From a virus, in the IMG/VR virus record IMGVR_UViG_3300042691_010023, positions 3,917-67,916 of that record: DNA of 64,000 nucleotides, one strand, 5' to 3'. The position numbers and the translations under genes are program-made. The notes beneath the pieces are model-generated. The model saw only the letters and a list, made by a program, of their open reading frames with translations, did no database searches and was not told where the DNA came from. Below, in pieces: positions 1 through 64,000 of this stretch; positions within the stretch are counted from its first letter, which is position 1; each line of letters starts with the position of its first letter.

Positions 1-299
1 TAGATAAACAAGTATCTAAATTAGAACAACTGGGCGAAGATGGTAGTAAAACTATGTTAATGTCCATACAAGATCTACGTGTTGGACCGTATACATTGAC
101 TATTATGACTATTGATCGTATAGTAGTATTTACATCAGAAAATCTACGGTTGATACGTAGCTTTGTTAAACATATGTGGTATACAGGATATATTCTACAT
201 AGACGTTTGGATATACGCAAGACACCTCATGCAGTAATGCCTAAGTATTTTATAGCATATGAAATGGTAGGCGAAGAACAGCCGATGTGCGAGAACTAA
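1..299 (+). CDS. hypothetical protein, 5'-truncated by window
   Basis: The frame of ORF 54..299 is open back to position 3 (DKQVSKLEQLGEDGSKT-M...), so the gene probably starts before the window. No recognisable motif. Confidence 0.5.
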   Translation, partial: DKQVSKLEQLGEDGSKTMLMSIQDLRVGPYTLTIMTIDRIVVFTSENLRLIRSFVKHMWYTGYILHRRLDIRKTPHAVMPKYFIAYEMVGEEQPMCEN

Positions 300-400
300 T
301 ACCATTCAAATGTTCTTAATAAGAACGATATACGTAAGATCTATTTTACTGAATATCATAAGACCCGTACAGAATCAAGTTCATTTTTTTTAAAATAAAT

Positions 401-429
401 TTGGATTCGTACGGGTTTTCACTTATCTT
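401..429 (+). promoter_or_regulatory. putative host-RNAP (early) promoter for uvsE
   Basis: TTGGAT-N17-TATCTT, same TTG-N20-TAT geometry as the promoters at 3257, 22481 and 51581. Confidence 0.4.
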
Positions 430-452
430 ATAGTACATATAAAAAATATATT

Positions 453-1502
453 ATGAACGAAAATGTAAGATTAGGTTATGCCTGTGTCAACACGACATTG
501 ACAAGCCGTCCAAAAAAGTTAGGTGGTCGTGTAACTACCTCGCGCGGCGTACGACGAGATTCCTGGTATCATACTTGGGACTTAGCTAAGTTAGGTGACA
601 TTGCATTGCAGAATGCTACGGACCTGCTGCATTATCTTAAATGGAACGAAGAGAATGACATTCGATTGTTCCGTATCGGTTCTGAATTGATCCCATGGGC
701 AGATCATTACGAACTTACCGATCTACCTAACTACGACGCCATTGCTGCTGCATTGCGCGAATGTGGTGACTTTGCTAAGATACATGGTCATCGATTGACT
801 ACACATCCTGGGCAATTTTATATTCTTAGTTCGCCACATGCTGCTGTAGTTGACAAGACTATCATTGGTTTAGAGCGTCATTCCGAGATGTTTGACCTTA
901 TGGGCTTCGAGCCTTCCTTTGAGAACAAGATCAATATTCATATAGGCGGAGCTTACGGCAATCCTGAACGCGCAGCTATGGTATGGTTACGTAACTGGGA
1001 TAGGTTATCGGACAGTTGCAAGGCTCGTCTTGTAGTAGAGAATGATGACAAGGCTAGTATGTACAGTGTCAATATGTTGTATAACTTTATGCACCGTAAT
1101 GTCGGCATACCTATTACATTCGATTATTTTCACCATAAGTTTCATCCCGATGGCTTAAGTGAGTATGATGCATTGATGTTAGCTCGCGAGACATGGCCGT
1201 CGCATATTCGACAAGCTACGCATTGGTCCGAGTCCCGTCGCGAGGAGCAGTTACGTCTTATCGATGCTACCTGCAAGACTAACAATATTGATATGAAAGA
1301 TATAGATTCATGGCCTACCTTATCAGCCATTCACCGTGAGTTTAGTAAGACCAAAGCTACCGCGCATTCCGATTATATTCAAGGCCCTATCGAGACTTAC
1401 GGACTAAATTTAGATATTATGATAGAGGCCAAGGCTAAAGAATTAGCCCTTTTACAGTTCCGTAATATTTATGCATATAAACAACAGGAGGTTTTAGTAT
1501 GA
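453..1502 (+). CDS. uvsE: UV DNA damage endonuclease (UvsE/UVDE family)
   Basis: RLGYAC N-terminus, LFRIGS, RLTTHPGQF, NIHIGG, RLVVENDDK, PITFDYFHH, HWSES, AHSDY, DIMIEAKAKELA: characteristic UVDE TIM-barrel motifs. Confidence 0.95.
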   Translation: MNENVRLGYACVNTTLTSRPKKLGGRVTTSRGVRRDSWYHTWDLAKLGDIALQNATDLLHYLKWNEENDIRLFRIGSELIPWADHYELTDLPNYDAIAAALRECGDFAKIHGHRLTTHPGQFYILSSPHAAVVDKTIIGLERHSEMFDLMGFEPSFENKINIHIGGAYGNPERAAMVWLRNWDRLSDSCKARLVVENDDKASMYSVNMLYNFMHRNVGIPITFDYFHHKFHPDGLSEYDALMLARETWPSHIRQATHWSESRREEQLRLIDATCKTNNIDMKDIDSWPTLSAIHREFSKTKATAHSDYIQGPIETYGLNLDIMIEAKAKELALLQFRNIYAYKQQEVLV

Positions 1503-1669
1503 GAGACAAAGACAATGTGTTACGCAAATTAGATGAAGCTGATGATATGGTTAGGATTCTAGCCGAATTAGCCAATAAAAAAGCTGTTGATACTTCAGAA
1601 GCGGTTCGCCGTCTTTCTGAGATTCACAACCGTATTAAATTTGCAATAGACCGCATTTCTATTAGTTAA
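1499..1669 (+). CDS. small hypothetical protein (56 aa, not in ORF track)
   Basis: ATG overlaps the uvsE stop (ATGA) with GGAGG upstream. Reads MRDKDNVLRKLDEADDMVRILAEL...RISIS* and fills the gap to the next gene. Confidence 0.7.
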   Translation: MRDKDNVLRKLDEADDMVRILAELANKKAVDTSEAVRRLSEIHNRIKFAIDRISIS

Positions 1670-1670
1670 C

Positions 1671-2720
1671 ATGAAAGCTAAACTATTTCCTATCATAATC
1701 GCATTAGCTGCTTTATCAGTATCTTGTTCTGCAGCTTTTTATTCTGTATACGGCTTAGGCAAATTATTTGCTGGTGCTAGTACACAGGTTATGATTATGG
1801 CAGGTAGTTTAGAGTTTGCTAAATTAGTAATCGCATCCGCGTTATATCAGTACTGGGATAGTATCAATAAAATTTTACGTACCTATTTAACAATAGCTAT
1901 TGTAGTATTAATGACTATAACTAGTGCTGGTATATACGGGTTCTTAACTGGGGCATATCAGGAAACATTTGCATCTACTCAGGTTGTTGAACGGCAGATA
2001 GGTCTTATAGAGGCTAGAAAAACTAATTTTCAATCCAGAAAAGATGAATATGTAGCCGAAAAAGAACAGCTTACGAACTCAATAACCCAATTAAGATTAG
2101 CTATCTCTAATCCAGGACAGAGCCAATATATCGACCGTAAAACCGGGCAAGTCATTACAAATACATCTACAGCATCACGTACTTTACTTCAAAATGAAGT
2201 TAGTACGGCTATAAATGAACGTGATCAATTAGATACTAAGATACAAGCATTATCTGATTCAATATCTACTGCGGATATTAACATTATCAACATTCGTAAT
2301 TCTGATTCATCCGTATCTGAATTAGGGCCATTAATGTATCTTTCAAAGTTAGTTGATGTACCTATGGATAGAGTAATCAATTGGTATTTGTTACTTATCA
2401 TATTTGTATTCGACCCGTTAGCTATTACATTGGTAGTTGTAGCTAATCAAGCATTTGATAGACTAAAACCTAAAGTAGTTACTGAAATTGAACAACCTAA
2501 GCCGGTTGAAGATGAATATGAAGATACTTCAGCACAGTGGTATGATTATCCCGACCCTGTCGTAGTTACTCCTACAATCATCGTTAATGAATCTCCAGTA
2601 ACTGAAGTTACATCATCTATAGAACCTAGTGGTTCCGTAGAGCCTGTTATAGAAAATAAACAAGATATTTATCAAGAAAAAACACAATCTCAACGACGTT
2701 CGAGAGCATATTGGACGTAA
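1671..2720 (+). CDS. membrane protein with coiled-coil domain
   Basis: Three N-terminal hydrophobic helices, long heptad region, further TM segment (LLLIIFVFDPLAITLVV), acidic Pro-rich tail. Confidence 0.8.
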   Translation: MKAKLFPIIIALAALSVSCSAAFYSVYGLGKLFAGASTQVMIMAGSLEFAKLVIASALYQYWDSINKILRTYLTIAIVVLMTITSAGIYGFLTGAYQETFASTQVVERQIGLIEARKTNFQSRKDEYVAEKEQLTNSITQLRLAISNPGQSQYIDRKTGQVITNTSTASRTLLQNEVSTAINERDQLDTKIQALSDSISTADINIINIRNSDSSVSELGPLMYLSKLVDVPMDRVINWYLLLIIFVFDPLAITLVVVANQAFDRLKPKVVTEIEQPKPVEDEYEDTSAQWYDYPDPVVVTPTIIVNESPVTEVTSSIEPSGSVEPVIENKQDIYQEKTQSQRRSRAYWT

Positions 2721-2738
2721 ATTTTAAAATTTAATTTT

Positions 2739-3254
2739 ATGGGTAAACAACAATCTGAGAAGCATACATTTGCTTCAAAAATCGTTAACAACAAACGTTA
2801 TATGATCTGCCGTAACAGTGAAGCTGACGGTAAGTATTGGCAAGGTAAACTATGTGACGAATGGTCAAAAGTAGGAATGAATACTACATCAGTACTTTGT
2901 CATAAGTGTAGTGCTCGTATAGCAGGAGATCCGGAAGTAGGAGCTGGATATAAGTCATCTGGTAAACCTCGAGGATGGCAATTCATGAAGGAGTATGTTG
3001 ATGAACAAGGCAATGTTTATCACAAAGGCGTTATACAACCTGCACTTAAAGGTACATTACCAACTACTCAAATTGATTCGGATAACACAAAGAAGCGTTT
3101 AACTAAACAAGAGAAACAAGACCTTCGAGATCAGTTATTACAACAAATTGTATTTGTACGTGGTAATATTAATAAAGCTACTTTAAAGAAAGATATCAAA
3201 GCTAATAAGACTCAATTGCGTAAGTTAGAGCGTCAGGTTAATAAACTAAAATAG
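2739..3254 (+). CDS. hypothetical protein, possible Zn-binding
   Basis: 171-aa ORF with four Cys including CHKC and a basic coiled-coil C-terminus. Confidence 0.7.
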   Translation: MGKQQSEKHTFASKIVNNKRYMICRNSEADGKYWQGKLCDEWSKVGMNTTSVLCHKCSARIAGDPEVGAGYKSSGKPRGWQFMKEYVDEQGNVYHKGVIQPALKGTLPTTQIDSDNTKKRLTKQEKQDLRDQLLQQIVFVRGNINKATLKKDIKANKTQLRKLERQVNKLK

Positions 3255-3256
3255 TT

Positions 3257-3285
3257 TTGACTTTTAGTATAAATGTTATTATAAT
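3257..3285 (+). promoter_or_regulatory. host-RNAP-type promoter upstream of clpP
   Basis: TTGACT-N17-TATAAT near-consensus, 6 nt before the clpP ATG. Confidence 0.7.
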
Positions 3286-3291
3286 TAATGT

Positions 3292-3906
3292 ATGAGTATA
3301 TACGAAGAAAAATCTAATAAACGTCAAATGATAGACGATTCAATTGATTCGCCGTATGAAATTGTTAGTCAACAATTATCAACGCATTTAGATTTACGGG
3401 ATTCAGTAGTTTATCTAAATGATGATATTACTGAAAATACGTTGATTGAATTGATGATACGTGTTCGTGCCATACTTAATAATCGAACCGATAATGATCG
3501 TAAAGATCCTATCAATCTTATCATTAACTCTAACGGAGGTGATGTATATGAAATGTTAGGTATTATTGATTATATCGAGTCATTGTCTGTACCAGTAAAT
3601 ACAATTTGCAGAGGTAGAGCATTTAGTGCTGCTGCTGTAATATTAGCATGCGGTACTGGTATACGTATGGTTAGTAAACGGTCTTGTGTAATGTTCCATG
3701 AATCGATTAGTTTTGCAGATGGCATTAAGGTAAGTGATATGACTGCCTATCTAAACAATCTTAAATCATTAGAGAATGACGTATGTGAGTTGTTAGCTTC
3801 CAAATCTAATAAAAATGCAGATTGGTGGAAACAACAACAGAAAACTGATTTGTTTTTATCGGCAGATCAACTAAAAGAATATAAAATAATTGACGAAATA
3901 ATTTAA
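3292..3906 (+). CDS. clpP: ClpP-family serine protease
   Basis: INLIINSNGGDV, GRAFSAAAVILACG (catalytic Ser), VMFHE (His), TDLFLSA...IIDEI (Asp). Confidence 0.9.
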   Translation: MSIYEEKSNKRQMIDDSIDSPYEIVSQQLSTHLDLRDSVVYLNDDITENTLIELMIRVRAILNNRTDNDRKDPINLIINSNGGDVYEMLGIIDYIESLSVPVNTICRGRAFSAAAVILACGTGIRMVSKRSCVMFHESISFADGIKVSDMTAYLNNLKSLENDVCELLASKSNKNADWWKQQQKTDLFLSADQLKEYKIIDEII

Positions 3907-3910
3907 TACT

Positions 3911-4654
3911 ATGAGTTTAACAGCAGAACAGATACAACAAAATTGGATTGAGTTTCGTAAAAAAGTTAACGAACTATTTCCTACTCGTGCAAAAGAAATA
4001 AATGCCATGTACGATCATTTGGAAGAACGAATGATGATGATGCCAGCGAGTGGCACTGATCACTTTCATAATGCATTTGAAGGTGGCTACATTGATCACG
4101 TGTTACGTGTTATGAATTGTACTGCTAAATTGTATGAGTCGTGGAAAGAAATGGGAGCAGATGTTAGTAACTTTTCATACGAAGAACTAATGTTTGCTGC
4201 TATGCATCATGACTTAGGTAAGGCAGGTTTTCCAGGCGATGGTGAAGAAGTATACATTGTAAATGATTCAGAATGGCACCGTAAGAATCAAGGCAAAATG
4301 TACAAGCATAATTCCAATATTCCATTTACTATGGTACCAGATCTTAGTTTATGGACATTGCAACATTTTGGAATTAAAACTTCTTGGAATGAAACACAAG
4401 GCATACGAATACATGATGGAATGTATGATGATGCTAATAAAGCTTATTTTGTATCTCGTAGTGCCGATTCAAAATTACGTACCAATTTACCGTTGATTTT
4501 GCACCATGCGGATCATATGGCAGCTCGAATTGAATATGAAATGTGGCGCGACAAACGTCCGTCAGCAAAAACAACTATACCTAATACTAACACTAGAAAG
4601 TCAATGTCATCTAATACTACAGCATTTGATATTTCTAAGATTTTTGGAGAATAA
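3911..4654 (+). CDS. HD-domain phosphohydrolase (YhaM-like HD domain)
   Basis: PAS..HFHNAFEGGYIDHVL, HHDLGK, IHDG, LHHADH. Confidence 0.85.
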   Translation: MSLTAEQIQQNWIEFRKKVNELFPTRAKEINAMYDHLEERMMMMPASGTDHFHNAFEGGYIDHVLRVMNCTAKLYESWKEMGADVSNFSYEELMFAAMHHDLGKAGFPGDGEEVYIVNDSEWHRKNQGKMYKHNSNIPFTMVPDLSLWTLQHFGIKTSWNETQGIRIHDGMYDDANKAYFVSRSADSKLRTNLPLILHHADHMAARIEYEMWRDKRPSAKTTIPNTNTRKSMSSNTTAFDISKIFGE

Positions 4655-4656
4655 TT

Positions 4657-4944
4657 ATGACAATAACGTTATTATCGTTATTAGTAGTCGTATTATCAAT
4701 AGCCACTTACATAGTAAGAAATTTACTTAAAAAGATGGAAACACTAGAAGATAATATTGATGAACTTGTAAAAAATATAACAGAGTATGATACGTTTTAT
4801 GAGGAATTGAAACGTCGAGTAAATGAATCAAATTCTAGACTAAAACAAATAGATCGTTTAGGCTCATTTGAAGCTGATGATGAAACAGGTGTAATCTTTA
4901 AGGAACTTAAAGATATTGTAAATGATTTGAATGAAAGGTTTTAA
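4657..4944 (+). CDS. membrane-anchored coiled-coil protein
   Basis: N-terminal TM helix followed by heptads; GGAG upstream. Confidence 0.7.
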   Translation: MTITLLSLLVVVLSIATYIVRNLLKKMETLEDNIDELVKNITEYDTFYEELKRRVNESNSRLKQIDRLGSFEADDETGVIFKELKDIVNDLNERF

Positions 4945-5685
4945 ATGTCGCCAGTAGAACAATTCTATGCTGACTTAGATGTACAGGATACCGTAACAAA
5001 ACGTGGACGTAAAGCTACTAACATGTACTTTACTGCTACAACTGAAAAAGCTATTGTAGCTTATAATAAAGAAACTAATTACGCACTACGTAATAAAATT
5101 TATCGTGAGCATATTGACTATGCATTTAATAAGTTAGTAGAAAATATCTATCATACGTTTAAATTTAGTTATTTCGACGTACCATATGAAGATGTTAAAT
5201 GTGAAGTAGTAGCATTCTTAAACGAGAAAATTGGAAAGTATACAGAAGGTAAAGGTAAAGCCTTTAGTTACTTTGGACGTATTGTTAAGAACTATCTCAT
5301 TATTCAAAACAATGCAAATTATGCTAAGTTGAAACGTCGAGTAGAAACTACGGTTATAGATGATGACCGTAATTTATCATTAGAAATGTCTATATCTTCT
5401 TATCAAGAGTCTTTAAAGGATTTTACAGATCTATGGGTAAATTGGTATGATGAAAACATGGATAATGTATTTACTAACAAACGTGATGTACTGATAGCTG
5501 ATACTATTTTAGAGATATTTCGTATTCGTGATAGTATTGAAAACTTTAATAAGAAGTCTATCTATATCTTAATACGTGAACGTACGGGACTTAAAACTCA
5601 AAATATTACCCGTGTTCTTAATGTGATGCGTAATGACTTTGAGAAGATGTTCACTAATTACCAGAAATCAGGACTAATTCGATAA
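4945..5685 (+). CDS. putative late-transcription sigma factor (T4 gp55-like)
   Basis: Sigma region-2-like segment EDVKCEVVAFLNEKIGKY..GKGKAFSYFGRIVKNYL; lies just before the virion gene block. Confidence 0.65.
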   Translation: MSPVEQFYADLDVQDTVTKRGRKATNMYFTATTEKAIVAYNKETNYALRNKIYREHIDYAFNKLVENIYHTFKFSYFDVPYEDVKCEVVAFLNEKIGKYTEGKGKAFSYFGRIVKNYLIIQNNANYAKLKRRVETTVIDDDRNLSLEMSISSYQESLKDFTDLWVNWYDENMDNVFTNKRDVLIADTILEIFRIRDSIENFNKKSIYILIRERTGLKTQNITRVLNVMRNDFEKMFTNYQKSGLIR

Positions 5686-5690
5686 CATTT

Positions 5691-5698
5691 ATATTTAT
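5691..5698 (+). promoter_or_regulatory. putative late promoter motif ATATTTAT (first of ~14 copies at gene boundaries)
   Basis: Same motif at 7340, 18326, 21992, 26651, 37948, 39655, 39666, 44849, 46794, 54751, 55441, 57859, 60456, 60774, mostly ~13-36 nt upstream of + strand start codons. Confidence 0.75.
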
Positions 5699-5712
5699 AT
5701 AAAAGGTTATCA

Positions 5713-6081
5713 ATGGCATCTACAGATTTTGAGCTGTTCAAAGGTACTACTCTTTCAGATCTGATGAAGGATATTTACCATAATTCAAAGAAAAAATCTA
5801 GACAAATCGACGGTCTAATTCAAGAACTACAGCCATTAGTTAAGAACGTAGGTGATGCTGCAGTGATAGTTCCAATGATTAAAGAGTATTTGGAAGTATC
5901 AGTAAAAAATGACGATGCGTTAGTTAAATTAGCTGCAGTAGTACAACGTTTATTATCGGCTGGTAGTCGTGAAGAAGGCGGTGGCGAGTTTATACTATCA
6001 GATGAAGAACGTAATCGATTGTTACAAGAAGCTGAGGCTGAAATAAAAGCTATTCAGCGTAAGTCGGAGACTGAATGCTAA
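5713..6081 (+). CDS. hypothetical protein
   Basis: 122-aa helical ORF after ATATTTAT and AAGG. Confidence 0.7.
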   Translation: MASTDFELFKGTTLSDLMKDIYHNSKKKSRQIDGLIQELQPLVKNVGDAAVIVPMIKEYLEVSVKNDDALVKLAAVVQRLLSAGSREEGGGEFILSDEERNRLLQEAEAEIKAIQRKSETEC

Positions 6082-7094
6082 CCATTGCGCAAGTTGTTGA
6101 TACGTCTACAGCTTATAAAACTACACAGCATAAAACACAGCCCGATCGCGGAAATTTCCCGTTAGGTACTATAAAATTACGTGGCATATCACGTAATCAA
6201 ACTACGGAAGAATTTTACGCATATCCGGCTATTAATAGTTTATCAATACCTTTATTAGGTGAATTAGTTTTATGCTTTAGATCACTAAGTGATTATGGCA
6301 ATGCTAGCGATTTAGAAAATGCTTGGTTTTATTTAATGCCTGTAAATACGCATGGCAATATGAATCTTAATCCGTTATTAGATTTATATACAGTGCCAGG
6401 CGGCGGCGGCGGAGGTCGATATACTAGTACTGCTGCTCCTAAAAATGTGGAGGTAAATGACTATAAGCCCGGAGAAACGTTTGAAGAAAATACGCAAGTA
6501 AAAAATATACAGCCGTATGAAGGTGATATTTTATTCCATGGCAGATTTGGCCAATCGATCAGATTAGGTTCTACTGTTACTGGTAATTTATCACAATACG
6601 CAGAAAAGTCATGGTGGTCTAACAATACTGCTAAAGGATCTCCTATAACTATTATAAGTAATGGTCATAAAGGCTCAGGCGGCCCTAACAAGTATATAAT
6701 CGAAGACCCGGAAACTACAAAAAGTATTTTTATTCTTAGTTCCGATCAAAAATTAAAATTTACACCGTCACAAAAACAAATCGGTGTAGGCGTTACACCC
6801 GTACCTAATTACACTAAAGCGCAAGCTATTATTTCTTCTGATCGTTTAATACTTAATTCTAAACTAGATGAAATAATCTTATCTGGTAAAAAGACTGTTA
6901 ATGTAGTTACGCCTAAATGGCAAATAGATATGGATAAACTATTTACTATTTTAGAAAAAACGTTACAACAATTAGCAGATTTAACCGCAGGTAAAGCTCA
7001 ATTTCAAACACCTATGGGCGGGCCGACATTAACCGCAACTAATCTAGCGCAGGTACAGCAGTTATTAACAGAATTAAAAACTATGAAACAATAA
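6075..7094 (+). CDS. putative baseplate hub/central spike protein (gp5/VgrG-like)
   Basis: OB-like N-terminus (IPLLGELVLC), GDILFHGRFGQSIRLG, beta-strand-rich C-terminus, upstream of gp25/gp6. Confidence 0.55.
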   Translation: MLTIAQVVDTSTAYKTTQHKTQPDRGNFPLGTIKLRGISRNQTTEEFYAYPAINSLSIPLLGELVLCFRSLSDYGNASDLENAWFYLMPVNTHGNMNLNPLLDLYTVPGGGGGGRYTSTAAPKNVEVNDYKPGETFEENTQVKNIQPYEGDILFHGRFGQSIRLGSTVTGNLSQYAEKSWWSNNTAKGSPITIISNGHKGSGGPNKYIIEDPETTKSIFILSSDQKLKFTPSQKQIGVGVTPVPNYTKAQAIISSDRLILNSKLDEIILSGKKTVNVVTPKWQIDMDKLFTILEKTLQQLADLTAGKAQFQTPMGGPTLTATNLAQVQQLLTELKTMKQ

Positions 7095-7103
7095 AGGATC
7101 CAT

Positions 7104-7337
7104 ATGCCGTTATCAGCAGCACAACCCGCATTAGAAGCTCAAATACTTGCAGCTTTTAAGAAAGCTCAATTATCAAAAAATCCTGAATCTGCTACACAAG
7201 CTTTAGCTAAAGATTTAGCACGTGCGATACATTTATATGCATTACAAGCTACGATCAATCCAGGTCAAGCAGTTGTTGTTGGGACACCCGCAGGGCCAGG
7301 AGCTGGTAGTACAACATCGCCCGGAACTGTATCGTAA
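7104..7337 (+). CDS. small baseplate-associated protein (possible spike tip)
   Basis: 77 aa, AAGGA upstream, Pro/Gly/Thr-rich C-terminus, follows the spike-like gene. Confidence 0.5.
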   Translation: MPLSAAQPALEAQILAAFKKAQLSKNPESATQALAKDLARAIHLYALQATINPGQAVVVGTPAGPGAGSTTSPGTVS

Positions 7338-7360
7338 ACATATTTATTTAAAAGGATATT

Positions 7361-7804
7361 ATGGATACTAAGTCTTTTATAAAGGCATTACGTACTATTA
7401 TACGCGAAGAAGTACAAACAGCTGTACGTAACGAATTACGTAGTTTATTAACAGAACAGCCTAACAAATCATATACTCCTACAGTCACAGAAACAGTAAT
7501 GCATTCTAAAAAACAATCGCAGAAGTCTAAAACTTTTGTCAAGGATCCATTACTTAACGACTTACTAAATGATACTGCATCTAGACCGTTGAATTTATCA
7601 GAAGGTAATATGATGTCATTTACATCTGATATGGCACAAGCTTTTGGAGCTATGCGTAGCAATGAGCCGTCAATTATACCATCACATGACTTAGATGGGC
7701 GGCCGGTAAATGTCGATAATGATAGTGTAGCTACAGTAGTTAATGCAATGAATAAAGATTATTCTGCATTAATGAAAGCTATTGATAAGAAAAAGGGTCG
7801 TTAA
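7361..7804 (+). CDS. hypothetical virion protein with IIREE motif
   Basis: N-terminal LRTIIREEV...LLTE; late motif and SD upstream. Confidence 0.7.
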   Translation: MDTKSFIKALRTIIREEVQTAVRNELRSLLTEQPNKSYTPTVTETVMHSKKQSQKSKTFVKDPLLNDLLNDTASRPLNLSEGNMMSFTSDMAQAFGAMRSNEPSIIPSHDLDGRPVNVDNDSVATVVNAMNKDYSALMKAIDKKKGR

Positions 7805-8379
7805 TGAATAGGGTCATTTATCAATATAAACCATTCATTGATCCTAGTTCGGTAGCTATTGGAGTAAAATTACCTTTTAATCAAACTGGCACTAGTAAAA
7901 ACGATCTATCTAGTACTGTAGGTAATGTGCGAAGTGGATCTTTTCAGACAACGGGTGGTAAGGGTGTATTTTTGTTATCTTATACTACTGAAGAACAGGC
8001 TATTAGTAATCTTACTAACTTATTGCTTACAAGAAAAGGTGAGCGATATATGCAACCAAATTTTGGTACTGATATATACAATAGTATCTTTGAACAAAAT
8101 ACTGATATATTAGCCGATATTTTGAAGTCTAGTTTAGAAGATGATATTAGTTATTGGCTGCCATATATAACGTTAATTAATGTAGATATATTTCGTGATA
8201 CACGTAATGAAAATGCGTTAAATATTCGCATTGTATTTAGAGTTACAAATGTAGGAGCTAATTTAGTAATAAATGTATTAGCTCAGGAAAATACAATAAT
8301 AGTATCTCAAGCTACTCCCGAGATTGACGCTAATCGTCAATTAACAGCTGTTGGAGTGTTTTCATCTAGGAGAATTTAA
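7804..8379 (+). CDS. baseplate wedge subunit (gp25-like)
   Basis: NLLLTRKGERYMQPNFGTDI...WLPYI gp25/GPW signature. Confidence 0.9.
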   Translation: MNRVIYQYKPFIDPSSVAIGVKLPFNQTGTSKNDLSSTVGNVRSGSFQTTGGKGVFLLSYTTEEQAISNLTNLLLTRKGERYMQPNFGTDIYNSIFEQNTDILADILKSSLEDDISYWLPYITLINVDIFRDTRNENALNIRIVFRVTNVGANLVINVLAQENTIIVSQATPEIDANRQLTAVGVFSSRRI

Positions 8380-10265
8380 TGGACTTAGTTAAAAAGGATG
8401 TAAAGTATTTAAATAAAGATTTTGCACAATTTAGGCAAAACTTAATCACATTTGCTAAACAATATTATCCTAACACTTACAACGATTTTAACGAGTCATC
8501 GCCCGGTATGATGTTTATAGAAATGGCTTCGTATGTCGGTGATGTTTTATCGTTTTATGCAGACCAAAGTTTTCGTGAATCGGTATTGTCTAATGCAACG
8601 GAAGAAAGCAATGTATTAATGCTGTCTCAATTGTTTGGATATAAACCAAAACTTAATACACCTGCTATTGTAGATTTAGACGTATATCAACTAGTACCTG
8701 CGTTAGGTAGTGGCGCCAATGCTCGACCAGATTTTCGATATTGCCTAAACATTAGACAAGGAATGCAAGTATCTACAGATTCTGCAACTACACCAATAAA
8801 ATTTAGAACAATTGCTGATGTAGATTTTACGTTTAGTAGTTCATTAAATCCTACGGATATATCCGTGTATGAAATTGATGGATCAGGTAATGTACAATAT
8901 TATCTGTTAAAAAAATCTGTACAGGCGGTATCGGGAGAAGTTAAAACTACTACTTTTGCATTCACTGATCCTAAGCCGTACGATAAAATTGTATTGCCAG
9001 AATCTAACATATTAGATATTATTAGTGTAACTGATGATGATGGCAACACATGGTATGAGGTTGATTACTTAGCACAAGATACAGTACTTGAAGATGTAGC
9101 TAACATACCGTACAACGATCAAGAACTTTTTATTTACAGAAGTTCAACTCCATACTTAATGAAATTACGTAGATCTGCACGTAGATTTGTAACACGTGTA
9201 CGTGAAGATAATCGTATAGAATTACAGTTTGGATCTGGCATTAGTTCTGATGCTGATGAAGAATTAATACCTAATCCTAAAAACGTTGGTTTAGGTTTAG
9301 AATATTTAGCTCGTACTACAAACTCAAATATAGATCCTAGTAATTTTTTATATACTAGTACTTATGGATTAGCTCCTAATAATGTTGTATTAACGGTGAC
9401 ATATAGTATTGGAGGATCCGTTAATGATAATGTGGCTTCAAATACACTTACTAAAATAGACAATGTTACATATAATTCAGCTACAGAATTGTATGGATTA
9501 GACTTAACAGATACTAAAGGTTCAGTAGCAGTAAACAATCCAAGTGCAGCCACAGGCGGTAAAAGTAAAGACTCACTAGACAGCATACGCCAAAATGCTA
9601 TGGCTAGCTTTGCTGCTCAAAATAGAGCTATAACACGTGAAGATTATATAACTAGATGCTATTCAATGCCAGGTAGATTTGGATCTGTAGCTAAAGCTTA
9701 TATCGTCAGTGATCTTCAATTAGATACAGCAGATCGTGAATATCCTAGAGATACAATTCCTAATCCGTTAGCATTAAATTTATACGTATTATCATATGAT
9801 GCTAATCGTAATTTTACAGAACTTAATCCAGCTACAAAAGAAAATCTTCGTACATACTTGTCTAATTATCGCATGTTAACAGATGCCATTAATATAAAAA
9901 CTGCGTACATAGTTAATATAGGAATGGAAGTAGATATTGTACCTGTACCTAGTTATAATGCCAATGAAGTTATTTTAACCTGTATCAATAAACTTAAACA
10001 AATGTTCGACCCAGATCGTTTACAAATTAACGGCCTGATTAATATTTCTAACATTACAAGTGAATTGGATAGATTGCCAGGTGTACAGTCTGTAGCTAAA
10101 TTTGAAATTAAAAATCTATTTGATAAAAATTTAGGATATTCTGGTAATGTATATGATATGGTAGGTGCCACTAAAAACGGCATTGTATATCCTAGTTTAG
10201 ATCCATGTATATTTGAAATAAAATATCCTAATGCAGACATTAAAGTACGAACAGTAAAACCTTAA
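8379..10265 (+). CDS. baseplate wedge protein (gp6/baseplate J-like)
   Basis: DFNESSPGMMFIEMASYVGDVLSFY, QFGSG, ATGG..DSLDSIR, QNRAITREDY. Confidence 0.9.
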   Translation: MDLVKKDVKYLNKDFAQFRQNLITFAKQYYPNTYNDFNESSPGMMFIEMASYVGDVLSFYADQSFRESVLSNATEESNVLMLSQLFGYKPKLNTPAIVDLDVYQLVPALGSGANARPDFRYCLNIRQGMQVSTDSATTPIKFRTIADVDFTFSSSLNPTDISVYEIDGSGNVQYYLLKKSVQAVSGEVKTTTFAFTDPKPYDKIVLPESNILDIISVTDDDGNTWYEVDYLAQDTVLEDVANIPYNDQELFIYRSSTPYLMKLRRSARRFVTRVREDNRIELQFGSGISSDADEELIPNPKNVGLGLEYLARTTNSNIDPSNFLYTSTYGLAPNNVVLTVTYSIGGSVNDNVASNTLTKIDNVTYNSATELYGLDLTDTKGSVAVNNPSAATGGKSKDSLDSIRQNAMASFAAQNRAITREDYITRCYSMPGRFGSVAKAYIVSDLQLDTADREYPRDTIPNPLALNLYVLSYDANRNFTELNPATKENLRTYLSNYRMLTDAINIKTAYIVNIGMEVDIVPVPSYNANEVILTCINKLKQMFDPDRLQINGLINISNITSELDRLPGVQSVAKFEIKNLFDKNLGYSGNVYDMVGATKNGIVYPSLDPCIFEIKYPNADIKVRTVKP

Positions 10266-10275
10266 AGAGTAACGT

Positions 10276-11421
10276 ATGTACCACTTATATTATCCAGAAC
10301 GAGATACTACAATATACGAACGATATCCGGAGAAAAACACGGGTATAGATCCTATTCTAGATTTGATTAAACATGCGTCAGGATCATTGTTTGAACGACA
10401 AATACAAGGCGCTAATTATAACTCTAGATTCTTATTAGATTTCGGATCTCAGATAACGGCAATTGCAAATGCTGTTGCTGCTGGAGATATTCCTCCTATT
10501 GGAATTAAGTCTCAAAATTCTGCATCAGTGTACTTAAACATACGTGCTGCACGAGCTACAGATCTACCTATAAATTATACTATTTATGCATTTCCTGTTT
10601 CTGAGTCATGGACAAATGGTAATGGTAGATTTGATAATGTACCTGCTATATCTAATGGGGCATCTTGGTATTATCGCGATAATAACAATCAAGCTACATT
10701 TTGGAAAACCGGCTCTGCTCATAGCAAAAATGATTTTTCTAATACAACTACGTTAGGTGGCGGCACATGGATTACCGGATCTGGATATGAGGCTAGTCAG
10801 TCATTTACATATGAAGAGCCTGATATTCGCATGGATGTCACTAACATTGTTAAACGTTGGGTTGACGGTACAATTCCTAATCACGGTTTTATAATTAAAA
10901 GATCTAAAGCAGATGAAAATTCATATGATGTATTAGGTACTGTAAATTTTTATGGATTAGATACTCATACAATTTATATTCCTAGACTAGAAGTAGCTTG
11001 GAATGATACGGTATTAACTGGTACCGGGTCTAAATCAGAAATATCTGATAGTATCTTTATACCTTATATAACAAACATACGTAACGAATATCGTGAATCA
11101 GAACGAGCTATATTTCGTATAGGGGCACGCCCAGAATTTCCTACAAAAACATATGCTACTAGTTCAAATTATTTGATAGATTATCGTTTACCAACATCTA
11201 GTTATTACAGTATACAAGATGCGGTCACAATGGAAACTATTATTCCATTTGATACAGATGCTACTCAAATATCATGCGACGATAAAGGTAGTTTCTTTAA
11301 ATTACGTTTAAATACATTTCAGCCTGAACGTTATTATAAAATAGTTTTAAAAGTTGAACGTGATGGTGGTAATGACGTACAAATGTTTAGTGAAGGTTTT
11401 TATTTTAAGGTAATTAGATAA
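10276..11421 (+). CDS. virion structural protein (DNRLRE-like beta domain)
   Basis: DVTNIVKRWVDGTIPNHGFIIK...PRLEVAW pattern; baseplate context. Confidence 0.6.
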   Translation: MYHLYYPERDTTIYERYPEKNTGIDPILDLIKHASGSLFERQIQGANYNSRFLLDFGSQITAIANAVAAGDIPPIGIKSQNSASVYLNIRAARATDLPINYTIYAFPVSESWTNGNGRFDNVPAISNGASWYYRDNNNQATFWKTGSAHSKNDFSNTTTLGGGTWITGSGYEASQSFTYEEPDIRMDVTNIVKRWVDGTIPNHGFIIKRSKADENSYDVLGTVNFYGLDTHTIYIPRLEVAWNDTVLTGTGSKSEISDSIFIPYITNIRNEYRESERAIFRIGARPEFPTKTYATSSNYLIDYRLPTSSYYSIQDAVTMETIIPFDTDATQISCDDKGSFFKLRLNTFQPERYYKIVLKVERDGGNDVQMFSEGFYFKVIR

Positions 11422-13886
11422 TGGCTAATAGATTTGCAGATAGAGATAATCCCAAGGAAACGGGCCGGTTAGACTTAAGTACTACACTGCTAGATATAAT
11501 GCGAAAAGAGTTTCCGAATGATCCGTTATATAGTCAAGGATATTTAACGCCGGTACAGACTACTAAGCTTAGTAGTTTTGTAAAACCATTTAATCAAAAT
11601 GAATTGACACTATCTACTAGAAATAGTTTAAATGTGTTGCAGTTATCATCTGGCTCTAAAACGTATGCTGAATACATACTAGATAAATCTTATCCGACGA
11701 TAAACGACATAGATTTAGATGATTTAATAGATGAGGAATGGGACTTTTATATTAAAACGGAGCAAGAAGCTCCGCCTCGACCAGTGCCTCCAACTGGATT
11801 ATTTCTTATTAATACAGAAATAGAACTAAACCCTGTAGATTGGCATGATGCTTATCTACAATATGGCCCGGGTACAATAACTTCACGTTTATCTGAAGAA
11901 GGGGCAGATGAAACTACCGTTATACGTAATACATTTTGTGTGTTTTACATTGAAAATGGAGTAGCTTTACCGATACCTAATTATCAAACATTAGAAGTAA
12001 TGTTAGTAGAACGCGGTAAGACGTATAACGATATACAAGAAGCTGCCCCAGAACAAATACAGCAATTTGATATGACACTGGATGGTACATTTGAAGGTGA
12101 TCGTACTGAAGGGGCGCCGAATCCTTTAGAAGAATTTGAATTTCGTAAAACGTTAGATCGTAGCATTGACTGGAACTATCAAGTACGTTTTGAAAGTGGA
12201 TATCGTCCAAAAGCTCCATTTTATCGAGATCCAGGAGATTATTTAAAACCAGCTGGTTATACTGGCAGTGGCGCAACTGATTTGTATTTATCTGAAGATC
12301 CGCGAGATTTATACTTCGACCAAGCATTTCAAAAACAGACTTATCGAGAAAAAATGCGAGAACGTTACGAAGGTAAGATGATCATTTTAAATTGGCCAAT
12401 ACCATACGACAACAGAGACGGGGTAGGTGCTGGCACAGCAATTCTATCAGATGATGCAGTACTCGGACTGCGTATGATGATTAACGGTTATTGGAAGCAA
12501 GTTATTGAATCAGATGTGATGCGTACGTATGCATCTATAAATAATTTTAGTTTAAATGAATATAGACCACTTCGAAGTGGCAGCACATTTACCCCTCCGG
12601 CTGCACCGTTTGATAGCGCCCCAGATGGTCGATATGGCCCCCGCGGATATATAAATCTATTAATAGAGGCTGGGGGTATTGAAGCATTACAGGATGATGG
12701 TATAGACAGTCCCGTATGGAATGATTTTTCTCATATTGTAGAAGCAGATCGTTTAGATATAACAGAATATCGTCAATATTTAGACAATTATAGTAACGGC
12801 GGAGATCCGTTTGAAATTGCATATTTAAAGCCATATGAACCAATTGGTAGTATTGCTTATTATTCACAAGATCGTTTAGATGCTTTACAACAACAAGCTT
12901 TAGCTCAACAACAAATAGACTCTATTAAAAAACATATACAAGAATATTGGCCTAAATTAGCAGCACGTACAATGGCATTAAAATCTACTTTATCGAGTCA
13001 ACCTGCTAGTTATACAGAATTATATATACAGAAGTTAGGGTCAAATTCTCCAGTATATAAAATTATGACGGCTGAAAAAGCGTATCGATATGTAAAGAAA
13101 AAGAGAAAAGATTTAAAAACTAAAGACGAACGAACTAATTTACTAGAATTATTCGAACGCAACGAACGAATTTCTGCGGGGGCATTTAATAGACCATCAG
13201 ATGCAGATAATATTGTCGGTAAATCTAATTGGGGCGTAGTGTATTCTACGGAGACTGGTCCAAGTAATGGTATAGTACTAGCATCATCGCTTTTATTCGG
13301 GGTCGCTGGTTTTGCGGCTGTAGTAATAGCAGATGCTATATCTGAGATGGGTAATGTAGGGTCATATCAATTACCACGTAATAAAGCTGGTATACGTAAA
13401 CGTGCGTTACTTAATAATGCTACTTATATACGTGGTATGATAACAGCACAATTAATTAGACGTGACAATGAACTTAATTTGTCCATACGAGTTGCAGATG
13501 CTGATGCTAAAATACAAGCGTTGCGTATTGCTATAGGTACGGCAGTAGACTTTTTGTTAGAAATTGATAGTTTATTGATAGCTGGAGATTCGTTAGAGGA
13601 CTTCCAAGATATTTATAATAGAATGATGGCCCTGTATGCTGATTTAAATAGTATTAATGAAGACGACTTAACTGCTTGTAATAAAATACGTATCGATATT
13701 GATAATGTATTTAAAAATCAATTAGAGCGTTTATACAATGCTGTACAATATTTTAGACAACGTGTACATGACGAAATTGGCAACAGAAGTAAATTCGGAG
13801 TAGTTTGGTCTGCTAGTGCTCAAAATATTATAAATCAATATTTACCAGGTAAGACATTTGATAATTATTTACCAGAAACGGAATAA
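11421..13886 (+). CDS. large hypothetical (baseplate region) protein
   Basis: 821-aa ORF translationally coupled to the previous gene; hydrophobic segment near residues 620-640; C-terminal helical region. Confidence 0.7.
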   Translation: MANRFADRDNPKETGRLDLSTTLLDIMRKEFPNDPLYSQGYLTPVQTTKLSSFVKPFNQNELTLSTRNSLNVLQLSSGSKTYAEYILDKSYPTINDIDLDDLIDEEWDFYIKTEQEAPPRPVPPTGLFLINTEIELNPVDWHDAYLQYGPGTITSRLSEEGADETTVIRNTFCVFYIENGVALPIPNYQTLEVMLVERGKTYNDIQEAAPEQIQQFDMTLDGTFEGDRTEGAPNPLEEFEFRKTLDRSIDWNYQVRFESGYRPKAPFYRDPGDYLKPAGYTGSGATDLYLSEDPRDLYFDQAFQKQTYREKMRERYEGKMIILNWPIPYDNRDGVGAGTAILSDDAVLGLRMMINGYWKQVIESDVMRTYASINNFSLNEYRPLRSGSTFTPPAAPFDSAPDGRYGPRGYINLLIEAGGIEALQDDGIDSPVWNDFSHIVEADRLDITEYRQYLDNYSNGGDPFEIAYLKPYEPIGSIAYYSQDRLDALQQQALAQQQIDSIKKHIQEYWPKLAARTMALKSTLSSQPASYTELYIQKLGSNSPVYKIMTAEKAYRYVKKKRKDLKTKDERTNLLELFERNERISAGAFNRPSDADNIVGKSNWGVVYSTETGPSNGIVLASSLLFGVAGFAAVVIADAISEMGNVGSYQLPRNKAGIRKRALLNNATYIRGMITAQLIRRDNELNLSIRVADADAKIQALRIAIGTAVDFLLEIDSLLIAGDSLEDFQDIYNRMMALYADLNSINEDDLTACNKIRIDIDNVFKNQLERLYNAVQYFRQRVHDEIGNRSKFGVVWSASAQNIINQYLPGKTFDNYLPETE

Positions 13887-13895
13887 AAATAAAAC

Positions 13896-16800
13896 ATGTC
13901 ATTAGAACGATTTACAAACAAAGACGATATTCTTTCGATTGATGGGGTTACACGTGGTATAGTCTGGAAAAAGGAAGATATTGAATTACTTAGTTTAGAT
14001 ACTAAAGGTATTACTCCCGAAGGATCTATAGAAGTTGAAGTACACGTCTATTCTAAGACTGGCGGTTATATCAATAGTGTATTACCTAGTGATTTTACTA
14101 TCCGGGAAAATAAATTATATGTTAATTATATAGACACTTTAAATACGTTAGGTATTCGACGTGGAGAATTTGAAGTTGTTACTAACATACATCAGCCAGT
14201 ACTGGGTAACTTTAATGATCGACTTCTTCAATTAAAAGAAATTTCTCCGGACCGACGAGAAGTTTTAGTATCGTTAATACCTGTCGTTTCTGAAAAAATT
14301 CCTGACTATGAAACATTAATTCAAGATTACTTAAATGAATATACACGTGTTTATGATCAAGATTTAGCTATAAATTTTGGTAAAAACAATGTTTTCAAAG
14401 TAATTAATCATAAGGGCTGGGATACAAACAATGAATTAGTTATTCGTCTGTATAATCCTTTGCCGGATGATATTGTATTAAATAGCACGTTTTGGATTGT
14501 AGAAGAATTAGCAGATTCGTACATTGATAACGTTAATTTAACAATACCATTACCAGCCGATGAAGTAAATCATATTAAAGGCCCTAATTTTGATATCGAT
14601 GAGGGCGCGGCGGTTATAACAGAAACTGAATTTAAAAGTTGGAACGATTTGTTAGATGCTAATCTATCAACATCTCAACAAGTTTTAGATCGTATGTTTT
14701 CTGGATCGTTATCTGGCGTGCCTTTGGGTATTGATTATTCTGCATTTGACAATTTTATATTTTATAGTTCTGCATATGAACGTTTAGCTAATTTTAAATA
14801 TAAGCTTGAATTATTAGAATTTTATAACAATCGTATTTCAGTATTAGATAATGCATTAGGTTCTGATAGTGGATCGCTAACAAATAATATTATAAATACA
14901 CAAAAACGTATTGATAACATTATTGGATCTTTTGACGGATTTGAACGTTGGTTATATTATGAACCTACCGGTAGTTTAACTACACACGGTGTGTCCGGCA
15001 GCTATTTAGGATCAGATGGATATACAGTAACAACATGGCCTAAATATTTAAGTAATAGCAGTTATATAGTACATACTCCTTCATCTACAATAGCTAGAAA
15101 TTGGTTTGCGACAGCATCAGCAAATGCGATATTTTATGATGAACTTAACGTTAATGCACTAGCAAAAACAATTCCTGAACATATACGTGTCGACCCTAAT
15201 AACAGTGAGTATGAATTGTTTGTTAATATGATCGGTCATCATTTCGATATACTCTATTCTTACATTGATGCGTTATCACGTAATTATCGTAACGAAGAAC
15301 ATCCTAAATTAGGCGTTGGTAGAGATACTTTATACGATATTGCTAAATCGATGGGCTGGACATTGACTAATGGTAATCAAGCTACTGCATTATGGAAATA
15401 TAAATTAGGGGTAGATACCGATGGTAAATATCAAAGTACCGGCAGTTTATTTAGTAAATCTAATGAAGAAATTACTACTGAAGTATGGCGTCGTATTGTT
15501 AATAACTTACCGTATTTATTAAAGACAAAAGGTACTGCCCGTAGCATTAAAGCATTAATGGCATGTTACGGTATTCCGCAAACATTATTAAGTATACGTG
15601 AATATGGCGGACCATTAGTATCAGGGGATGCTCCCAATATTATTGAGAATCGTTATGCGTACATGTTAGCCGTAAATAACGATAGTAATCCAGCTATTGA
15701 AAATGGGGTTACATCAGTAACATATACTCCGCCAGCTGGCGCGATTACACGAGAATTGCGATTTAGAACTATTTCTGGATCTAATATGCAACTTTTTAGC
15801 GGAGGCGGAAGTACAATAGATTTAGAATATTTTTCATCTGGATTATTTTCGGGCAGTAATGAATATGGACGCGTTAAATTAAATACTTCTATTGTAACTC
15901 CATGGGCACCTATATTTGACGGAGATATATGGAACGTACGTTGGTGGTCTACTGGCGGTACCGGTAGAGTTCAAGTACAACGAGCCAGTGATCATTTTGT
16001 AGGACGTGTATCGCATCAAGTATCGGCATCAGGTGTAGCTTCAGCATTTACTACAGCTGGTGCTACTATTGCTGGCGGATTTACTGGATATATACAAGAG
16101 TTTCGTGAATGGACAGAAGTTTTATCTCAAGCTACATTTAATGACCATACACTTAATCCTACTAGTTATGCATCATCTGCAAATGTAACTGGTAGTTATA
16201 CGACATTACAAGTACATTATACTTTAGGTAGTGATGGTAATGCATATGATCATAATGCAGCTACTACAATTTCTTCAAGTCATCCAAATAGATCTTATAC
16301 AGGTCGTAATGGTACTGCAGTAGGTGCTGTTGCGCCGCCGGATCCGCAAATTGGTAACTATTTAGGTACGGAAGAAGTTTATTATATACAAGGTATATCA
16401 TTAGGTGGTAATTTACCAAGATCACAAAAGATACGTTTAGAGGATAATTTCTTAATTAGAAAATTATCGCCTGTAAATACAGGTGAACGATCTAGTTATG
16501 ACTATGCTCCTATTGATAATAATAAATTAGGATTGTTTTATAGTCATGCCGATCAAATAAATAAAGATATTTTTGATCAATTCGGTGATGGTGAATTAGA
16601 TGAATTTATGGGCGATCCCCAAGATGAGTTTGAGACTGAATATAAAACCTTACGTCATATATCAGATAAATACTGGCAGAAATATATAAATCGTAACGAC
16701 GTTAATGCATATATACGTATTTTTAGTCAATTTGATTTTAGTTTATTTAGTCAAATAAAACAATTGATACCGTTACGTGCTAATTTAGCAGCTGGTGTAT

Positions 16801-18311
16801 TAGTAGAACCTCATGCATTAGAACGTGCAAAAGTACAAATAACAAAACGTCCGCAAGTAGAAAATCCACAATACGATACAGAAATACCACAGCCTGAAAA
16901 TTTATTAAATGCCGAATATAGCCAATACACTGCTAGTATTCCGATGATAGAAAATATATTACAAATAGAAAGTAATTATCATAGTGGTAGTAGTGGATAT
17001 TCAGAAGATGGTAATACATGGTTTGCTAATTTTGATCTTACTACACTTATATCTGCACAAAACCTTTATAGTAGTGGTACTTTAGATGATATTGATGTAG
17101 GATCAATTGATATAGCTGGAGTTATAAATGTAGAAAATGTTTATCATAGTGGTAGTAATAATGGATATGACGAAACTGGTAATACTTGGTTTGGCGATAT
17201 TAATCTTATAACTAATATTTTATCAGCACAAAGTATTTATCATACCGGTAGTAATAATGGTTATTCGGAGGCTGGAAACGCATGGTTTGCTAATCTAGGA
17301 GGTACGCCTAACACCGGCGCAATGGATTATTGTACTATTAATGTTAATGACATAGGAGAATTGCCGATATATACAGCTAGTTATAGTCAAGTTTTTTCAA
17401 AAGACACTGGTACGGATATCACTAATACTGATTGGTCAATAGCTAAAATTAAAGGTACTAGTACATTATTAATTAATGATTATGATGCTATTCGTTACAT
17501 AACTGGCAGCGACTCACTTTGGATACAACATGCTAAATCTACCGGTACCCAAACAACTAATGAATTATATTGCGTGGTTAACGTGTCACGTGAATATCCG
17601 ATTGAATGTGACATTACATTACGCATAACAGAACAATATGATAATAATATTCCTAGTTCTACTACACGTACTGTACGATTAGTTTCTATTGATAATGAAA
17701 ATAATATTAATGTAGAATTAGCACGTAGCACTCAATCAGTTACTTTATTTAACGGTACAGATACAAATACTACGTTAGTATTTAATGATATACATATTCC
17801 TTCATATAATCGTTTTGTTATATTGATTACATATACAGTTTCTGGACTTGGTAGTACTACAATTGAATTACGAAGATTAGTACCGATCATACGAATTAAA
17901 AAAGTATGCCATTCACATACATTACCTATTATCGATAGTTTTAGGCCTAGTAATATATATCAACGCATTGTTTATTATTACTCTGGTAGTAATGTTGGGG
18001 AGTCATTGCCGCGGCGTAATGCACTACATGCTGCTAGTCAAAGCTTAGGGTTATATTATAAACGTGAATACGTTACAGCCGCGTATTTTGACGACGTACT
18101 AACACAATATGAAAATTCTACATATACAGGGACTCGTATATCAGCACCGGGTATTAATTTACCTATTACTACAGAAAATGCTACTGCTATAGCTGGCACA
18201 CCTGTAATCGAGGTATATGAAACAAATGCCAATCAATTAATTTTTACTAGAGATCCATCATCCCGTGGAGGTACTGGTAATACTGAACCTGGCAACTTAT
18301 TAGTTAGATAA
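13896..18311 (+). CDS. large baseplate/tail protein (gp7-like) with internal repeats
   Basis: LPYLLKTKGTARSIKALMACYG tail-protein-I-like motif, LamG-like beta region, three ~30-aa repeats at ~16950-17300. Confidence 0.7.
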   Translation: MSLERFTNKDDILSIDGVTRGIVWKKEDIELLSLDTKGITPEGSIEVEVHVYSKTGGYINSVLPSDFTIRENKLYVNYIDTLNTLGIRRGEFEVVTNIHQPVLGNFNDRLLQLKEISPDRREVLVSLIPVVSEKIPDYETLIQDYLNEYTRVYDQDLAINFGKNNVFKVINHKGWDTNNELVIRLYNPLPDDIVLNSTFWIVEELADSYIDNVNLTIPLPADEVNHIKGPNFDIDEGAAVITETEFKSWNDLLDANLSTSQQVLDRMFSGSLSGVPLGIDYSAFDNFIFYSSAYERLANFKYKLELLEFYNNRISVLDNALGSDSGSLTNNIINTQKRIDNIIGSFDGFERWLYYEPTGSLTTHGVSGSYLGSDGYTVTTWPKYLSNSSYIVHTPSSTIARNWFATASANAIFYDELNVNALAKTIPEHIRVDPNNSEYELFVNMIGHHFDILYSYIDALSRNYRNEEHPKLGVGRDTLYDIAKSMGWTLTNGNQATALWKYKLGVDTDGKYQSTGSLFSKSNEEITTEVWRRIVNNLPYLLKTKGTARSIKALMACYGIPQTLLSIREYGGPLVSGDAPNIIENRYAYMLAVNNDSNPAIENGVTSVTYTPPAGAITRELRFRTISGSNMQLFSGGGSTIDLEYFSSGLFSGSNEYGRVKLNTSIVTPWAPIFDGDIWNVRWWSTGGTGRVQVQRASDHFVGRVSHQVSASGVASAFTTAGATIAGGFTGYIQEFREWTEVLSQATFNDHTLNPTSYASSANVTGSYTTLQVHYTLGSDGNAYDHNAATTISSSHPNRSYTGRNGTAVGAVAPPDPQIGNYLGTEEVYYIQGISLGGNLPRSQKIRLEDNFLIRKLSPVNTGERSSYDYAPIDNNKLGLFYSHADQINKDIFDQFGDGELDEFMGDPQDEFETEYKTLRHISDKYWQKYINRNDVNAYIRIFSQFDFSLFSQIKQLIPLRANLAAGVLVEPHALERAKVQITKRPQVENPQYDTEIPQPENLLNAEYSQYTASIPMIENILQIESNYHSGSSGYSEDGNTWFANFDLTTLISAQNLYSSGTLDDIDVGSIDIAGVINVENVYHSGSNNGYDETGNTWFGDINLITNILSAQSIYHTGSNNGYSEAGNAWFANLGGTPNTGAMDYCTINVNDIGELPIYTASYSQVFSKDTGTDITNTDWSIAKIKGTSTLLINDYDAIRYITGSDSLWIQHAKSTGTQTTNELYCVVNVSREYPIECDITLRITEQYDNNIPSSTTRTVRLVSIDNENNINVELARSTQSVTLFNGTDTNTTLVFNDIHIPSYNRFVILITYTVSGLGSTTIELRRLVPIIRIKKVCHSHTLPIIDSFRPSNIYQRIVYYYSGSNVGESLPRRNALHAASQSLGLYYKREYVTAAYFDDVLTQYENSTYTGTRISAPGINLPITTENATAIAGTPVIEVYETNANQLIFTRDPSSRGGTGNTEPGNLLVR

Positions 18312-18351
18312 TTTGAATTAGGTATATATTTATTTAAAATAAGGATATAAC

Positions 18352-19020
18352 ATGGGTTATTTAAATAATAGTACAATTACTGTAGATGCAATTCTCACTA
18401 AAAAGGGCCGTGAATTATTAGCCCGCGGTCGTGACGAATTTAAAATCACTCAATTCGCTTTGTCCGATGATGAAGTAGATTATGATTTATACAACACTGA
18501 ACATCCGTTAGGTACTGCGTATTACGGTGCGGCTATAGAAAATATGCCGGTCATCGAAGCTTTACCCGACGAAAGTCAAATGATGAAGTATAAATTAGTT
18601 ACATTACCAAAAGGCACGTCACGTTTACCAGTAGTAAGTGTTGCGCAAACAGCAATAACTTTAGAAGCTGGACAATCTACAATAGTTGCTCCATCAACCG
18701 TAAATTTCCAAGGTGGCAATCGTCAATTTGGATATACCGCGATAATAGCAGATTCTGATGTAGCCACTATTAGAGTTACTAGAGCGGCTCCAGGACCTCG
18801 AGGAGCTACTCAGGCTCAATTTATTGGCGATTCAGAAGCAGCGCAAAGTATTACTGTTACCGGTACTGAGTTTGAAATTACAGCAGTACCGCAATACATG
18901 GTTGACGCTGTCACTACATTATTGATTATTGGTAATGAAACAGGCGGTAGAGCTTTAGTTACTATAAGATCTAAACGTGTAGAAGTTGCAACTGCAGCCG
19001 TAGCAGAAACAGTAAGATAA
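18352..19020 (+). CDS. baseplate/tail-collar structural protein
   Basis: ILTKKGRELLARG...FKITQFALSD resembles tail-collar/fibre N-terminal fold; late motif and SD. Confidence 0.6.
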   Translation: MGYLNNSTITVDAILTKKGRELLARGRDEFKITQFALSDDEVDYDLYNTEHPLGTAYYGAAIENMPVIEALPDESQMMKYKLVTLPKGTSRLPVVSVAQTAITLEAGQSTIVAPSTVNFQGGNRQFGYTAIIADSDVATIRVTRAAPGPRGATQAQFIGDSEAAQSITVTGTEFEITAVPQYMVDAVTTLLIIGNETGGRALVTIRSKRVEVATAAVAETVR

Positions 19021-19040
19021 TTTAAAAGGAATTATAAAAA

Positions 19041-20270
19041 ATGGGAATGGGATCTAGAAGCGCAGCTGCATCAAGCCAATTTAATGGTAGGGGCCTAGCT
19101 GTAGAAAATCGTACGAATGGCGCGCCCCAAGTGTCACGTGCTAACGCTGCTATAACTAATCAAGTTGAATCGTTAGCTCGTCAGTTAGCAGATCAAATTA
19201 TACGTGAACGTGATGAAGCGGCTAGCCGTTCACGTTTAGGTAGAGTTTTTACAATGTTTGATACTGTAGATGATATACTACCTAACAATGTAGAAATATT
19301 GACAAGAGGACTATTTAGTAGTAATACTGGTAGTCTAAGTACAATGTTTACATCGTCGACAGCTACTGCTATCCAAAAATCATATTTTATTGAGGTATTC
19401 AATAAGAATCCTAGTACTGCTATAGATGCTGAAGTTCAATTTTCTATAGCATATGGACATTATCAAGGATCTGGTTCGAGAGATTTAACCGGTGCGTTGA
19501 ATGACGATACACCGACACGTGCTATTTATAAACAATATGCTCAAGTTTTATTACCGCCAAATGATTTTAAATTTACATTTAACGGTACAGATTCAGATAG
19601 TATCTATATACTAAATTTTAATCGTGCACGTTTCCGTGAAAAATTAGATCCGGGAAATTTAGAAATCAATTTAAGAGGTGGTTCTTATGTGTTACGATTA
19701 GTTGATGATTCTTCAACGGCAGGAGCTTCAATAGGTGAAGCTGGCTTGATTTATAATATAGTATCTGGTAGTATTGATGATGGTACTAGTATATATTCAC
19801 CTACAACATATTACGGATTAATGTATCCGCAACATGGTATTGTTATATTGAACGGAGATGCGTTGGATGCAGCAGCGCCGGCTGGGGTAGCTTTAAGTAC
19901 AGATGATGGCGATGGTGTAGATCCTGTAAATCCTATGAAATTGTTTACTTCAATCAGCGGATCTATTGCATTAGCTGGCGTTGGTCAAACTTTTGGAGTA
20001 CAAGCACGTTCTAGTGAACAAGTAAAATCTACATATTATTTTGTACGTGTTAAAAACGGCGAATATAATTATTCAAATAATCCGACATTTGCAACCGGTT
20101 CTTTAGGAGCTTTAAGATATCCAACTTTTTATCGCGATCCGCAAACTTATATTACAACTGTAGGATTATATAATGATCGTCGTGAATTATTAGCATTAGC
20201 AAAATTAAGTCGTCCGTTATTAAAATCGTTTACTCGTGAAGCATTAATTAAAGTTAAATTAGACTTCTAA
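19041..20270 (+). CDS. virion structural protein
   Basis: C-terminal YITTVGLYND..ELLALAKL motif shared with the next gene. Confidence 0.65.
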   Translation: MGMGSRSAAASSQFNGRGLAVENRTNGAPQVSRANAAITNQVESLARQLADQIIRERDEAASRSRLGRVFTMFDTVDDILPNNVEILTRGLFSSNTGSLSTMFTSSTATAIQKSYFIEVFNKNPSTAIDAEVQFSIAYGHYQGSGSRDLTGALNDDTPTRAIYKQYAQVLLPPNDFKFTFNGTDSDSIYILNFNRARFREKLDPGNLEINLRGGSYVLRLVDDSSTAGASIGEAGLIYNIVSGSIDDGTSIYSPTTYYGLMYPQHGIVILNGDALDAAAPAGVALSTDDGDGVDPVNPMKLFTSISGSIALAGVGQTFGVQARSSEQVKSTYYFVRVKNGEYNYSNNPTFATGSLGALRYPTFYRDPQTYITTVGLYNDRRELLALAKLSRPLLKSFTREALIKVKLDF

Positions 20271-20276
20271 AAACAT

Positions 20277-21992
20277 ATGCCGGTTATTCCAACAGTATAT
20301 AATACTATACGTCCCGGCGATTATCAAACTAATACTGTAAAAGCAAATAAACGCTACACAGTAAATAGTTCTTCATTTTCTGCTTCGGGGTATCGTGTGC
20401 ATGAGGCAGTATGGAAATATCATGCTCCTGATGTAGGTGATCCTAGTATAGAATATCCTACAAATTATGATGGTACTAATCAACATGTTGTATGGAAGTC
20501 TATAGATCATAGATACTATCGTAATCCATATGATCCAGGTAATTGCCATGAGGGTACCGACCGTAGAAAAACAGAAAAAAATTATTTTGTTTCTGCTAGC
20601 ATTTTATCGTGTCCATATTTAGATACAGGTGAAAGTATTAAGCCGGGTACAGTAACAATTACTCGTGGCGGTGTTACATTACTTGATGATGGTAACGGTA
20701 ATTTACGTTATAATTTTATTAGTACATCTAGTTTTGCTACTGCTAGCCGATGTTTTTTTCGTATGTCATTTAATAACGAATTTCGTCAATTCGAATATGG
20801 CACTGGATACATATCATCTGGAAGTGTTGAATATACGCTACGTAGTACTGAACTTCGGGCAGATGCTTATAATGTAACTATCGATGGCGGAGTTACTACT
20901 ACCAGTACAGTATTCGCATCCGGATTAGGCGCGGAAGTCGATGCTGATGGTAATGGTTCTGGCGGCATTCGAATACCTCATGATAATGCTTTTAACAATT
21001 TAAATAGTTGTGATCGTTGGACTATTAGTTTATGGGTTTATAATGATGGTAGCGACGGAATCGTGTTAGCTAAAGGTCCTGTACGTACTGAAGCATATTT
21101 AGACAGTGTTACTAAAAAAACTTCGATACGTACGGTGAGTTATAATTGGCCTAGTCCAATAACTTCGTTAAATTCATACAATAAATTACGTACGCCTTTT
21201 TTAATTTATCGCGATTCAGGTACTATAGCATTTTTATGTAGTAATGGTACATCGTATTCAAAAATTGACGGTACAATGACTAATAATGATTGGAACCATA
21301 TAGTTATACGTCGCGATAATACTAATTTATCTATGTTTATTAACGGTTCATCAGTTGATTCAACAACAATGCCTAGCGAAACTACATCTAATTCATCTGA
21401 TATAACAATCGGCTGTCTTAATGGATTTAGCGATGCATTTAATTGCCAAATCGACGAAATACGTTTTTATGATTATGCAGTATCTAACGCAGAAATTACA
21501 TCGTTAACGGGCCGTACATATTTATCTACTTCACTATATCAAACTAACGTTGTTGGTAATGTATTTTATCGTAGCGGTCAAATTGTTATATCGTCACCGA
21601 TGCCGGTAATTGCAAAGCAGAATATTTTTAAGTCTACTGACTCTGTATGGAAAGTTGAATATCGGGGTGTACATAGAATTTACGAAAACGAAATACTCGT
21701 ACGAGTGCCGGCTGGTCAATTTAATTATACACTAAATCCTACTGCTACATATCGACCTGGTACGGGCGCTGCAACAAATGACTGCAATCTTAGTACAAAC
21801 GGAGCACAGTCTAATAATGAACCGGGAGATACTTATTTAGACATGTTTGTATCAGGCACGGTAGGTCCTTATATAACTACTATTGGATTATATAATGATA
21901 AAGCTCAATTATTAGCAGTTGGTAAATTAGCCAATCCTGTTACAAAATTAGATGATGTTGATATGAATTTTATTATACGTTGGGACTATTAA
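20277..21992 (+). CDS. virion protein with LamG/concanavalin-like domain
   Basis: WTISLWV, WNHIVIRR, MFING, IDEIRFYDYAVS LamG motifs; paralogous C-terminus. Confidence 0.75.
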   Translation: MPVIPTVYNTIRPGDYQTNTVKANKRYTVNSSSFSASGYRVHEAVWKYHAPDVGDPSIEYPTNYDGTNQHVVWKSIDHRYYRNPYDPGNCHEGTDRRKTEKNYFVSASILSCPYLDTGESIKPGTVTITRGGVTLLDDGNGNLRYNFISTSSFATASRCFFRMSFNNEFRQFEYGTGYISSGSVEYTLRSTELRADAYNVTIDGGVTTTSTVFASGLGAEVDADGNGSGGIRIPHDNAFNNLNSCDRWTISLWVYNDGSDGIVLAKGPVRTEAYLDSVTKKTSIRTVSYNWPSPITSLNSYNKLRTPFLIYRDSGTIAFLCSNGTSYSKIDGTMTNNDWNHIVIRRDNTNLSMFINGSSVDSTTMPSETTSNSSDITIGCLNGFSDAFNCQIDEIRFYDYAVSNAEITSLTGRTYLSTSLYQTNVVGNVFYRSGQIVISSPMPVIAKQNIFKSTDSVWKVEYRGVHRIYENEILVRVPAGQFNYTLNPTATYRPGTGAATNDCNLSTNGAQSNNEPGDTYLDMFVSGTVGPYITTIGLYNDKAQLLAVGKLANPVTKLDDVDMNFIIRWDY

Positions 21993-22070
21993 TATTTATA
22001 TAAAATGGACAACGAATTCGACGAATATAATTGGTTTCCAGATAATATGGTTTAAAAGGAATAATAAGTT

Positions 22071-22484
22071 ATGTCATGGCGTAGTAAATCTAAGACTCGT
22101 ACAAACGCACAAAAATTAGGTTATAAGTCTGGTTTCGAAGCTAAAATTGCGGAACAGATAGACTCTATTGTAGTACCTGCGAAATCTATGTACGAAATTA
22201 CAACTATCAAGTATACAGTACCAGCACGTGATTCTAAATATACAGTGGATTGGACGTTGCCTAATGGTATATTGGTAGAATCAAAGGGACGATGGACTCG
22301 TGAAGATCGTAAAAAACATTTGTTAGTTAAAGAACAACATCCAGAACTAGATATACGTATAGTCTTTCAATCAGCTAACACGAAGATTAGCAAAGGTAGT
22401 AAAACTACATATGCCGCATTTTGTGATAAACACGGAATCTTATGGTCAGAAAAAAATATTCCGGAAAGTTGGCTAAAGGCTTGA
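22071..22484 (+). CDS. Holliday junction resolvase, T7 endonuclease I family
   Basis: YKSGFE, YTVDWTLPNGILVESKG, HPELDIRIVF, KGSKTTYA.FC.KHG, IPESWL. Confidence 0.92.
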   Translation: MSWRSKSKTRTNAQKLGYKSGFEAKIAEQIDSIVVPAKSMYEITTIKYTVPARDSKYTVDWTLPNGILVESKGRWTREDRKKHLLVKEQHPELDIRIVFQSANTKISKGSKTTYAAFCDKHGILWSEKNIPESWLKA

Positions 22485-22509
22485 AGCTATGAGAATTTGT
22501 TATTATATT
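22481..22509 (+). promoter_or_regulatory. putative host-RNAP promoter for primase operon
   Basis: TTGAAG-N17-TATATT; shares GTTATTATA with the promoters at 3257 and 51581. Confidence 0.5.
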
Positions 22510-22590
22510 TAATATATAGTAATAAATTTTTAATTGAGTTTATGAAATTAAAACATTGTTATGTTAATGACAATGCTAATAAGATAATAA

Positions 22591-23517
22591 ATGAGTAAGT
22601 TATCCATTATCTCTAATCTCGAGTCTGTTTTAGGTAAAGGTAGAAACTCAAATAACGACAATATTGCTTTTCATTGTCCATTCTGCCATCATCATAAGCC
22701 TAAGTTAGAAATTAATTTATCTACGCAATATTGGCATTGTTGGGTATGTAATGCAGCCGGCCGTAAGATATCTGTATTATATCGCAAATTAAATGTAGCT
22801 CGAGAAAAGATATCTCAAATTATCAAGTTGTTAGATGAAACTGAATTCAAGCCATCTAAAACTACAACTGATACTCCTGTTGTCGCATTACCTAACGGAT
22901 ATCGTCCATTATGGAAATTTGATAAAGGATCTCCTGATTATCGTAATGCCGTTCATTATTTAAGACGTCGCGGAGTTACAATACATGACATTCTTAAGTA
23001 TCGTATAGGTTACTGCGAATCTGGTGAATATTCTGGTAAAATTGTTATACCTAGTTATGATGCTAACGGTAGTTTAAATTATTTTGTAGCTCGAGCATTT
23101 TACGATTCAGATTCATTTAAACATAAAAATCCTAAAGTATCTAAAGATATTATTGGATTTGAACTACATATAAATTGGGAACTTCCTATTGTATTGGTAG
23201 AAGGCGCATTTGATGCAATTGCTATACGTAGGAACGCTATACCATTATTCGGTAAGACTATTTCTAATACTTTAAAGAAACGAATTGTAGAAAAACGAGT
23301 AAAAACTATCTATATATGTTTAGATCGTGATGCCCGTAAACAAGCATTAGATACTGCAGAATATTTCATTAGCAATGGCATCGAAGTATTCTTTGTAGAC
23401 TTAACTGGAAAAGATCCTAGCGAATTAGGATTTAAAAATATACAAGAATTATTAAACATTACTATTCCAATGACATCGGAACGGTTAATGGAAGAAAAAA
23501 TATTATGCGCACTATAG
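22591..23517 (+). CDS. DNA primase (Zn finger + TOPRIM)
   Basis: CPFC...HCWVC Zn ribbon, LVEGAFDA, ICLDRDA, KDPSE. Confidence 0.92.
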   Translation: MSKLSIISNLESVLGKGRNSNNDNIAFHCPFCHHHKPKLEINLSTQYWHCWVCNAAGRKISVLYRKLNVAREKISQIIKLLDETEFKPSKTTTDTPVVALPNGYRPLWKFDKGSPDYRNAVHYLRRRGVTIHDILKYRIGYCESGEYSGKIVIPSYDANGSLNYFVARAFYDSDSFKHKNPKVSKDIIGFELHINWELPIVLVEGAFDAIAIRRNAIPLFGKTISNTLKKRIVEKRVKTIYICLDRDARKQALDTAEYFISNGIEVFFVDLTGKDPSELGFKNIQELLNITIPMTSERLMEEKILCAL

Positions 23518-26500
23518 ACATTGGAATTAAAGAGATAGATAAAATCTATCATATAGCAGACGTACATGTACGTAATGTTAAACGTCATAAGGAATACGAA
23601 CAAGTATTCAAACGGCTATATAAATACATTCAAAAAACATATACTAACAATAGCATCATATATGTAGCTGGAGATATTGTACATGCAAAGACAGATATGT
23701 CTCCAGAGTTAGTAGCTACAGTTTCAGATTTTTTTAAGAATCTAGCAGATATTGCACCTACCATTATTATTACCGGTAATCATGATTGTAACTTAAATAA
23801 TTCTAGTCGTTTAGATGCCATTACTCCTATAGTTAATGCCTTGAATCATCCTAATATACACTATCTTAAAGATACAGGTATATATGAGGCTTCTAACGTA
23901 CACTTTAACGTTATGTCGGTGTTTGATTCACCAATTAATTTTATAAAAGCATCTGAATTTGAAGGTAATTATAAAATTGCATTACATCATGGAGCTGTTA
24001 ATTCAGCCCAAACAGATTTAGGAATCATACTTAGCAATACACACGTCACTACAGATCTCTTTGCTGGGCATGATTTAGTATTGTTAGGTGATATACATAA
24101 AATGCAGTATTTAGATTCTGAACGTACTATTGCATATGCCGGTAGTTTAATTCAACAAAATTTTGGTGAAGGATTAATACACGGTATACTAGTTTGGGAT
24201 TTAAAATCTAAGACGTCTGAGTTCGTTGAAATTGATAATGATTATGGATACTGTACATTGGAAATTGATAACGGTACGGTCGTAACTCAGTTACCTAAAG
24301 TACCTAAAAAGATTAGATTACGTTTAAAAGTAAAAGATACTGATGCTAGTGTTTTGAAACGATTAGTATCTGAATTACGTAAACAATACAATGTTCAAGA
24401 CGTTACTATACAAAAAGTTAATGCATTAACATCTACTGCTACTGGTAAGAAAATTTCTTTTGGTAATGTACGAGACGTTGAATGGCAAAACAAAGTTATT
24501 ACTGATTATTTATCAGATGAATTAGCATTAGATGATGCAATGCTAGATTGTGTACGTCACATTAATCGTACAGTGCATTCTAAATTATCTGAATCAGATA
24601 TTACTCGTAATAAAATATGGTTACCTAAAACTTTTGAATTTAGTAACATGTTTAGTTACGGCGAAGATAATCATATCGATTTTGAACAATTGTCAGGTAC
24701 ATATGGTTTATTTGCCCCTAATGCTAGTGGTAAATCTACATTGTTAGATGCGTTAGCATTTTGTTGTTTTGATAAATGTAGCCGTACAGGTAAAGCTATA
24801 CATGTTCTTAATAACAAGAAAAATCAATTCAAATCTAAATTTTGTTTTGAAATGGATGGTGTTGATTATGTTATAGAACGTAACGGCCGTAAAAATAATA
24901 ATGGGCATGTTAAAGTCGATGTAGATTTTTATTACATGGATGATGTAGGAAATACGGTTTCATTAAATGGAGATCAACGCGATAACACAAATAAAATCAT
25001 TCGACAATATCTTGGCGATTATGAAGATTTTGTATTGACAGCTTTATCATTACAAACAAATAATACCGGATTTATTGATAAGTCGCAAAAAGAGCGTAAA
25101 GATTTATTGAGTCAGTTTTTAGATATCAATGTATTTGAACAACAATATCAAATAGCATCTGATGATATACGCGATACGTCAGCTTTGATACGTGAATATA
25201 AACGTTTAGATCATAGTGCTACATTGTCAGAAGCAGACCAAATTATTGATCATGTTACAAAAAAATATGATTCGTTGACGGATGAGAAAAATACGTTAGA
25301 AAAGTTACGTGATGATTTAAATGACCAAGTTATTGAGTTAACAAAAGAATTACGTACTATACCAGATAATGTATCTGACCCGTCAATACATGAGTCTAAT
25401 ATTAAAACAATTAATGAACAATGTAAAAATGCGGATTGCTCATTTGAATCGTTACAACAAGATTATTTTGATGCGGAATCTGCATATGAAGCATTAGTAT
25501 CACAAATTGATCAGATTAATATAGATTCGTTAAATTCAAAAGATTCAAATTTTAATATCTATAAAAATCAAATATCTGAAGTACGTAATGCAATGCAAAT
25601 CAAGCAGCATGAGATTGAGCATGCTCGAAAAATGTTATCTAAATTAGAAAATCATCAATGGGATCCAAATTGTCAATATTGTGTAGCTAATCCATGGCTA
25701 CAAGATACACAAGTAGCGGCAAATCGTTTGCCAGAACTACGTGATGAAATGATAACACTAACAACTACATTACGTGATACGGAACGTAGTTTAACAGAAA
25801 CAGATGTAAAAGATCAGATATCAAAATATTATGAGTTGCAACGAGAATTAAATACAAAGGCTACGAAAAAGAATTCTGCGGCTGCTGCATTACAAACTAT
25901 TTCAAATAAAATAACTCAATTGCAAAATAGTTTAACATCTGAAAATGAGTTGTTGATTAAAGCTAATGCATGTTTAACTGATATTGAATTTAATAAAACA
26001 CAAAATTCCGATATTAGTGAGTTGCGTACGGAAGTTGCGTCAGTGTCGCAAGAAATACGAGATTTAGAATCTGAAATTGTAGAAATGTCTGGTAAGTTAT
26101 CAATAGCTAAACGTTCAAAGCAGACAGCTGAAGATGCGATAAATAGGTTAAGTGAATTAGAAGTGCAGTATAAAGGATATGAGTATTATTTACAAGCTGT
26201 TAAAAGAGACGGAGTACCGTATCAATTAATTGCTCGAGCGTTACCACAGATTGAAGCTGAGATAAACAATATCTTAACACAAGTTGTAGACTTTACAATG
26301 ATATTAAATACAGATGGTAAAAACATACATGGTTACATTGTATATGATGATGATAATTATTGGCCATTAGAATTGACATCTGGCATGGAAAAGTTTATTT
26401 CGTCATTAGCGATACGTGCTTCGTTAATTAATGTTACTAGTTTACCTAGACCTAATTTCTTAGCAATAGATGAAGGATTCGGCGTATTAGATTCTGATAA

Positions 26501-26651
26501 CTTAAACAGTATGTATATGTTGTTTGATTATCTTAAAAGTCAGTTCGGTTTTGTGCTTTGTATATCACATATAGATGCAATGCGCGATGTTGTAGATAAA
26601 CTTATTGAAATTAAAAAAGAACATGGCTATTCTAAAATAGAATTTTCTTGA
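23505..26651 (+). CDS. fused SbcD/Mre11 nuclease - SbcC/Rad50 ATPase (gp47-gp46 fusion)
   Basis: HIADVH, AGDIVH, TGNHD, LGDIH phosphoesterase motifs, then Walker A APNASGKS, CQYC zinc hook, TSGME signature, LAIDEGFG Walker B, ISH. Confidence 0.92.
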   Translation: MRTIDIGIKEIDKIYHIADVHVRNVKRHKEYEQVFKRLYKYIQKTYTNNSIIYVAGDIVHAKTDMSPELVATVSDFFKNLADIAPTIIITGNHDCNLNNSSRLDAITPIVNALNHPNIHYLKDTGIYEASNVHFNVMSVFDSPINFIKASEFEGNYKIALHHGAVNSAQTDLGIILSNTHVTTDLFAGHDLVLLGDIHKMQYLDSERTIAYAGSLIQQNFGEGLIHGILVWDLKSKTSEFVEIDNDYGYCTLEIDNGTVVTQLPKVPKKIRLRLKVKDTDASVLKRLVSELRKQYNVQDVTIQKVNALTSTATGKKISFGNVRDVEWQNKVITDYLSDELALDDAMLDCVRHINRTVHSKLSESDITRNKIWLPKTFEFSNMFSYGEDNHIDFEQLSGTYGLFAPNASGKSTLLDALAFCCFDKCSRTGKAIHVLNNKKNQFKSKFCFEMDGVDYVIERNGRKNNNGHVKVDVDFYYMDDVGNTVSLNGDQRDNTNKIIRQYLGDYEDFVLTALSLQTNNTGFIDKSQKERKDLLSQFLDINVFEQQYQIASDDIRDTSALIREYKRLDHSATLSEADQIIDHVTKKYDSLTDEKNTLEKLRDDLNDQVIELTKELRTIPDNVSDPSIHESNIKTINEQCKNADCSFESLQQDYFDAESAYEALVSQIDQINIDSLNSKDSNFNIYKNQISEVRNAMQIKQHEIEHARKMLSKLENHQWDPNCQYCVANPWLQDTQVAANRLPELRDEMITLTTTLRDTERSLTETDVKDQISKYYELQRELNTKATKKNSAAAALQTISNKITQLQNSLTSENELLIKANACLTDIEFNKTQNSDISELRTEVASVSQEIRDLESEIVEMSGKLSIAKRSKQTAEDAINRLSELEVQYKGYEYYLQAVKRDGVPYQLIARALPQIEAEINNILTQVVDFTMILNTDGKNIHGYIVYDDDNYWPLELTSGMEKFISSLAIRASLINVTSLPRPNFLAIDEGFGVLDSDNLNSMYMLFDYLKSQFGFVLCISHIDAMRDVVDKLIEIKKEHGYSKIEFS

Positions 26652-26677
26652 TATTTATAATAAATCAAGGAATTTTA

Positions 26678-29600
26678 ATGCCGTTACGTAAAAAAATAGG
26701 ATACGTTGGACTCAAAGATTTAAGATATAGTGTAATTGATACCGATTTAGTATCTCGTGACTATTTTAATATTGTTGAGTTTCCTAGTCGACTTACAGCA
26801 GGAAAAAATCTTATTAAATTAAGAGCTAATCCAGATAATTTAGTAGACCGTAGTCAAATTCATATAGAAATTTTAGATTTTAACGGAGACCCTATTTATT
26901 ATGAGCCGTTAAATTATACTGAAAAAGACGGCACACGTGTTATTGCAATTTATATATACCCTGATACTGCGCCGGGTAGAGCTGTTGTATATTTAGCAGG
27001 TCGTACGGCTATCGATGCAAATACAGGCGATCGTTATAGTTTTAGTAGTGATTATAATGATCCTAATTATTTAAATACTCCCAATTTAATTTGGACACGT
27101 TCTGTAGCTGTAGCCCCAAATGCACGTAACAAGTCAGAAATTATTTTTACAAAATATCCGAAAGTTACATTATCAGAAGTAGTACAACCATACCTACAAC
27201 CAGCAGAATTATATAATGTATATACTCAGGTTACAGGGTCAGGTACAGTACGTATAGAACCTATAGGAGTGCCTACGCCTACATACGGAGTCGGCACAGC
27301 GACATATGCAACAGAAGCTAGGTCTTCAGTCGAAGGAGCTGGATCTCCTAGAACTCCAGCATTCGGTACACAGTTTTTTAATACAGCTCCTAACGAACTT
27401 GCATTACGCGAATCTACTGGCAGTACTTCGACATCTCCAGTATTAACTACATTAACCGGATTTAGTAAGTTAAGAACTTCTGGATTTGCATTAAATGCTA
27501 ATATGGTCGGTGGTATTATTGAAATTGTTAATCCAAATATAATACCGGAAGGAACTGCCGAACGTGGCGTAACATTATCGTTTCCATTAGATAACGGGTT
27601 TTTGTTACCCGTGTCACAACGTAATGATTTAACTACAATTGGAAGTGTAGTATCCGCAGGGCAAGCTACTCCACTTAGTGGGTCATATAAATTTGCTATT
27701 TCACAAATTGTTAATAGTAGTACTGCAATAGTTAGTCAGATTGAAGGATTTCGTAATCCGACAGACAATACTAATGGGCCATGGTCAGTAGAATTAACTA
27801 CTATAGGCGGAATACCGAATGCTATAACAACTATTAGTGCATCTGCCAATTTTACAGCTAGTTATACGCAACCATCTGTATTTACACAAACGCAACGTAG
27901 TTCTAGTTTTGGTGATATAATTTTATCTGATATTGAACCAGTTACTGGTGATGTGTATAAAATTAAAACATTATATAAGCCATCGGGATTTTTTGGAGAT
28001 TTTATAGACCTGGGCGATACTATATTAGAACAACAAAACATTTTAATAGATACTGGTTCGTATGAAACTAATATTGCTGTCGGGGCTGATTATGAACGAT
28101 ATGGATCATTTGAAGACTTAGCTGAAATTGAAAAATATTGGACTACGGCTAGTATATCTAGTTCCGGAGCTCCTGTTAATTTATGGTACCCATTTAAATA
28201 TAATGATACAATATTGATGGGTGGGGCTGAATTATCCATGTCATATAGTACCGGTGTTAGTCCGCAAGGCTTAGATGGATTTAATATTGGGGAAGCTGCA
28301 GTATTTTCAATTAATCCTATATACGCGCCATTAGTATATGCTGATACTGAATATATAGTTAAATTTACTATAGCAAACAATACTAATGCCGCTTCTATAA
28401 TGTCTGCAGATACTAATCTGCCTAATCATCGCTTAGATGTATATATATCAGGATCAAATGTATTAGTTGATAAAGAGTTGATTAATGTACAATTCGGAGA
28501 TATATTTACAGTACCTAATTTTACAAATACTATAACAGGCGAGTTTAGAGATAACGGGCCATTAGGATATAGAATTGGTACATACCAAACAAAGCCAGTA
28601 CCCGAAGCTTTAGCTAATGTACAATTTAAATTTAAAGCTTTAGAGACTAAACCTATAGACTTAAAGTTTGTAACTAGAAACGGCTCATTTATTATTGCAG
28701 ATATAGAACTTATTGTTAATAAAGAAACTGGATTTTCTCCTAATTTTACACGTGTTTTCAAACGAGTGCCATCGGAACATTTAGATACACCTTTAACATT
28801 TAAATTTCAGTTTTTTGACTATGAAAGTAAAAAAGCTGAAATGGAAGTAATTACGTATGGTGCTATATTTTACGGCGATAATACGTATATACAAGGTACT
28901 AATAATCTTATAACCGGGTCTGTTTATTTAAGTAGTGGTATTGGTAGTGGTATAGAACAGTCGGGTCAAAATTCGGGATATATAAGATCAGTTGGGTATA
29001 AAGGATTTTTATCGGCTTCTATACCCGAACTTAGTGGTTCTCCAGGCTTTATGCTATGGTCTGGATCTGTAATACCCGGATCAGGTGACAATTATACCGG
29101 CGTAGGTTTAGAATTAGTAGCTGACGCTAATAACTATTTAATGTTTCGTACAGGGCCGCCTAGCGTTTTCATTGTACGTACTGACTCATTTTTCTTAGGA
29201 AATGCTAATCAATTTATATCTGGAGCTAATGGTAATATTGAAATATCATCTAGCGGATTTCATTTAAATACTGATGGTAGTGTTACGGCATCGAGTGCTT
29301 TATTTAAAGGTGTTGCTAAAGCTAATATTATCTTAGATAAAACTATAACAATTGATGCCGATAATAGCGGTAGTTATTTGCAATATGAAAATGATATTCT
29401 TCCAGCAAGTCTTATACCTCTAGAGGGTTATCGAGTAGTATTAGATGGTACATTGGGTGGAGAAATTATACGTAGATTTAGAATTGATTGTCAATTAAAC
29501 TATCCTATATTTGATTTTAAATTACCCGACGTATCCGGCGAAGCTAAGTTAGATATTGTAATGGAAAATGCTATAGCAGGCAATCAAGTGTACGATGCAT

Positions 29601-32600
29601 TTTCCCCTGCCGGCAAAGGAAGTGGAGTCACCATAACCGATTATCCAATAGTTACATTACGTACTGAAGATGTATTAACGTTTGTTGCTGCAAATGCTAA
29701 CGCTAACGATTGGTATGCAATTGCAGGTACATTGCAGCCGTTTTCTGGTTACGAATTTAAACGCGGAGTTGATGTATATAATACATTTTTAGTTACAGGA
29801 TCTAATAGTCGAATACGATTTAGAGACGACGATGGCGTTCTGCAATTTGAAGTTCGAAGAGGCACGACTGGAGACTTTGCGGATAAAACACAAATTACTA
29901 TTAACGATATACCGGCAATAGATTCGTTAGATCCATCAGACTACAATGTAGTTATTCGTAGACTTAGTAACGGTCGTCTATACGAAACATCATCGTTGGC
30001 ATTTGGCGGTGGCGGTGGCGGTGGAGGAGATGTAACTGATGTAAATGCTGGATTGGGTATATCTGTAGATACACCTGGCGGTCCGGTTGTTGAAGTGAGT
30101 TTAAATACTGCATCAGCACATTTCCGTAACGGAGTATTTAAATTAACCGGCAGTTTACTTACAACCGAATCGTTTAATACATGGACCGGATCTAACCTTA
30201 GTCAATTTGCAGGTACGGCTTCGTTTGCTACAACTGCGTCATATGTGACAGGTTCAATCTATAACAGTTCAAATTTAGCATTAAGTGCTTCGTATGCAAT
30301 AACAGCAAGCTATGCATTAAATGCAGGAACGTCAACGCCGGCTCCTAGTGATACATTTATTCAATATAATCAAGGCGACATATTTGGCGCTAGTGAGTAT
30401 TTTAGATATCAATACATCTCACAGAGCTTACTACACGGTAATGAGGTAAGTGCGTCCGGAGAGTTTTCATTTGCTCACGGCTCGAGTTCGATAGCATTAG
30501 GTCCGTATTCACATGCAGAGGGACGTGAAAATGAGTCTTTTGGTAAAGCAAGTCATACCGAAGGATATAGAAGTAGAACGTACTATCCAGGAGCTTTCTC
30601 AGGATCATTAACAAATGGTACAGGTAGCTTACTGAGTTATTATGCAAATGTCGCCTCAGCATTCACTGTAGGTAATACATTCATTCTTAAAACTGTAGCA
30701 GAGGAATTTGCAACTAACCAGATAGCCACTATAACTTCTGCATCCTACGATCCAGGAACAGGTCAAACATCGTTCTATTTGGATGCTCCAATTGGCGGCG
30801 GAGATTCTATTCTAGTAATAGATACTGGACTATGGGGGTGGGATGATTCCACTACTTCGCCATCCGGAGTTCCTGTCATTGCCAGCGCTGGCAATCAAAA
30901 CATTGGCGGAGATGGAGCTCACGCTGAAGGATTCTTGACAATTGCATTTGGTTCATTATCGCATGCTGAAGGTTACGGAGGCCAGGCTATAGGAGCATTT
31001 GCGCATGCTGAAGGAGTTAATACGATTGCATATGGTCTCATAAGTCACGCTGAAGGAGATGGCACTTTTACAGTAGGTGCAAGTTCACATGCTGAAGGTA
31101 CTGGTACGCAGACTTGGGCTGACTATTCACATGCCGAAGGCAATGCTACTAAAACATTTGGTACTGCAGCAGGATCACATGCCGAAGGTAAAGAAACAGT
31201 AACTATTGGTCAATATTCGCATGCTGAAGGAGTTAATGCTCGGTCAATTGGATATGCATCACATGCTGAGGGTACTGGCCGTTCTGGTACATTGTATTTA
31301 TACTCGGCATCTTTAAGTACAGATAATTCATCTCCTCCGGGCGGAGTAGCTATAGTGACATTGGCATCGTCATACGGCAACGTAACATCAAAATTTACAG
31401 TAGGAAATTATTTATATTTTAACGGTACTCCTACTACTATCGGCAACACCCCAGCACTCAGTAATTACGTAGAGGTATCTCTAGCACGTATCACATCAGT
31501 TGTATGGAACAATCCGGTTACTATAATTACTTTAGGCGACGCATCAGCTAATGGTGTTGATCTTCTATATCAAGCCGCAATTGTTAATGTTGCACCATAT
31601 AATCCAAGCGCAGGATTAAATACATGGATTCAGCCAGACCCTGATGTCGCAGGCACCCCATACGGCAATGATTCTAATAGTCCATGGGCTGGCGATCAAA
31701 TTGGTAATAGCAACGGTGCGCATGCTGAAGGGTTAGATACATTAGCGATTGGTCAATATTCACATGCTAGCGGTCAAGGATCAGTGACATTAGGTAATTA
31801 TTCTCAAGCTAGTGGATACTATACCATGGCTATAGGTCAACATGATCATGCGGAAGGGTTTGCGACAAAAGCTATTGGGTATGGGGCACATGCTGAAGGA
31901 ATACGAACAATTGCCATGGATACGTCGCATGCTGAAGGATATGAAACAACTGCTATCGGCAGTGGACACTCGGAAGGCCAGGGTACATATGCCGCCAACA
32001 GCGGCCATGCGGAAGGTTATTATACACGGGCTGTAGGTGTAGCTGCTCACTCAGAAGGAGGTTATACCACCGCATCAGCAAATTATTCTCACGTGGAGGG
32101 GGGCTATACCAAAACATATGCCACTTATGCGCATGCGGAAGGATCTGGGTCAATTGCTGGTAACATTGGTGGTGCTGGAATAGCTTCACACGCTGAAGGA
32201 GTATTCACACAGACAACAAATATAGGAGCTCATTCCGAAGGAAGATATACTACCGCATCAGGTATATATTCACATGCTGAAGGAAGTAGTTCCGTAGCAT
32301 TCGGTACGGCATCACATGCTGGAGGTTTACATACAATAGCATCAGCATCTTATGCTACAACAATAGGTCAATACAATAAGCATAACAATACAACTGCTTT
32401 ATTTACAATAGGTGACGGCGCTAGTAATACAGATAGGCATGATTTATTAAATGCTGGAATTGGGTATGTTCAAATATCCGGATCTGCTGTAGTGTCAAGT
32501 AGCTTGGAAACAATAGGACTTTCAAGAGTTACCGGATCAATGATTGTATCTAATAGTTTACAATTGATTGGTATCGGTATAGTTACAGGTTCGTTTATTA

Positions 32601-35401
32601 TATCTAGTAGTCTTAATACAATAGGTCTTAATATAACAACAGGCTCAGCTATTGTATCTAGTAGTTTTACTGTTATAGGAACTAGTACAGTAACTGGATC
32701 TAATGTTATTACCGGTTCATGGACGTTGATCGGTGACGCTCAATTGACAGGATCAATATACCTGTCAGGTTCAATAATAATGAATAGCCTAACGGCATCA
32801 ATATCCGGTGTTGATTATATTGATTTTGATACGCAGTATCGTGTAGGAACGAATGAACCTGCTTGGAAAGAAGGTAGATTGTTTTATGATAGTGGATCAG
32901 GAGCATTATCTTTCTATAATTGGGAGCAAGATGTTACTTTAAACATAGGACAAGAACAATGGTTAAGAGCTAGAAATCAAACTGGAGTTCCTATCCTTAA
33001 TGGGACAGTTGTTAGATTGTTAGGAGCAATAGGTGATAGACCTACTGTTGAACCAGCTCAAGCCACAGACCAAACCAATACTTTTAGTACGGGTAATGAA
33101 ATCATTGGTATGGCTACTCACGATATTGAGAATGGCACTGATGGATTTATTACTACCTTTGGTTTAGTAAATGGATTAAACACAGATGCTTTTAATGCTG
33201 GAGATTTGTTATGGGTATCACAAACAGCAGGTGAATTTACTAATGTAGCTCCACCTCCTCCATATGACAGAACATTTGTAGGTATTGTAACAAGAAAAAA
33301 TCCAAATAACGGAACAGTATTTTTAACACCACTTACTCCTATACACTTCCATGATATATCATCAGTTTCTGCCTCAGTATACCAACAAGGTGATTTATGG
33401 ATGTATCGTTCAGGTAGTGCAGGTCAAGCTAATGCGTGGATTAACACAAAACAATTAAGTGGTAGTTACGGAATAACTGGTAGTTTAAATGTTTTAGGAA
33501 GTATAACAGGATCATTTACGGGTTCTTTAACCGGTAGTTTGTTTGGTACCGGTAGTTGGGCGTTTAGTGCTTCTGTTGCAATATCTGCATCATATGCATT
33601 ATCATCTTCATATGCTATAAGTAGTAGTTACGCGGTATCATCGTCATATGCTGTTAGTTCTAGCTATGCAGAATCTGGATCATATTCTGTTAGCTCTAGT
33701 TATACTGTATCTAGTTCTTATTCCATATCATCTAGTTATGCTGTATCTAGTTCTTATTCTGTATCTTCATCATATGCAGAGTCCGGCTCGTATGCATTAT
33801 CATCTAGTTATGCAGTATCTAGTAGTTATTCGTTTAGCTCTAGTTACGCAGAATCTGGGTCATATTCTGTTAGTTCAAGTTATGCTGTATCTAGTTCATA
33901 TGCAATTAGTTCTTCATATGCTATAAGTAGTAGTTATGCTGTATCATCTAGTTACGCCGAATCTAGCTCATACGCCGTGACGTCATCATATATTGATCCA
34001 CTCTTTATATCAGCATCAGCAGCCTTTTATGGCTTTGGTGCTGCAGGAGCACCTGCCGGCGGCGATATAACTGATGTAAATCCTGGATTAGGTATTTCTA
34101 TAACTAACTCGGCCGGTCCGGCACCTGAAGTAAGTTTAAATACAGGATCAACGCATTTTGCATTAGGTGTATCTGCATCAGCAGCATCTTACGGCTTTGG
34201 CTCTGGCATAGGCAATGTATTTCCGTATACAGGGCCAGCAGTTATATCAGGTTCATTACTTATAAGTGGATCGGGATTAGTAGTTACTGGCTCTATACAA
34301 TCTACCGCAGGATTTACTGGTAGTTTATTTGGAACTTCAAGTTGGGCACATTCGTCATCGGTTGCAATATCTGCATCATATGCATTAACTTCAAGTTATA
34401 GTATATCATCATCTTATGCCGTTACAGCATCGTATGCTTTAACTAGTTCATATGCAGTAACTAGTAGTTATTCAATTTCGTCATCGTATGCAATTAGTGC
34501 CTCATATAGTATAAGTAGTAGTTATGCAGAATCTAGTTCATATGCAATTAGTTCTTCATATGCTATAAGTAGTAGTTATGCTGTATCATCTAGTTACGCC
34601 GAATCTAGCTCATACGCTGTTAGTTCATCATATGCAGTAACATCATCATATATCGATCCGCTCTTTATATCAGCTTCAGCTGCATTTTACGGATTCGGAG
34701 CAGCCGGCGCTCCTGCAGGGGGGGATATAACAGATGTTAATGAGGGACTAGGAATAACTATAACTAACTCGGCTGGTCCAGCCCCGACAGTGACCTTGAA
34801 TACAGGATCAACGCATTTTGCATTAGGCGTATCTGCGTCAGCTGCATTTTACGGGTTTGGTGCTGGGACAGGTAATGCATTCCCATTTAATGGTAATGCA
34901 GTAATTACTGGTTCGTTAATAGTATCTGGAACGACTAATGGATTTAGTGGTATTACTGGTAGTTTATTTGGAACTTCAAGTTGGGCGTTTAGTGCTTCTG
35001 TTGCAATATCTGCATCATATGCATTATCATCTAGCTATGCAGAATCAAGTTCGTACGCATTATCATCTAGCTATGCTATTTCATCGTCATATGCATTTAG
35101 CTCGTCTTATAGTTTAAGTAGTAGTTATGCCGAATCTAGTTCATATGCAATAACAGCTAGTTATGCTACATTTGCAGAATTCTTAGTAGAAGCTACATCT
35201 TCATTATTAGGAGATAATAGCGCTACTAGTTTTAATGTAAATCACGGATTTAATACTAGAAATTTACATATTACAGTGTATGAGGATTCAACGGGCGAAA
35301 CGGTTTATCCAGATATAAGAAGAATAAATGCAAATACAGCTAGTATTATATTTGCTAACCCGCCACTCACAGCACAATATGTAGTATATATATCAATATA
35401 A
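26678..35401 (+). CDS. giant repeat-rich tail fibre / receptor-binding protein (~2900 aa)
   Basis: Start reassigned to ATG 26678 (after ATATTTAT and AAGGA). Contains YadA-head-like SHAEG repeats, TGS beta repeats, SSY hexapeptide arrays and a C-terminal fibre-like domain. Confidence 0.85.
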   Translation: MPLRKKIGYVGLKDLRYSVIDTDLVSRDYFNIVEFPSRLTAGKNLIKLRANPDNLVDRSQIHIEILDFNGDPIYYEPLNYTEKDGTRVIAIYIYPDTAPGRAVVYLAGRTAIDANTGDRYSFSSDYNDPNYLNTPNLIWTRSVAVAPNARNKSEIIFTKYPKVTLSEVVQPYLQPAELYNVYTQVTGSGTVRIEPIGVPTPTYGVGTATYATEARSSVEGAGSPRTPAFGTQFFNTAPNELALRESTGSTSTSPVLTTLTGFSKLRTSGFALNANMVGGIIEIVNPNIIPEGTAERGVTLSFPLDNGFLLPVSQRNDLTTIGSVVSAGQATPLSGSYKFAISQIVNSSTAIVSQIEGFRNPTDNTNGPWSVELTTIGGIPNAITTISASANFTASYTQPSVFTQTQRSSSFGDIILSDIEPVTGDVYKIKTLYKPSGFFGDFIDLGDTILEQQNILIDTGSYETNIAVGADYERYGSFEDLAEIEKYWTTASISSSGAPVNLWYPFKYNDTILMGGAELSMSYSTGVSPQGLDGFNIGEAAVFSINPIYAPLVYADTEYIVKFTIANNTNAASIMSADTNLPNHRLDVYISGSNVLVDKELINVQFGDIFTVPNFTNTITGEFRDNGPLGYRIGTYQTKPVPEALANVQFKFKALETKPIDLKFVTRNGSFIIADIELIVNKETGFSPNFTRVFKRVPSEHLDTPLTFKFQFFDYESKKAEMEVITYGAIFYGDNTYIQGTNNLITGSVYLSSGIGSGIEQSGQNSGYIRSVGYKGFLSASIPELSGSPGFMLWSGSVIPGSGDNYTGVGLELVADANNYLMFRTGPPSVFIVRTDSFFLGNANQFISGANGNIEISSSGFHLNTDGSVTASSALFKGVAKANIILDKTITIDADNSGSYLQYENDILPASLIPLEGYRVVLDGTLGGEIIRRFRIDCQLNYPIFDFKLPDVSGEAKLDIVMENAIAGNQVYDAFSPAGKGSGVTITDYPIVTLRTEDVLTFVAANANANDWYAIAGTLQPFSGYEFKRGVDVYNTFLVTGSNSRIRFRDDDGVLQFEVRRGTTGDFADKTQITINDIPAIDSLDPSDYNVVIRRLSNGRLYETSSLAFGGGGGGGGDVTDVNAGLGISVDTPGGPVVEVSLNTASAHFRNGVFKLTGSLLTTESFNTWTGSNLSQFAGTASFATTASYVTGSIYNSSNLALSASYAITASYALNAGTSTPAPSDTFIQYNQGDIFGASEYFRYQYISQSLLHGNEVSASGEFSFAHGSSSIALGPYSHAEGRENESFGKASHTEGYRSRTYYPGAFSGSLTNGTGSLLSYYANVASAFTVGNTFILKTVAEEFATNQIATITSASYDPGTGQTSFYLDAPIGGGDSILVIDTGLWGWDDSTTSPSGVPVIASAGNQNIGGDGAHAEGFLTIAFGSLSHAEGYGGQAIGAFAHAEGVNTIAYGLISHAEGDGTFTVGASSHAEGTGTQTWADYSHAEGNATKTFGTAAGSHAEGKETVTIGQYSHAEGVNARSIGYASHAEGTGRSGTLYLYSASLSTDNSSPPGGVAIVTLASSYGNVTSKFTVGNYLYFNGTPTTIGNTPALSNYVEVSLARITSVVWNNPVTIITLGDASANGVDLLYQAAIVNVAPYNPSAGLNTWIQPDPDVAGTPYGNDSNSPWAGDQIGNSNGAHAEGLDTLAIGQYSHASGQGSVTLGNYSQASGYYTMAIGQHDHAEGFATKAIGYGAHAEGIRTIAMDTSHAEGYETTAIGSGHSEGQGTYAANSGHAEGYYTRAVGVAAHSEGGYTTASANYSHVEGGYTKTYATYAHAEGSGSIAGNIGGAGIASHAEGVFTQTTNIGAHSEGRYTTASGIYSHAEGSSSVAFGTASHAGGLHTIASASYATTIGQYNKHNNTTALFTIGDGASNTDRHDLLNAGIGYVQISGSAVVSSSLETIGLSRVTGSMIVSNSLQLIGIGIVTGSFIISSSLNTIGLNITTGSAIVSSSFTVIGTSTVTGSNVITGSWTLIGDAQLTGSIYLSGSIIMNSLTASISGVDYIDFDTQYRVGTNEPAWKEGRLFYDSGSGALSFYNWEQDVTLNIGQEQWLRARNQTGVPILNGTVVRLLGAIGDRPTVEPAQATDQTNTFSTGNEIIGMATHDIENGTDGFITTFGLVNGLNTDAFNAGDLLWVSQTAGEFTNVAPPPPYDRTFVGIVTRKNPNNGTVFLTPLTPIHFHDISSVSASVYQQGDLWMYRSGSAGQANAWINTKQLSGSYGITGSLNVLGSITGSFTGSLTGSLFGTGSWAFSASVAISASYALSSSYAISSSYAVSSSYAVSSSYAESGSYSVSSSYTVSSSYSISSSYAVSSSYSVSSSYAESGSYALSSSYAVSSSYSFSSSYAESGSYSVSSSYAVSSSYAISSSYAISSSYAVSSSYAESSSYAVTSSYIDPLFISASAAFYGFGAAGAPAGGDITDVNPGLGISITNSAGPAPEVSLNTGSTHFALGVSASAASYGFGSGIGNVFPYTGPAVISGSLLISGSGLVVTGSIQSTAGFTGSLFGTSSWAHSSSVAISASYALTSSYSISSSYAVTASYALTSSYAVTSSYSISSSYAISASYSISSSYAESSSYAISSSYAISSSYAVSSSYAESSSYAVSSSYAVTSSYIDPLFISASAAFYGFGAAGAPAGGDITDVNEGLGITITNSAGPAPTVTLNTGSTHFALGVSASAAFYGFGAGTGNAFPFNGNAVITGSLIVSGTTNGFSGITGSLFGTSSWAFSASVAISASYALSSSYAESSSYALSSSYAISSSYAFSSSYSLSSSYAESSSYAITASYATFAEFLVEATSSLLGDNSATSFNVNHGFNTRNLHITVYEDSTGETVYPDIRRINANTASIIFANPPLTAQYVVYISI
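30470..32330 (+). repeat. ~14-aa GxxSHAEGxxTxA repeats (trimeric-adhesin head-like)
   Basis: More than 20 (S/A)HAEG-type units, interrupted by two non-repeat insertions. Confidence 0.85.
33560..35170 (+). repeat. three arrays of 18-bp / hexapeptide SSY(A/S)xS repeats in duplicated modules
   Basis: Arrays at ~33560-33990, 34350-34650, 34990-35170; 87-nt exact duplicate 33889-33975 = 34531-34617. Confidence 0.9.
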
Positions 35402-35556
35402 TGCCTAAGTTTTTATCCGAAATACAATTTGCAGCTACAGGATCAATGGAATCTCCAGATCCTGGTTTTATTACACTATATGTAAATACGGATGGAAACC
35501 TTTATGCTAAATTTTCAAATGGATCTCAAACAAGATTAAGTAATAATTTTATATGA
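35401..35556 (+). CDS. 51-aa adaptor-only protein (not in ORF track)
   Basis: TAATG-coupled to the fibre gene and ATGA-coupled to the next. MPKFLSEIQFAATGSMESPDPGFITLYVNTDGNLYAKFSNGSQTRLSNNFI resembles the N-termini of the two following proteins. Confidence 0.7.
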   Translation: MPKFLSEIQFAATGSMESPDPGFITLYVNTDGNLYAKFSNGSQTRLSNNFI

Positions 35557-36656
35557 GTCAAATATTAAAAAGTTTACAATTTGTAACTCAATCATTTACC
35601 GGCACGCCCAACACAGGATCTGTAGTTATATTTGCTAGCGGCAGTGCTATCTATTTTGAAAATGCATCCGGTTCTATTTTTCCCTTAGGAACTACAGGTA
35701 GACAAGAGTACATTAGAGTACTAGAGTACACAGGATCTAATCCAGGCGGGGGAACTTTAACTTATACTTGGAATAAACCTGACAATATAAAATACGTTCA
35801 AGTAATTTGTGTTGGAGCTGGAGGTGGTGGCGGTAGTGGAAGAAGCCAAACGGGTATTGCGGCCCGGACACAAGGAGGCTCAGGTGGCGGAGGAGGTGCA
35901 GTAGCTCGTGGTTTTTTTGATAGAAGAGATTTAACGCAAATTAGCTACACTATTAGTGTTGGCAGCGGTGGTGCCGGCGGAGTATCAGTATCTGGAGCAG
36001 CCACCGGTAATACCGGTATTGCTGGACAGTACACTACATTTGGCGGGACAATGGTTAGTGCCTCAGGAGGCGCTGGAGGTTCCGGAGGTCCTACAAACTC
36101 AACCCGGCCGGGTGGCCCGAGCGGTGTGGCTACAGACTGCCGACCAGGTCCAGCTTTTGCTGTATCCGGAGGATTAGGTGCTGGTACATCGGGTCAAGGC
36201 CCAGCTCTAGCAACAACTAACTTTTCTTCTACACCATTAACACATACAGCGACAGCCGGTGGTGGTGCCGGTGGAGGTTATGAATCACTTACTACTCCAA
36301 CATCGTACTCAGGTAGTGCAGGAGCAGGCGGATTTCAATGGAATACATTGCAAGCTAATGGAGGAAGTTTCGGTAAACCAGCCACTCCAGGAAGTGATAA
36401 TCTTGTAACAGCTGCAGTTCTACTGCAGTTTACAAGTAGTGTATTTACAACAACGTATGGTTTAGGTGGAGGTGGGAGTGGTGGTGATCATCGACTATCG
36501 TCAGCTACTGCTACCGGATATGCGGGTAGTAATGGTGGATTATATGGAGCTGGAGGCGGCGGTGGTGGAGCCATAAATGCTACCTCAGGAACACCTACAT
36601 CAGGGGCAGGAGGAAGTGGATCTTCTGGCCTATGTATAGTAGTAGAATATTATTAA
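35553..36656 (+). CDS. glycine-rich fibre/adhesin protein 1
   Basis: IKYVQVICVGAGGGGG...YTISVGSGG...GLCIVVEYY glycine-rich domain. Confidence 0.8.
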   Translation: MSQILKSLQFVTQSFTGTPNTGSVVIFASGSAIYFENASGSIFPLGTTGRQEYIRVLEYTGSNPGGGTLTYTWNKPDNIKYVQVICVGAGGGGGSGRSQTGIAARTQGGSGGGGGAVARGFFDRRDLTQISYTISVGSGGAGGVSVSGAATGNTGIAGQYTTFGGTMVSASGGAGGSGGPTNSTRPGGPSGVATDCRPGPAFAVSGGLGAGTSGQGPALATTNFSSTPLTHTATAGGGAGGGYESLTTPTSYSGSAGAGGFQWNTLQANGGSFGKPATPGSDNLVTAAVLLQFTSSVFTTTYGLGGGGSGGDHRLSSATATGYAGSNGGLYGAGGGGGGAINATSGTPTSGAGGSGSSGLCIVVEYY

Positions 36657-36659
36657 GTT

Positions 36660-37727
36660 ATGGCAAAATTATTAAATACAACATCTTTAGTAACACAATC
36701 TGCGCCCGCAACACCGAGTGCAGGATACGGCACTCTATATGCTAGCGGCAGTAGTTTGTTTTTTAAAAATAGTACTGGAACAACCTACAATCTATCAATA
36801 GTAGGATTGAGCAGTATAGTCATATACACTAGTTCAGGTACGTATACTTACAATACAGGATCGGGCATACAATATATAAAAGTTATTTGCGCTGGCGGTG
36901 GCGGAGGCGGAGCTAGTGGTAGAATAGGAAACACAAGTACAAATAGTGTAGGTGGCGGTGGCGGAGCCGGCGGTAACATAAATGTAGCATACTTTTCAGC
37001 TGCCGCTCTAACAACAGGGAGCTACACTGTAACTGTAGGAGCCGGAGGAGCTGGAGGCGGACAAAGAGTAGGTTCTGCTAATTTAAATGGTCTTGCAGGA
37101 GCCACCGGAAACTCCAGCTCCTTTGCTTTAGGATCGACTATTCTCTTAAGTGGATTAGGCGGCGCAGGCGGCAGCGGAGGAGCACTTTCTGCTGGTGGAG
37201 CAGGTGGAACCAATACCGCCCCAACAGCACCTACAGTACTAAATCCTTACCCACCATTCTACTACTCGGGAGTAAATGGCGCCGGCGGATCATCTCTCAG
37301 TGCTGCTAATACTATTTCCAATGCTTTTAATGGAAGTAGATTTTTAGCAGGTGGCGGCGCCGGCGGCGGTGTAAATACTGCTAATGCATCAGGATCCGGA
37401 AGCTCCGGCTCTGCTATTTACCAATACATTACTTTAATTCAATCCGGTTCTCCTGGATTGCCAACCGGTACTTTCAACGGTGATAATGGTGCCGACATAT
37501 TCGATGTTGCAAATTTTGCACTATACTATTCAGGTAGTAATGTAACTACAGGGGTATTAGTAGGTACTGGAGGGCATGGCGGAGCTGGAGGTGTGCCTAG
37601 TGGCAGAGGAGGATCTGGTAGTAGAGCAGCAGGCGGCGGAGGCGGCGGAGGATCGAGAATAAACAGCACAGCTAGTATTGCTGGTCCAGGCGGAGCTGGT
37701 TTTGTAATAATTTTTGAGTATTATTAA
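36660..37727 (+). CDS. glycine-rich fibre/adhesin protein 2 (paralogue)
   Basis: IQYIKVICAGGGGGG...YTVTVGAGG...GFVIIFEYY. Confidence 0.8.
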   Translation: MAKLLNTTSLVTQSAPATPSAGYGTLYASGSSLFFKNSTGTTYNLSIVGLSSIVIYTSSGTYTYNTGSGIQYIKVICAGGGGGGASGRIGNTSTNSVGGGGGAGGNINVAYFSAAALTTGSYTVTVGAGGAGGGQRVGSANLNGLAGATGNSSSFALGSTILLSGLGGAGGSGGALSAGGAGGTNTAPTAPTVLNPYPPFYYSGVNGAGGSSLSAANTISNAFNGSRFLAGGGAGGGVNTANASGSGSSGSAIYQYITLIQSGSPGLPTGTFNGDNGADIFDVANFALYYSGSNVTTGVLVGTGGHGGAGGVPSGRGGSGSRAAGGGGGGGSRINSTASIAGPGGAGFVIIFEYY

Positions 37728-37742
37728 AAATAAAGTTAAATT

Positions 37743-37946
37743 ATGGGAAGATGGGCAGTAATAAGATCTAATTATGTAATTGATGTTGTAATATGGGACG
37801 GTATTACTCCATGGCAATATCCAGGCAACTATGATACATTGATAGAAGAAAATACAGAAAATGTCGGTGTAGGTGATTGGTATGAAGCTACAGAAGGTGT
37901 ATTTTATCATCCAATGTCAACTCCGCCAGACTATCCGCCTGCATAA
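37743..37946 (+). CDS. small fibre-associated protein (possible assembly chaperone/tip)
   Basis: WAVI..YVIDVVIWDG...VGVGDWYE...F..P pattern typical of small proteins following Gly-rich fibres. Confidence 0.6.
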   Translation: MGRWAVIRSNYVIDVVIWDGITPWQYPGNYDTLIEENTENVGVGDWYEATEGVFYHPMSTPPDYPPA

Positions 37947-37973
37947 CATATTTATATACAAATAGGATAACAA

Positions 37974-39647
37974 ATGAATCTAGGTAACTGGCTAGCCAAA
38001 CAAATACTTACAGAAGATACTAATATTAAAGATATAGTAGCAATTTATCCAGGTAGATTTCAACCGTTTGGACAACATCATGCTAAAGCTTTCGAATGGT
38101 TACAGCGACAATTCGGAGCTACAAATACATACGTAGCTACAAGTGATAAGGTAGAGCCCGGCAGATCCCCATTTTCATTTAAAGAAAAAGCTGCTATTAT
38201 CAAGCAAAACGGTATACGTAATGTTGTTCAAGTTAAAAATCCATACAAAGCTGAAGAGATACTAAGTGCATATAATCCAGCTACTACTGCAGTGGTGTTT
38301 ATGGTAGGTCAAAAGGATATGGAAGAAGATCCTAGATTCCGAATTGGTAAATTAAAGTCAGGTAACGATACATATTTTCAAGACTATAGCAAACATAAAG
38401 GTGCTATGCAAGGATATGATAAGCACGGTTATCTAATTGTAGCTCCTCATATATCTCTTAATATTCCTGGATTCGGTGAAATGTCTGGCACAGCATTACG
38501 TCAAGCTCTTAAAAATAGTACACCGGAAACATTTAAGAAAATTATGGGATGGTTTAATCCCGCAGTATATAATACAGTTAAAAAAAAATTAGCTGAGTCC
38601 ATCAACGAATCTTTACTTACCGAAGGTGGCGCCGGAGGCCATATGGCACATCCATTTGATATACCTTCAGTTACTACCGGTAAAGACCTTGTAAAAGTAT
38701 TTGTACAGTCAACAGATTATTTAAAGAAAGGTCCAGCATCTGTTAAAATAGACGGCGTAAATGCTTCTATACGATTAATTACTGTAGGTACTAAAAAACA
38801 ATTTGTAATGGACCGTGGATCTAACAAGCCGTTAGATGTGAAAGGCATTACAAAAGCCGATCTGTTAGATCGTTTCGGTGTCGGTCATGGTATGATTGAA
38901 ATTGGTGGTAAGGTGTTAGATATTTTTAATGATGCAATACCTGACATTACCGCGCAACTTAAAACATTAGGTTTATGGGATAACCCAAACGTAATGTTTA
39001 ATATCGAGTATGTCGCCGGGTCTACCAATGTGTTATCTTACGAAAAGAACTTTTTAGCTATACATGGATTGTTGGAAATTGAACAGGTAACACCGACCCG
39101 TAGAGCTACAAAAGAGATTACTTATAATAAGAAGGCACTTCAGGATTTATTGAACAATTTAGCCCCAACTGCAACAGAATACGGCTATGAAGTTTTAGGT
39201 TCCGTCCCGACAACTTTAGATTCAGAACCAGACTTCCAATCTGTATTAAATAAAAAATATACCGTTATAGTCAACGGCAAAAAACAAACTAAAACTTTGA
39301 GTCAATGGCTAGCTAATGCGCGTAATGAAAAAGAAACTACAATTAAATTGGCAGATGGTAAATCAGTAGGTGCATTATCTAAACAAGTATTATTAGCAAT
39401 AACAAACGGTACTGATGTAGCTGAAATGGTAAAAGATCCTAAAGATATTGAAGCTGCCGTTAACGGTTATGTGTTTTATTTGGCTACAATGGAATTAGGT
39501 AATGCGGTATTAGAGTCTTTAAGTTCGCCATTAGGTAAGGTAAGTGAACATGAAGGTATTGTAATACGCGATCGAAAAATCTATTCTAAGCCGTTCAAAA
39601 TTACCGGCCGATTCATCGTTAAAGGCCTAGAATCCCAATTCCGATAA
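37974..39647 (+). CDS. fusion: HIGH-type (cytidylyl/adenylyl) nucleotidyltransferase + ligase-like nucleotidyltransferase domain
   Basis: IYPGRFQPFGQHH and MSGTALR in the N-domain; SVKIDG, NIEY, HEGIVIR, FKITG in the C-domain. Confidence 0.7.
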   Translation: MNLGNWLAKQILTEDTNIKDIVAIYPGRFQPFGQHHAKAFEWLQRQFGATNTYVATSDKVEPGRSPFSFKEKAAIIKQNGIRNVVQVKNPYKAEEILSAYNPATTAVVFMVGQKDMEEDPRFRIGKLKSGNDTYFQDYSKHKGAMQGYDKHGYLIVAPHISLNIPGFGEMSGTALRQALKNSTPETFKKIMGWFNPAVYNTVKKKLAESINESLLTEGGAGGHMAHPFDIPSVTTGKDLVKVFVQSTDYLKKGPASVKIDGVNASIRLITVGTKKQFVMDRGSNKPLDVKGITKADLLDRFGVGHGMIEIGGKVLDIFNDAIPDITAQLKTLGLWDNPNVMFNIEYVAGSTNVLSYEKNFLAIHGLLEIEQVTPTRRATKEITYNKKALQDLLNNLAPTATEYGYEVLGSVPTTLDSEPDFQSVLNKKYTVIVNGKKQTKTLSQWLANARNEKETTIKLADGKSVGALSKQVLLAITNGTDVAEMVKDPKDIEAAVNGYVFYLATMELGNAVLESLSSPLGKVSEHEGIVIRDRKIYSKPFKITGRFIVKGLESQFR

Positions 39648-39689
39648 GATAAGTATATTTATTAGATATTTATTAAAAAAGGAACTTTA

Positions 39690-40058
39690 ATGAAGTCTAA
39701 TGAATTACGCGACATAATACGCGAAGAGATACGTCGTTCGATAATCGAGTTAGGTACTAATGATCCGTCATTTCTACAAAAAGTCGGCGGTAGTATACGT
39801 GCACGTTTAGGTACGGGTAAAGCTATGTTAGATCGTGCACTAGATATGATCGATACGGATAAATTAGCACGTCTACCACGTCAACAAAAAATAGATTTGT
39901 TAGTAGCATTGATTGGACAGTTTGGAATTTCTGCTAAAGATTTCAATGCCATTAAGCCACGTGTACAACGTATGTTAGCTATGCAGGACGGTGAAGTGCC
40001 TGTACAAGAAGAAGGCGTTGTTAAAGAATCAAAGGTTGCAAAGAAAAAGCGTAAATAA
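39690..40058 (+). CDS. putative internal head protein (IIREE motif)
   Basis: MKSNELRDIIREEIRRSIIE N-terminus. Confidence 0.6.
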   Translation: MKSNELRDIIREEIRRSIIELGTNDPSFLQKVGGSIRARLGTGKAMLDRALDMIDTDKLARLPRQQKIDLLVALIGQFGISAKDFNAIKPRVQRMLAMQDGEVPVQEEGVVKESKVAKKKRK

Positions 40059-40059
40059 T

Positions 40060-40665
40060 ATGAGCAATAAGTTACAAAATATCAAAGCTGTTAAAGAATT
40101 ATTAACAGGGGCACATAAAAGCCAAACACGTAAAACTTCAGGTTTTACAAAAACAAAGGAAGCTACGAAACGTGCTGTTGGCGATGTATGGACTGAAATA
40201 GATCCTAAGTCAGGAACAGTTTGGCGCGTAGAGCAAAAGAATGGATACCGTACACGTATAGTAGATAATAGTATTCTACAAAAGATACGTGATATAATGT
40301 CTGTACCAGACACATGTCCATGTTGCAATAAACAAATGCGCGATGAAGAAAAACATTTAAACTTTAAAATGTATTTCATTCATAAAAAATGTTTTACATG
40401 TGTTATAAAAGAAGAAACGGCTATTCGTGCAAAAGGTAAAGACGCTTGGGAAGAATATTCACGTACACGAATGTTAGCAAATGCAGAGGCATGGGTTAAA
40501 GATGCTGATCGAGAAGTGGAAGCTTTACGTGAAGCATTAAAATTACAATTTGTTCAAGATGCTGACGGCACATTGGAAAATTGGGATCAAAAAGCTTTTT
40601 TTGAAAAATTTGATTCGGATTATAAACGTACTAGAGAAACAATACTTAATAATTTAAAAGGATAA
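40060..40665 (+). CDS. hypothetical Zn-finger protein
   Basis: Likely start ATG 40060 just after the previous stop; CPCC...CFTC. Confidence 0.7.
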   Translation: MSNKLQNIKAVKELLTGAHKSQTRKTSGFTKTKEATKRAVGDVWTEIDPKSGTVWRVEQKNGYRTRIVDNSILQKIRDIMSVPDTCPCCNKQMRDEEKHLNFKMYFIHKKCFTCVIKEETAIRAKGKDAWEEYSRTRMLANAEAWVKDADREVEALREALKLQFVQDADGTLENWDQKAFFEKFDSDYKRTRETILNNLKG

Positions 40666-40666
40666 T

Positions 40667-40957
40667 ATGGCTAGACCAATATCAAAAATATCTAAAGATC
40701 TTGAAGATGTAGTTTCAGTTACATCACAATTATCTAAAGAATATGCCGGCGCTCCTTCCGACAAAAAAGATAAAATTGAAGCACAACTTAAAATGTTGAT
40801 CAAAAATAAAGAAACGTTTAAATCAGAAATGCAAGAAGCTATACAACAAATAGATAAAAATATAGAATCTCAAATTAATGAAGTACGTAAACTTATCAAA
40901 GAAGATGCTAAACAACAAATGGCTAAAGCACAAAGTAAACTGAAAGGAAATTTATAA
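40667..40957 (+). CDS. hypothetical coiled-coil protein
   Basis: 96 aa, AAGGA upstream, INEVRKLIKED motif. Confidence 0.65.
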   Translation: MARPISKISKDLEDVVSVTSQLSKEYAGAPSDKKDKIEAQLKMLIKNKETFKSEMQEAIQQIDKNIESQINEVRKLIKEDAKQQMAKAQSKLKGNL

Positions 40958-40958
40958 T

Positions 40959-41690
40959 ATGAAACTAGCGCCGATAGCAAATACAATTATCTTATCTAAA
41001 CTATCTAATTTAATATTAGAATCTGCAGACGGAGATGCTTCATCAATACAAAGTCAGTTACAAGATTTATCTGCAGAACTTAAATCAGATGGCGAAGATA
41101 TTACCGATGAAGAAGTACAAGCTGCTATGTTGAATGCATTAGTAGATGCTAACGGCGATGTATCGCAAGTAGATGTAGATGATGTAGAATCTATTAAAAC
41201 TGAAATTCGTGAATTGCGTGGATATACTTTAACTGAGGGCGGAGGAGTTTTAGGTGCATTACATACTGTAGGAGATGTACTTGGTAATTCTGCATTTTTA
41301 CATGAACTAGCTATTGGTATTGAAAAAGTTACTGGTAAAAAAGTTGATGAAGGTAAACTAAAATCTAAAATAGAATCGGTTACTGCTATGCTAAAAAAAG
41401 TAACTGGGTTACCTGCTAAAGCCATGGAAAAAGCATTTGAATGGATAACTAAAAAATTAGGCGGCTCTGAATTTCAACAAAAGGTTGCAGGTGTAGCCGG
41501 CACGTTAGTTGCTACTGTAGCTTTATTAGCATTAGCCGCATACTTTTTCCCGTCAATAACATCAGGTATATTAATGGTATTTGCAATTACTGGCATGTTA
41601 GGTAAGTCTGCAGAAATATATAAATTAATAAAAGAACTTATTCATCATTTAAAAACTAACGAAACTAATATATCAACTCAAGGAACTTAA
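40959..41690 (+). CDS. protein with acidic N-terminus and C-terminal hydrophobic hairpin
   Basis: ILE/LTE putative protease sites; two hydrophobic helices near the C-terminus. Confidence 0.65.
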   Translation: MKLAPIANTIILSKLSNLILESADGDASSIQSQLQDLSAELKSDGEDITDEEVQAAMLNALVDANGDVSQVDVDDVESIKTEIRELRGYTLTEGGGVLGALHTVGDVLGNSAFLHELAIGIEKVTGKKVDEGKLKSKIESVTAMLKKVTGLPAKAMEKAFEWITKKLGGSEFQQKVAGVAGTLVATVALLALAAYFFPSITSGILMVFAITGMLGKSAEIYKLIKELIHHLKTNETNISTQGT

Positions 41691-42235
41691 TGAAACGTTA
41701 TACTGTAGAAGAACTAAAAACTAAATTTAATGAATTAGGATATGCATTTCCTAAATTTCACATTGTAGGTATTAGATCACAAGCTAATTTACCTAACGAA
41801 TTTGACGACCTTATCGGTGTAATATCAAGCACAAAAGTACAATGGTTTACAGGTACAACTAATCCAGGAACACATTGGTTAAAGAATTTGATGAATCCAA
41901 AAGGTACTGCTTTACTAAAGCCTGGCCAATGGACAGACTCTTGGAAATTAGGATTACACCGCGGCGAATATAAAGCATTAGTTCAATGTAAGCCTATTAC
42001 GGTATTTCGTGACACTGACAAAGATGCTCTTGCAGAAGAAACTGCAAAAACAGATACAGGATTATTTGGTATAAACATACACCGTGCAAATCCAAGATGG
42101 ACTAGCAAATTTATTGATAAATGGTCAGCAGGCTGCCAGGTATTAAATAATCCTGCTGACTTTAAGCTATTAATTGAGGCATGTGAAGCTTCAGGATTAT
42201 CTAGATTTACATATACTTTATTACGGGAGTTCTAA
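41690..42235 (+). CDS. putative endolysin, L,D-transpeptidase (YkuD)-like peptidase
   Basis: GINIHRA...WSAGCQV catalytic His/Cys motif; adjacent to holin-like and spanin-like genes. Confidence 0.7.
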   Translation: MKRYTVEELKTKFNELGYAFPKFHIVGIRSQANLPNEFDDLIGVISSTKVQWFTGTTNPGTHWLKNLMNPKGTALLKPGQWTDSWKLGLHRGEYKALVQCKPITVFRDTDKDALAEETAKTDTGLFGINIHRANPRWTSKFIDKWSAGCQVLNNPADFKLLIEACEASGLSRFTYTLLREF

Positions 42236-42516
42236 TGGCACAAAAACGTAAATATTGGGTAGATAAAATGCTATCTGGAGATAGCGGCGTATCATCTAAA
42301 CGAGTAGCGGGTACATTTGTATTACTCAATGTAATTGTATTTTGTTATATGGCAGTGATAAGTGAAATGGTATTGCCCGATTTTATGTTTGAAGCAATAT
42401 GTTTCTTAGCCGGCGGATTGTTAGGTATAACTGCATTAGAAAATGTATTTAAAAAAGATCCTCCTGCCGCAGAAGATACAACTACTCCGCCATCAACTAA
42501 TAACGAACAACCATAA
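42235..42516 (+). CDS. putative holin (2 TM)
   Basis: SSKRVAG followed by two hydrophobic helices, charged tail, coupled to endolysin. Confidence 0.65.
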   Translation: MAQKRKYWVDKMLSGDSGVSSKRVAGTFVLLNVIVFCYMAVISEMVLPDFMFEAICFLAGGLLGITALENVFKKDPPAAEDTTTPPSTNNEQP

Positions 42517-42520
42517 TAAT

Positions 42521-42931
42521 ATGTTGAAATTTTTAAAAAAATATTGGTACTATATAGTTATGCTACTGTTGTTAGTAGCACTATATATCCTATATAAAAA
42601 AGCTACTGAAAAGCAACTAGTAGTTACAGATACTACCATTGAAGATCTTAGAGCACGTGTAGATAGTTTATCACATGCTAACGATAGTTTACAAATTGCA
42701 TACGACGTCAAACAAGCCACGATCATTAACAACATAACATATAAAAACATACAAGATGCTAAAAACATTTCTAAAATTCCTAGCCTTACTTACCATCAGC
42801 GCGACAGCTTATGGGCAAAGTTTCTTACCACAGAGGATAGTGTACCAGGGGGATACTGGGATATTCTTAAGCAAAAAACAGGAGGCAGAAGTCCTAAAGA
42901 GCTTAGCGTACAAGGATCTGTACAAAAGTAA
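42521..42931 (+). CDS. i-spanin-like membrane-anchored coiled-coil protein
   Basis: Likely start ATG 42521 (MLKFLKKYWYYIVMLLLL...), N-terminal TM followed by coiled coil. Confidence 0.55.
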   Translation: MLKFLKKYWYYIVMLLLLVALYILYKKATEKQLVVTDTTIEDLRARVDSLSHANDSLQIAYDVKQATIINNITYKNIQDAKNISKIPSLTYHQRDSLWAKFLTTEDSVPGGYWDILKQKTGGRSPKELSVQGSVQK

Positions 42932-43265
42932 TTTAGATTCTATGTTCCAATATGCAGATAACTGTACAGAAGCTCTAATGCTTTCACGTACAGCTTTTTT
43001 TAGTTTATACGATCAATACGGCGATTTAGAAACTGAAGCTAAAACGCAACGTGATTCGGTACAAATAGAAAAGTTAGCAAAAAATAAAGCTTTAGAAGAA
43101 GTCGTTAAACAAACAGATCGTAAAGTATTATGGCGTAGAATTGCAGTAGGCGAGGGTATAATATTGGCAGGTGCTACATTTGCCATTATATCAGGCGCAT
43201 GGATTCCAGCATTAGCAGTTACAGCAATTGCAGAAACTGTACATATTTCAAAAAGAAAAAAATAA
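42756..43265 (+). CDS. overlapping secreted protein with C-terminal TM (spanin-like partner)
   Basis: Signal peptide ...SATAYG|Q, coiled coil, C-terminal hydrophobic segment; overlaps previous ORF by 176 nt. Confidence 0.55.
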   Translation: MLKTFLKFLALLTISATAYGQSFLPQRIVYQGDTGIFLSKKQEAEVLKSLAYKDLYKSNLDSMFQYADNCTEALMLSRTAFFSLYDQYGDLETEAKTQRDSVQIEKLAKNKALEEVVKQTDRKVLWRRIAVGEGIILAGATFAIISGAWIPALAVTAIAETVHISKRKK

Positions 43266-43274
43266 TGGTTATGT

Positions 43275-44849
43275 ATGTCTCAAAAATCGTTAAAAGAAAT
43301 TATAGCAGATGAGTATAAAAAATGTGCCACTGACCCGGTACATTTTATGAAAAAATATTGTATTATTCAACATCCTACCAAAGGAAAAATATACTTTCAT
43401 TTATACCCATTCCAAGAAGATGTTTTGCGTAATATGCAAAACAATAGATATTCGGTTATATTAAAATCTCGACAATTAGGTATTTCTACATTATCTGCAG
43501 GATATGCATTATGGTGCATGTTGTTTAAACAAGACTTTAATATCTTAGTATTAGCTACTACTCAAGACGTTGCTAAAAACTTGGTAACTAAAGTACGTGT
43601 AATGCACGAAAATTTACCTATCTGGTTAAAAGGTAAGTCGATTGAAGATAATAAATTGTCGTTACGTTTTAAAAACGGATCACAAATTAAAGCCGTTTCT
43701 AGTACAGGCACATCAGGTCGTTCTGAAGCATTATCATTACTAATTATTGATGAGGCTGCATTTATACGTAACATTGAAGAAATTTGGAAATCAGCTCAGC
43801 AAACATTGGCAACCGGTGGAGGATGTATTGCATTATCGACACCTAACGGTACAGGTAATTGGTTTCATCAAACATGGGTAGATGCAGAATCAGGCGGGCA
43901 ATTTAAGCCAATTAAACTACACTGGACGGTACATCCGGAACGTGATGAAAGTTGGCGTATAGAACAAACGGAGTTGTTAGGTGAAAAGGGAGCTGCACAA
44001 GAATGTGATTGTGACTTTATTTCATCTGGACATACTGTTATTGATGGTCCTATACTGCAATGGTATGATCAAACATATATTAAAGATCCAATCGAACGTA
44101 GAGGATTTGATGGTAATTATTGGATATGGGAATATCCAGACTATTCAAAAAATTACGCAGTAGTAGCTGACGTAGCTCGAGGCGATGGTTCTGATTATTC
44201 TGCATTCCATGTAATCGATGTAGATAATTTAACACAAGTAGCAGAATATCGTGGTAAGATAGGTACTACAGAATACGGTAACATGTTAATGTCAGTAGCT
44301 ACAGATTATAATAATGCGCTGTTAGTTATAGAAAATGCCAATGTCGGTTGGGCCGTTATCCAAGTTGTAATTGATAGAGGCTATAGTAATTTATATTATT
44401 CATATCGACAAGACGCTTATATAGACGAAAATATACATCTTACTAAGGGATATGATCTTAAAAGTAAGTCAGACATGGTACCAGGATTTTCTACAACTAG
44501 TAAAACACGTCCATTGACCATTTCAAAATTAGAAACGTATTTACGAGAAAAAAGTCCGGTTGTACGAAGTAAACGTTTGTTAGATGAGTTGTTTGTATTT
44601 ATATGGAACGGTTCTAGGGCAGAAGCACAACGTGGATATAATGATGATTTGGTAATGTCATTCGCTATAGCATTATGGATACGAGACACGGCATTACGTC
44701 TCAAACAACAAGGTATGGACTTATCACGTAAGGCATTAAATCATTTCGGAAAGACTAATCCAGGAGTGTATACAATATCACCTCAACAACATCAAACATG
44801 GACATGGAAAACTCCTGGCGGAGATGAAAGTTTAACCTGGCTGACCTAA
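43275..44849 (+). CDS. terminase large subunit (T4 gp17-like)
   Basis: LYPFQ, KSRQLGIST Walker A, LLIIDEAAF Walker B, STPNG, ADVARG.G.DYSA, DDLVMS. Confidence 0.97.
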   Translation: MSQKSLKEIIADEYKKCATDPVHFMKKYCIIQHPTKGKIYFHLYPFQEDVLRNMQNNRYSVILKSRQLGISTLSAGYALWCMLFKQDFNILVLATTQDVAKNLVTKVRVMHENLPIWLKGKSIEDNKLSLRFKNGSQIKAVSSTGTSGRSEALSLLIIDEAAFIRNIEEIWKSAQQTLATGGGCIALSTPNGTGNWFHQTWVDAESGGQFKPIKLHWTVHPERDESWRIEQTELLGEKGAAQECDCDFISSGHTVIDGPILQWYDQTYIKDPIERRGFDGNYWIWEYPDYSKNYAVVADVARGDGSDYSAFHVIDVDNLTQVAEYRGKIGTTEYGNMLMSVATDYNNALLVIENANVGWAVIQVVIDRGYSNLYYSYRQDAYIDENIHLTKGYDLKSKSDMVPGFSTTSKTRPLTISKLETYLREKSPVVRSKRLLDELFVFIWNGSRAEAQRGYNDDLVMSFAIALWIRDTALRLKQQGMDLSRKALNHFGKTNPGVYTISPQQHQTWTWKTPGGDESLTWLT

Positions 44850-44871
44850 TATTTATAAATAAATAATATAC

Positions 44872-46767
44872 ATGGCAGACACTTCATTACAGGCCAGATT
44901 AAAACGGCTATTTTCTACTAATGTAATTGTAAGACGTATCGCTAAAAATCGTTTAAAGGCGGTTGATACAAATAGGTTACAATCTAACGGCTCATTATCT
45001 AGTAACAGTTATATCGATAGATTTACTGGATTACATAGAGGTCAGTCAGGTTATGCTACATATAACCAAACATACAATTTTCATTCTTCTAAACTAGAAT
45101 TGTTTACAGATTACGAAGCTATGGATATGGATCCTATTATAGCATCGGCATTAGATATTTACGCAGACGAATCTACAGTTAAAAATGCAGAAGGTGATAC
45201 ATTATCAATTTCTACATCTAACGAAGAAGTTCGTAAAGTACTGCATAATTTATTTTACGATATTATTAATATTGACTATAATCTATGGCCATGGGTACGT
45301 AATGCGTGTAAGTACGGCGATTTCTTTTTACATTTAGATATTGAAGACGAATTAGGGGTTATTAACGTAACTCCATTATCAGCATACGAAGTTCGTCGTG
45401 AAGATGGATATGATCCAGAAAATCCATATGCATATCGATTTATACTCGAAGGTCCTAGTGGTACATATGCTAATTTTGCCGGTAAGCCTAACCGTACTGA
45501 ATTTGAAAGTTTTCAAATGGCACACTTTCGTTTGTTATCTGATACAAACTTCTTACCGTACGGTAAGTCAATGATCGAGTCAGGACGTAAATTGTTTAAG
45601 CAATTGTCATTAATGGAAGATGCGATGCTTATTCAACGTATTATGCGTGCCCCAGAACGTCGCGTTTTTAAAATTGATGTAGGTAATATTCCACCACATG
45701 AAGTAGATAACTATATGAACCAAATCATGAGCAAGATGAAAAAGGTTCCATATATGAATGAACAGACAGGTGACTACAACCTTAAGTTTAATCTGCAAAA
45801 CATGATGGAAGATTATTATCTGCCAGTTCGTGGCGGAGAGTCTGGTACTGCAATTGATACATTAGCTGGATTAACTAATGAAGGCCAAATTGAAGATATT
45901 GAATACTTACGTAATAAATTGCATGCTGCATTAAAGATACCTAAAGCATTTTTAGGATATGATGAGGGAGTAGAAGGTAAAGCTACATTAGCAGCTGAAG
46001 ATGTACGTTTTGCTCGTACAATTGAACGTATTCAAAAAATATTTGTATCTGAATTAACTAAGATTGCAATCGTTCATTTATATGCACAAGGATTTCGTGA
46101 TGAAGATTTGATTGGGTTCTCATTAGAACTAAATAATCCTTCGTTGATTTATGAAAAGCAACAATTAGAATCTTTAACTACAAAAGTAGAATTGGCAGGT
46201 AAATTACGCGAATCGCAATTGTTTTCGGAACAATGGATTTACGAAAACATATTTGGTATGACTGAGTATGAATGGAAGTCTCAACAAGATAATGTAATAG
46301 AAGATCTTAAAACTCAGTTCCGTCGCAAACAAATTGCTGATGAAGGTAATGACCCTAAAAAGACAAATATGAGTTTTGGTACTCCGCATGACATTGCATC
46401 AATGCACGTAGCTACCAAAGGAGAATTGTTGCCAGGTATGGAACAGGAACATGTTGCTGGCCCTGGACGTCCTAAAGATATTAGTACATGGGGTAAGCAT
46501 TCTAGTCCGCATGGACGTGATCCATTAGGTGCTAAACAACTCGGAGCTACATTCAATAACAGTCCTAAAACAGATCCGTTGCAACATACATTTCGTAAAA
46601 GTTCTCCATTAAGCATAGAATCGATTGAGTCTAAAGCATTAATTAAAACATTGAATACTAAATTTAAAAGTTCTAGTATAATACAAGAGTCGTTAGATAA
46701 AAGCGCTGTCGATCCAGATGCGGGTACATTATTAGACGAATCGCAATTATTATCACTAAATGACTAA
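44872..46767 (+). CDS. portal protein (T4 gp20-like)
   Basis: MEDAMLIQRIMRAPERRVFKIDVGNIP, MMEDYYLPVRG, IEDIEY..KLHAALKIPK. Confidence 0.97.
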   Translation: MADTSLQARLKRLFSTNVIVRRIAKNRLKAVDTNRLQSNGSLSSNSYIDRFTGLHRGQSGYATYNQTYNFHSSKLELFTDYEAMDMDPIIASALDIYADESTVKNAEGDTLSISTSNEEVRKVLHNLFYDIINIDYNLWPWVRNACKYGDFFLHLDIEDELGVINVTPLSAYEVRREDGYDPENPYAYRFILEGPSGTYANFAGKPNRTEFESFQMAHFRLLSDTNFLPYGKSMIESGRKLFKQLSLMEDAMLIQRIMRAPERRVFKIDVGNIPPHEVDNYMNQIMSKMKKVPYMNEQTGDYNLKFNLQNMMEDYYLPVRGGESGTAIDTLAGLTNEGQIEDIEYLRNKLHAALKIPKAFLGYDEGVEGKATLAAEDVRFARTIERIQKIFVSELTKIAIVHLYAQGFRDEDLIGFSLELNNPSLIYEKQQLESLTTKVELAGKLRESQLFSEQWIYENIFGMTEYEWKSQQDNVIEDLKTQFRRKQIADEGNDPKKTNMSFGTPHDIASMHVATKGELLPGMEQEHVAGPGRPKDISTWGKHSSPHGRDPLGAKQLGATFNNSPKTDPLQHTFRKSSPLSIESIESKALIKTLNTKFKSSSIIQESLDKSAVDPDAGTLLDESQLLSLND

Positions 46768-46836
46768 GATTATAACATTTTACAGTGATATATATATTTA
46801 TTAAAAAGGCGTATACATAAAAGGAAACGTAACACT

Positions 46837-47685
46837 ATGAGCCGAATTAAACATTCAAAAGTAAAAAATACAGGTTTAATTTTCGAGTTACTCGTACGTC
46901 AAGTCGCTGCCGATACTATGAATGGTACTCGGTCTAAAGCTTTACAAATTATTAAGAAGAATTTTAATAACAATACCGAGTTAAATAAAGAACTTAAACT
47001 ATATCGCGCAGTACACGAAGAGAAATTTAATTCAGATGCTAAAGCACATGCATTTCTTTCTGCCGTTATAAAGTCTAAGAAAATGATCAATGAGTCATCT
47101 CTTAAGCGTGAAAAATTCAATCTTATCAAAGAAATACGTACGGCTTACGATATTGAAGATTTTTTTACAGCACGAGTAAACAATTATAAAATACATGCCA
47201 GTATTTATAAATTATTTGAATTTGCAGAGGCAGATGACCCTAAAGAATATGTAGAGACTAAATTTGCACTACTAGAACATGTACGTACTGTAGCTAATAA
47301 AACAGAAGCTACAAAGCCTATGTTAGAGTCAGAAAATAAAGATGTACGTATTTTAGCTTCAAAAATAATTGTAGATCGTTTCAATGAAAAATATTCTAGT
47401 CAATTGACTACTGAACAAAAGTCTTTGCTACGTCAATATATTAATACGGTTAGTAATTCTACATCTCTTAAAGACTATGTAATTAAAGAAGCTAAGAGTA
47501 TTAGTGAGCAATTGAAAACATTGAAGACTACAATTCCTAGTAAAGTATTACGTATCAAATTAAATGAAGTGTCTAATTTGTTATCTTCCCTATCTAAAAA
47601 ACATGTTATCGAAGATAAAGACGTTTTAACAATGTTACGTTATTATGAATTAGTTTCTGAATTAAATAAAGTTAAAGGTAAGTAA
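46837..47685 (+). CDS. head morphogenesis-region protein
   Basis: 282 aa directly after portal; late motif and SD. Confidence 0.7.
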   Translation: MSRIKHSKVKNTGLIFELLVRQVAADTMNGTRSKALQIIKKNFNNNTELNKELKLYRAVHEEKFNSDAKAHAFLSAVIKSKKMINESSLKREKFNLIKEIRTAYDIEDFFTARVNNYKIHASIYKLFEFAEADDPKEYVETKFALLEHVRTVANKTEATKPMLESENKDVRILASKIIVDRFNEKYSSQLTTEQKSLLRQYINTVSNSTSLKDYVIKEAKSISEQLKTLKTTIPSKVLRIKLNEVSNLLSSLSKKHVIEDKDVLTMLRYYELVSELNKVKGK

Positions 47686-48011
47686 TGGGATCACAAGTAG
47701 GAACTTATCCATATAATTACAATGCGCCAGATACAAACAATGGGCCAGATCAATTTGATCGTTTGGGGCATCCAGGTAAATATTATTCGGTACTTTCATA
47801 CCAAAACGGACAATTGGACTTGACAGGCTCTAACTACGGATATGGTAGTATTATTGTAAAAACGCCTAATAGTGCTACAATTACATTATCAGGCGGCGGT
47901 ACGATTGCAGATAGTAGTTTAACTGCAGGTGTAGTATATGATCTGTCTGTTAGTAAAATTAGTGGTGGTAGTGGAGCTTTAATTTTAGTACTTAAGAAGC
48001 AAGGAATCTAA
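47685..48011 (+). CDS. small beta-rich virion protein
   Basis: 108 aa, TAATG-coupled. Confidence 0.6.
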   Translation: MGSQVGTYPYNYNAPDTNNGPDQFDRLGHPGKYYSVLSYQNGQLDLTGSNYGYGSIIVKTPNSATITLSGGGTIADSSLTAGVVYDLSVSKISGGSGALILVLKKQGI

Positions 48012-48844
48012 TGGGTTTATTTAAAGATATAGAAAAAAGCTTTAAGCGTTTAACGGAAGGTGTAGATGACGTTTCTGATAAAGAAGCTAAGTCTAAATTT
48101 AAAGATCTTGAAGATAAAGATCTAGATAATGATGGCGATGCTGATTCTTCTGATAAATACTTACATAAACGTTTAGGTAAAGTAGCTTTAAAAACTGAAG
48201 AAGAGTCTGAAGAAGAACTCGATGAAATGTCGACATCTGCAGCCACTCCAGGATATATGACTCCAAAAGCTTTTGGTAAGGCTGGTGATGATACGGTAGA
48301 AGCTGATGGATGGAAACGTGTTAAAAAAACTAACAAAATATTTCGTCCTATGGAAAATAAATCTTCGTATAAAAAAATGATGTCAGAAATGTATGGCGTT
48401 GTTGATGAGTTACAATTACATGAAGCTGTTAATCCTGAGTTAGATAAAGCAGTTAAAAGATTTATTGATGCATTAGCTAAGAAATATGGTTATAAAAGTT
48501 CTGATGCTGTCATGGCAGTGTTTCAAGCACTTACACGTTTAAATTTGATACATAACAGTGTTAAATATAAAGCACCTTCCGGCTTTGAAATCGAAGAAGC
48601 AGTGTCATACCGTCAATACAAAAAAGATGAGTCAGCTTCACCATCACAGAAAGTTAACAAAAGTATAATGGAAGTTAACAAAATGTTAGCTGAAATTGAA
48701 AAGATTGTGCATAACAATATTAGACTTAAAACAGAGACAGGAGTTGATTCTTCTCAGTTTTGGAAGCAGACTGGTAATCGTATCAATAAAATAAATGAAC
48801 GCATTGTTAGAATTTCTAATAGATTAAAGGAATTATCTAAATGA
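48011..48844 (+). CDS. putative prohead core/internal protein with EF-hand-like loop
   Basis: DLDNDGDADSSD loop; multiple LTE/LDE/LHE/IEE sites. Confidence 0.65.
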   Translation: MGLFKDIEKSFKRLTEGVDDVSDKEAKSKFKDLEDKDLDNDGDADSSDKYLHKRLGKVALKTEEESEEELDEMSTSAATPGYMTPKAFGKAGDDTVEADGWKRVKKTNKIFRPMENKSSYKKMMSEMYGVVDELQLHEAVNPELDKAVKRFIDALAKKYGYKSSDAVMAVFQALTRLNLIHNSVKYKAPSGFEIEEAVSYRQYKKDESASPSQKVNKSIMEVNKMLAEIEKIVHNNIRLKTETGVDSSQFWKQTGNRINKINERIVRISNRLKELSK

Positions 48845-49650
48845 AAAGTTTTTTAGATTGGAAATATTGGTCAGCACAATCTCATATTAAGCAATTAATA
48901 GAATCTAAAGGTATAGAAGTTGCGCGGCAACAATTTATACGTGAGTCTAATAAAGCATTATGGGATGATCCGATCATTTTAGTAGAGCATTCCGCTCCAG
49001 GATTATCTGTAAGTAATAATAATAGCGCCGGCGCCGGATCTACACCTAGTATCATAGGATTTAGTTCACAGATAGATAGATTTACATGGGCTAGTGGTAT
49101 AACTAATAATATTACTGGATCGCACCCATTAAGTGCTAGTATACATGGTAACTATGTAGACATTACTACATATGATGGTACTGTAGATTATTCATATAAT
49201 CATGTTAATTCTTCAAAAACTTTTAGATTATATATAACATCAGCATCTAATTTTACAGCAACTAATGTTAATGGTATCGATGGTGTAATTACTGCATCAT
49301 ATGGTTTCGGTACTGAAACTACTAATGTAACAGGTAGTATTTTATTTAAATGGGCAGATGCATTAGCTAATCAAACAGCTACCGCGGTAGTTGCAGGATT
49401 TACTAACACAATAGCTCCATCTACGTTATTTACTCTGACATTAGCCGCGGGTAGCGGATCGTTAACTGTAACACATGTTAATGAAGGCGGCGTACCTGGC
49501 ATGTCAACTACTTTGACATCTGCAACTGCATCTGTAGCTGTAATAACTGCCGGTACAGATCGATATTATAATAATACAAATTATTATGATGGAGCTACTT
49601 TATTTAATGGCTCACAATCTCCGTATACAACATTGACACGTAGAGGATAA
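48841..49650 (+). CDS. hypothetical virion protein
   Basis: 269 aa, Thr/Ser/Gly beta-rich. Confidence 0.6.
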   Translation: MKSFLDWKYWSAQSHIKQLIESKGIEVARQQFIRESNKALWDDPIILVEHSAPGLSVSNNNSAGAGSTPSIIGFSSQIDRFTWASGITNNITGSHPLSASIHGNYVDITTYDGTVDYSYNHVNSSKTFRLYITSASNFTATNVNGIDGVITASYGFGTETTNVTGSILFKWADALANQTATAVVAGFTNTIAPSTLFTLTLAAGSGSLTVTHVNEGGVPGMSTTLTSATASVAVITAGTDRYYNNTNYYDGATLFNGSQSPYTTLTRRG

Positions 49651-49651
49651 A

Positions 49652-50257
49652 ATGAACAAACAATTATTAATAGATTATAATGTATTTGAAGTAACGCCTC
49701 AACAAATAAACGAATCGTTAGCTAATAACGGGGGTCGTTTAATTGTACAAGGAGTACTTCAACGTGCTGAAGCTAAGAATCATAACGGACGTGTTTATCC
49801 AATGGAAACATTGATGCGTGAAGCTAAAAAGTATAATGAAAGTTATATAACAGAGCGTCGTGCATTAGGAGAACTAGATCATCCAGATTCTTCAGTTGTT
49901 AATTTAAATAACGTTAGTCATAACATTTTAGAAATGGCTTGGCGTGGCAAAGATTTAGTAGGTACTGTAGAAGTACTTCCTACACCTGCAGGTAATATAC
50001 TTAAAGCATTATTCCAATCAGGAATTAAATTAGGTATTTCATCGCGCGGTTTAGGTTCAGTAAAAGAAGTAATGCGCGAAGCAGGTAGTGCAATGGAAGT
50101 ACAGCCTGACTTTGAATTGATAGCATTTGATTTTGTTAGTAACCCTTCAACACATGGAGCATTTTTATCTCCAGTAAATGAATCGGTAGACAAAACAATG
50201 AACACAAAATATAATAATATTAATCGTTTAATTTCAGAAATTATAAGGGAGTTTTAA
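49652..50257 (+). CDS. prohead core protease (T4 gp21-like)
   Basis: NHNGRVYP, ALGELDHP, VSH, TPAGNIL, LGISSRGLGS, DFVSNPS. Confidence 0.95.
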   Translation: MNKQLLIDYNVFEVTPQQINESLANNGGRLIVQGVLQRAEAKNHNGRVYPMETLMREAKKYNESYITERRALGELDHPDSSVVNLNNVSHNILEMAWRGKDLVGTVEVLPTPAGNILKALFQSGIKLGISSRGLGSVKEVMREAGSAMEVQPDFELIAFDFVSNPSTHGAFLSPVNESVDKTMNTKYNNINRLISEIIREF

Positions 50258-50258
50258 T

Positions 50259-50525
50259 ATGGCACTCGTAGATTTAGCGAACACATCACAATTAGGTCCT
50301 AATAATCCTATAGGAGCTAAAGGCACTGGATATACCACTGGAGCAAATGCAGATCCGTTGGAAAATATGCAGTTAGGTAATCCTAAGACAGGACAAGGTA
50401 TATTTGATAGCTTAACAGATGCGGCAGGTGCTAGTTTGTTAGGTCCTACTAATCCAGTTGGTCAAAAAGGTAATGGTACTGTTATTGATCCGTTCGGTAA
50501 TATTCCATCTGAATTAACTAACTAA
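50259..50525 (+). CDS. small protein with internal duplication
   Basis: SQLGPNNPIGAKGTG / SLLGPTNPVGQKGNG. Confidence 0.6.
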   Translation: MALVDLANTSQLGPNNPIGAKGTGYTTGANADPLENMQLGNPKTGQGIFDSLTDAAGASLLGPTNPVGQKGNGTVIDPFGNIPSELTN

Positions 50526-50536
50526 TACGTAAAACT

Positions 50537-50896
50537 ATGAAAAGTTTAAAAGATAAATATAATCAACTATTTAATGGTAAGCCTATGTCTAATGACAAAG
50601 GGCTGATCAAAGAAAGTTTTGGTAAGGCTGGTATTGCTACTGGTAAACGTACTGTTAATGAAGCAGAGCCTGGTTCTGATCGTCGTAAAGAATTTCAATC
50701 GCAACTAGATGAAATTATGAACATGTTGGGAGACTTAACTGACGAATTTGGATATGAATTGGAAATGACTGCTGACGCAGAAGGTTTACCAGAATATCGT
50801 CAATGGCTTACGCAGTTAGGACGTTATTCATCAGCTGCAGAAAAAAATCTTAAAGGTCTTGGTAAGATAATTAAACAAGCTTACGGAGGTTTATAA
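50537..50896 (+). CDS. hypothetical head-region protein
   Basis: 119 aa; IKE/VNE sites. Confidence 0.6.
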   Translation: MKSLKDKYNQLFNGKPMSNDKGLIKESFGKAGIATGKRTVNEAEPGSDRRKEFQSQLDEIMNMLGDLTDEFGYELEMTADAEGLPEYRQWLTQLGRYSSAAEKNLKGLGKIIKQAYGGL

Positions 50897-51312
50897 TGTC
50901 TAAGCATTGGGAAACGAAAATGTTGAAAAACATTTTAAATGAAAAGTATCTTCGCGAAGAAGAAGATGATATGCCCGAAATGACTAAAGAAGATAAAAAG
51001 GCTTTTTTAGAAGCAGTTTCTAATTATCATCGTTTGGGCGAAATGATTTATCGTGCCAACACGTTAAAAGAAGTTGCTAGTACATTAGGCGGTATTGTTG
51101 AAATGGCTGAAAATGTAACATTACAAGAATCAGAACATTGGTTTGATAATGTAACAGTTTCTCGTCATATGAAACAATTGCAAGAGGCTTATAAAGTATT
51201 TGAAAAGACTGCCGGTGAAATGTCAGGTATGCAACAGCGTTTAGAAGCTGCTTATGAAGATATCGGTACAGTACTTAACAAGTATTATAAAGTAAATGAG
51301 GCATTGAAATGA
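50896..51312 (+). CDS. hypothetical head-region protein
   Basis: 138 aa helical, GGAGG upstream. Confidence 0.7.
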   Translation: MSKHWETKMLKNILNEKYLREEEDDMPEMTKEDKKAFLEAVSNYHRLGEMIYRANTLKEVASTLGGIVEMAENVTLQESEHWFDNVTVSRHMKQLQEAYKVFEKTAGEMSGMQQRLEAAYEDIGTVLNKYYKVNEALK

Positions 51313-51545
51313 AAGCAATAGAATTTAAAAAACTAATCCGCGAAGAAGTTCGTAAGGTATTAAAAGAAGCATATCGTAAACCAGATGACAATTTAGATAT
51401 TCTAATTAAACTACTTAAGCGTAAAAAAGTAAACGAGGTAGTAGAATTACTTGAAACAGTTAAAGAGGGATTAGAATTTGATGATTTAGCTACAGCTCTT
51501 GATGAAGCTATAGAAAATCTATTAGACGATGGTGGGCTGGATTAA
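51309..51545 (+). CDS. putative internal head protein (LIREE motif)
   Basis: MKAIEFKKLIREEVRKVLKE. Confidence 0.6.
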   Translation: MKAIEFKKLIREEVRKVLKEAYRKPDDNLDILIKLLKRKKVNEVVELLETVKEGLEFDDLATALDEAIENLLDDGGLD

Positions 51546-51580
51546 GTAAAGACTAATAATATAATTAATTGATATTATTT

Positions 51581-51609
51581 TTGTTTTTGTAAATTAAAGT
51601 TATTATATT
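51581..51609 (+). promoter_or_regulatory. putative host-RNAP promoter of bS21
   Basis: TTGTTT-N17-TATATT with GTTATTATA core like the promoters at 3257 and 22481. Confidence 0.5.
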
Positions 51610-51630
51610 GTATTAAATTAAACAAGTTAT

Positions 51631-51888
51631 ATGAATTACATGAATAAAAAACAAAAACATTTTGAGAGTATCATTCCAGGTACTCCTAATGGTACTCGAG
51701 TAGTGCGTGTAAATGATCGTGCTGATTTATCATTTGCATTGCGTCGTTGGAAGAAGCAATTGAAGGATGGTAAGGTTTTAGAACAATTGAAAGACCGTAC
51801 TTATTTTGAAAAACCTAATGTAACGCGTCATCGACAAAATGAACGTGCATTGTTTTTAGCCCAACGTGCTACTGAACGAAATTCTTAA
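51631..51888 (+). CDS. rpsU: phage-encoded 30S ribosomal protein bS21
   Basis: DLSFALRRWKKQL...VLEQLKDRTYFEKPNVTR matches the bS21 pattern (ALRRFK...R..YEKP); ~20-aa N-terminal extension. Confidence 0.85.
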   Translation: MNYMNKKQKHFESIIPGTPNGTRVVRVNDRADLSFALRRWKKQLKDGKVLEQLKDRTYFEKPNVTRHRQNERALFLAQRATERNS

Positions 51889-51907
51889 ACTAAGAAAAGT
51901 TTAAATG

Positions 51908-51934
51908 AAAAGGTGTCTTTACGGCACCTTTTTT
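51908..51934 (+). terminator. intrinsic terminator after bS21
   Basis: AAAAGGTGTC-tttac-GGCACCTTTTTT hairpin with U-tract. Confidence 0.8.
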
Positions 51935-52084
51935 ACTATCTAAGGATTGTTTTATTTTTCATAGGCATATATATATTTGTTATACGATACTGTATTAGTC
52001 TAATATACAGTCACTCAACAATATTTAATCTATCTATTAAGATTACCAATAATCTTATTTCCGAATTTAATAAGAGGAGAACTC

Positions 52085-52951
52085 ATGAACAATCTGTTAA
52101 AAGAAGCAATCGCAGATGCTAAAGCCGTGCGCGAAACAGCAATGGCGAATGCTAAGATTGCATTAGAAGAGGCATTCACTCCACGTCTTCAAAGTATGTT
52201 ATCTGCTCGTTTAGCTGAAGAGGCTGAAGAGGATACAATGGAAGAAGAAGAGGAAGAAATGGAAATGTCTACTGAAGGCTACGAAAACGACGAAGATGGT
52301 ACACCAGATCCAGGTCCAGCTATCGAAGAAGAAGAGGAAGGATCTGAAGATTTAGATCTTGAATCTATCATTCGTGAATTGGAAGGCGAAATGGAAGAAC
52401 CTACCATGGAAGAAGAGGAAGAAGCTGATGCTGAAGTATCAGTAGAACCTGCCATGGAAGAGGAAGAAGATGTTAACATCGAAGAAATCATTCGTGCACT
52501 TCGTGAAGAAGATGATGAAACCGAAGAAGAGCCAGTAACTGAAGGTGAAGATGAAGATGAAGACCCAGTAGCCGAAGGCGAAGAGGAATCAGAAGATCTT
52601 AAAGAAGCTTATCGTGTTATTCGCTTTATGAAGTCTAAGCTCAACGAAGTAAACCTTCTAAATGCAAAATTGTTATTTTCAAACAAATTATTTAGAAACT
52701 ATTCTTTAAATGAATCACAAAAGATGAAAGTTATTGAAAACTTTGATCGTGCCGCTTCAATCCGTGAAGTAAAATTAGTTTATAGCACTTTATGTGAATC
52801 ATTTGGTAGCGTAGTCGCTAAGAAAAAACAACAAATTAAAGAAAGCTATGCTTCAAAGCCTGCCGGCAAATCTACAGCTCCTAAGAAAGAAATTCTTAGC
52901 GAAGGATTTGAATTGGCAGCTCGTTGGAAGAAATTAGCTAATCTTAAGTAA
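52085..52951 (+). CDS. prohead core scaffolding protein (gp22-like)
   Basis: Very acidic EEE-rich middle, immediately upstream of the MCP, AGGAG SD. Confidence 0.85.
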   Translation: MNNLLKEAIADAKAVRETAMANAKIALEEAFTPRLQSMLSARLAEEAEEDTMEEEEEEMEMSTEGYENDEDGTPDPGPAIEEEEEGSEDLDLESIIRELEGEMEEPTMEEEEEADAEVSVEPAMEEEEDVNIEEIIRALREEDDETEEEPVTEGEDEDEDPVAEGEEESEDLKEAYRVIRFMKSKLNEVNLLNAKLLFSNKLFRNYSLNESQKMKVIENFDRAASIREVKLVYSTLCESFGSVVAKKKQQIKESYASKPAGKSTAPKKEILSEGFELAARWKKLANLK

Positions 52952-52972
52952 AAAAAACAAAGAGGAATCAAA

Positions 52973-54682
52973 ATGAATTTAAATTCTTTATTACCTCATG
53001 AAGCACAAGCTACCCAGCATTCAGCAGCTTTAGCCCTTGAAAAGAAGTGGCAGAAGACTGGTTTGTTGGAAGGCATTGCTAATGAGAATGACCGTCGTGG
53101 TATGGCCGTACTTTTGGAAAACCAAGCAAAACAATTGGTAACAGAAGCTAACGCTACTACACAAAACCAAGCTAACGCTGAGCAATGGGCTGGCGTAGCT
53201 TTACCATTGGTACGTCGTATCTTTGCAGAAATTGCTGCTAAAGATTTTGTTAGCGTTCAACCAATGAATCTTCCATCAGGACTCGTGTTCTTCTTGGATT
53301 TCAAATATGGTACTGCACAAGGTACCAATGGTTTTGGTAATTCAACCGGTAATGACTTTTTAACTGGTCAAGGCCGTACATCTCAGAATGATTCTGTGTT
53401 CGGTGTTACTGATGCAGATCGTGGTACTAGTGCTCCTAGCGAAGGTCTTTACGGCGCTGGTCGTTTTGGTTATACCATTAACGACGTTAATGCTGTATTA
53501 CCTGCCGCAGATTTTAATACTGGATCATATAATCCATTTACCAATACATTTGCTCAATTGAGTAGGAATTTGAACGGTGCAGAGTTAGATATATTTACTA
53601 ATTTTAATTCTGAATTTTCTGCATCTGCAGCGGTTGGGTTGAAAACATTCCAAGTACTTCAAGTAGCTACTGGATCAGCTACTGGTTTATCTAATGCAGA
53701 TTTAAAAGGCGTACGTGCATTTAACGTATCAGGTTCTGGATTTACTACCATGTACCCAGAATTTACTACGACAAAAGGCGCTTATATTTACTTCTTAGTA
53801 GAAACTAATGCAGCTACTCCAGTAATTCCAGTTGCAGCTAACTCAGTAGAAGTTGTTTACCATAAGCAGCCAAATGATCAAACTCGTGGTGACTTTGAAG
53901 ATAATGATGGCTCATCTACTGCATTAAGCATTCCAGAAATTAATTTGGAACTTCGTAGTGAAGCTATTGTTGCTAAGACACGTAAGTTAAAGGCAGTATG
54001 GAGTCCTGAATTTGCACAAGATCTTAATGCTTATCATAGCATTGACGCTGAAGCAGAATTAACTAGCATGTTGTCAGAATACATTTCACAAGAAATTGAT
54101 CTTGAAATCTTAGACATGTTGATTCAAAACGCACAAACGACCGAGCGTTGGTCTGCACAAATTGGGTATGTTTTTGATCCGTCAACTAACACATTTATCA
54201 ACGGTGCAGCTGCAGGTCAAGCTTATAATCAAGGTACTTGGTTCCAAACTCTTGGAACTAAAATCCAAAAAGTGAGCAATAAGATTCACCAATTGACTAT
54301 GCGCGGTGGAGCAAACTTCTTAGTATGTTCTCCATCTGTAGCAACTATCCTCGAATCTATTCCAGGATATGCTGCTGATACAGACGGTGATAAGATGCAG
54401 TTTGCGATGGGCGTACAGAAGATTGGCGCTATTAATAGCCGCTTCCAAGTATATAAGAATCCATACATGACTGAAAATACAATCTTGATGGGTTATCGTG
54501 GTAGCCAGTTCTTGGAAACAGGTGCAGTATATGCTCCTTATGTTCCATTGATCATGACACCATTAGTGTACGATCCGACTAACTTCACTCCACGTAAGGG
54601 TGTAATGACTCGTTACGCGAAGAAAATGTTACGTCCTGAATTCTATGGTAAAGTATATGTACACGCTCTCAACCGTGTATAA
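52973..54682 (+). CDS. major capsid protein (T4 gp23-like)
   Basis: LLENQ, PLVRR, VSVQPM..PSGLVF, AKTRKLKA.WS.E.AQDL.A.H.IDAEAEL, YAPYVPL, F.P..G.MTRY. Confidence 0.97.
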   Translation: MNLNSLLPHEAQATQHSAALALEKKWQKTGLLEGIANENDRRGMAVLLENQAKQLVTEANATTQNQANAEQWAGVALPLVRRIFAEIAAKDFVSVQPMNLPSGLVFFLDFKYGTAQGTNGFGNSTGNDFLTGQGRTSQNDSVFGVTDADRGTSAPSEGLYGAGRFGYTINDVNAVLPAADFNTGSYNPFTNTFAQLSRNLNGAELDIFTNFNSEFSASAAVGLKTFQVLQVATGSATGLSNADLKGVRAFNVSGSGFTTMYPEFTTTKGAYIYFLVETNAATPVIPVAANSVEVVYHKQPNDQTRGDFEDNDGSSTALSIPEINLELRSEAIVAKTRKLKAVWSPEFAQDLNAYHSIDAEAELTSMLSEYISQEIDLEILDMLIQNAQTTERWSAQIGYVFDPSTNTFINGAAAGQAYNQGTWFQTLGTKIQKVSNKIHQLTMRGGANFLVCSPSVATILESIPGYAADTDGDKMQFAMGVQKIGAINSRFQVYKNPYMTENTILMGYRGSQFLETGAVYAPYVPLIMTPLVYDPTNFTPRKGVMTRYAKKMLRPEFYGKVYVHALNRV

Positions 54683-54707
54683 TCTTAACTAAATACTATT
54701 AAAAGAG

Positions 54708-54732
54708 GGGAGACTTAGGTCTCCCTTTTTTT
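54708..54732 (+). terminator. intrinsic terminator after major capsid gene
   Basis: GGGAGAC-ttag-GTCTCCC-TTTTTTT. Confidence 0.9.
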
Positions 54733-54775
54733 ATATCTCAAGCTACGTAGATATTTATATTAAATAGGATAACGT

Positions 54776-55441
54776 ATGCCAAGAGAGAACATCGACCGTA
54801 ATCCTCCTAAAACTGATATTAAATTTTCTGTTACATTGTCTAACGAACAGAAAGCAGCAAAGGAGCTCATTCTTCAAACACCTATTAATTTTATTATAGG
54901 TAAAGCCGGATCTGGCAAAACAATGTTAGCTGTACAAATTGCACTGGACATGTTTTTTAAACGCACTGTCAATAAAATAGTTATAACAAGGCCAACTGTA
55001 TCAACTGAAGATAACGGATTTTTACCGGGTACAGAAAAAGAAAAAATGGAGCCATGGTTAGTACCAATACGTAGTAATATGCGTAAAGTATATAACAAAC
55101 CAGACTTATTACAAAAATTAGAAACGGAAGATAGTATTGAATGGGTATCATTAACTCACTTTCGTGGACGTACATTTGAAAATGCAGTATGTGTTATAGA
55201 CGAATTTCAGAATTTAACTAAACAACAATTGCATATGTGTTTGGGAAGATTAGGGGTTAATTCTACTTTGATATTTACAGGTGATAGTCAACAAATTGAT
55301 TTGAAATATAAAAATGATTCGGCATTTCACGAAATTCCTAAAATAGAAAAGTCTAAGTATGTAAATAAAATTATACTGCTTGATAATCATAGACATGCAG
55401 CGCTTGACGAAATATTTAAAATGTTAAGTGAATATAGTTGA
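54776..55441 (+). CDS. phoH: PhoH-family ATPase
   Basis: GKAGSGKT, ITRP, GFLPG..EKMEPW, FRGRTF, IDEFQN, GRLG, TGDSQQIDL. Confidence 0.93.
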   Translation: MPRENIDRNPPKTDIKFSVTLSNEQKAAKELILQTPINFIIGKAGSGKTMLAVQIALDMFFKRTVNKIVITRPTVSTEDNGFLPGTEKEKMEPWLVPIRSNMRKVYNKPDLLQKLETEDSIEWVSLTHFRGRTFENAVCVIDEFQNLTKQQLHMCLGRLGVNSTLIFTGDSQQIDLKYKNDSAFHEIPKIEKSKYVNKIILLDNHRHAALDEIFKMLSEYS

Positions 55442-55474
55442 TATTTATAAAAAAAGATTTTTTAAAGGAGCATT

Positions 55475-55855
55475 ATGCCAGCTGGTAAATATTCATTTGT
55501 AATGGATCAAGGTTCAACTGTGAGTTTTGAAATTCAGTACAAAGACTCTGCCGGAACGCCTATAGATCTTAGTGGATATGGCGCTAGAATGCAAGTTCGT
55601 AGTGACTATAATTCTAATACCATACTAATGACTTTGAGTAGTTCCTTGTTGCCAGACGGTACTGGATTAAATATGAGCGGCTCAGCTGGAGATAAACCGT
55701 TAACTAGCGGAAGTATAGGAATTTATATATCAGCAACTACATCGTCATTAATGACGTTTGATAGAGCCTTATACGATTTAGAAATACATTCTGGTAGTTA
55801 TGTATCGCGTATTTTACAAGGACAAATTAAACTGAGTAAAGAGATCACTCGCTAA
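55475..55855 (+). CDS. virion structural protein (fibre-anchor-like beta domain)
   Basis: QGSTV..PIDLSGYGARMQVR...YDLEI...RILQG. Confidence 0.6.
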   Translation: MPAGKYSFVMDQGSTVSFEIQYKDSAGTPIDLSGYGARMQVRSDYNSNTILMTLSSSLLPDGTGLNMSGSAGDKPLTSGSIGIYISATTSSLMTFDRALYDLEIHSGSYVSRILQGQIKLSKEITR

Positions 55856-57165
55856 TGTCTAACGTTAATATTACAAATACTAATAATACAGTACAGCCGA
55901 CGATTATTTTAAATACAGTATCGGTTGTGACTAGCGAAACACAAGTCGATGTTACTAATCCAGTTACTAACGTTGTTGAAGTTATACATATAGGACCGCA
56001 AGGAACACAAGGCATACAAGGCATACAAGGCGAAACGGGTTTAACTATAACAGATTTATTTGTATATCGCGGTAGCAACACATGGAGTACTACCGGTAGT
56101 TTACAAATATCGTCTAGTTTAATAATTTCACAGAGTGTAACAGGATTGTCTGGATTCACTGGGAGCTTATTAGGAACCGCTAGTTGGGCACATAGTGCTT
56201 CTCAAGCTATATCATCTTCTCATTATGCTGAGACAGATCCTATCTTTGTAGCAAAGTCTGCTAGTCTAGCAACAACGGGTTCAAATACATTTAGAGGGAC
56301 TCAAATAATTTCAGGATCAGGGCAAACTACTATATTACAAGTACACGCTGCTAATTCTGAGCCATGGGCGTTTGGAATATATAACGATTCATATAGCTCA
56401 ACAACACAAGGATTAGCTGGTTGGATAGATGTTACTGGTGAAGCAAATATAGGAACGGAAGTAGACAAACCGATTCGAATTTATACAAGTGCTAGTTATA
56501 ATAATCCAACGCTAATAATATCAAGTTCAGGCGTGACAGTTGGAGCCGGAGGTATAACAGGGTCTTTATTTGGTACTGCAAGTTGGGCACGTAATGCAGT
56601 AACAGCCTCTTATATTCTAAGTAGCAATGTTAGTGGACCTAATGGATTTGATAGCGTAAACTACGCCTCAAGCGCAGGAAGTGCTGATGCCGTAGCAAAT
56701 CCATTAACACAGGATCTGCAGATTAGAGGACTCCTATCTAATCAAATTTTAGTATCAGATCTAGAAAATATTGTAAGTACAGTAACAACATCTACTGGTA
56801 ATGTAATAAACGGGACGCTTGGCAACGGACTTTCCATAGGTAGTTTATGTTATTTAGATTATAATACCCCAGCCTGGGAGTTAGTAGATCAAACTACTAA
56901 CAGTGCTACCAAGTTGTTAGCAATTTGCACTGATACCGATACTGGATATTTTTTACTAGACGGAAAAATCACATTAGATAGCAGTTATGTCGGAGGAACT
57001 TTGCAAGTAGGTGCTCCAATATACCTCAGCGGTAGTGGTCAGTTTACAGCAAATGTAGCTAGCCTAACTACAGGATATGTGAGATTAGTCGGTCATCTCT
57101 TACATAGAAGCGGCGCTAATTACATATTAAACTTTAGACCAGATCACACTTGGATCGAGTTATAA
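55855..57165 (+). CDS. fibre-like protein with short collagen stretch
   Basis: GPQGTQGIQGIQGE; TGSLxGTASWA modules shared with the giant fibre. Confidence 0.7.
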   Translation: MSNVNITNTNNTVQPTIILNTVSVVTSETQVDVTNPVTNVVEVIHIGPQGTQGIQGIQGETGLTITDLFVYRGSNTWSTTGSLQISSSLIISQSVTGLSGFTGSLLGTASWAHSASQAISSSHYAETDPIFVAKSASLATTGSNTFRGTQIISGSGQTTILQVHAANSEPWAFGIYNDSYSSTTQGLAGWIDVTGEANIGTEVDKPIRIYTSASYNNPTLIISSSGVTVGAGGITGSLFGTASWARNAVTASYILSSNVSGPNGFDSVNYASSAGSADAVANPLTQDLQIRGLLSNQILVSDLENIVSTVTTSTGNVINGTLGNGLSIGSLCYLDYNTPAWELVDQTTNSATKLLAICTDTDTGYFLLDGKITLDSSYVGGTLQVGAPIYLSGSGQFTANVASLTTGYVRLVGHLLHRSGANYILNFRPDHTWIEL

Positions 57166-57171
57166 TAAAAT

Positions 57172-57837
57172 ATGCCAAGCCCAATAACAGTATATGCAGA
57201 CACAGTCAATCACTATATAGCAGGTGGTATAGGATTAACATGGTCACAGATAAGGGATGGAGATAGTTCTGTTGTTACAGGTGTAGGAGTAAATCCTACT
57301 ACAGCACGACATTTTGTTATTGATAATGGACTCACTTATGAGTTTATGCGAACATACATACAGTTTGACCTTAGGAGCATTACAGATCCAATAACATCTA
57401 TGCAATTGTATGTAAATGGAGTTAGTGGCTTTACACCAGGTAACACTACCTATGTAGCTTATGCGGGAAATAAAAGTACACTAAGTAATAGTAGTAGTGA
57501 CTATAATCTCTACATAACAGCAACAGCTGGTGGCCCGGAGTTATCGACAATAACAATTCAACCAGAGATCTTCAAATCCTGCTTATTAGATATAACAACC
57601 TACCCACCTAGAGACCCACTTGATTATTATAAAATTGCACTAGTTAGCCAACCAGACTTTCAAAACACCGTGGATGGCACTAGTGGGCAGACCCGAATAC
57701 ACAACAGCTCAGGAAAAATTCCATACCTTATTATAAATGGTGGGTATCCAAATGACGTTAATGGTGTAACAGGAACTTCTATGATAAAAGTATCGGGTGT
57801 AGCAAGTGCTGATATAACAAATATAATGGGCATTTAA
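57172..57837 (+). CDS. hypothetical fibre-associated protein
   Basis: 221 aa beta-rich (RTYIQFDL...PYLII). Confidence 0.55.
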   Translation: MPSPITVYADTVNHYIAGGIGLTWSQIRDGDSSVVTGVGVNPTTARHFVIDNGLTYEFMRTYIQFDLRSITDPITSMQLYVNGVSGFTPGNTTYVAYAGNKSTLSNSSSDYNLYITATAGGPELSTITIQPEIFKSCLLDITTYPPRDPLDYYKIALVSQPDFQNTVDGTSGQTRIHNSSGKIPYLIINGGYPNDVNGVTGTSMIKVSGVASADITNIMGI

Positions 57838-57879
57838 TATTTAATATCATGTGTTGAGATATTTATAATAAAGGCAGTC

Positions 57880-59046
57880 ATGGCAACTAATATTCCTATA
57901 TGGCCTGGTAGTTCGTCATTTTATCCGGGCGAAACGCCATTCGGTTTTTACGATAATGATTACGAATTTCAGACTGATACTGATAAAGTAGCTGATTGGT
58001 GCGCTAAACGTTTAGGTTTTCCGATAACAGATATCGAAATGCAAGACATTCAGTTTTATGCTTGTTTTGAAGAAGCTGTTACTGAATATGGAGCACAACT
58101 TAATGCATATAACATACGTGACAATATGCTTAATTTGTATGGCGGTAGTACTGGATCTAATTTAACTGGTAAAACTGTTAATCCAAACCATGGCGGATTG
58201 ATTACATTAGCGTCAGCTTATGGTACAGAAGCTGGCTCAGGCGGAAATGTAAAATTTTATACCGGCAGTGTTGCAATGTCTAACGGCAAACAAATTTACG
58301 ATCTAACTGATAGTAATGTTGTTAAGTTAGAAAACGGTGTAGCTGGTATTGATGCTATAGAAATTAAAAGAATATATCATGAAGCTCCTCCTGCCTTAGT
58401 ACGTTTCTTTGACCCATTTATAGGATCGGGTATAGGTACTCAACAAATGTTAGATTCATTTGGATTTGGGAGTTATTCCCCCGGTGTATCTTTTATGATG
58501 ATGCCTATATATGCTGATATACTTCGTTTACAAGCAATTGAGTTTAATGATGTAGTACGTAGATCTGCATATTCATTTGAATTAAGTAAGGACCGACTAC
58601 GTATATTTCCTATACCAGACGGACAAAATATAAAGAAAGTATATTTTGATTATATACTTAAAACTGATCGTTATACAGGTCCTGGAATAATAGGTACTGG
58701 TACTATATCAGATTATTCAAATGTACCGTACGAAAATGTTATATACGAAAATATTAACAGTGTCGGTCGTAGATGGATTTTTAGATACACACTAGCGCTA
58801 GCAAAAGAATTGTTAGGATATATACGTAGTAAATATTCAGCAATACCTATACCTAATGCTGAAATAACATTGAACGGTGCAGATTTAGTAAGTAACGGAC
58901 AAGCTGAAAAAGAAGCTTTGTTAACAGAACTTAAAGAAATTTTAGATAGTATGTCTAGACAAGCACAATTGGAACGCAAGCAAGCGGAAGCTGATGCTAT
59001 GCAATCGCAATTAAATAAAATGCCGTTAAAAATATACGTAGGATAA
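57880..59046 (+). CDS. neck protein (gp13-like head-tail adaptor)
   Basis: RLGFPITDIE, YTLALAKELLG..RSKY, ITLNGADL. Confidence 0.8.
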   Translation: MATNIPIWPGSSSFYPGETPFGFYDNDYEFQTDTDKVADWCAKRLGFPITDIEMQDIQFYACFEEAVTEYGAQLNAYNIRDNMLNLYGGSTGSNLTGKTVNPNHGGLITLASAYGTEAGSGGNVKFYTGSVAMSNGKQIYDLTDSNVVKLENGVAGIDAIEIKRIYHEAPPALVRFFDPFIGSGIGTQQMLDSFGFGSYSPGVSFMMMPIYADILRLQAIEFNDVVRRSAYSFELSKDRLRIFPIPDGQNIKKVYFDYILKTDRYTGPGIIGTGTISDYSNVPYENVIYENINSVGRRWIFRYTLALAKELLGYIRSKYSAIPIPNAEITLNGADLVSNGQAEKEALLTELKEILDSMSRQAQLERKQAEADAMQSQLNKMPLKIYVG

Positions 59047-59048
59047 TT

Positions 59049-59588
59049 ATGGCACTATTTGGGGGGTCTCGAGACGTTAGTTTAATCAAGTCGCTTAATC
59101 GCGAAATTATCAATCGATTTATTGATATCGAGATTGCCTTGTTTAAACTAAACCTACAAATAACAGGTCAAAACATTTACGGCGAATCTAACAATAAAAC
59201 ATATTATCAGCCCGTACGTATTCATTGCCTAGTGTCACGTGAAGACCGTACAATCGTAGGTGATGATTTTGGATTAGATACAGCACGTACTAGTATATTT
59301 TCATTTTTTAAACCTGACTTAGAAGCGCGTAATATATTTGTCGATGTAGGAGATATTATAGAACATGATCGTAGTATGTACCAGGTAGATAATATTACTT
59401 ATGCCCAGGAATATTTTGCAGGTCGAGATGAAGCTACTGATTTAGGATATGTATTAGGCGAACGTGGCTCATATGGTTTAGATTTATCTATAGTAGTCGA
59501 AGCCCATATAACTAGACATACTTCATTAAATTTAGAACCCGTACGGTCCGGATTGAATCGTCCTAGTCAATTACCGAGGAACTTATAA
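59049..59588 (+). CDS. neck protein (gp14-like head closure)
   Basis: NIYGES, VGDIIE; synteny with gp13 and gp15. Confidence 0.7.
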   Translation: MALFGGSRDVSLIKSLNREIINRFIDIEIALFKLNLQITGQNIYGESNNKTYYQPVRIHCLVSREDRTIVGDDFGLDTARTSIFSFFKPDLEARNIFVDVGDIIEHDRSMYQVDNITYAQEYFAGRDEATDLGYVLGERGSYGLDLSIVVEAHITRHTSLNLEPVRSGLNRPSQLPRNL

Positions 59589-60454
59589 TGGCAAAACCAC
59601 AATTGAATAAAACATATAGTACGTACTCTACTAATCCAGGCATAGACCGTAGTACACAAATACGTCGCGATGATGATACTGTAAAAACACCTAGTTGTAC
59701 AATTTACGATATCGATAATGCTATCATGTCATATCTTAGTGAAGTGATACGTCCAGAGATTGTAGATAATAATGCTATGGTTACTGTGCCAATAGTATAC
59801 GCAAATGCAGAAAAATGGGCACAGATACAAGCTAAAGGTTATATGTACGATCATAACGATCGTTTAATGACCCCATTAATATCTGTTAAACGCAATACAA
59901 TAACTGAACGTGATACTATGCGTAAATTAGATGTTAATTGGAGTCCGGAAGTAGATAATGATTTTGCTAGAAATACATTGACATTTGAAAGTCGATATTC
60001 TAAAAATAATCGTTATGATCGTTTTTCAGTTTTACAAGGTACACGACCTAAACGAGAAATATACGTATCTAGTATACCAGAGTTTGTAGATGTAACATAT
60101 GATATTTACATATGGACAGAATATACAGAACAATTAAATAGTATTGTGGAGCAAATAATGCCAACTGGGGGATTTGCCTGGGGTACTACATGGAAATTTA
60201 TTACTTCTATTCAAGACTATTCATTTGAAACTGTTTCAACTCCTGGCGAAGATCGTATCATAAGAGCCACAATGCCTATTAATGTTAAAGGTACGTTATT
60301 AATGCCGTATGAATTACGTAGATCTACTTTACAAAAACGATACTCAACAAAACGCGTTTCATTCGGTTCCGAAACAGAATCATTTAACGCTGATCCAGAT
60401 AATCCACCGTCAGATGGATTTACTACTAATGACGGATTTCGTCCGTTATTGTAA
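59588..60454 (+). CDS. tail terminator / sheath stabiliser (gp15-like)
   Basis: VPIVYANAEKW, TPLISV, QLNSIVEQI; synteny. Confidence 0.75.
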   Translation: MAKPQLNKTYSTYSTNPGIDRSTQIRRDDDTVKTPSCTIYDIDNAIMSYLSEVIRPEIVDNNAMVTVPIVYANAEKWAQIQAKGYMYDHNDRLMTPLISVKRNTITERDTMRKLDVNWSPEVDNDFARNTLTFESRYSKNNRYDRFSVLQGTRPKREIYVSSIPEFVDVTYDIYIWTEYTEQLNSIVEQIMPTGGFAWGTTWKFITSIQDYSFETVSTPGEDRIIRATMPINVKGTLLMPYELRRSTLQKRYSTKRVSFGSETESFNADPDNPPSDGFTTNDGFRPLL

Positions 60455-60478
60455 CATATTTATAACAAAGGAAAAGTT

Positions 60479-60754
60479 ATGTCAACAGAAATTAAGTTTA
60501 CACAAGAAGAATTAGATCAGATCAAACAATTACGTGATACGACAAATCGTATTATTTATCAATTCGGTGAAATTGATTTAGAATTACATTTAATGCATCA
60601 ACGTACGGAAGAACTTCAGAAACTTCGTACGGAGTTACATACAGAATATCAAAATCAATCCGGTACGGAACGTGCATTGGTTGAAGAATTAAATAAAAAA
60701 TACGGTGCTGGCCAGGTAGATATTGAAAGCGGTATATTTATACCTAATTCATAA
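60479..60754 (+). CDS. small coiled-coil protein
   Basis: 91 aa, KYGAGQVDIESG C-terminus. Confidence 0.65.
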   Translation: MSTEIKFTQEELDQIKQLRDTTNRIIYQFGEIDLELHLMHQRTEELQKLRTELHTEYQNQSGTERALVEELNKKYGAGQVDIESGIFIPNS

Positions 60755-60817
60755 TGTTTGACTAATTGCTCCGATATTTATATGAAATGATTATTAATTT
60801 AAATTAGGAGCAAACTA

Positions 60818-62620
60818 ATGGCAGAAAAAATTGTTTCGCCTGGCGTGTTTACCAATGAAATTGACCAGTCGGCATTGCCAGCAGCAATTGCCGGTATCGG
60901 CGCAGCGATAATTGGTCCTACTCAGCGCGGGCCTGCAAATATTCCGACTACAGTAACTAGTTATTCAGAATTTGTTCAAACGTTTGGAGGAGTATTTACA
61001 TCGGGCTCCTTACGCGGAGAAAATACCTTTAAATATTTAACGAACCATTCAGCACAAGAATATCTTAAATATGGAGATACATTAACAGTTGTTCGTGTAT
61101 TAGCTGGAGCGTATGCTAATGCATTTTCCAATGTTGTTAGCGCACATACTGCTAGTGACGGCACTGCGCATGCCCCGTCATTCCGATTAACCTTGCTATC
61201 AGCAGGGGGAGTTGAAAATTCAGGTCAGTATGCCCGTGCTATTAGCGGTTCAGGTACGGGATCTGATGAAGGCGTAGGTCAAAAATTAATATCGGGATCA
61301 GAACAAAATCTTCGTTGGGAAGTTGCAAATGTAAGTAATACTAAAGGTACATTTACATTATTGCTTCGCCGAGGCGATGACATTGCAAATCGTAAAATTA
61401 TTGTAGAACAGTATAATAATTTAACGCTAGATCCAAATTCTCCAAATTACATTGCACGTGTAATTGGCGACACTGCTTATACACTAAGAGGTTCGGGGAC
61501 AGATCAACCATATTTCCAAATATCTGGTTCATATCCTAATCGTTCTAAATATGTACGTGTAACAGTATATAAAAATACAGTTAACTGGTTTGACCAAAAC
61601 GGATCACGTCGCAGTTCAGACTTTACCGGTAGTTTGCCTCAAGCAGTTTCTGGTACATTTGCCGGCGGAGATGATGGGTCAGTAGCACATCCAAAACGTT
61701 TTTACGAAAACATTTATAAAGGCGATAGTCAACAACAAGGATTTGATATGTCAAATTCAACATATCGTCTACCATATTCAGATGCTATCAAACTTCTTAA
61801 AAACCAAGATGACTACGACTTTAATCTATTAACATTGCCAGGTCTAGTACATAGCAATGATGATGCTAAAATTATTATTAGTGAAGCTCAACAAATGGTT
61901 GAATCTCGCGGTGATGCATTTTTAATTGTAGATCCTGCTAAGTACGGTACAACATTATCTGATATAATATTAGAGGCTGATGAACTTAACAGTAATTATG
62001 TAGCAGAATATTGGCCATGGGTATTGATATCAGATCGTGATTTAATGCGTAATGTTTGGGTACCGGCCAGTGTATTAGTACCTGGAGTATATGCATTTAA
62101 TGACCGAGTAGCTGCCCCATGGTATGCACCTGCAGGTTTAAATCGTGGTGGTATTGAAGTAGCATTACGTACTGAACGCAAACTTAACCAAAACAATCGT
62201 GATGATCTTTATAGTGCCAATGTTAATCCAATCGCTAGCTTCCCTAATCAAGGCGTTGTAGTATATGGACAAAAAACAATGCAAAAGAAGGCATCAGCAC
62301 TTGACCGTGTAAATGTACGTCGCTTATTAATCTCTGCTAAAAAGTTTGTTGCATCAACTACTAAGTATTTGATATTTGAACAAAATACAGCAGCTACCAG
62401 AAATCGTTTCTTAAGTATTGTTAATCCATACTTTGACAATGTTCAGCAACGTCAAGGATTGTATGCATTTAAAGTTGTAATGGACGAAAAAATGAATACA
62501 CCTGAAGTAGTTGACCGTAACGAATTGCGTGGTGCAATTTATCTGCAACCTACCAAGACTGCAGAATTTATAATTATTGATTTCAATATTCTTCCGACAG
62601 GCGCTGCTTTCCCAGAATAG
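60818..62620 (+). CDS. tail sheath protein 1 (gp18-like)
   Basis: SPGVFTNEID, GPANIPT, WYAPAGLNRG, NVNPI, YGQKT, RVNVRRLL, PTKTAEFI. Confidence 0.95.
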   Translation: MAEKIVSPGVFTNEIDQSALPAAIAGIGAAIIGPTQRGPANIPTTVTSYSEFVQTFGGVFTSGSLRGENTFKYLTNHSAQEYLKYGDTLTVVRVLAGAYANAFSNVVSAHTASDGTAHAPSFRLTLLSAGGVENSGQYARAISGSGTGSDEGVGQKLISGSEQNLRWEVANVSNTKGTFTLLLRRGDDIANRKIIVEQYNNLTLDPNSPNYIARVIGDTAYTLRGSGTDQPYFQISGSYPNRSKYVRVTVYKNTVNWFDQNGSRRSSDFTGSLPQAVSGTFAGGDDGSVAHPKRFYENIYKGDSQQQGFDMSNSTYRLPYSDAIKLLKNQDDYDFNLLTLPGLVHSNDDAKIIISEAQQMVESRGDAFLIVDPAKYGTTLSDIILEADELNSNYVAEYWPWVLISDRDLMRNVWVPASVLVPGVYAFNDRVAAPWYAPAGLNRGGIEVALRTERKLNQNNRDDLYSANVNPIASFPNQGVVVYGQKTMQKKASALDRVNVRRLLISAKKFVASTTKYLIFEQNTAATRNRFLSIVNPYFDNVQQRQGLYAFKVVMDEKMNTPEVVDRNELRGAIYLQPTKTAEFIIIDFNILPTGAAFPE

Positions 62621-62655
62621 TCGTAACGAATAGAAAATAAACAAGGAGAAAACTA

Positions 62656-64000
62656 ATGGCAGAAAAAATTGTTTCGCCAGGTGTATTTACGAATGAAATC
62701 GATCAGTCAGCCTTACCCGCAGCCGTTGCGGGTATTGGCGCGGCTGTCATCGGTCCTACATTCCGAGGCCCTGCGAATATTCCAACAACAGTAACCAGTT
62801 ATTCAGAATACGTATCTATATTCGGCGGAGCATTTACATCTGGTTCAGGCACCGGCGAAGGTACATATAAGTACTTAACTAATTACTCAGCGCAAGAATA
62901 TCTTAAATATGCTGATACGTTAACAGTTGTTCGCGTGTTACCGACAGATGCTGAGTACGCATACAGTAATGTAGTAGATCGTTCTGGATTTGGTACTATA
63001 TCATTTAAATTAACTTCGTTATCTGCAGGAGCACAAGAAAATTCTGGAGTACAAGCTGCATCAGATGCGGGTTCAGGTAGTAATGCAGATATAACAACTG
63101 GCGGTCGTTTAGTAAATGGCGCCGAAACTAATTTGCGCTGGGAAGTTTCAAATGTAAGTGAGACTAAAGGTACTTTTACATTATTAATACGTCGTGGTGA
63201 TGATATTACAAATCGTAAAATTATTTTAGAACAGTATAATAATTTAACATTAGACCCAACATCACCTAACTATATTGCACGTGTAATTGGTGATACTGCT
63301 TATACATTGGTAGATTCAGGTACTAATGAACCATATTTCCAAATATCTGGTTCATATCCTAATCGTTCTAAATATGTACGTGTAAGTGATATATCTAACA
63401 CTACTACTTGGTTCGATCAAAACGGTAAAATACGTATTAATAGCGCATCTGGAAGTCTTCCTGCTGCAGTATCTGGAACATTTGCATACGGTAATAATGG
63501 GACAGAAAGCCATCCAAAAGCTTTCTTTGAAAATATATTCGTATCAGCGTCAGGTAACTTTTTAACATTGGATGGAAATCAACAGCAAGGCTTTAATATG
63601 TCACAAAGTCAGTTCCGTGATCCTTATTTAGATGCTATTAATTTGCTACAGAATCAAGACGATTATGATTTCAACTTATTGACACTACCTGGATTGACTG
63701 ATGATAATTCATTTGCAAGTAGCATTTTAACTAAAGCGCAATTGATGGTTGAGACTCGAGGTGATGCATTTTTAATTGTAGATCCTGCTAAGTACGGTAA
63801 TACTATTTCGCAAATAGTACAAACTGCAGATACACGTAACAGTAATTATGCAGCAATGTATTGGCCTTGGGTATTAATTGGTGATGGCGAACTTGGACGT
63901 AATGTTTGGGTACCGGCTAGCACAGTTGTGCCTGGAGTATATGCATTTAATGACCGAGTAGCTGCCCCATGGTATGCACCTGCAGGTTTAAATCGTGGTG
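62656..64000 (+). CDS. tail sheath protein 2 (paralogue, 3'-truncated by window; not in ORF track)
   Basis: AAGGAG SD; MAEKIVSPGVFTNEIDQSALPAAVAGIG... open to the window end at WYAPAGLNRG. Confidence 0.93.
   Translation, partial: MAEKIVSPGVFTNEIDQSALPAAVAGIGAAVIGPTFRGPANIPTTVTSYSEYVSIFGGAFTSGSGTGEGTYKYLTNYSAQEYLKYADTLTVVRVLPTDAEYAYSNVVDRSGFGTISFKLTSLSAGAQENSGVQAASDAGSGSNADITTGGRLVNGAETNLRWEVSNVSETKGTFTLLIRRGDDITNRKIILEQYNNLTLDPTSPNYIARVIGDTAYTLVDSGTNEPYFQISGSYPNRSKYVRVSDISNTTTWFDQNGKIRINSASGSLPAAVSGTFAYGNNGTESHPKAFFENIFVSASGNFLTLDGNQQQGFNMSQSQFRDPYLDAINLLQNQDDYDFNLLTLPGLTDDNSFASSILTKAQLMVETRGDAFLIVDPAKYGNTISQIVQTADTRNSNYAAMYWPWVLIGDGELGRNVWVPASTVVPGVYAFNDRVAAPWYAPAGLNRG

Follow-up and report, generated by a model that had tools for sequence, protein, structure and literature searches.

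An N-terminally extended phage bS21 accompanies Shine-Dalgarno-led genes and suggests re-tuning of ribosomes that normally ignore such sites

Introduction

The ribosomal protein most commonly encoded by viruses is bS21, and Bacteroidia retain a functional anti-Shine-Dalgarno (anti-SD) sequence that is used by almost no host mRNA. In the ribosomes of these bacteria the anti-SD is sequestered in a pocket of bS21, bS18 and bS6 (PMC7797042), and ribosomes lacking bS21 have been described as having a liberated anti-SD (PMC7797042, PMC9976891). The locus described here, in which a bS21 gene lies between SD-led head genes of a phage, raises the question of whether such a viral protein alters the choice of mRNAs by host ribosomes.

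The window, which denotes the whole stretch of 64,000 nucleotides analysed (positions 3,917 to 67,916 of IMG/VR record IMGVR_UViG_3300042691_010023), is a fragment, 38% complete, of a T4-like myovirus from fresh water. The virus is related to Flavobacterium phage immuto, and its host, judging from sequence, is probably a member of the Bacteroidota. An initial annotation proposed that phage bS21, made early, replaces the host protein, frees the anti-SD and biases ribosomes from SD-less early genes towards SD-led late ones. Comparison with relatives upholds the association of bS21 with SD use; the early/late division holds only partially, and an argument based on a single residue of bS21 does not hold. 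Overall, the results suggest that host ribosomes, which normally ignore SD sites, are re-tuned by the phage.

The bS21 Gene and Its Product

49652..50257, + strand: prohead core protease gene (PF03420), SD-led
51631..51888, + strand: bS21 gene, 85 amino acids, with a 23-residue basic N-terminal extension followed by a canonical two-helix bS21 core
52973..54682, + strand: gp23-type major capsid protein (MCP) gene (PF07068, E 1.3e-77)

The bS21 gene is flanked by the prohead protease gene (49652) on one side and the MCP gene (52973) on the other, the MCP being 57.8% identical to that of immuto and 58.8% to that of Mel-JY01. By homology the ORF at 51631-51888 encodes a real bS21, which would be expected to enter the 30S subunit. 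Residues 25-73 match PF01165 (Ribosomal_S21) with an E value of 2.8e-10 and 40.2 bits (cut-off 27), the same match was found in a search of the whole record, and the ORF was assigned to PHROG 21469, ribosomal protein S21. Among the chains of solved ribosomes, 24 bacterial bS21 sequences were matched at E < 0.003 with both helices covered, and a search of the ESM Atlas yielded only viral bS21 clusters, at 0.88. Tblastn of bS21 against a phage collection gave no match at 1e-3, which reflects a limit of sensitivity because the Pfam model detects bS21 in Mel-JY01 and LR756508; megablast of 7 kb against the collection also gave no match. A scan of genome contigs matched only Oxalobacteraceae, by one peptide pattern, and is uninformative on the origin of the gene. 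The contacts of bS21 itself are mostly with rRNA. Genes for bS18 or bS6 were found in none of five SD-using records, leaving bS21 as the sole pocket protein encoded.

When the single protein was searched against the PDB, the best match was a chain named 'bS21B' (29.8 bits), with F. johnsoniae 7jil_z at 24.5 bits. A profile built from the 31-member clade ranked two Bacteroidota chains highest, P. gingivalis 9i5v_9 (51.4 bits) and 7jil_z (49.3 bits), with the next at 40.7 bits, and its alignment to these chains extended through the position of Tyr54. Residues 24-76 of the phage protein correspond to residues 3-55 of 7jil_z, and the alignment to both chains has no gaps and a constant offset of 21, so that Phe75 corresponds to Tyr54 of F. 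johnsoniae, as the initial annotation had suggested. The Phe-for-Tyr substitution is ruled out as an explanation of SD use: Phe is also aromatic, and close homologues (P0003, P0004 and P0008) and most clade members carry Tyr at this position, which is Tyr or Phe overall, and display the same SD pattern. Aromatic residues at the Tyr54 position have also been described for other phage bS21s (Chen et al. 2022, PMC9723584) and their retention, taken alone, would favour the view that the anti-SD stays sequestered.

The feature that sets the protein apart from the canonical 63-64 amino acids of the two solved chains is its 23 extra, conserved N-terminal residues. The amino-acid sequence of the extension is maintained among homologues that are 63-98% identical and in the 31 clade members.

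The bS21 Transcription Unit

51580..51611, + strand: putative promoter-like element of the bS21 unit, TTTG (51580-51583), 20 nt, TATATTGT (51604-51611)
51612..51630, + strand: bS21 leader, SD-less, A/U-rich and unstructured
51907..51935, + strand: intrinsic terminator ending the bS21 unit, with a U-run after a stem of 11 bp and a loop of 5 nt

The proposal that bS21 constitutes its own unit is borne out by a promoter-like box, an SD-less leader and a strong terminator. The letters of the annotated host-type TTG-N20-TAT arrangement are present, and a promoter here is putative. The Bacteroidota sigmaA consensus comprises a -33 TTG and a -7 TAnnTTTG, from which TATATTGT departs at the last two positions, and the TAnnTTGY variant of F. 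psychrophilum accommodates it (PMC9723704). Corresponding boxes of relatives are TATATTAA or TATATTAG, and the arrangement TTTG..TTGAAA..TTATATT(A/G) recurs upstream of bS21 in 41 distinct related loci. It differs from the late-type ATATTTAT box of the clade, which occurs within 90 nt upstream of bS21 in only one of 41 distinct loci. Sigma-70-like sites were not in excess in a consensus scan (26 against 32.3 expected).

AGGA, GGAG and GAGG are all absent from the leader, its anti-SD duplex energy is 0.0, and the folding energy of the start region (51612-51660) is 0 kcal/mol. In related loci the extended type of bS21 gene is never SD-led (0/41 and 0/41 distinct loci in two counts, together 0/82), which fits a switch protein translated by unmodified ribosomes, whereas the canonical bS21 gene of a lineage with sigma-70-like promoters has an SD in 5/7 cases. 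The terminator, overlooked by a simple terminator scan, has a folding energy of -13.8 kcal/mol (z -2.9) that was equalled by 0/200 shuffles, and Rfam gave only sub-threshold chance matches on it. Among 48 distinct loci, 22 have a hairpin with a T-run 16-30 nt downstream from bS21, and its stem sequence varies between lineages.

Shine-Dalgarno Motifs in the Window

Genes were called without a gene finder, by taking the longest ORFs greedily, allowing no overlap and starting each at its first ATG, and an SD was scored as AGGA, GGAG or GAGG at -18..-4. Such a motif precedes 34 of the 72 starts, against 95/1422 other ATGs (6.7%) and 4.2 +/- 2.0 of 72 starts when upstream regions were shuffled, and the anti-SD pairing energy dips only at -14..-5. 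The SD signal in the window is thus real and position-specific. All 15 starts that had been named as SD-led carry the motif, and it is absent both from the four named exceptions (13896, 20277, terminase 43275 and portal 44872) and from the genes at 453, 3292, 3911 and 22591. No tRNA genes were found in the window.

3292..4654, + strand: clpP (3292-3906) and HD hydrolase (3911-4654), SD-less non-virion genes

Two further claims fared less well. Host-type promoters had been placed directly before SD-less genes, and this applies to clpP, where a sigma-70-like TTGACT-N17-TATAAT ends 6 nt before the ATG, but not to gene 3911, which follows clpP at a distance of 4 nt and lacks a separate promoter. 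It had also been stated that many upstream ORFs end in G as a result of SDs lying in their last codons. The effect is weaker than claimed: a terminal G ahead of an SD-led gene occurs in just 3 of 41 tightly packed upstream proteins, and about nine have G among their last three residues.

51972..51979, + strand: TATATTTG box at the head of the scaffold-MCP operon, matching TAnnTTTG perfectly (from an alignment of 18 intergenic regions)
51989..52011, + strand: leader hairpin 1 of the scaffold-MCP mRNA (RNAalifold, 31 sequences)
52038..52057, + strand: leader hairpin 2 of the scaffold-MCP mRNA, 7 pairs
52074..52079, + strand: SD GAGGAG of the scaffold-like gene, duplex energy -9.0
52085..52951, + strand: ORF for an acidic scaffold-like protein of 288 amino acids, syntenic with the gene preceding MCP in immuto
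52962..52966, + strand: SD GAGGA of the MCP gene, duplex energy -5.9

The operon directly downstream from bS21 carries strong examples of the motif in a structured leader. Its TATATTTG box belongs to a conserved ATATATATwwTTG block, and ATATTTAT precedes the operon in only 1/43 loci. Hairpin 1, also present in the single-sequence fold, has four stem pairs with both sides changed in 1, 14, 10 and 6 sequences, and in hairpin 2 three of the seven pairs show compensatory changes (in 3, 11 and 7 sequences). Directly after hairpin 2 lies a near-invariant TTTCC (52058-52062) which, in the MFE fold, is paired with the SD GGAGA. No Rfam family matched this leader at threshold. The first gene product gave no Pfam or PHROG match, and its position and composition suggest a scaffold.

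Words sampled from the window occur at a level of 11-13% in six river metatranscriptome runs. In four of these runs, RNA contigs from relatives that are 90-99% alike span the scaffold and MCP genes together with a portion of bS21, and three RNA contigs start at 51999-52014 beside adaptor-like letters, at most a hint of an RNA end.

T4 RegA provides a precedent for a translational regulator encoded by a phage, and the GGA/GGAG boxes could be binding sites for a RegA-like protein, or elements of mRNA stability or processing, rather than partners of the anti-SD. The structured scaffold-MCP leader, with a conserved TTTCC able to pair with the SD, hints at layered regulation of this kind. In hundreds of unrelated genes, however, the motifs correspond to the anti-SD core and are most frequent at -14..-5, they are also found at starts lying inside upstream coding sequence, and no regulator was identified, such that we regard this explanation as very improbable.

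Comparison with Related Loci

The association between bS21 and SD use was examined in 236 related IMG/VR loci, 140 of which were scorable, with SD-high defined as an SD on at least 25% of genes. N-terminally extended bS21 loci were SD-high in 89 of 91 cases, while 40 of 41 loci lacking bS21 fell below 25%. In the first locus set, SDs were present on 433/878 genes of 47 bS21-bearing loci and on 17/224 genes of 15 bS21-less loci, corresponding to about half of the genes in bS21-bearing relatives and 0-20% in those without it. The cultured Flavobacterium phage immuto yielded no PF01165 match and has SDs on 8/218 genes, and two complete or near-complete bS21-less relatives have them on 10/229 and 4/158.

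The difference is evident for individual orthologues. SDs precede MCP in 42/47 against 0/8 bS21-less loci, the scaffold gene in 42/43 loci carrying bS21 or of unassigned status against 0/9 bS21-less ones, the protease gene in 29/34 against 0/7, and phoH in 17/29 against 0/6. In the bS21-less L062 clade leader hairpin 2 is kept and TTTCC..GAGGAG is lost; no remnant of bS21 was detected there (best tblastn E 0.02 over 26 amino acids).

Two bS21-less, SD-low clades are each nested among lineages that are SD-high with an extended bS21. Joining the two was rejected by an AU test (delta lnL 39.6, p 0.004) for a group that was chosen after the tree had been viewed. On a FastTree MCP tree the bS21 state changes twice and the state of the extension four times, giving 2-4 independent pairs, none of them discordant, a number too small for a sign test to reach significance. 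Other small gene families are also confined to bS21-bearing loci and therefore bS21 is not the sole correlate.

LR756508, a distant relative which we take to belong to the huge-phage study of Al-Shayeb et al. 2020, differs from the extended rpS21 of huge phages in having a bS21 without the extension, and it is SD-poor (14/217). L185 has SDs on 1/20 genes, against 33-56% in its nearest relatives with extended bS21, so that both lineages in which the extension is absent or short are SD-low; they rule out the presence of bS21 as the sole correlate of SD use. L291 is a further lineage that bears bS21 yet is SD-low. Conversely, the G008 lineage has a canonical bS21, sigma-70-like boxes and SDs spread uniformly over its genes (41/91), which rules out, as a universal rule, the extension being necessary for SD use. 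These sequence comparisons point to the basic N-terminal extension, rather than residue 75, as the more precise correlate of SD use within bS21, and a functional link between bS21 and SD use appears likely.

It is, nevertheless, conceivable that bS21 serves takeover of the host without touching SD use and that the two traits are linked by descent only. The protein might then help in resisting shut-off, in countering defence or in favouring phage mRNAs via other leader features, and the SD motifs would be read via another factor or be partly inherited baggage. Such a view is in line with the published proposal, which invokes general substitution and late-stage selection and, in the text concerned, not SDs (Chen et al. 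2022; Al-Shayeb et al. 2020), and with the retained Tyr54 aromatic, the small number of independent transitions, the co-occurring gene families and the SD-low status of LR756508, L185 and L291 despite their bS21. It accords poorly with the conservation of SD status per gene family, with canonical spacing, down to about 55% MCP identity, which implies selection and hence ribosomes that read the SD, and with the loss of SDs from the same orthologues in both bS21-less clades. It would also leave bS21, needed at ribosome-scale amounts, without the signal that marks abundant phage proteins, and no further pocket protein is encoded. We consider this explanation unlikely.

Late-Type Promoters and the Distribution of SD-Led Genes

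43275..44849, + strand: large terminase gene (PHROG 2), SD-less
44849-44856, + strand: late-type ATATTTAT box preceding the portal gene (44872-46767), which is late and SD-less
54751..54758, + strand: late-type promoter box ATATTTAT preceding SD-led phoH (54776)

T4 late promoters have as their consensus a single A/T-rich, -10-like box. The ATATTTAT box fits this type and is a putative late promoter: 23 copies occur on the + strand of the contig against one on the - strand, 18 of them 21-44 nt before a start and with no conserved -35 or upstream positions, and intergenic regions of bS21-bearing loci contain 127 forward and one reverse.

Using this box, the division into SD-less early and SD-led late genes was supported only partially. 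In the window SDs are present on 12/17 late-box genes and 2/8 other genes following a gap, a difference that is not significant (Fisher p = 0.08). In the 98%-complete relative G002, SDs are commoner in late-type than in host-type units (28/75 against 19/119, or 16%; p = 0.001), and G002 contains SD-poor regions with 0/27 and 1/18; the corresponding counts for Mel-JY01 are 33/78 and 29/102, or 28% (p = 0.06). Against a strict division, SDs thus also occur in host-type units of both relatives, and portal and terminase genes have a late-type promoter box or a position in the late block and yet lack SDs, with only 1/26 SD-led in the portal family, although 19/26 have the late box, and 1/18 in the terminase family. 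With MCP, scaffold and protease genes SD-led and portal, terminase and bS21 genes not, we infer that the SD acts as a gene-by-gene gain control rather than as a strict early/late mark.

The Host

A further explanation is that SD use simply mirrors the host, with SD-using members of the family infecting bacteria that read SDs and the SD-less, bS21-less members infecting Bacteroidota. The host phylum does seem to vary within the MCP family, as the canonical bS21, uniform SDs and sigma-70-like boxes of G008 (TTGAC-N16-19-TAnnnT, five forward and none reverse) imply. Moreover, Mel-JY01 is on record as a Microcystis phage, with a cyanobacterial host, clpP in the window has the sigma-70-like promoter noted above, and the sole relative cultured on a Flavobacterium, immuto, is SD-less.

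Promoter sequences bear on this question. Intergenic TTG-N17-23-TAnnTTTG boxes of the Bacteroidota type number 14 forward and none reverse in G002, 19 and one in Mel-JY01, both of which are SD-using, and eight and three in bS21-less G005, against about 0.4-0.5 in shuffles. Full boxes were not enriched in G000, G003, G004, G007, G009 or immuto, so that the promoter test is silent for the window's own clade, as it is for G006. A relaxed box, TTTG-N18-22-TAnnTT[TA][GA], occurs five times forward and twice reverse in G003 and five times and never in G004, counts that carry little weight because the box was defined after the sites had been viewed.

The Bacteroidota-type boxes of SD-using G002 and Mel-JY01 thus stand against a host effect, as does the Bacteroidota-type bS21 of the clade, with its two highest PDB matches and its aromatic residue at Tyr54. 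An SD-less clade that is nested within an SD-using one still has some of the latter's structured leader, and the explanation would require two jumps between phyla across this small distance. In addition, SDs are class-specific in phages with extended bS21, as in the SD-poor regions of G002, but uniform in G008, and the extended bS21 genes lack the SD that most canonical ones in the sigma-70 lineage carry. A host effect as the full explanation seems to us fairly unlikely.

A Proposed Mechanism and Its Implications

The reading that we prefer, while giving it slightly less than an even chance, is that an extended phage bS21, expressed from an SD-less unit, lets SD-led phage mRNAs initiate in a host that is blind to SDs. 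Unmodified host ribosomes, unable in Bacteroidia to use SDs, would first translate the bS21 mRNA, and its product would then occupy the bS21 site on the 30S subunit, replacing the host protein. The conserved aromatic residue lies in the C-terminal helix, which could anchor the phage protein as it does the host protein, and the N-terminal extension may expose the 3' tail of 16S rRNA for SD pairing or stabilise that pairing. SD-led phage mRNAs, mainly of high-copy head, scaffold and tail genes, would initiate preferentially over host mRNAs, which lack SDs, and lineages losing bS21 would lose SDs from the same genes. The wider claim, that the virus converts host ribosomes from SD-blind to SD-reading and thereby opens a private channel for its SD-led mRNAs, is put forward tentatively, as possible but somewhat short of an even chance.

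To our knowledge, published proposals for phage bS21 go no further than substitution and the favouring of phage mRNAs. If correct, the mechanism would explain why phages capture bS21 in particular and why these phages carry SD motifs that are absent from their hosts, and it would represent a new route of takeover, operating through a changed initiation rule of the ribosome and not through destruction of host mRNA. An extended bS21 together with class-specific SDs would provide a marker, readable from sequence, for mining thousands of uncultured phages, and gene callers and host predictors based on ribosome-binding-site motifs will misjudge such phages. SD-led cassettes combined with a phage bS21 might allow orthogonal switching of expression in Bacteroidota. 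The existing genetics of F. johnsoniae, initiation assays in vitro and cryo-EM can put the idea directly to the test.

Comparison with Known Systems

The closest parallel is provided by the phages of Chen et al. 2022 (PMC9723584), whose bS21 was proposed to enter Bacteroidetes ribosomes and to favour late phage transcripts. They share with the present phage a freshwater origin, an aromatic residue at the Tyr54 position and a bS21 gene inside the terminase/portal/protease/MCP block. Their bS21 gene is on the opposite strand, whereas here it is on the same strand, also in 47/47 loci of the first set, and their complete genomes are 293-331 kb against 145-190 kb for complete or near-complete relatives here. 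In the main text of that paper we found no analysis of SD motifs of phage genes.

N-terminally extended rpS21 proteins are also described for the huge phages of Al-Shayeb et al. 2020 (PMC7162821), where the correlation given in the text is between a lack of SDs and phage rpS1, not between SD presence and rpS21. Pelagibacter phage HTVC008M (Mizuno et al. 2019, PMC6375957), compared here by description, is likewise a T4-like myovirus with bS21, but the protein has 67 amino acids, the host is an alphaproteobacterium and the term 'Shine-Dalgarno' is absent from the text of the paper. This bS21 enters E. coli ribosomes according to McNutt et al. 2023 (PMC9976891), who speculated, in the sections available, on exchange of bS21 by phages and counter-defence by hosts and not on SD-led phage genes. 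In Francisella tularensis, ribosome heterogeneity at bS21 similarly biases the choice of mRNAs (PMC9578407, PMC12262407), although this involves cellular paralogues rather than viral replacement and the accessible text draws no link to a phylum-wide SD blindness.

F. johnsoniae itself offers the most direct comparison, since its bS21 belongs to the same family, with the signature Tyr54 stacking on A1534 (Jha et al. 2021, PMC7797042), and in the autoregulation of rpsU, too, occupancy by bS21 decides whether the anti-SD is used (PMC7797042, PMC9976891). There, the anti-SD becomes free when bS21 is lacking, and the SD-led rpsU benefits (PMC7797042, PMC9976891). In the phage described here the arrangement differs: an extended bS21 is proposed to free the anti-SD, its own gene is SD-less and it is other genes that are SD-led.

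The phage and its bS21 gene

The IMG/VR record extends over 67,916 bases, with the window covering bases 3917-67916, and its completeness was estimated by CheckV at 38%. The window has a G+C content of 35.8% and carries nearly all of its genes on the + strand. PHROG and Pfam matches defined a T4-like virion module encoding baseplate wedge, tail fibres, large terminase, portal, prohead protease (PF03420), gp23-type major capsid protein (MCP, PF07068) and two tail-sheath proteins, and non-virion genes encoding a UvsE-like endonuclease, ClpP, an HD hydrolase, primase, SbcC and PhoH. The tail-sheath paralogues lie side by side (60818-62620 and 62656-end), and a 2907-aa ORF (26678-35401) yielded only weak PHROG matches. 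On the basis of MCP identity, the closest annotated phages are Mel-JY01 (PP395634.1, recorded as a Microcystis phage; 58.8%), the Flavobacterium phage immuto (57.8%) and the uncultured, 484-kb record LR756508 (52.6%). Sampled words of the region are present in freshwater metagenome runs (lake, river and other), and river metatranscriptome contigs that are 90-99% alike span the scaffold and MCP genes and part of bS21 (window 49600-55000).

The ribosomal protein gene forms a separate unit:

51580-51611, + strand: promoter-like element, TTTG, 20 nt, TATATTGT
51631-51888, + strand: bS21 gene, 85 aa
51907-51935, + strand: terminator, 11-bp hairpin and U-run, -13.8 kcal/mol (equally stable in 0 of 200 shuffles)

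The protein matches Pfam Ribosomal_S21 above the curated cut-off and gives an ungapped alignment with bS21 chains from solved ribosome structures; its mRNA leader is unstructured and lacks a Shine-Dalgarno (SD) motif. Residues 1-23 constitute an extension with no counterpart in the 63-64-aa Bacteroidota chains, and homologues sharing 63-98% identity retain it, as do 31 clade members. Phe75 aligns with the position of Flavobacterium johnsoniae Tyr54, which stacks on A1534 (PMC7797042).

SD motifs in the window

Gene calls took the longest ORF from its first ATG and made no reference to SD motifs. AGGA, GGAG or GAGG occurred at -18 to -4 before 34 of the 72 starts. For other ATGs the figure was 95 of 1422, and shuffled sequence gave 4.2 +/- 2.0 of 72. 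The anti-SD duplex energy reached a mean minimum of -3.2 kcal/mol for windows starting at -12 to -14 and was flat elsewhere. Every start that the initial annotation had named as SD-led or SD-less checked out in a start-by-start motif search.

bS21 and SD usage among related phages

Three IMG/VR scans with MCP queries yielded 236 loci, each reaching at most 10 kb to either side. In the first set, an HMM detected bS21 in 47 of 80 loci, 1.1-1.7 kb upstream of MCP on the same strand. SD motifs preceded 433 of 878 genes in these loci, 17 of 224 in 15 bS21-less loci (upstream sequence of 2.3 kb or more) and 48 of 102 in 18 loci of undeterminable bS21 status. A positional dip in anti-SD energy was seen in the bS21-bearing loci and was absent from the bS21-less loci and immuto. 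No PF01165 match was found in the complete immuto genome (SD on 8/218 genes), nor was bS21 found in the immuto-like record G006 (100% complete; 10/229) or in G005 of a second bS21-less clade (82% complete; 4/158).

The three sets were pooled, five duplicates were dropped, and a locus was kept only if it had at least 8 called genes, a full MCP ORF, and either a bS21 match or at least 5 kb upstream; 140 loci remained.

Pooled loci by bS21 class (extended, N-terminal extension of at least 16 aa; SD-high, SD on at least 25% of genes)
Class; loci; SD-high; median SD fraction
Extended bS21; 91; 89; 0.45
No bS21; 41; 1 (L155, 2/8 genes); 0.07
Short bS21; 8; 6; 0.44

The initial annotation's description of a bS21 unit, and of SD-led and SD-less starts, is confirmed and much strengthened by the comparison with relatives. 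Furthermore, SD status proved to be a property of the gene family.

SD-led genes per family (clustered first-set proteins, distinct upstream sequences only; the first count pools bS21-bearing loci and loci of undeterminable status)
Family; bS21-bearing or undeterminable; bS21-less
MCP; 42/47; 0/8
Scaffold; 42/43; 0/9
Prohead protease; 29/34; 0/7
PhoH; 17/29; 0/6
Portal; 1/26 (late box in 19); 0/8
Terminase; 1/18; 0/9
bS21; 0/36; family absent

The bS21 gene itself was never SD-led, in 0 of 41 distinct loci of the first set and in 0 of 41 for the non-canonical genes of the third set.

Comparison among lineages shifts the correlate of SD usage from bS21 presence to the extension. Outside the canonical group described below, every SD-rich lineage carries at least 16 additional residues rich in Lys/Arg and aromatics. 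LR756508, whose bS21 lacks the extension, is SD-poor, with 14/217 genes, under its own null of 12%. Locus L185, with a 71-aa bS21 and a short N-terminus, has SD on 1 of 20 genes, and its closest relatives (about 60% MCP identity) show long basic extensions and SD on 33-56%. The residue at the Tyr54 position was ruled out as the determinant because, although it is Tyr or Phe in most proteins, it is Ala, Arg, Ser or Lys in some SD-rich lineages.

One SD-rich sub-lineage (L078, L082, L083, L086, L288 and L310; 48-67%) combines an N-terminal extension of 34-66 aa with a C-terminal one of about 28 aa, ending ..CW..M/I..K.GA., and has Ala at the Tyr54 position.

MCP trees imply two changes of bS21 presence and four of extension state; the two to four independent pairs include no discordant one but are too few for a sign test. 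A quick IQ-TREE analysis of 31 rows nested the immuto-like clade and the bS21-less L062 clade each among extended-bS21 lineages, and an AU test of a group that was named after the tree had been seen rejected the forced union of all 11 bS21-less rows (delta lnL 39.6, p 0.004).

A conserved leader of the scaffold-MCP operon

The 196-nt spacer between bS21 and the scaffold-like gene (51889-52084) is a conserved structured leader in an alignment (A4) of 31 related loci. An ATATATATwwTTG box is followed by two hairpins, a near-invariant CTTATTTCC and a strong SD, with which CTTATTTCC is predicted to pair. Compensatory changes occur at 8 of 12 hairpin pairs, and no Rfam family matches the leader.

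In bS21-less relatives the leader is missing or altered. The L062 clade retains hairpin 2 while TTTCC..GAGGAG is absent and no bS21 remnant was found, and this reads as a loss of both bS21 and SD.

Adaptor-like letters adjoin the starts of three metatranscriptome contigs at 51999-52014, a hint that an RNA 5' end lies within hairpin 1.

Promoter classes and gene timing

A box, ATATTTAT, that precedes an A-rich stretch and lacks a conserved -35 element, occurs 23 times on the + strand of the contig and once on the - strand, with 18 copies standing 21-44 nt ahead of a start. Examples are:

1465-1472, 7340-7347, 18326-18333, 37948-37955, 44849-44856, 54751-54758, 60456-60463: ATATTTAT boxes

Forward/reverse counts of 127/1 in bS21-bearing loci, 36/0 in bS21-less loci, 10/0 in immuto and 14/1 in Mel-JY01 define a strand- and position-specific promoter-like box common to the whole phage group, probably the late promoter read by a gp55-type sigma factor. 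It lies within 90 nt of bS21 in only 1 of 41 loci; bS21 does not use it.

The initial annotation had proposed bS21 as a candidate switch from SD-less early to SD-led late genes. This reading finds partial support: the association of bS21 with SD is borne out in relatives and there is a trend with promoter class, but a clean early/late dichotomy does not hold. In G002 (98% complete, extended bS21) SD motifs precede 19 of 119 genes in units with Bacteroidota-type boxes, 28 of 75 in late-box units and 3 of 42 others (Fisher p between the two box classes 0.001), and in Mel-JY01 29 of 102 versus 33 of 78 (p = 0.059). G002 also contains SD-poor regions (0/27 and 1/18), and the 4 kb preceding window coordinate 1 consist of small ORFs, with SD on 1 of the first 10 listed genes. 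Given the family pattern, high for MCP and scaffold and low for portal and terminase, SD marks mainly high-copy head proteins and not lateness as such.

Host assignment

The main rival explanation for the link between bS21 and SD is that both follow host phylum. The MCP family does span host types, as is evident from a sister lineage with canonical bS21 (L285, L289, L290, L294, L307, L309, L313 and L316; 71-73 aa, with 72 aa as the canonical length, no extension and a basic C-terminal tail). Here, SD precedes bS21 in 5 of 7 loci, and the 91-kb representative G008 has SD evenly spread over 41 of 91 genes and sigma-70-like TTGAC-N16-19-TAnnnT boxes (5 forward, 0 reverse). This lineage looks like phages of an ordinary SD-using host and provides a useful contrast; since its bS21 occupies the same syntenic spot, the gene has been kept there across host types.

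For the extended-bS21 phages, a Bacteroidota host would be indirectly supported by the bS21 profile, the cultured relative and promoter boxes. The 31-member profile ranks Bacteroidota chains first (P. gingivalis 9i5v_9, 51.4 bits, PMC12123416; F. johnsoniae 7jil_z, 49.3; next 40.7), with the alignment extending through the C-terminal '..A.Y..' segment, and one relative was cultured on Flavobacterium. The Bacteroidota -33/-7 consensus TTG-N17-23-TAnnTTTG (PMC9723704) occurs intergenically, forward/reverse, 14/0 in G002, 19/1 in Mel-JY01 and 8/3 in bS21-less G005 (shuffles, about 0.4-0.5). Against this, the box family is absent from the window's own clade (G000, G003, G004 and G007) and from immuto, Mel-JY01 is recorded on Microcystis, and clpP carries a sigma-70-like promoter, odd for a presumed Bacteroidota phage. 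The host confound is weakened but retains some plausibility.

At window 3250-3294, clpP lies 6 nt behind the sigma-70 consensus TTGACT-N17-TATAAT, from which the predicted mRNA would be leaderless or nearly so. The intergenic boxes of Mel-JY01 (TTGCATA..N..TAnnTTTGTA, about 19, one reverse) are of the Bacteroidota sigmaA type. Lys occupies the Tyr54 position of its bS21, SD motifs lead 28% of its genes, and the host on record may merit re-examination. Intergenic tRNA-like sequences in bS21-bearing G003 (about 97.8 kb) and G004 (about 92.5-92.8 kb) could help host assignment.

Possible mechanism and comparison with known systems

In the ribosomes of Bacteroidia, a pocket of bS21, bS18 and bS6 conceals the anti-SD (PMC7797042). 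Where bS21 is lacking, the anti-SD is reported to be liberated and to favour the SD-led rpsU (PMC7797042, PMC9976891), and F. johnsoniae start sites depend on unstructured, A-rich leaders (PMC6847099). The correlation among relatives suggests that extended phage bS21 would render ribosomes SD-responsive; neither bS18 nor bS6 was found in five phage records.

In the literature searched and in text passages of Chen 2022, Al-Shayeb 2020, McNutt 2023, Jha 2021 and Mizuno 2019, nothing was found that ties phage bS21 to the SD motifs of phage genes. The general idea of substitution by phage bS21 is already in print among these studies, and the huge-phage rpS21 of Al-Shayeb et al. carries the same kind of N-terminal extension (PMC7162821).
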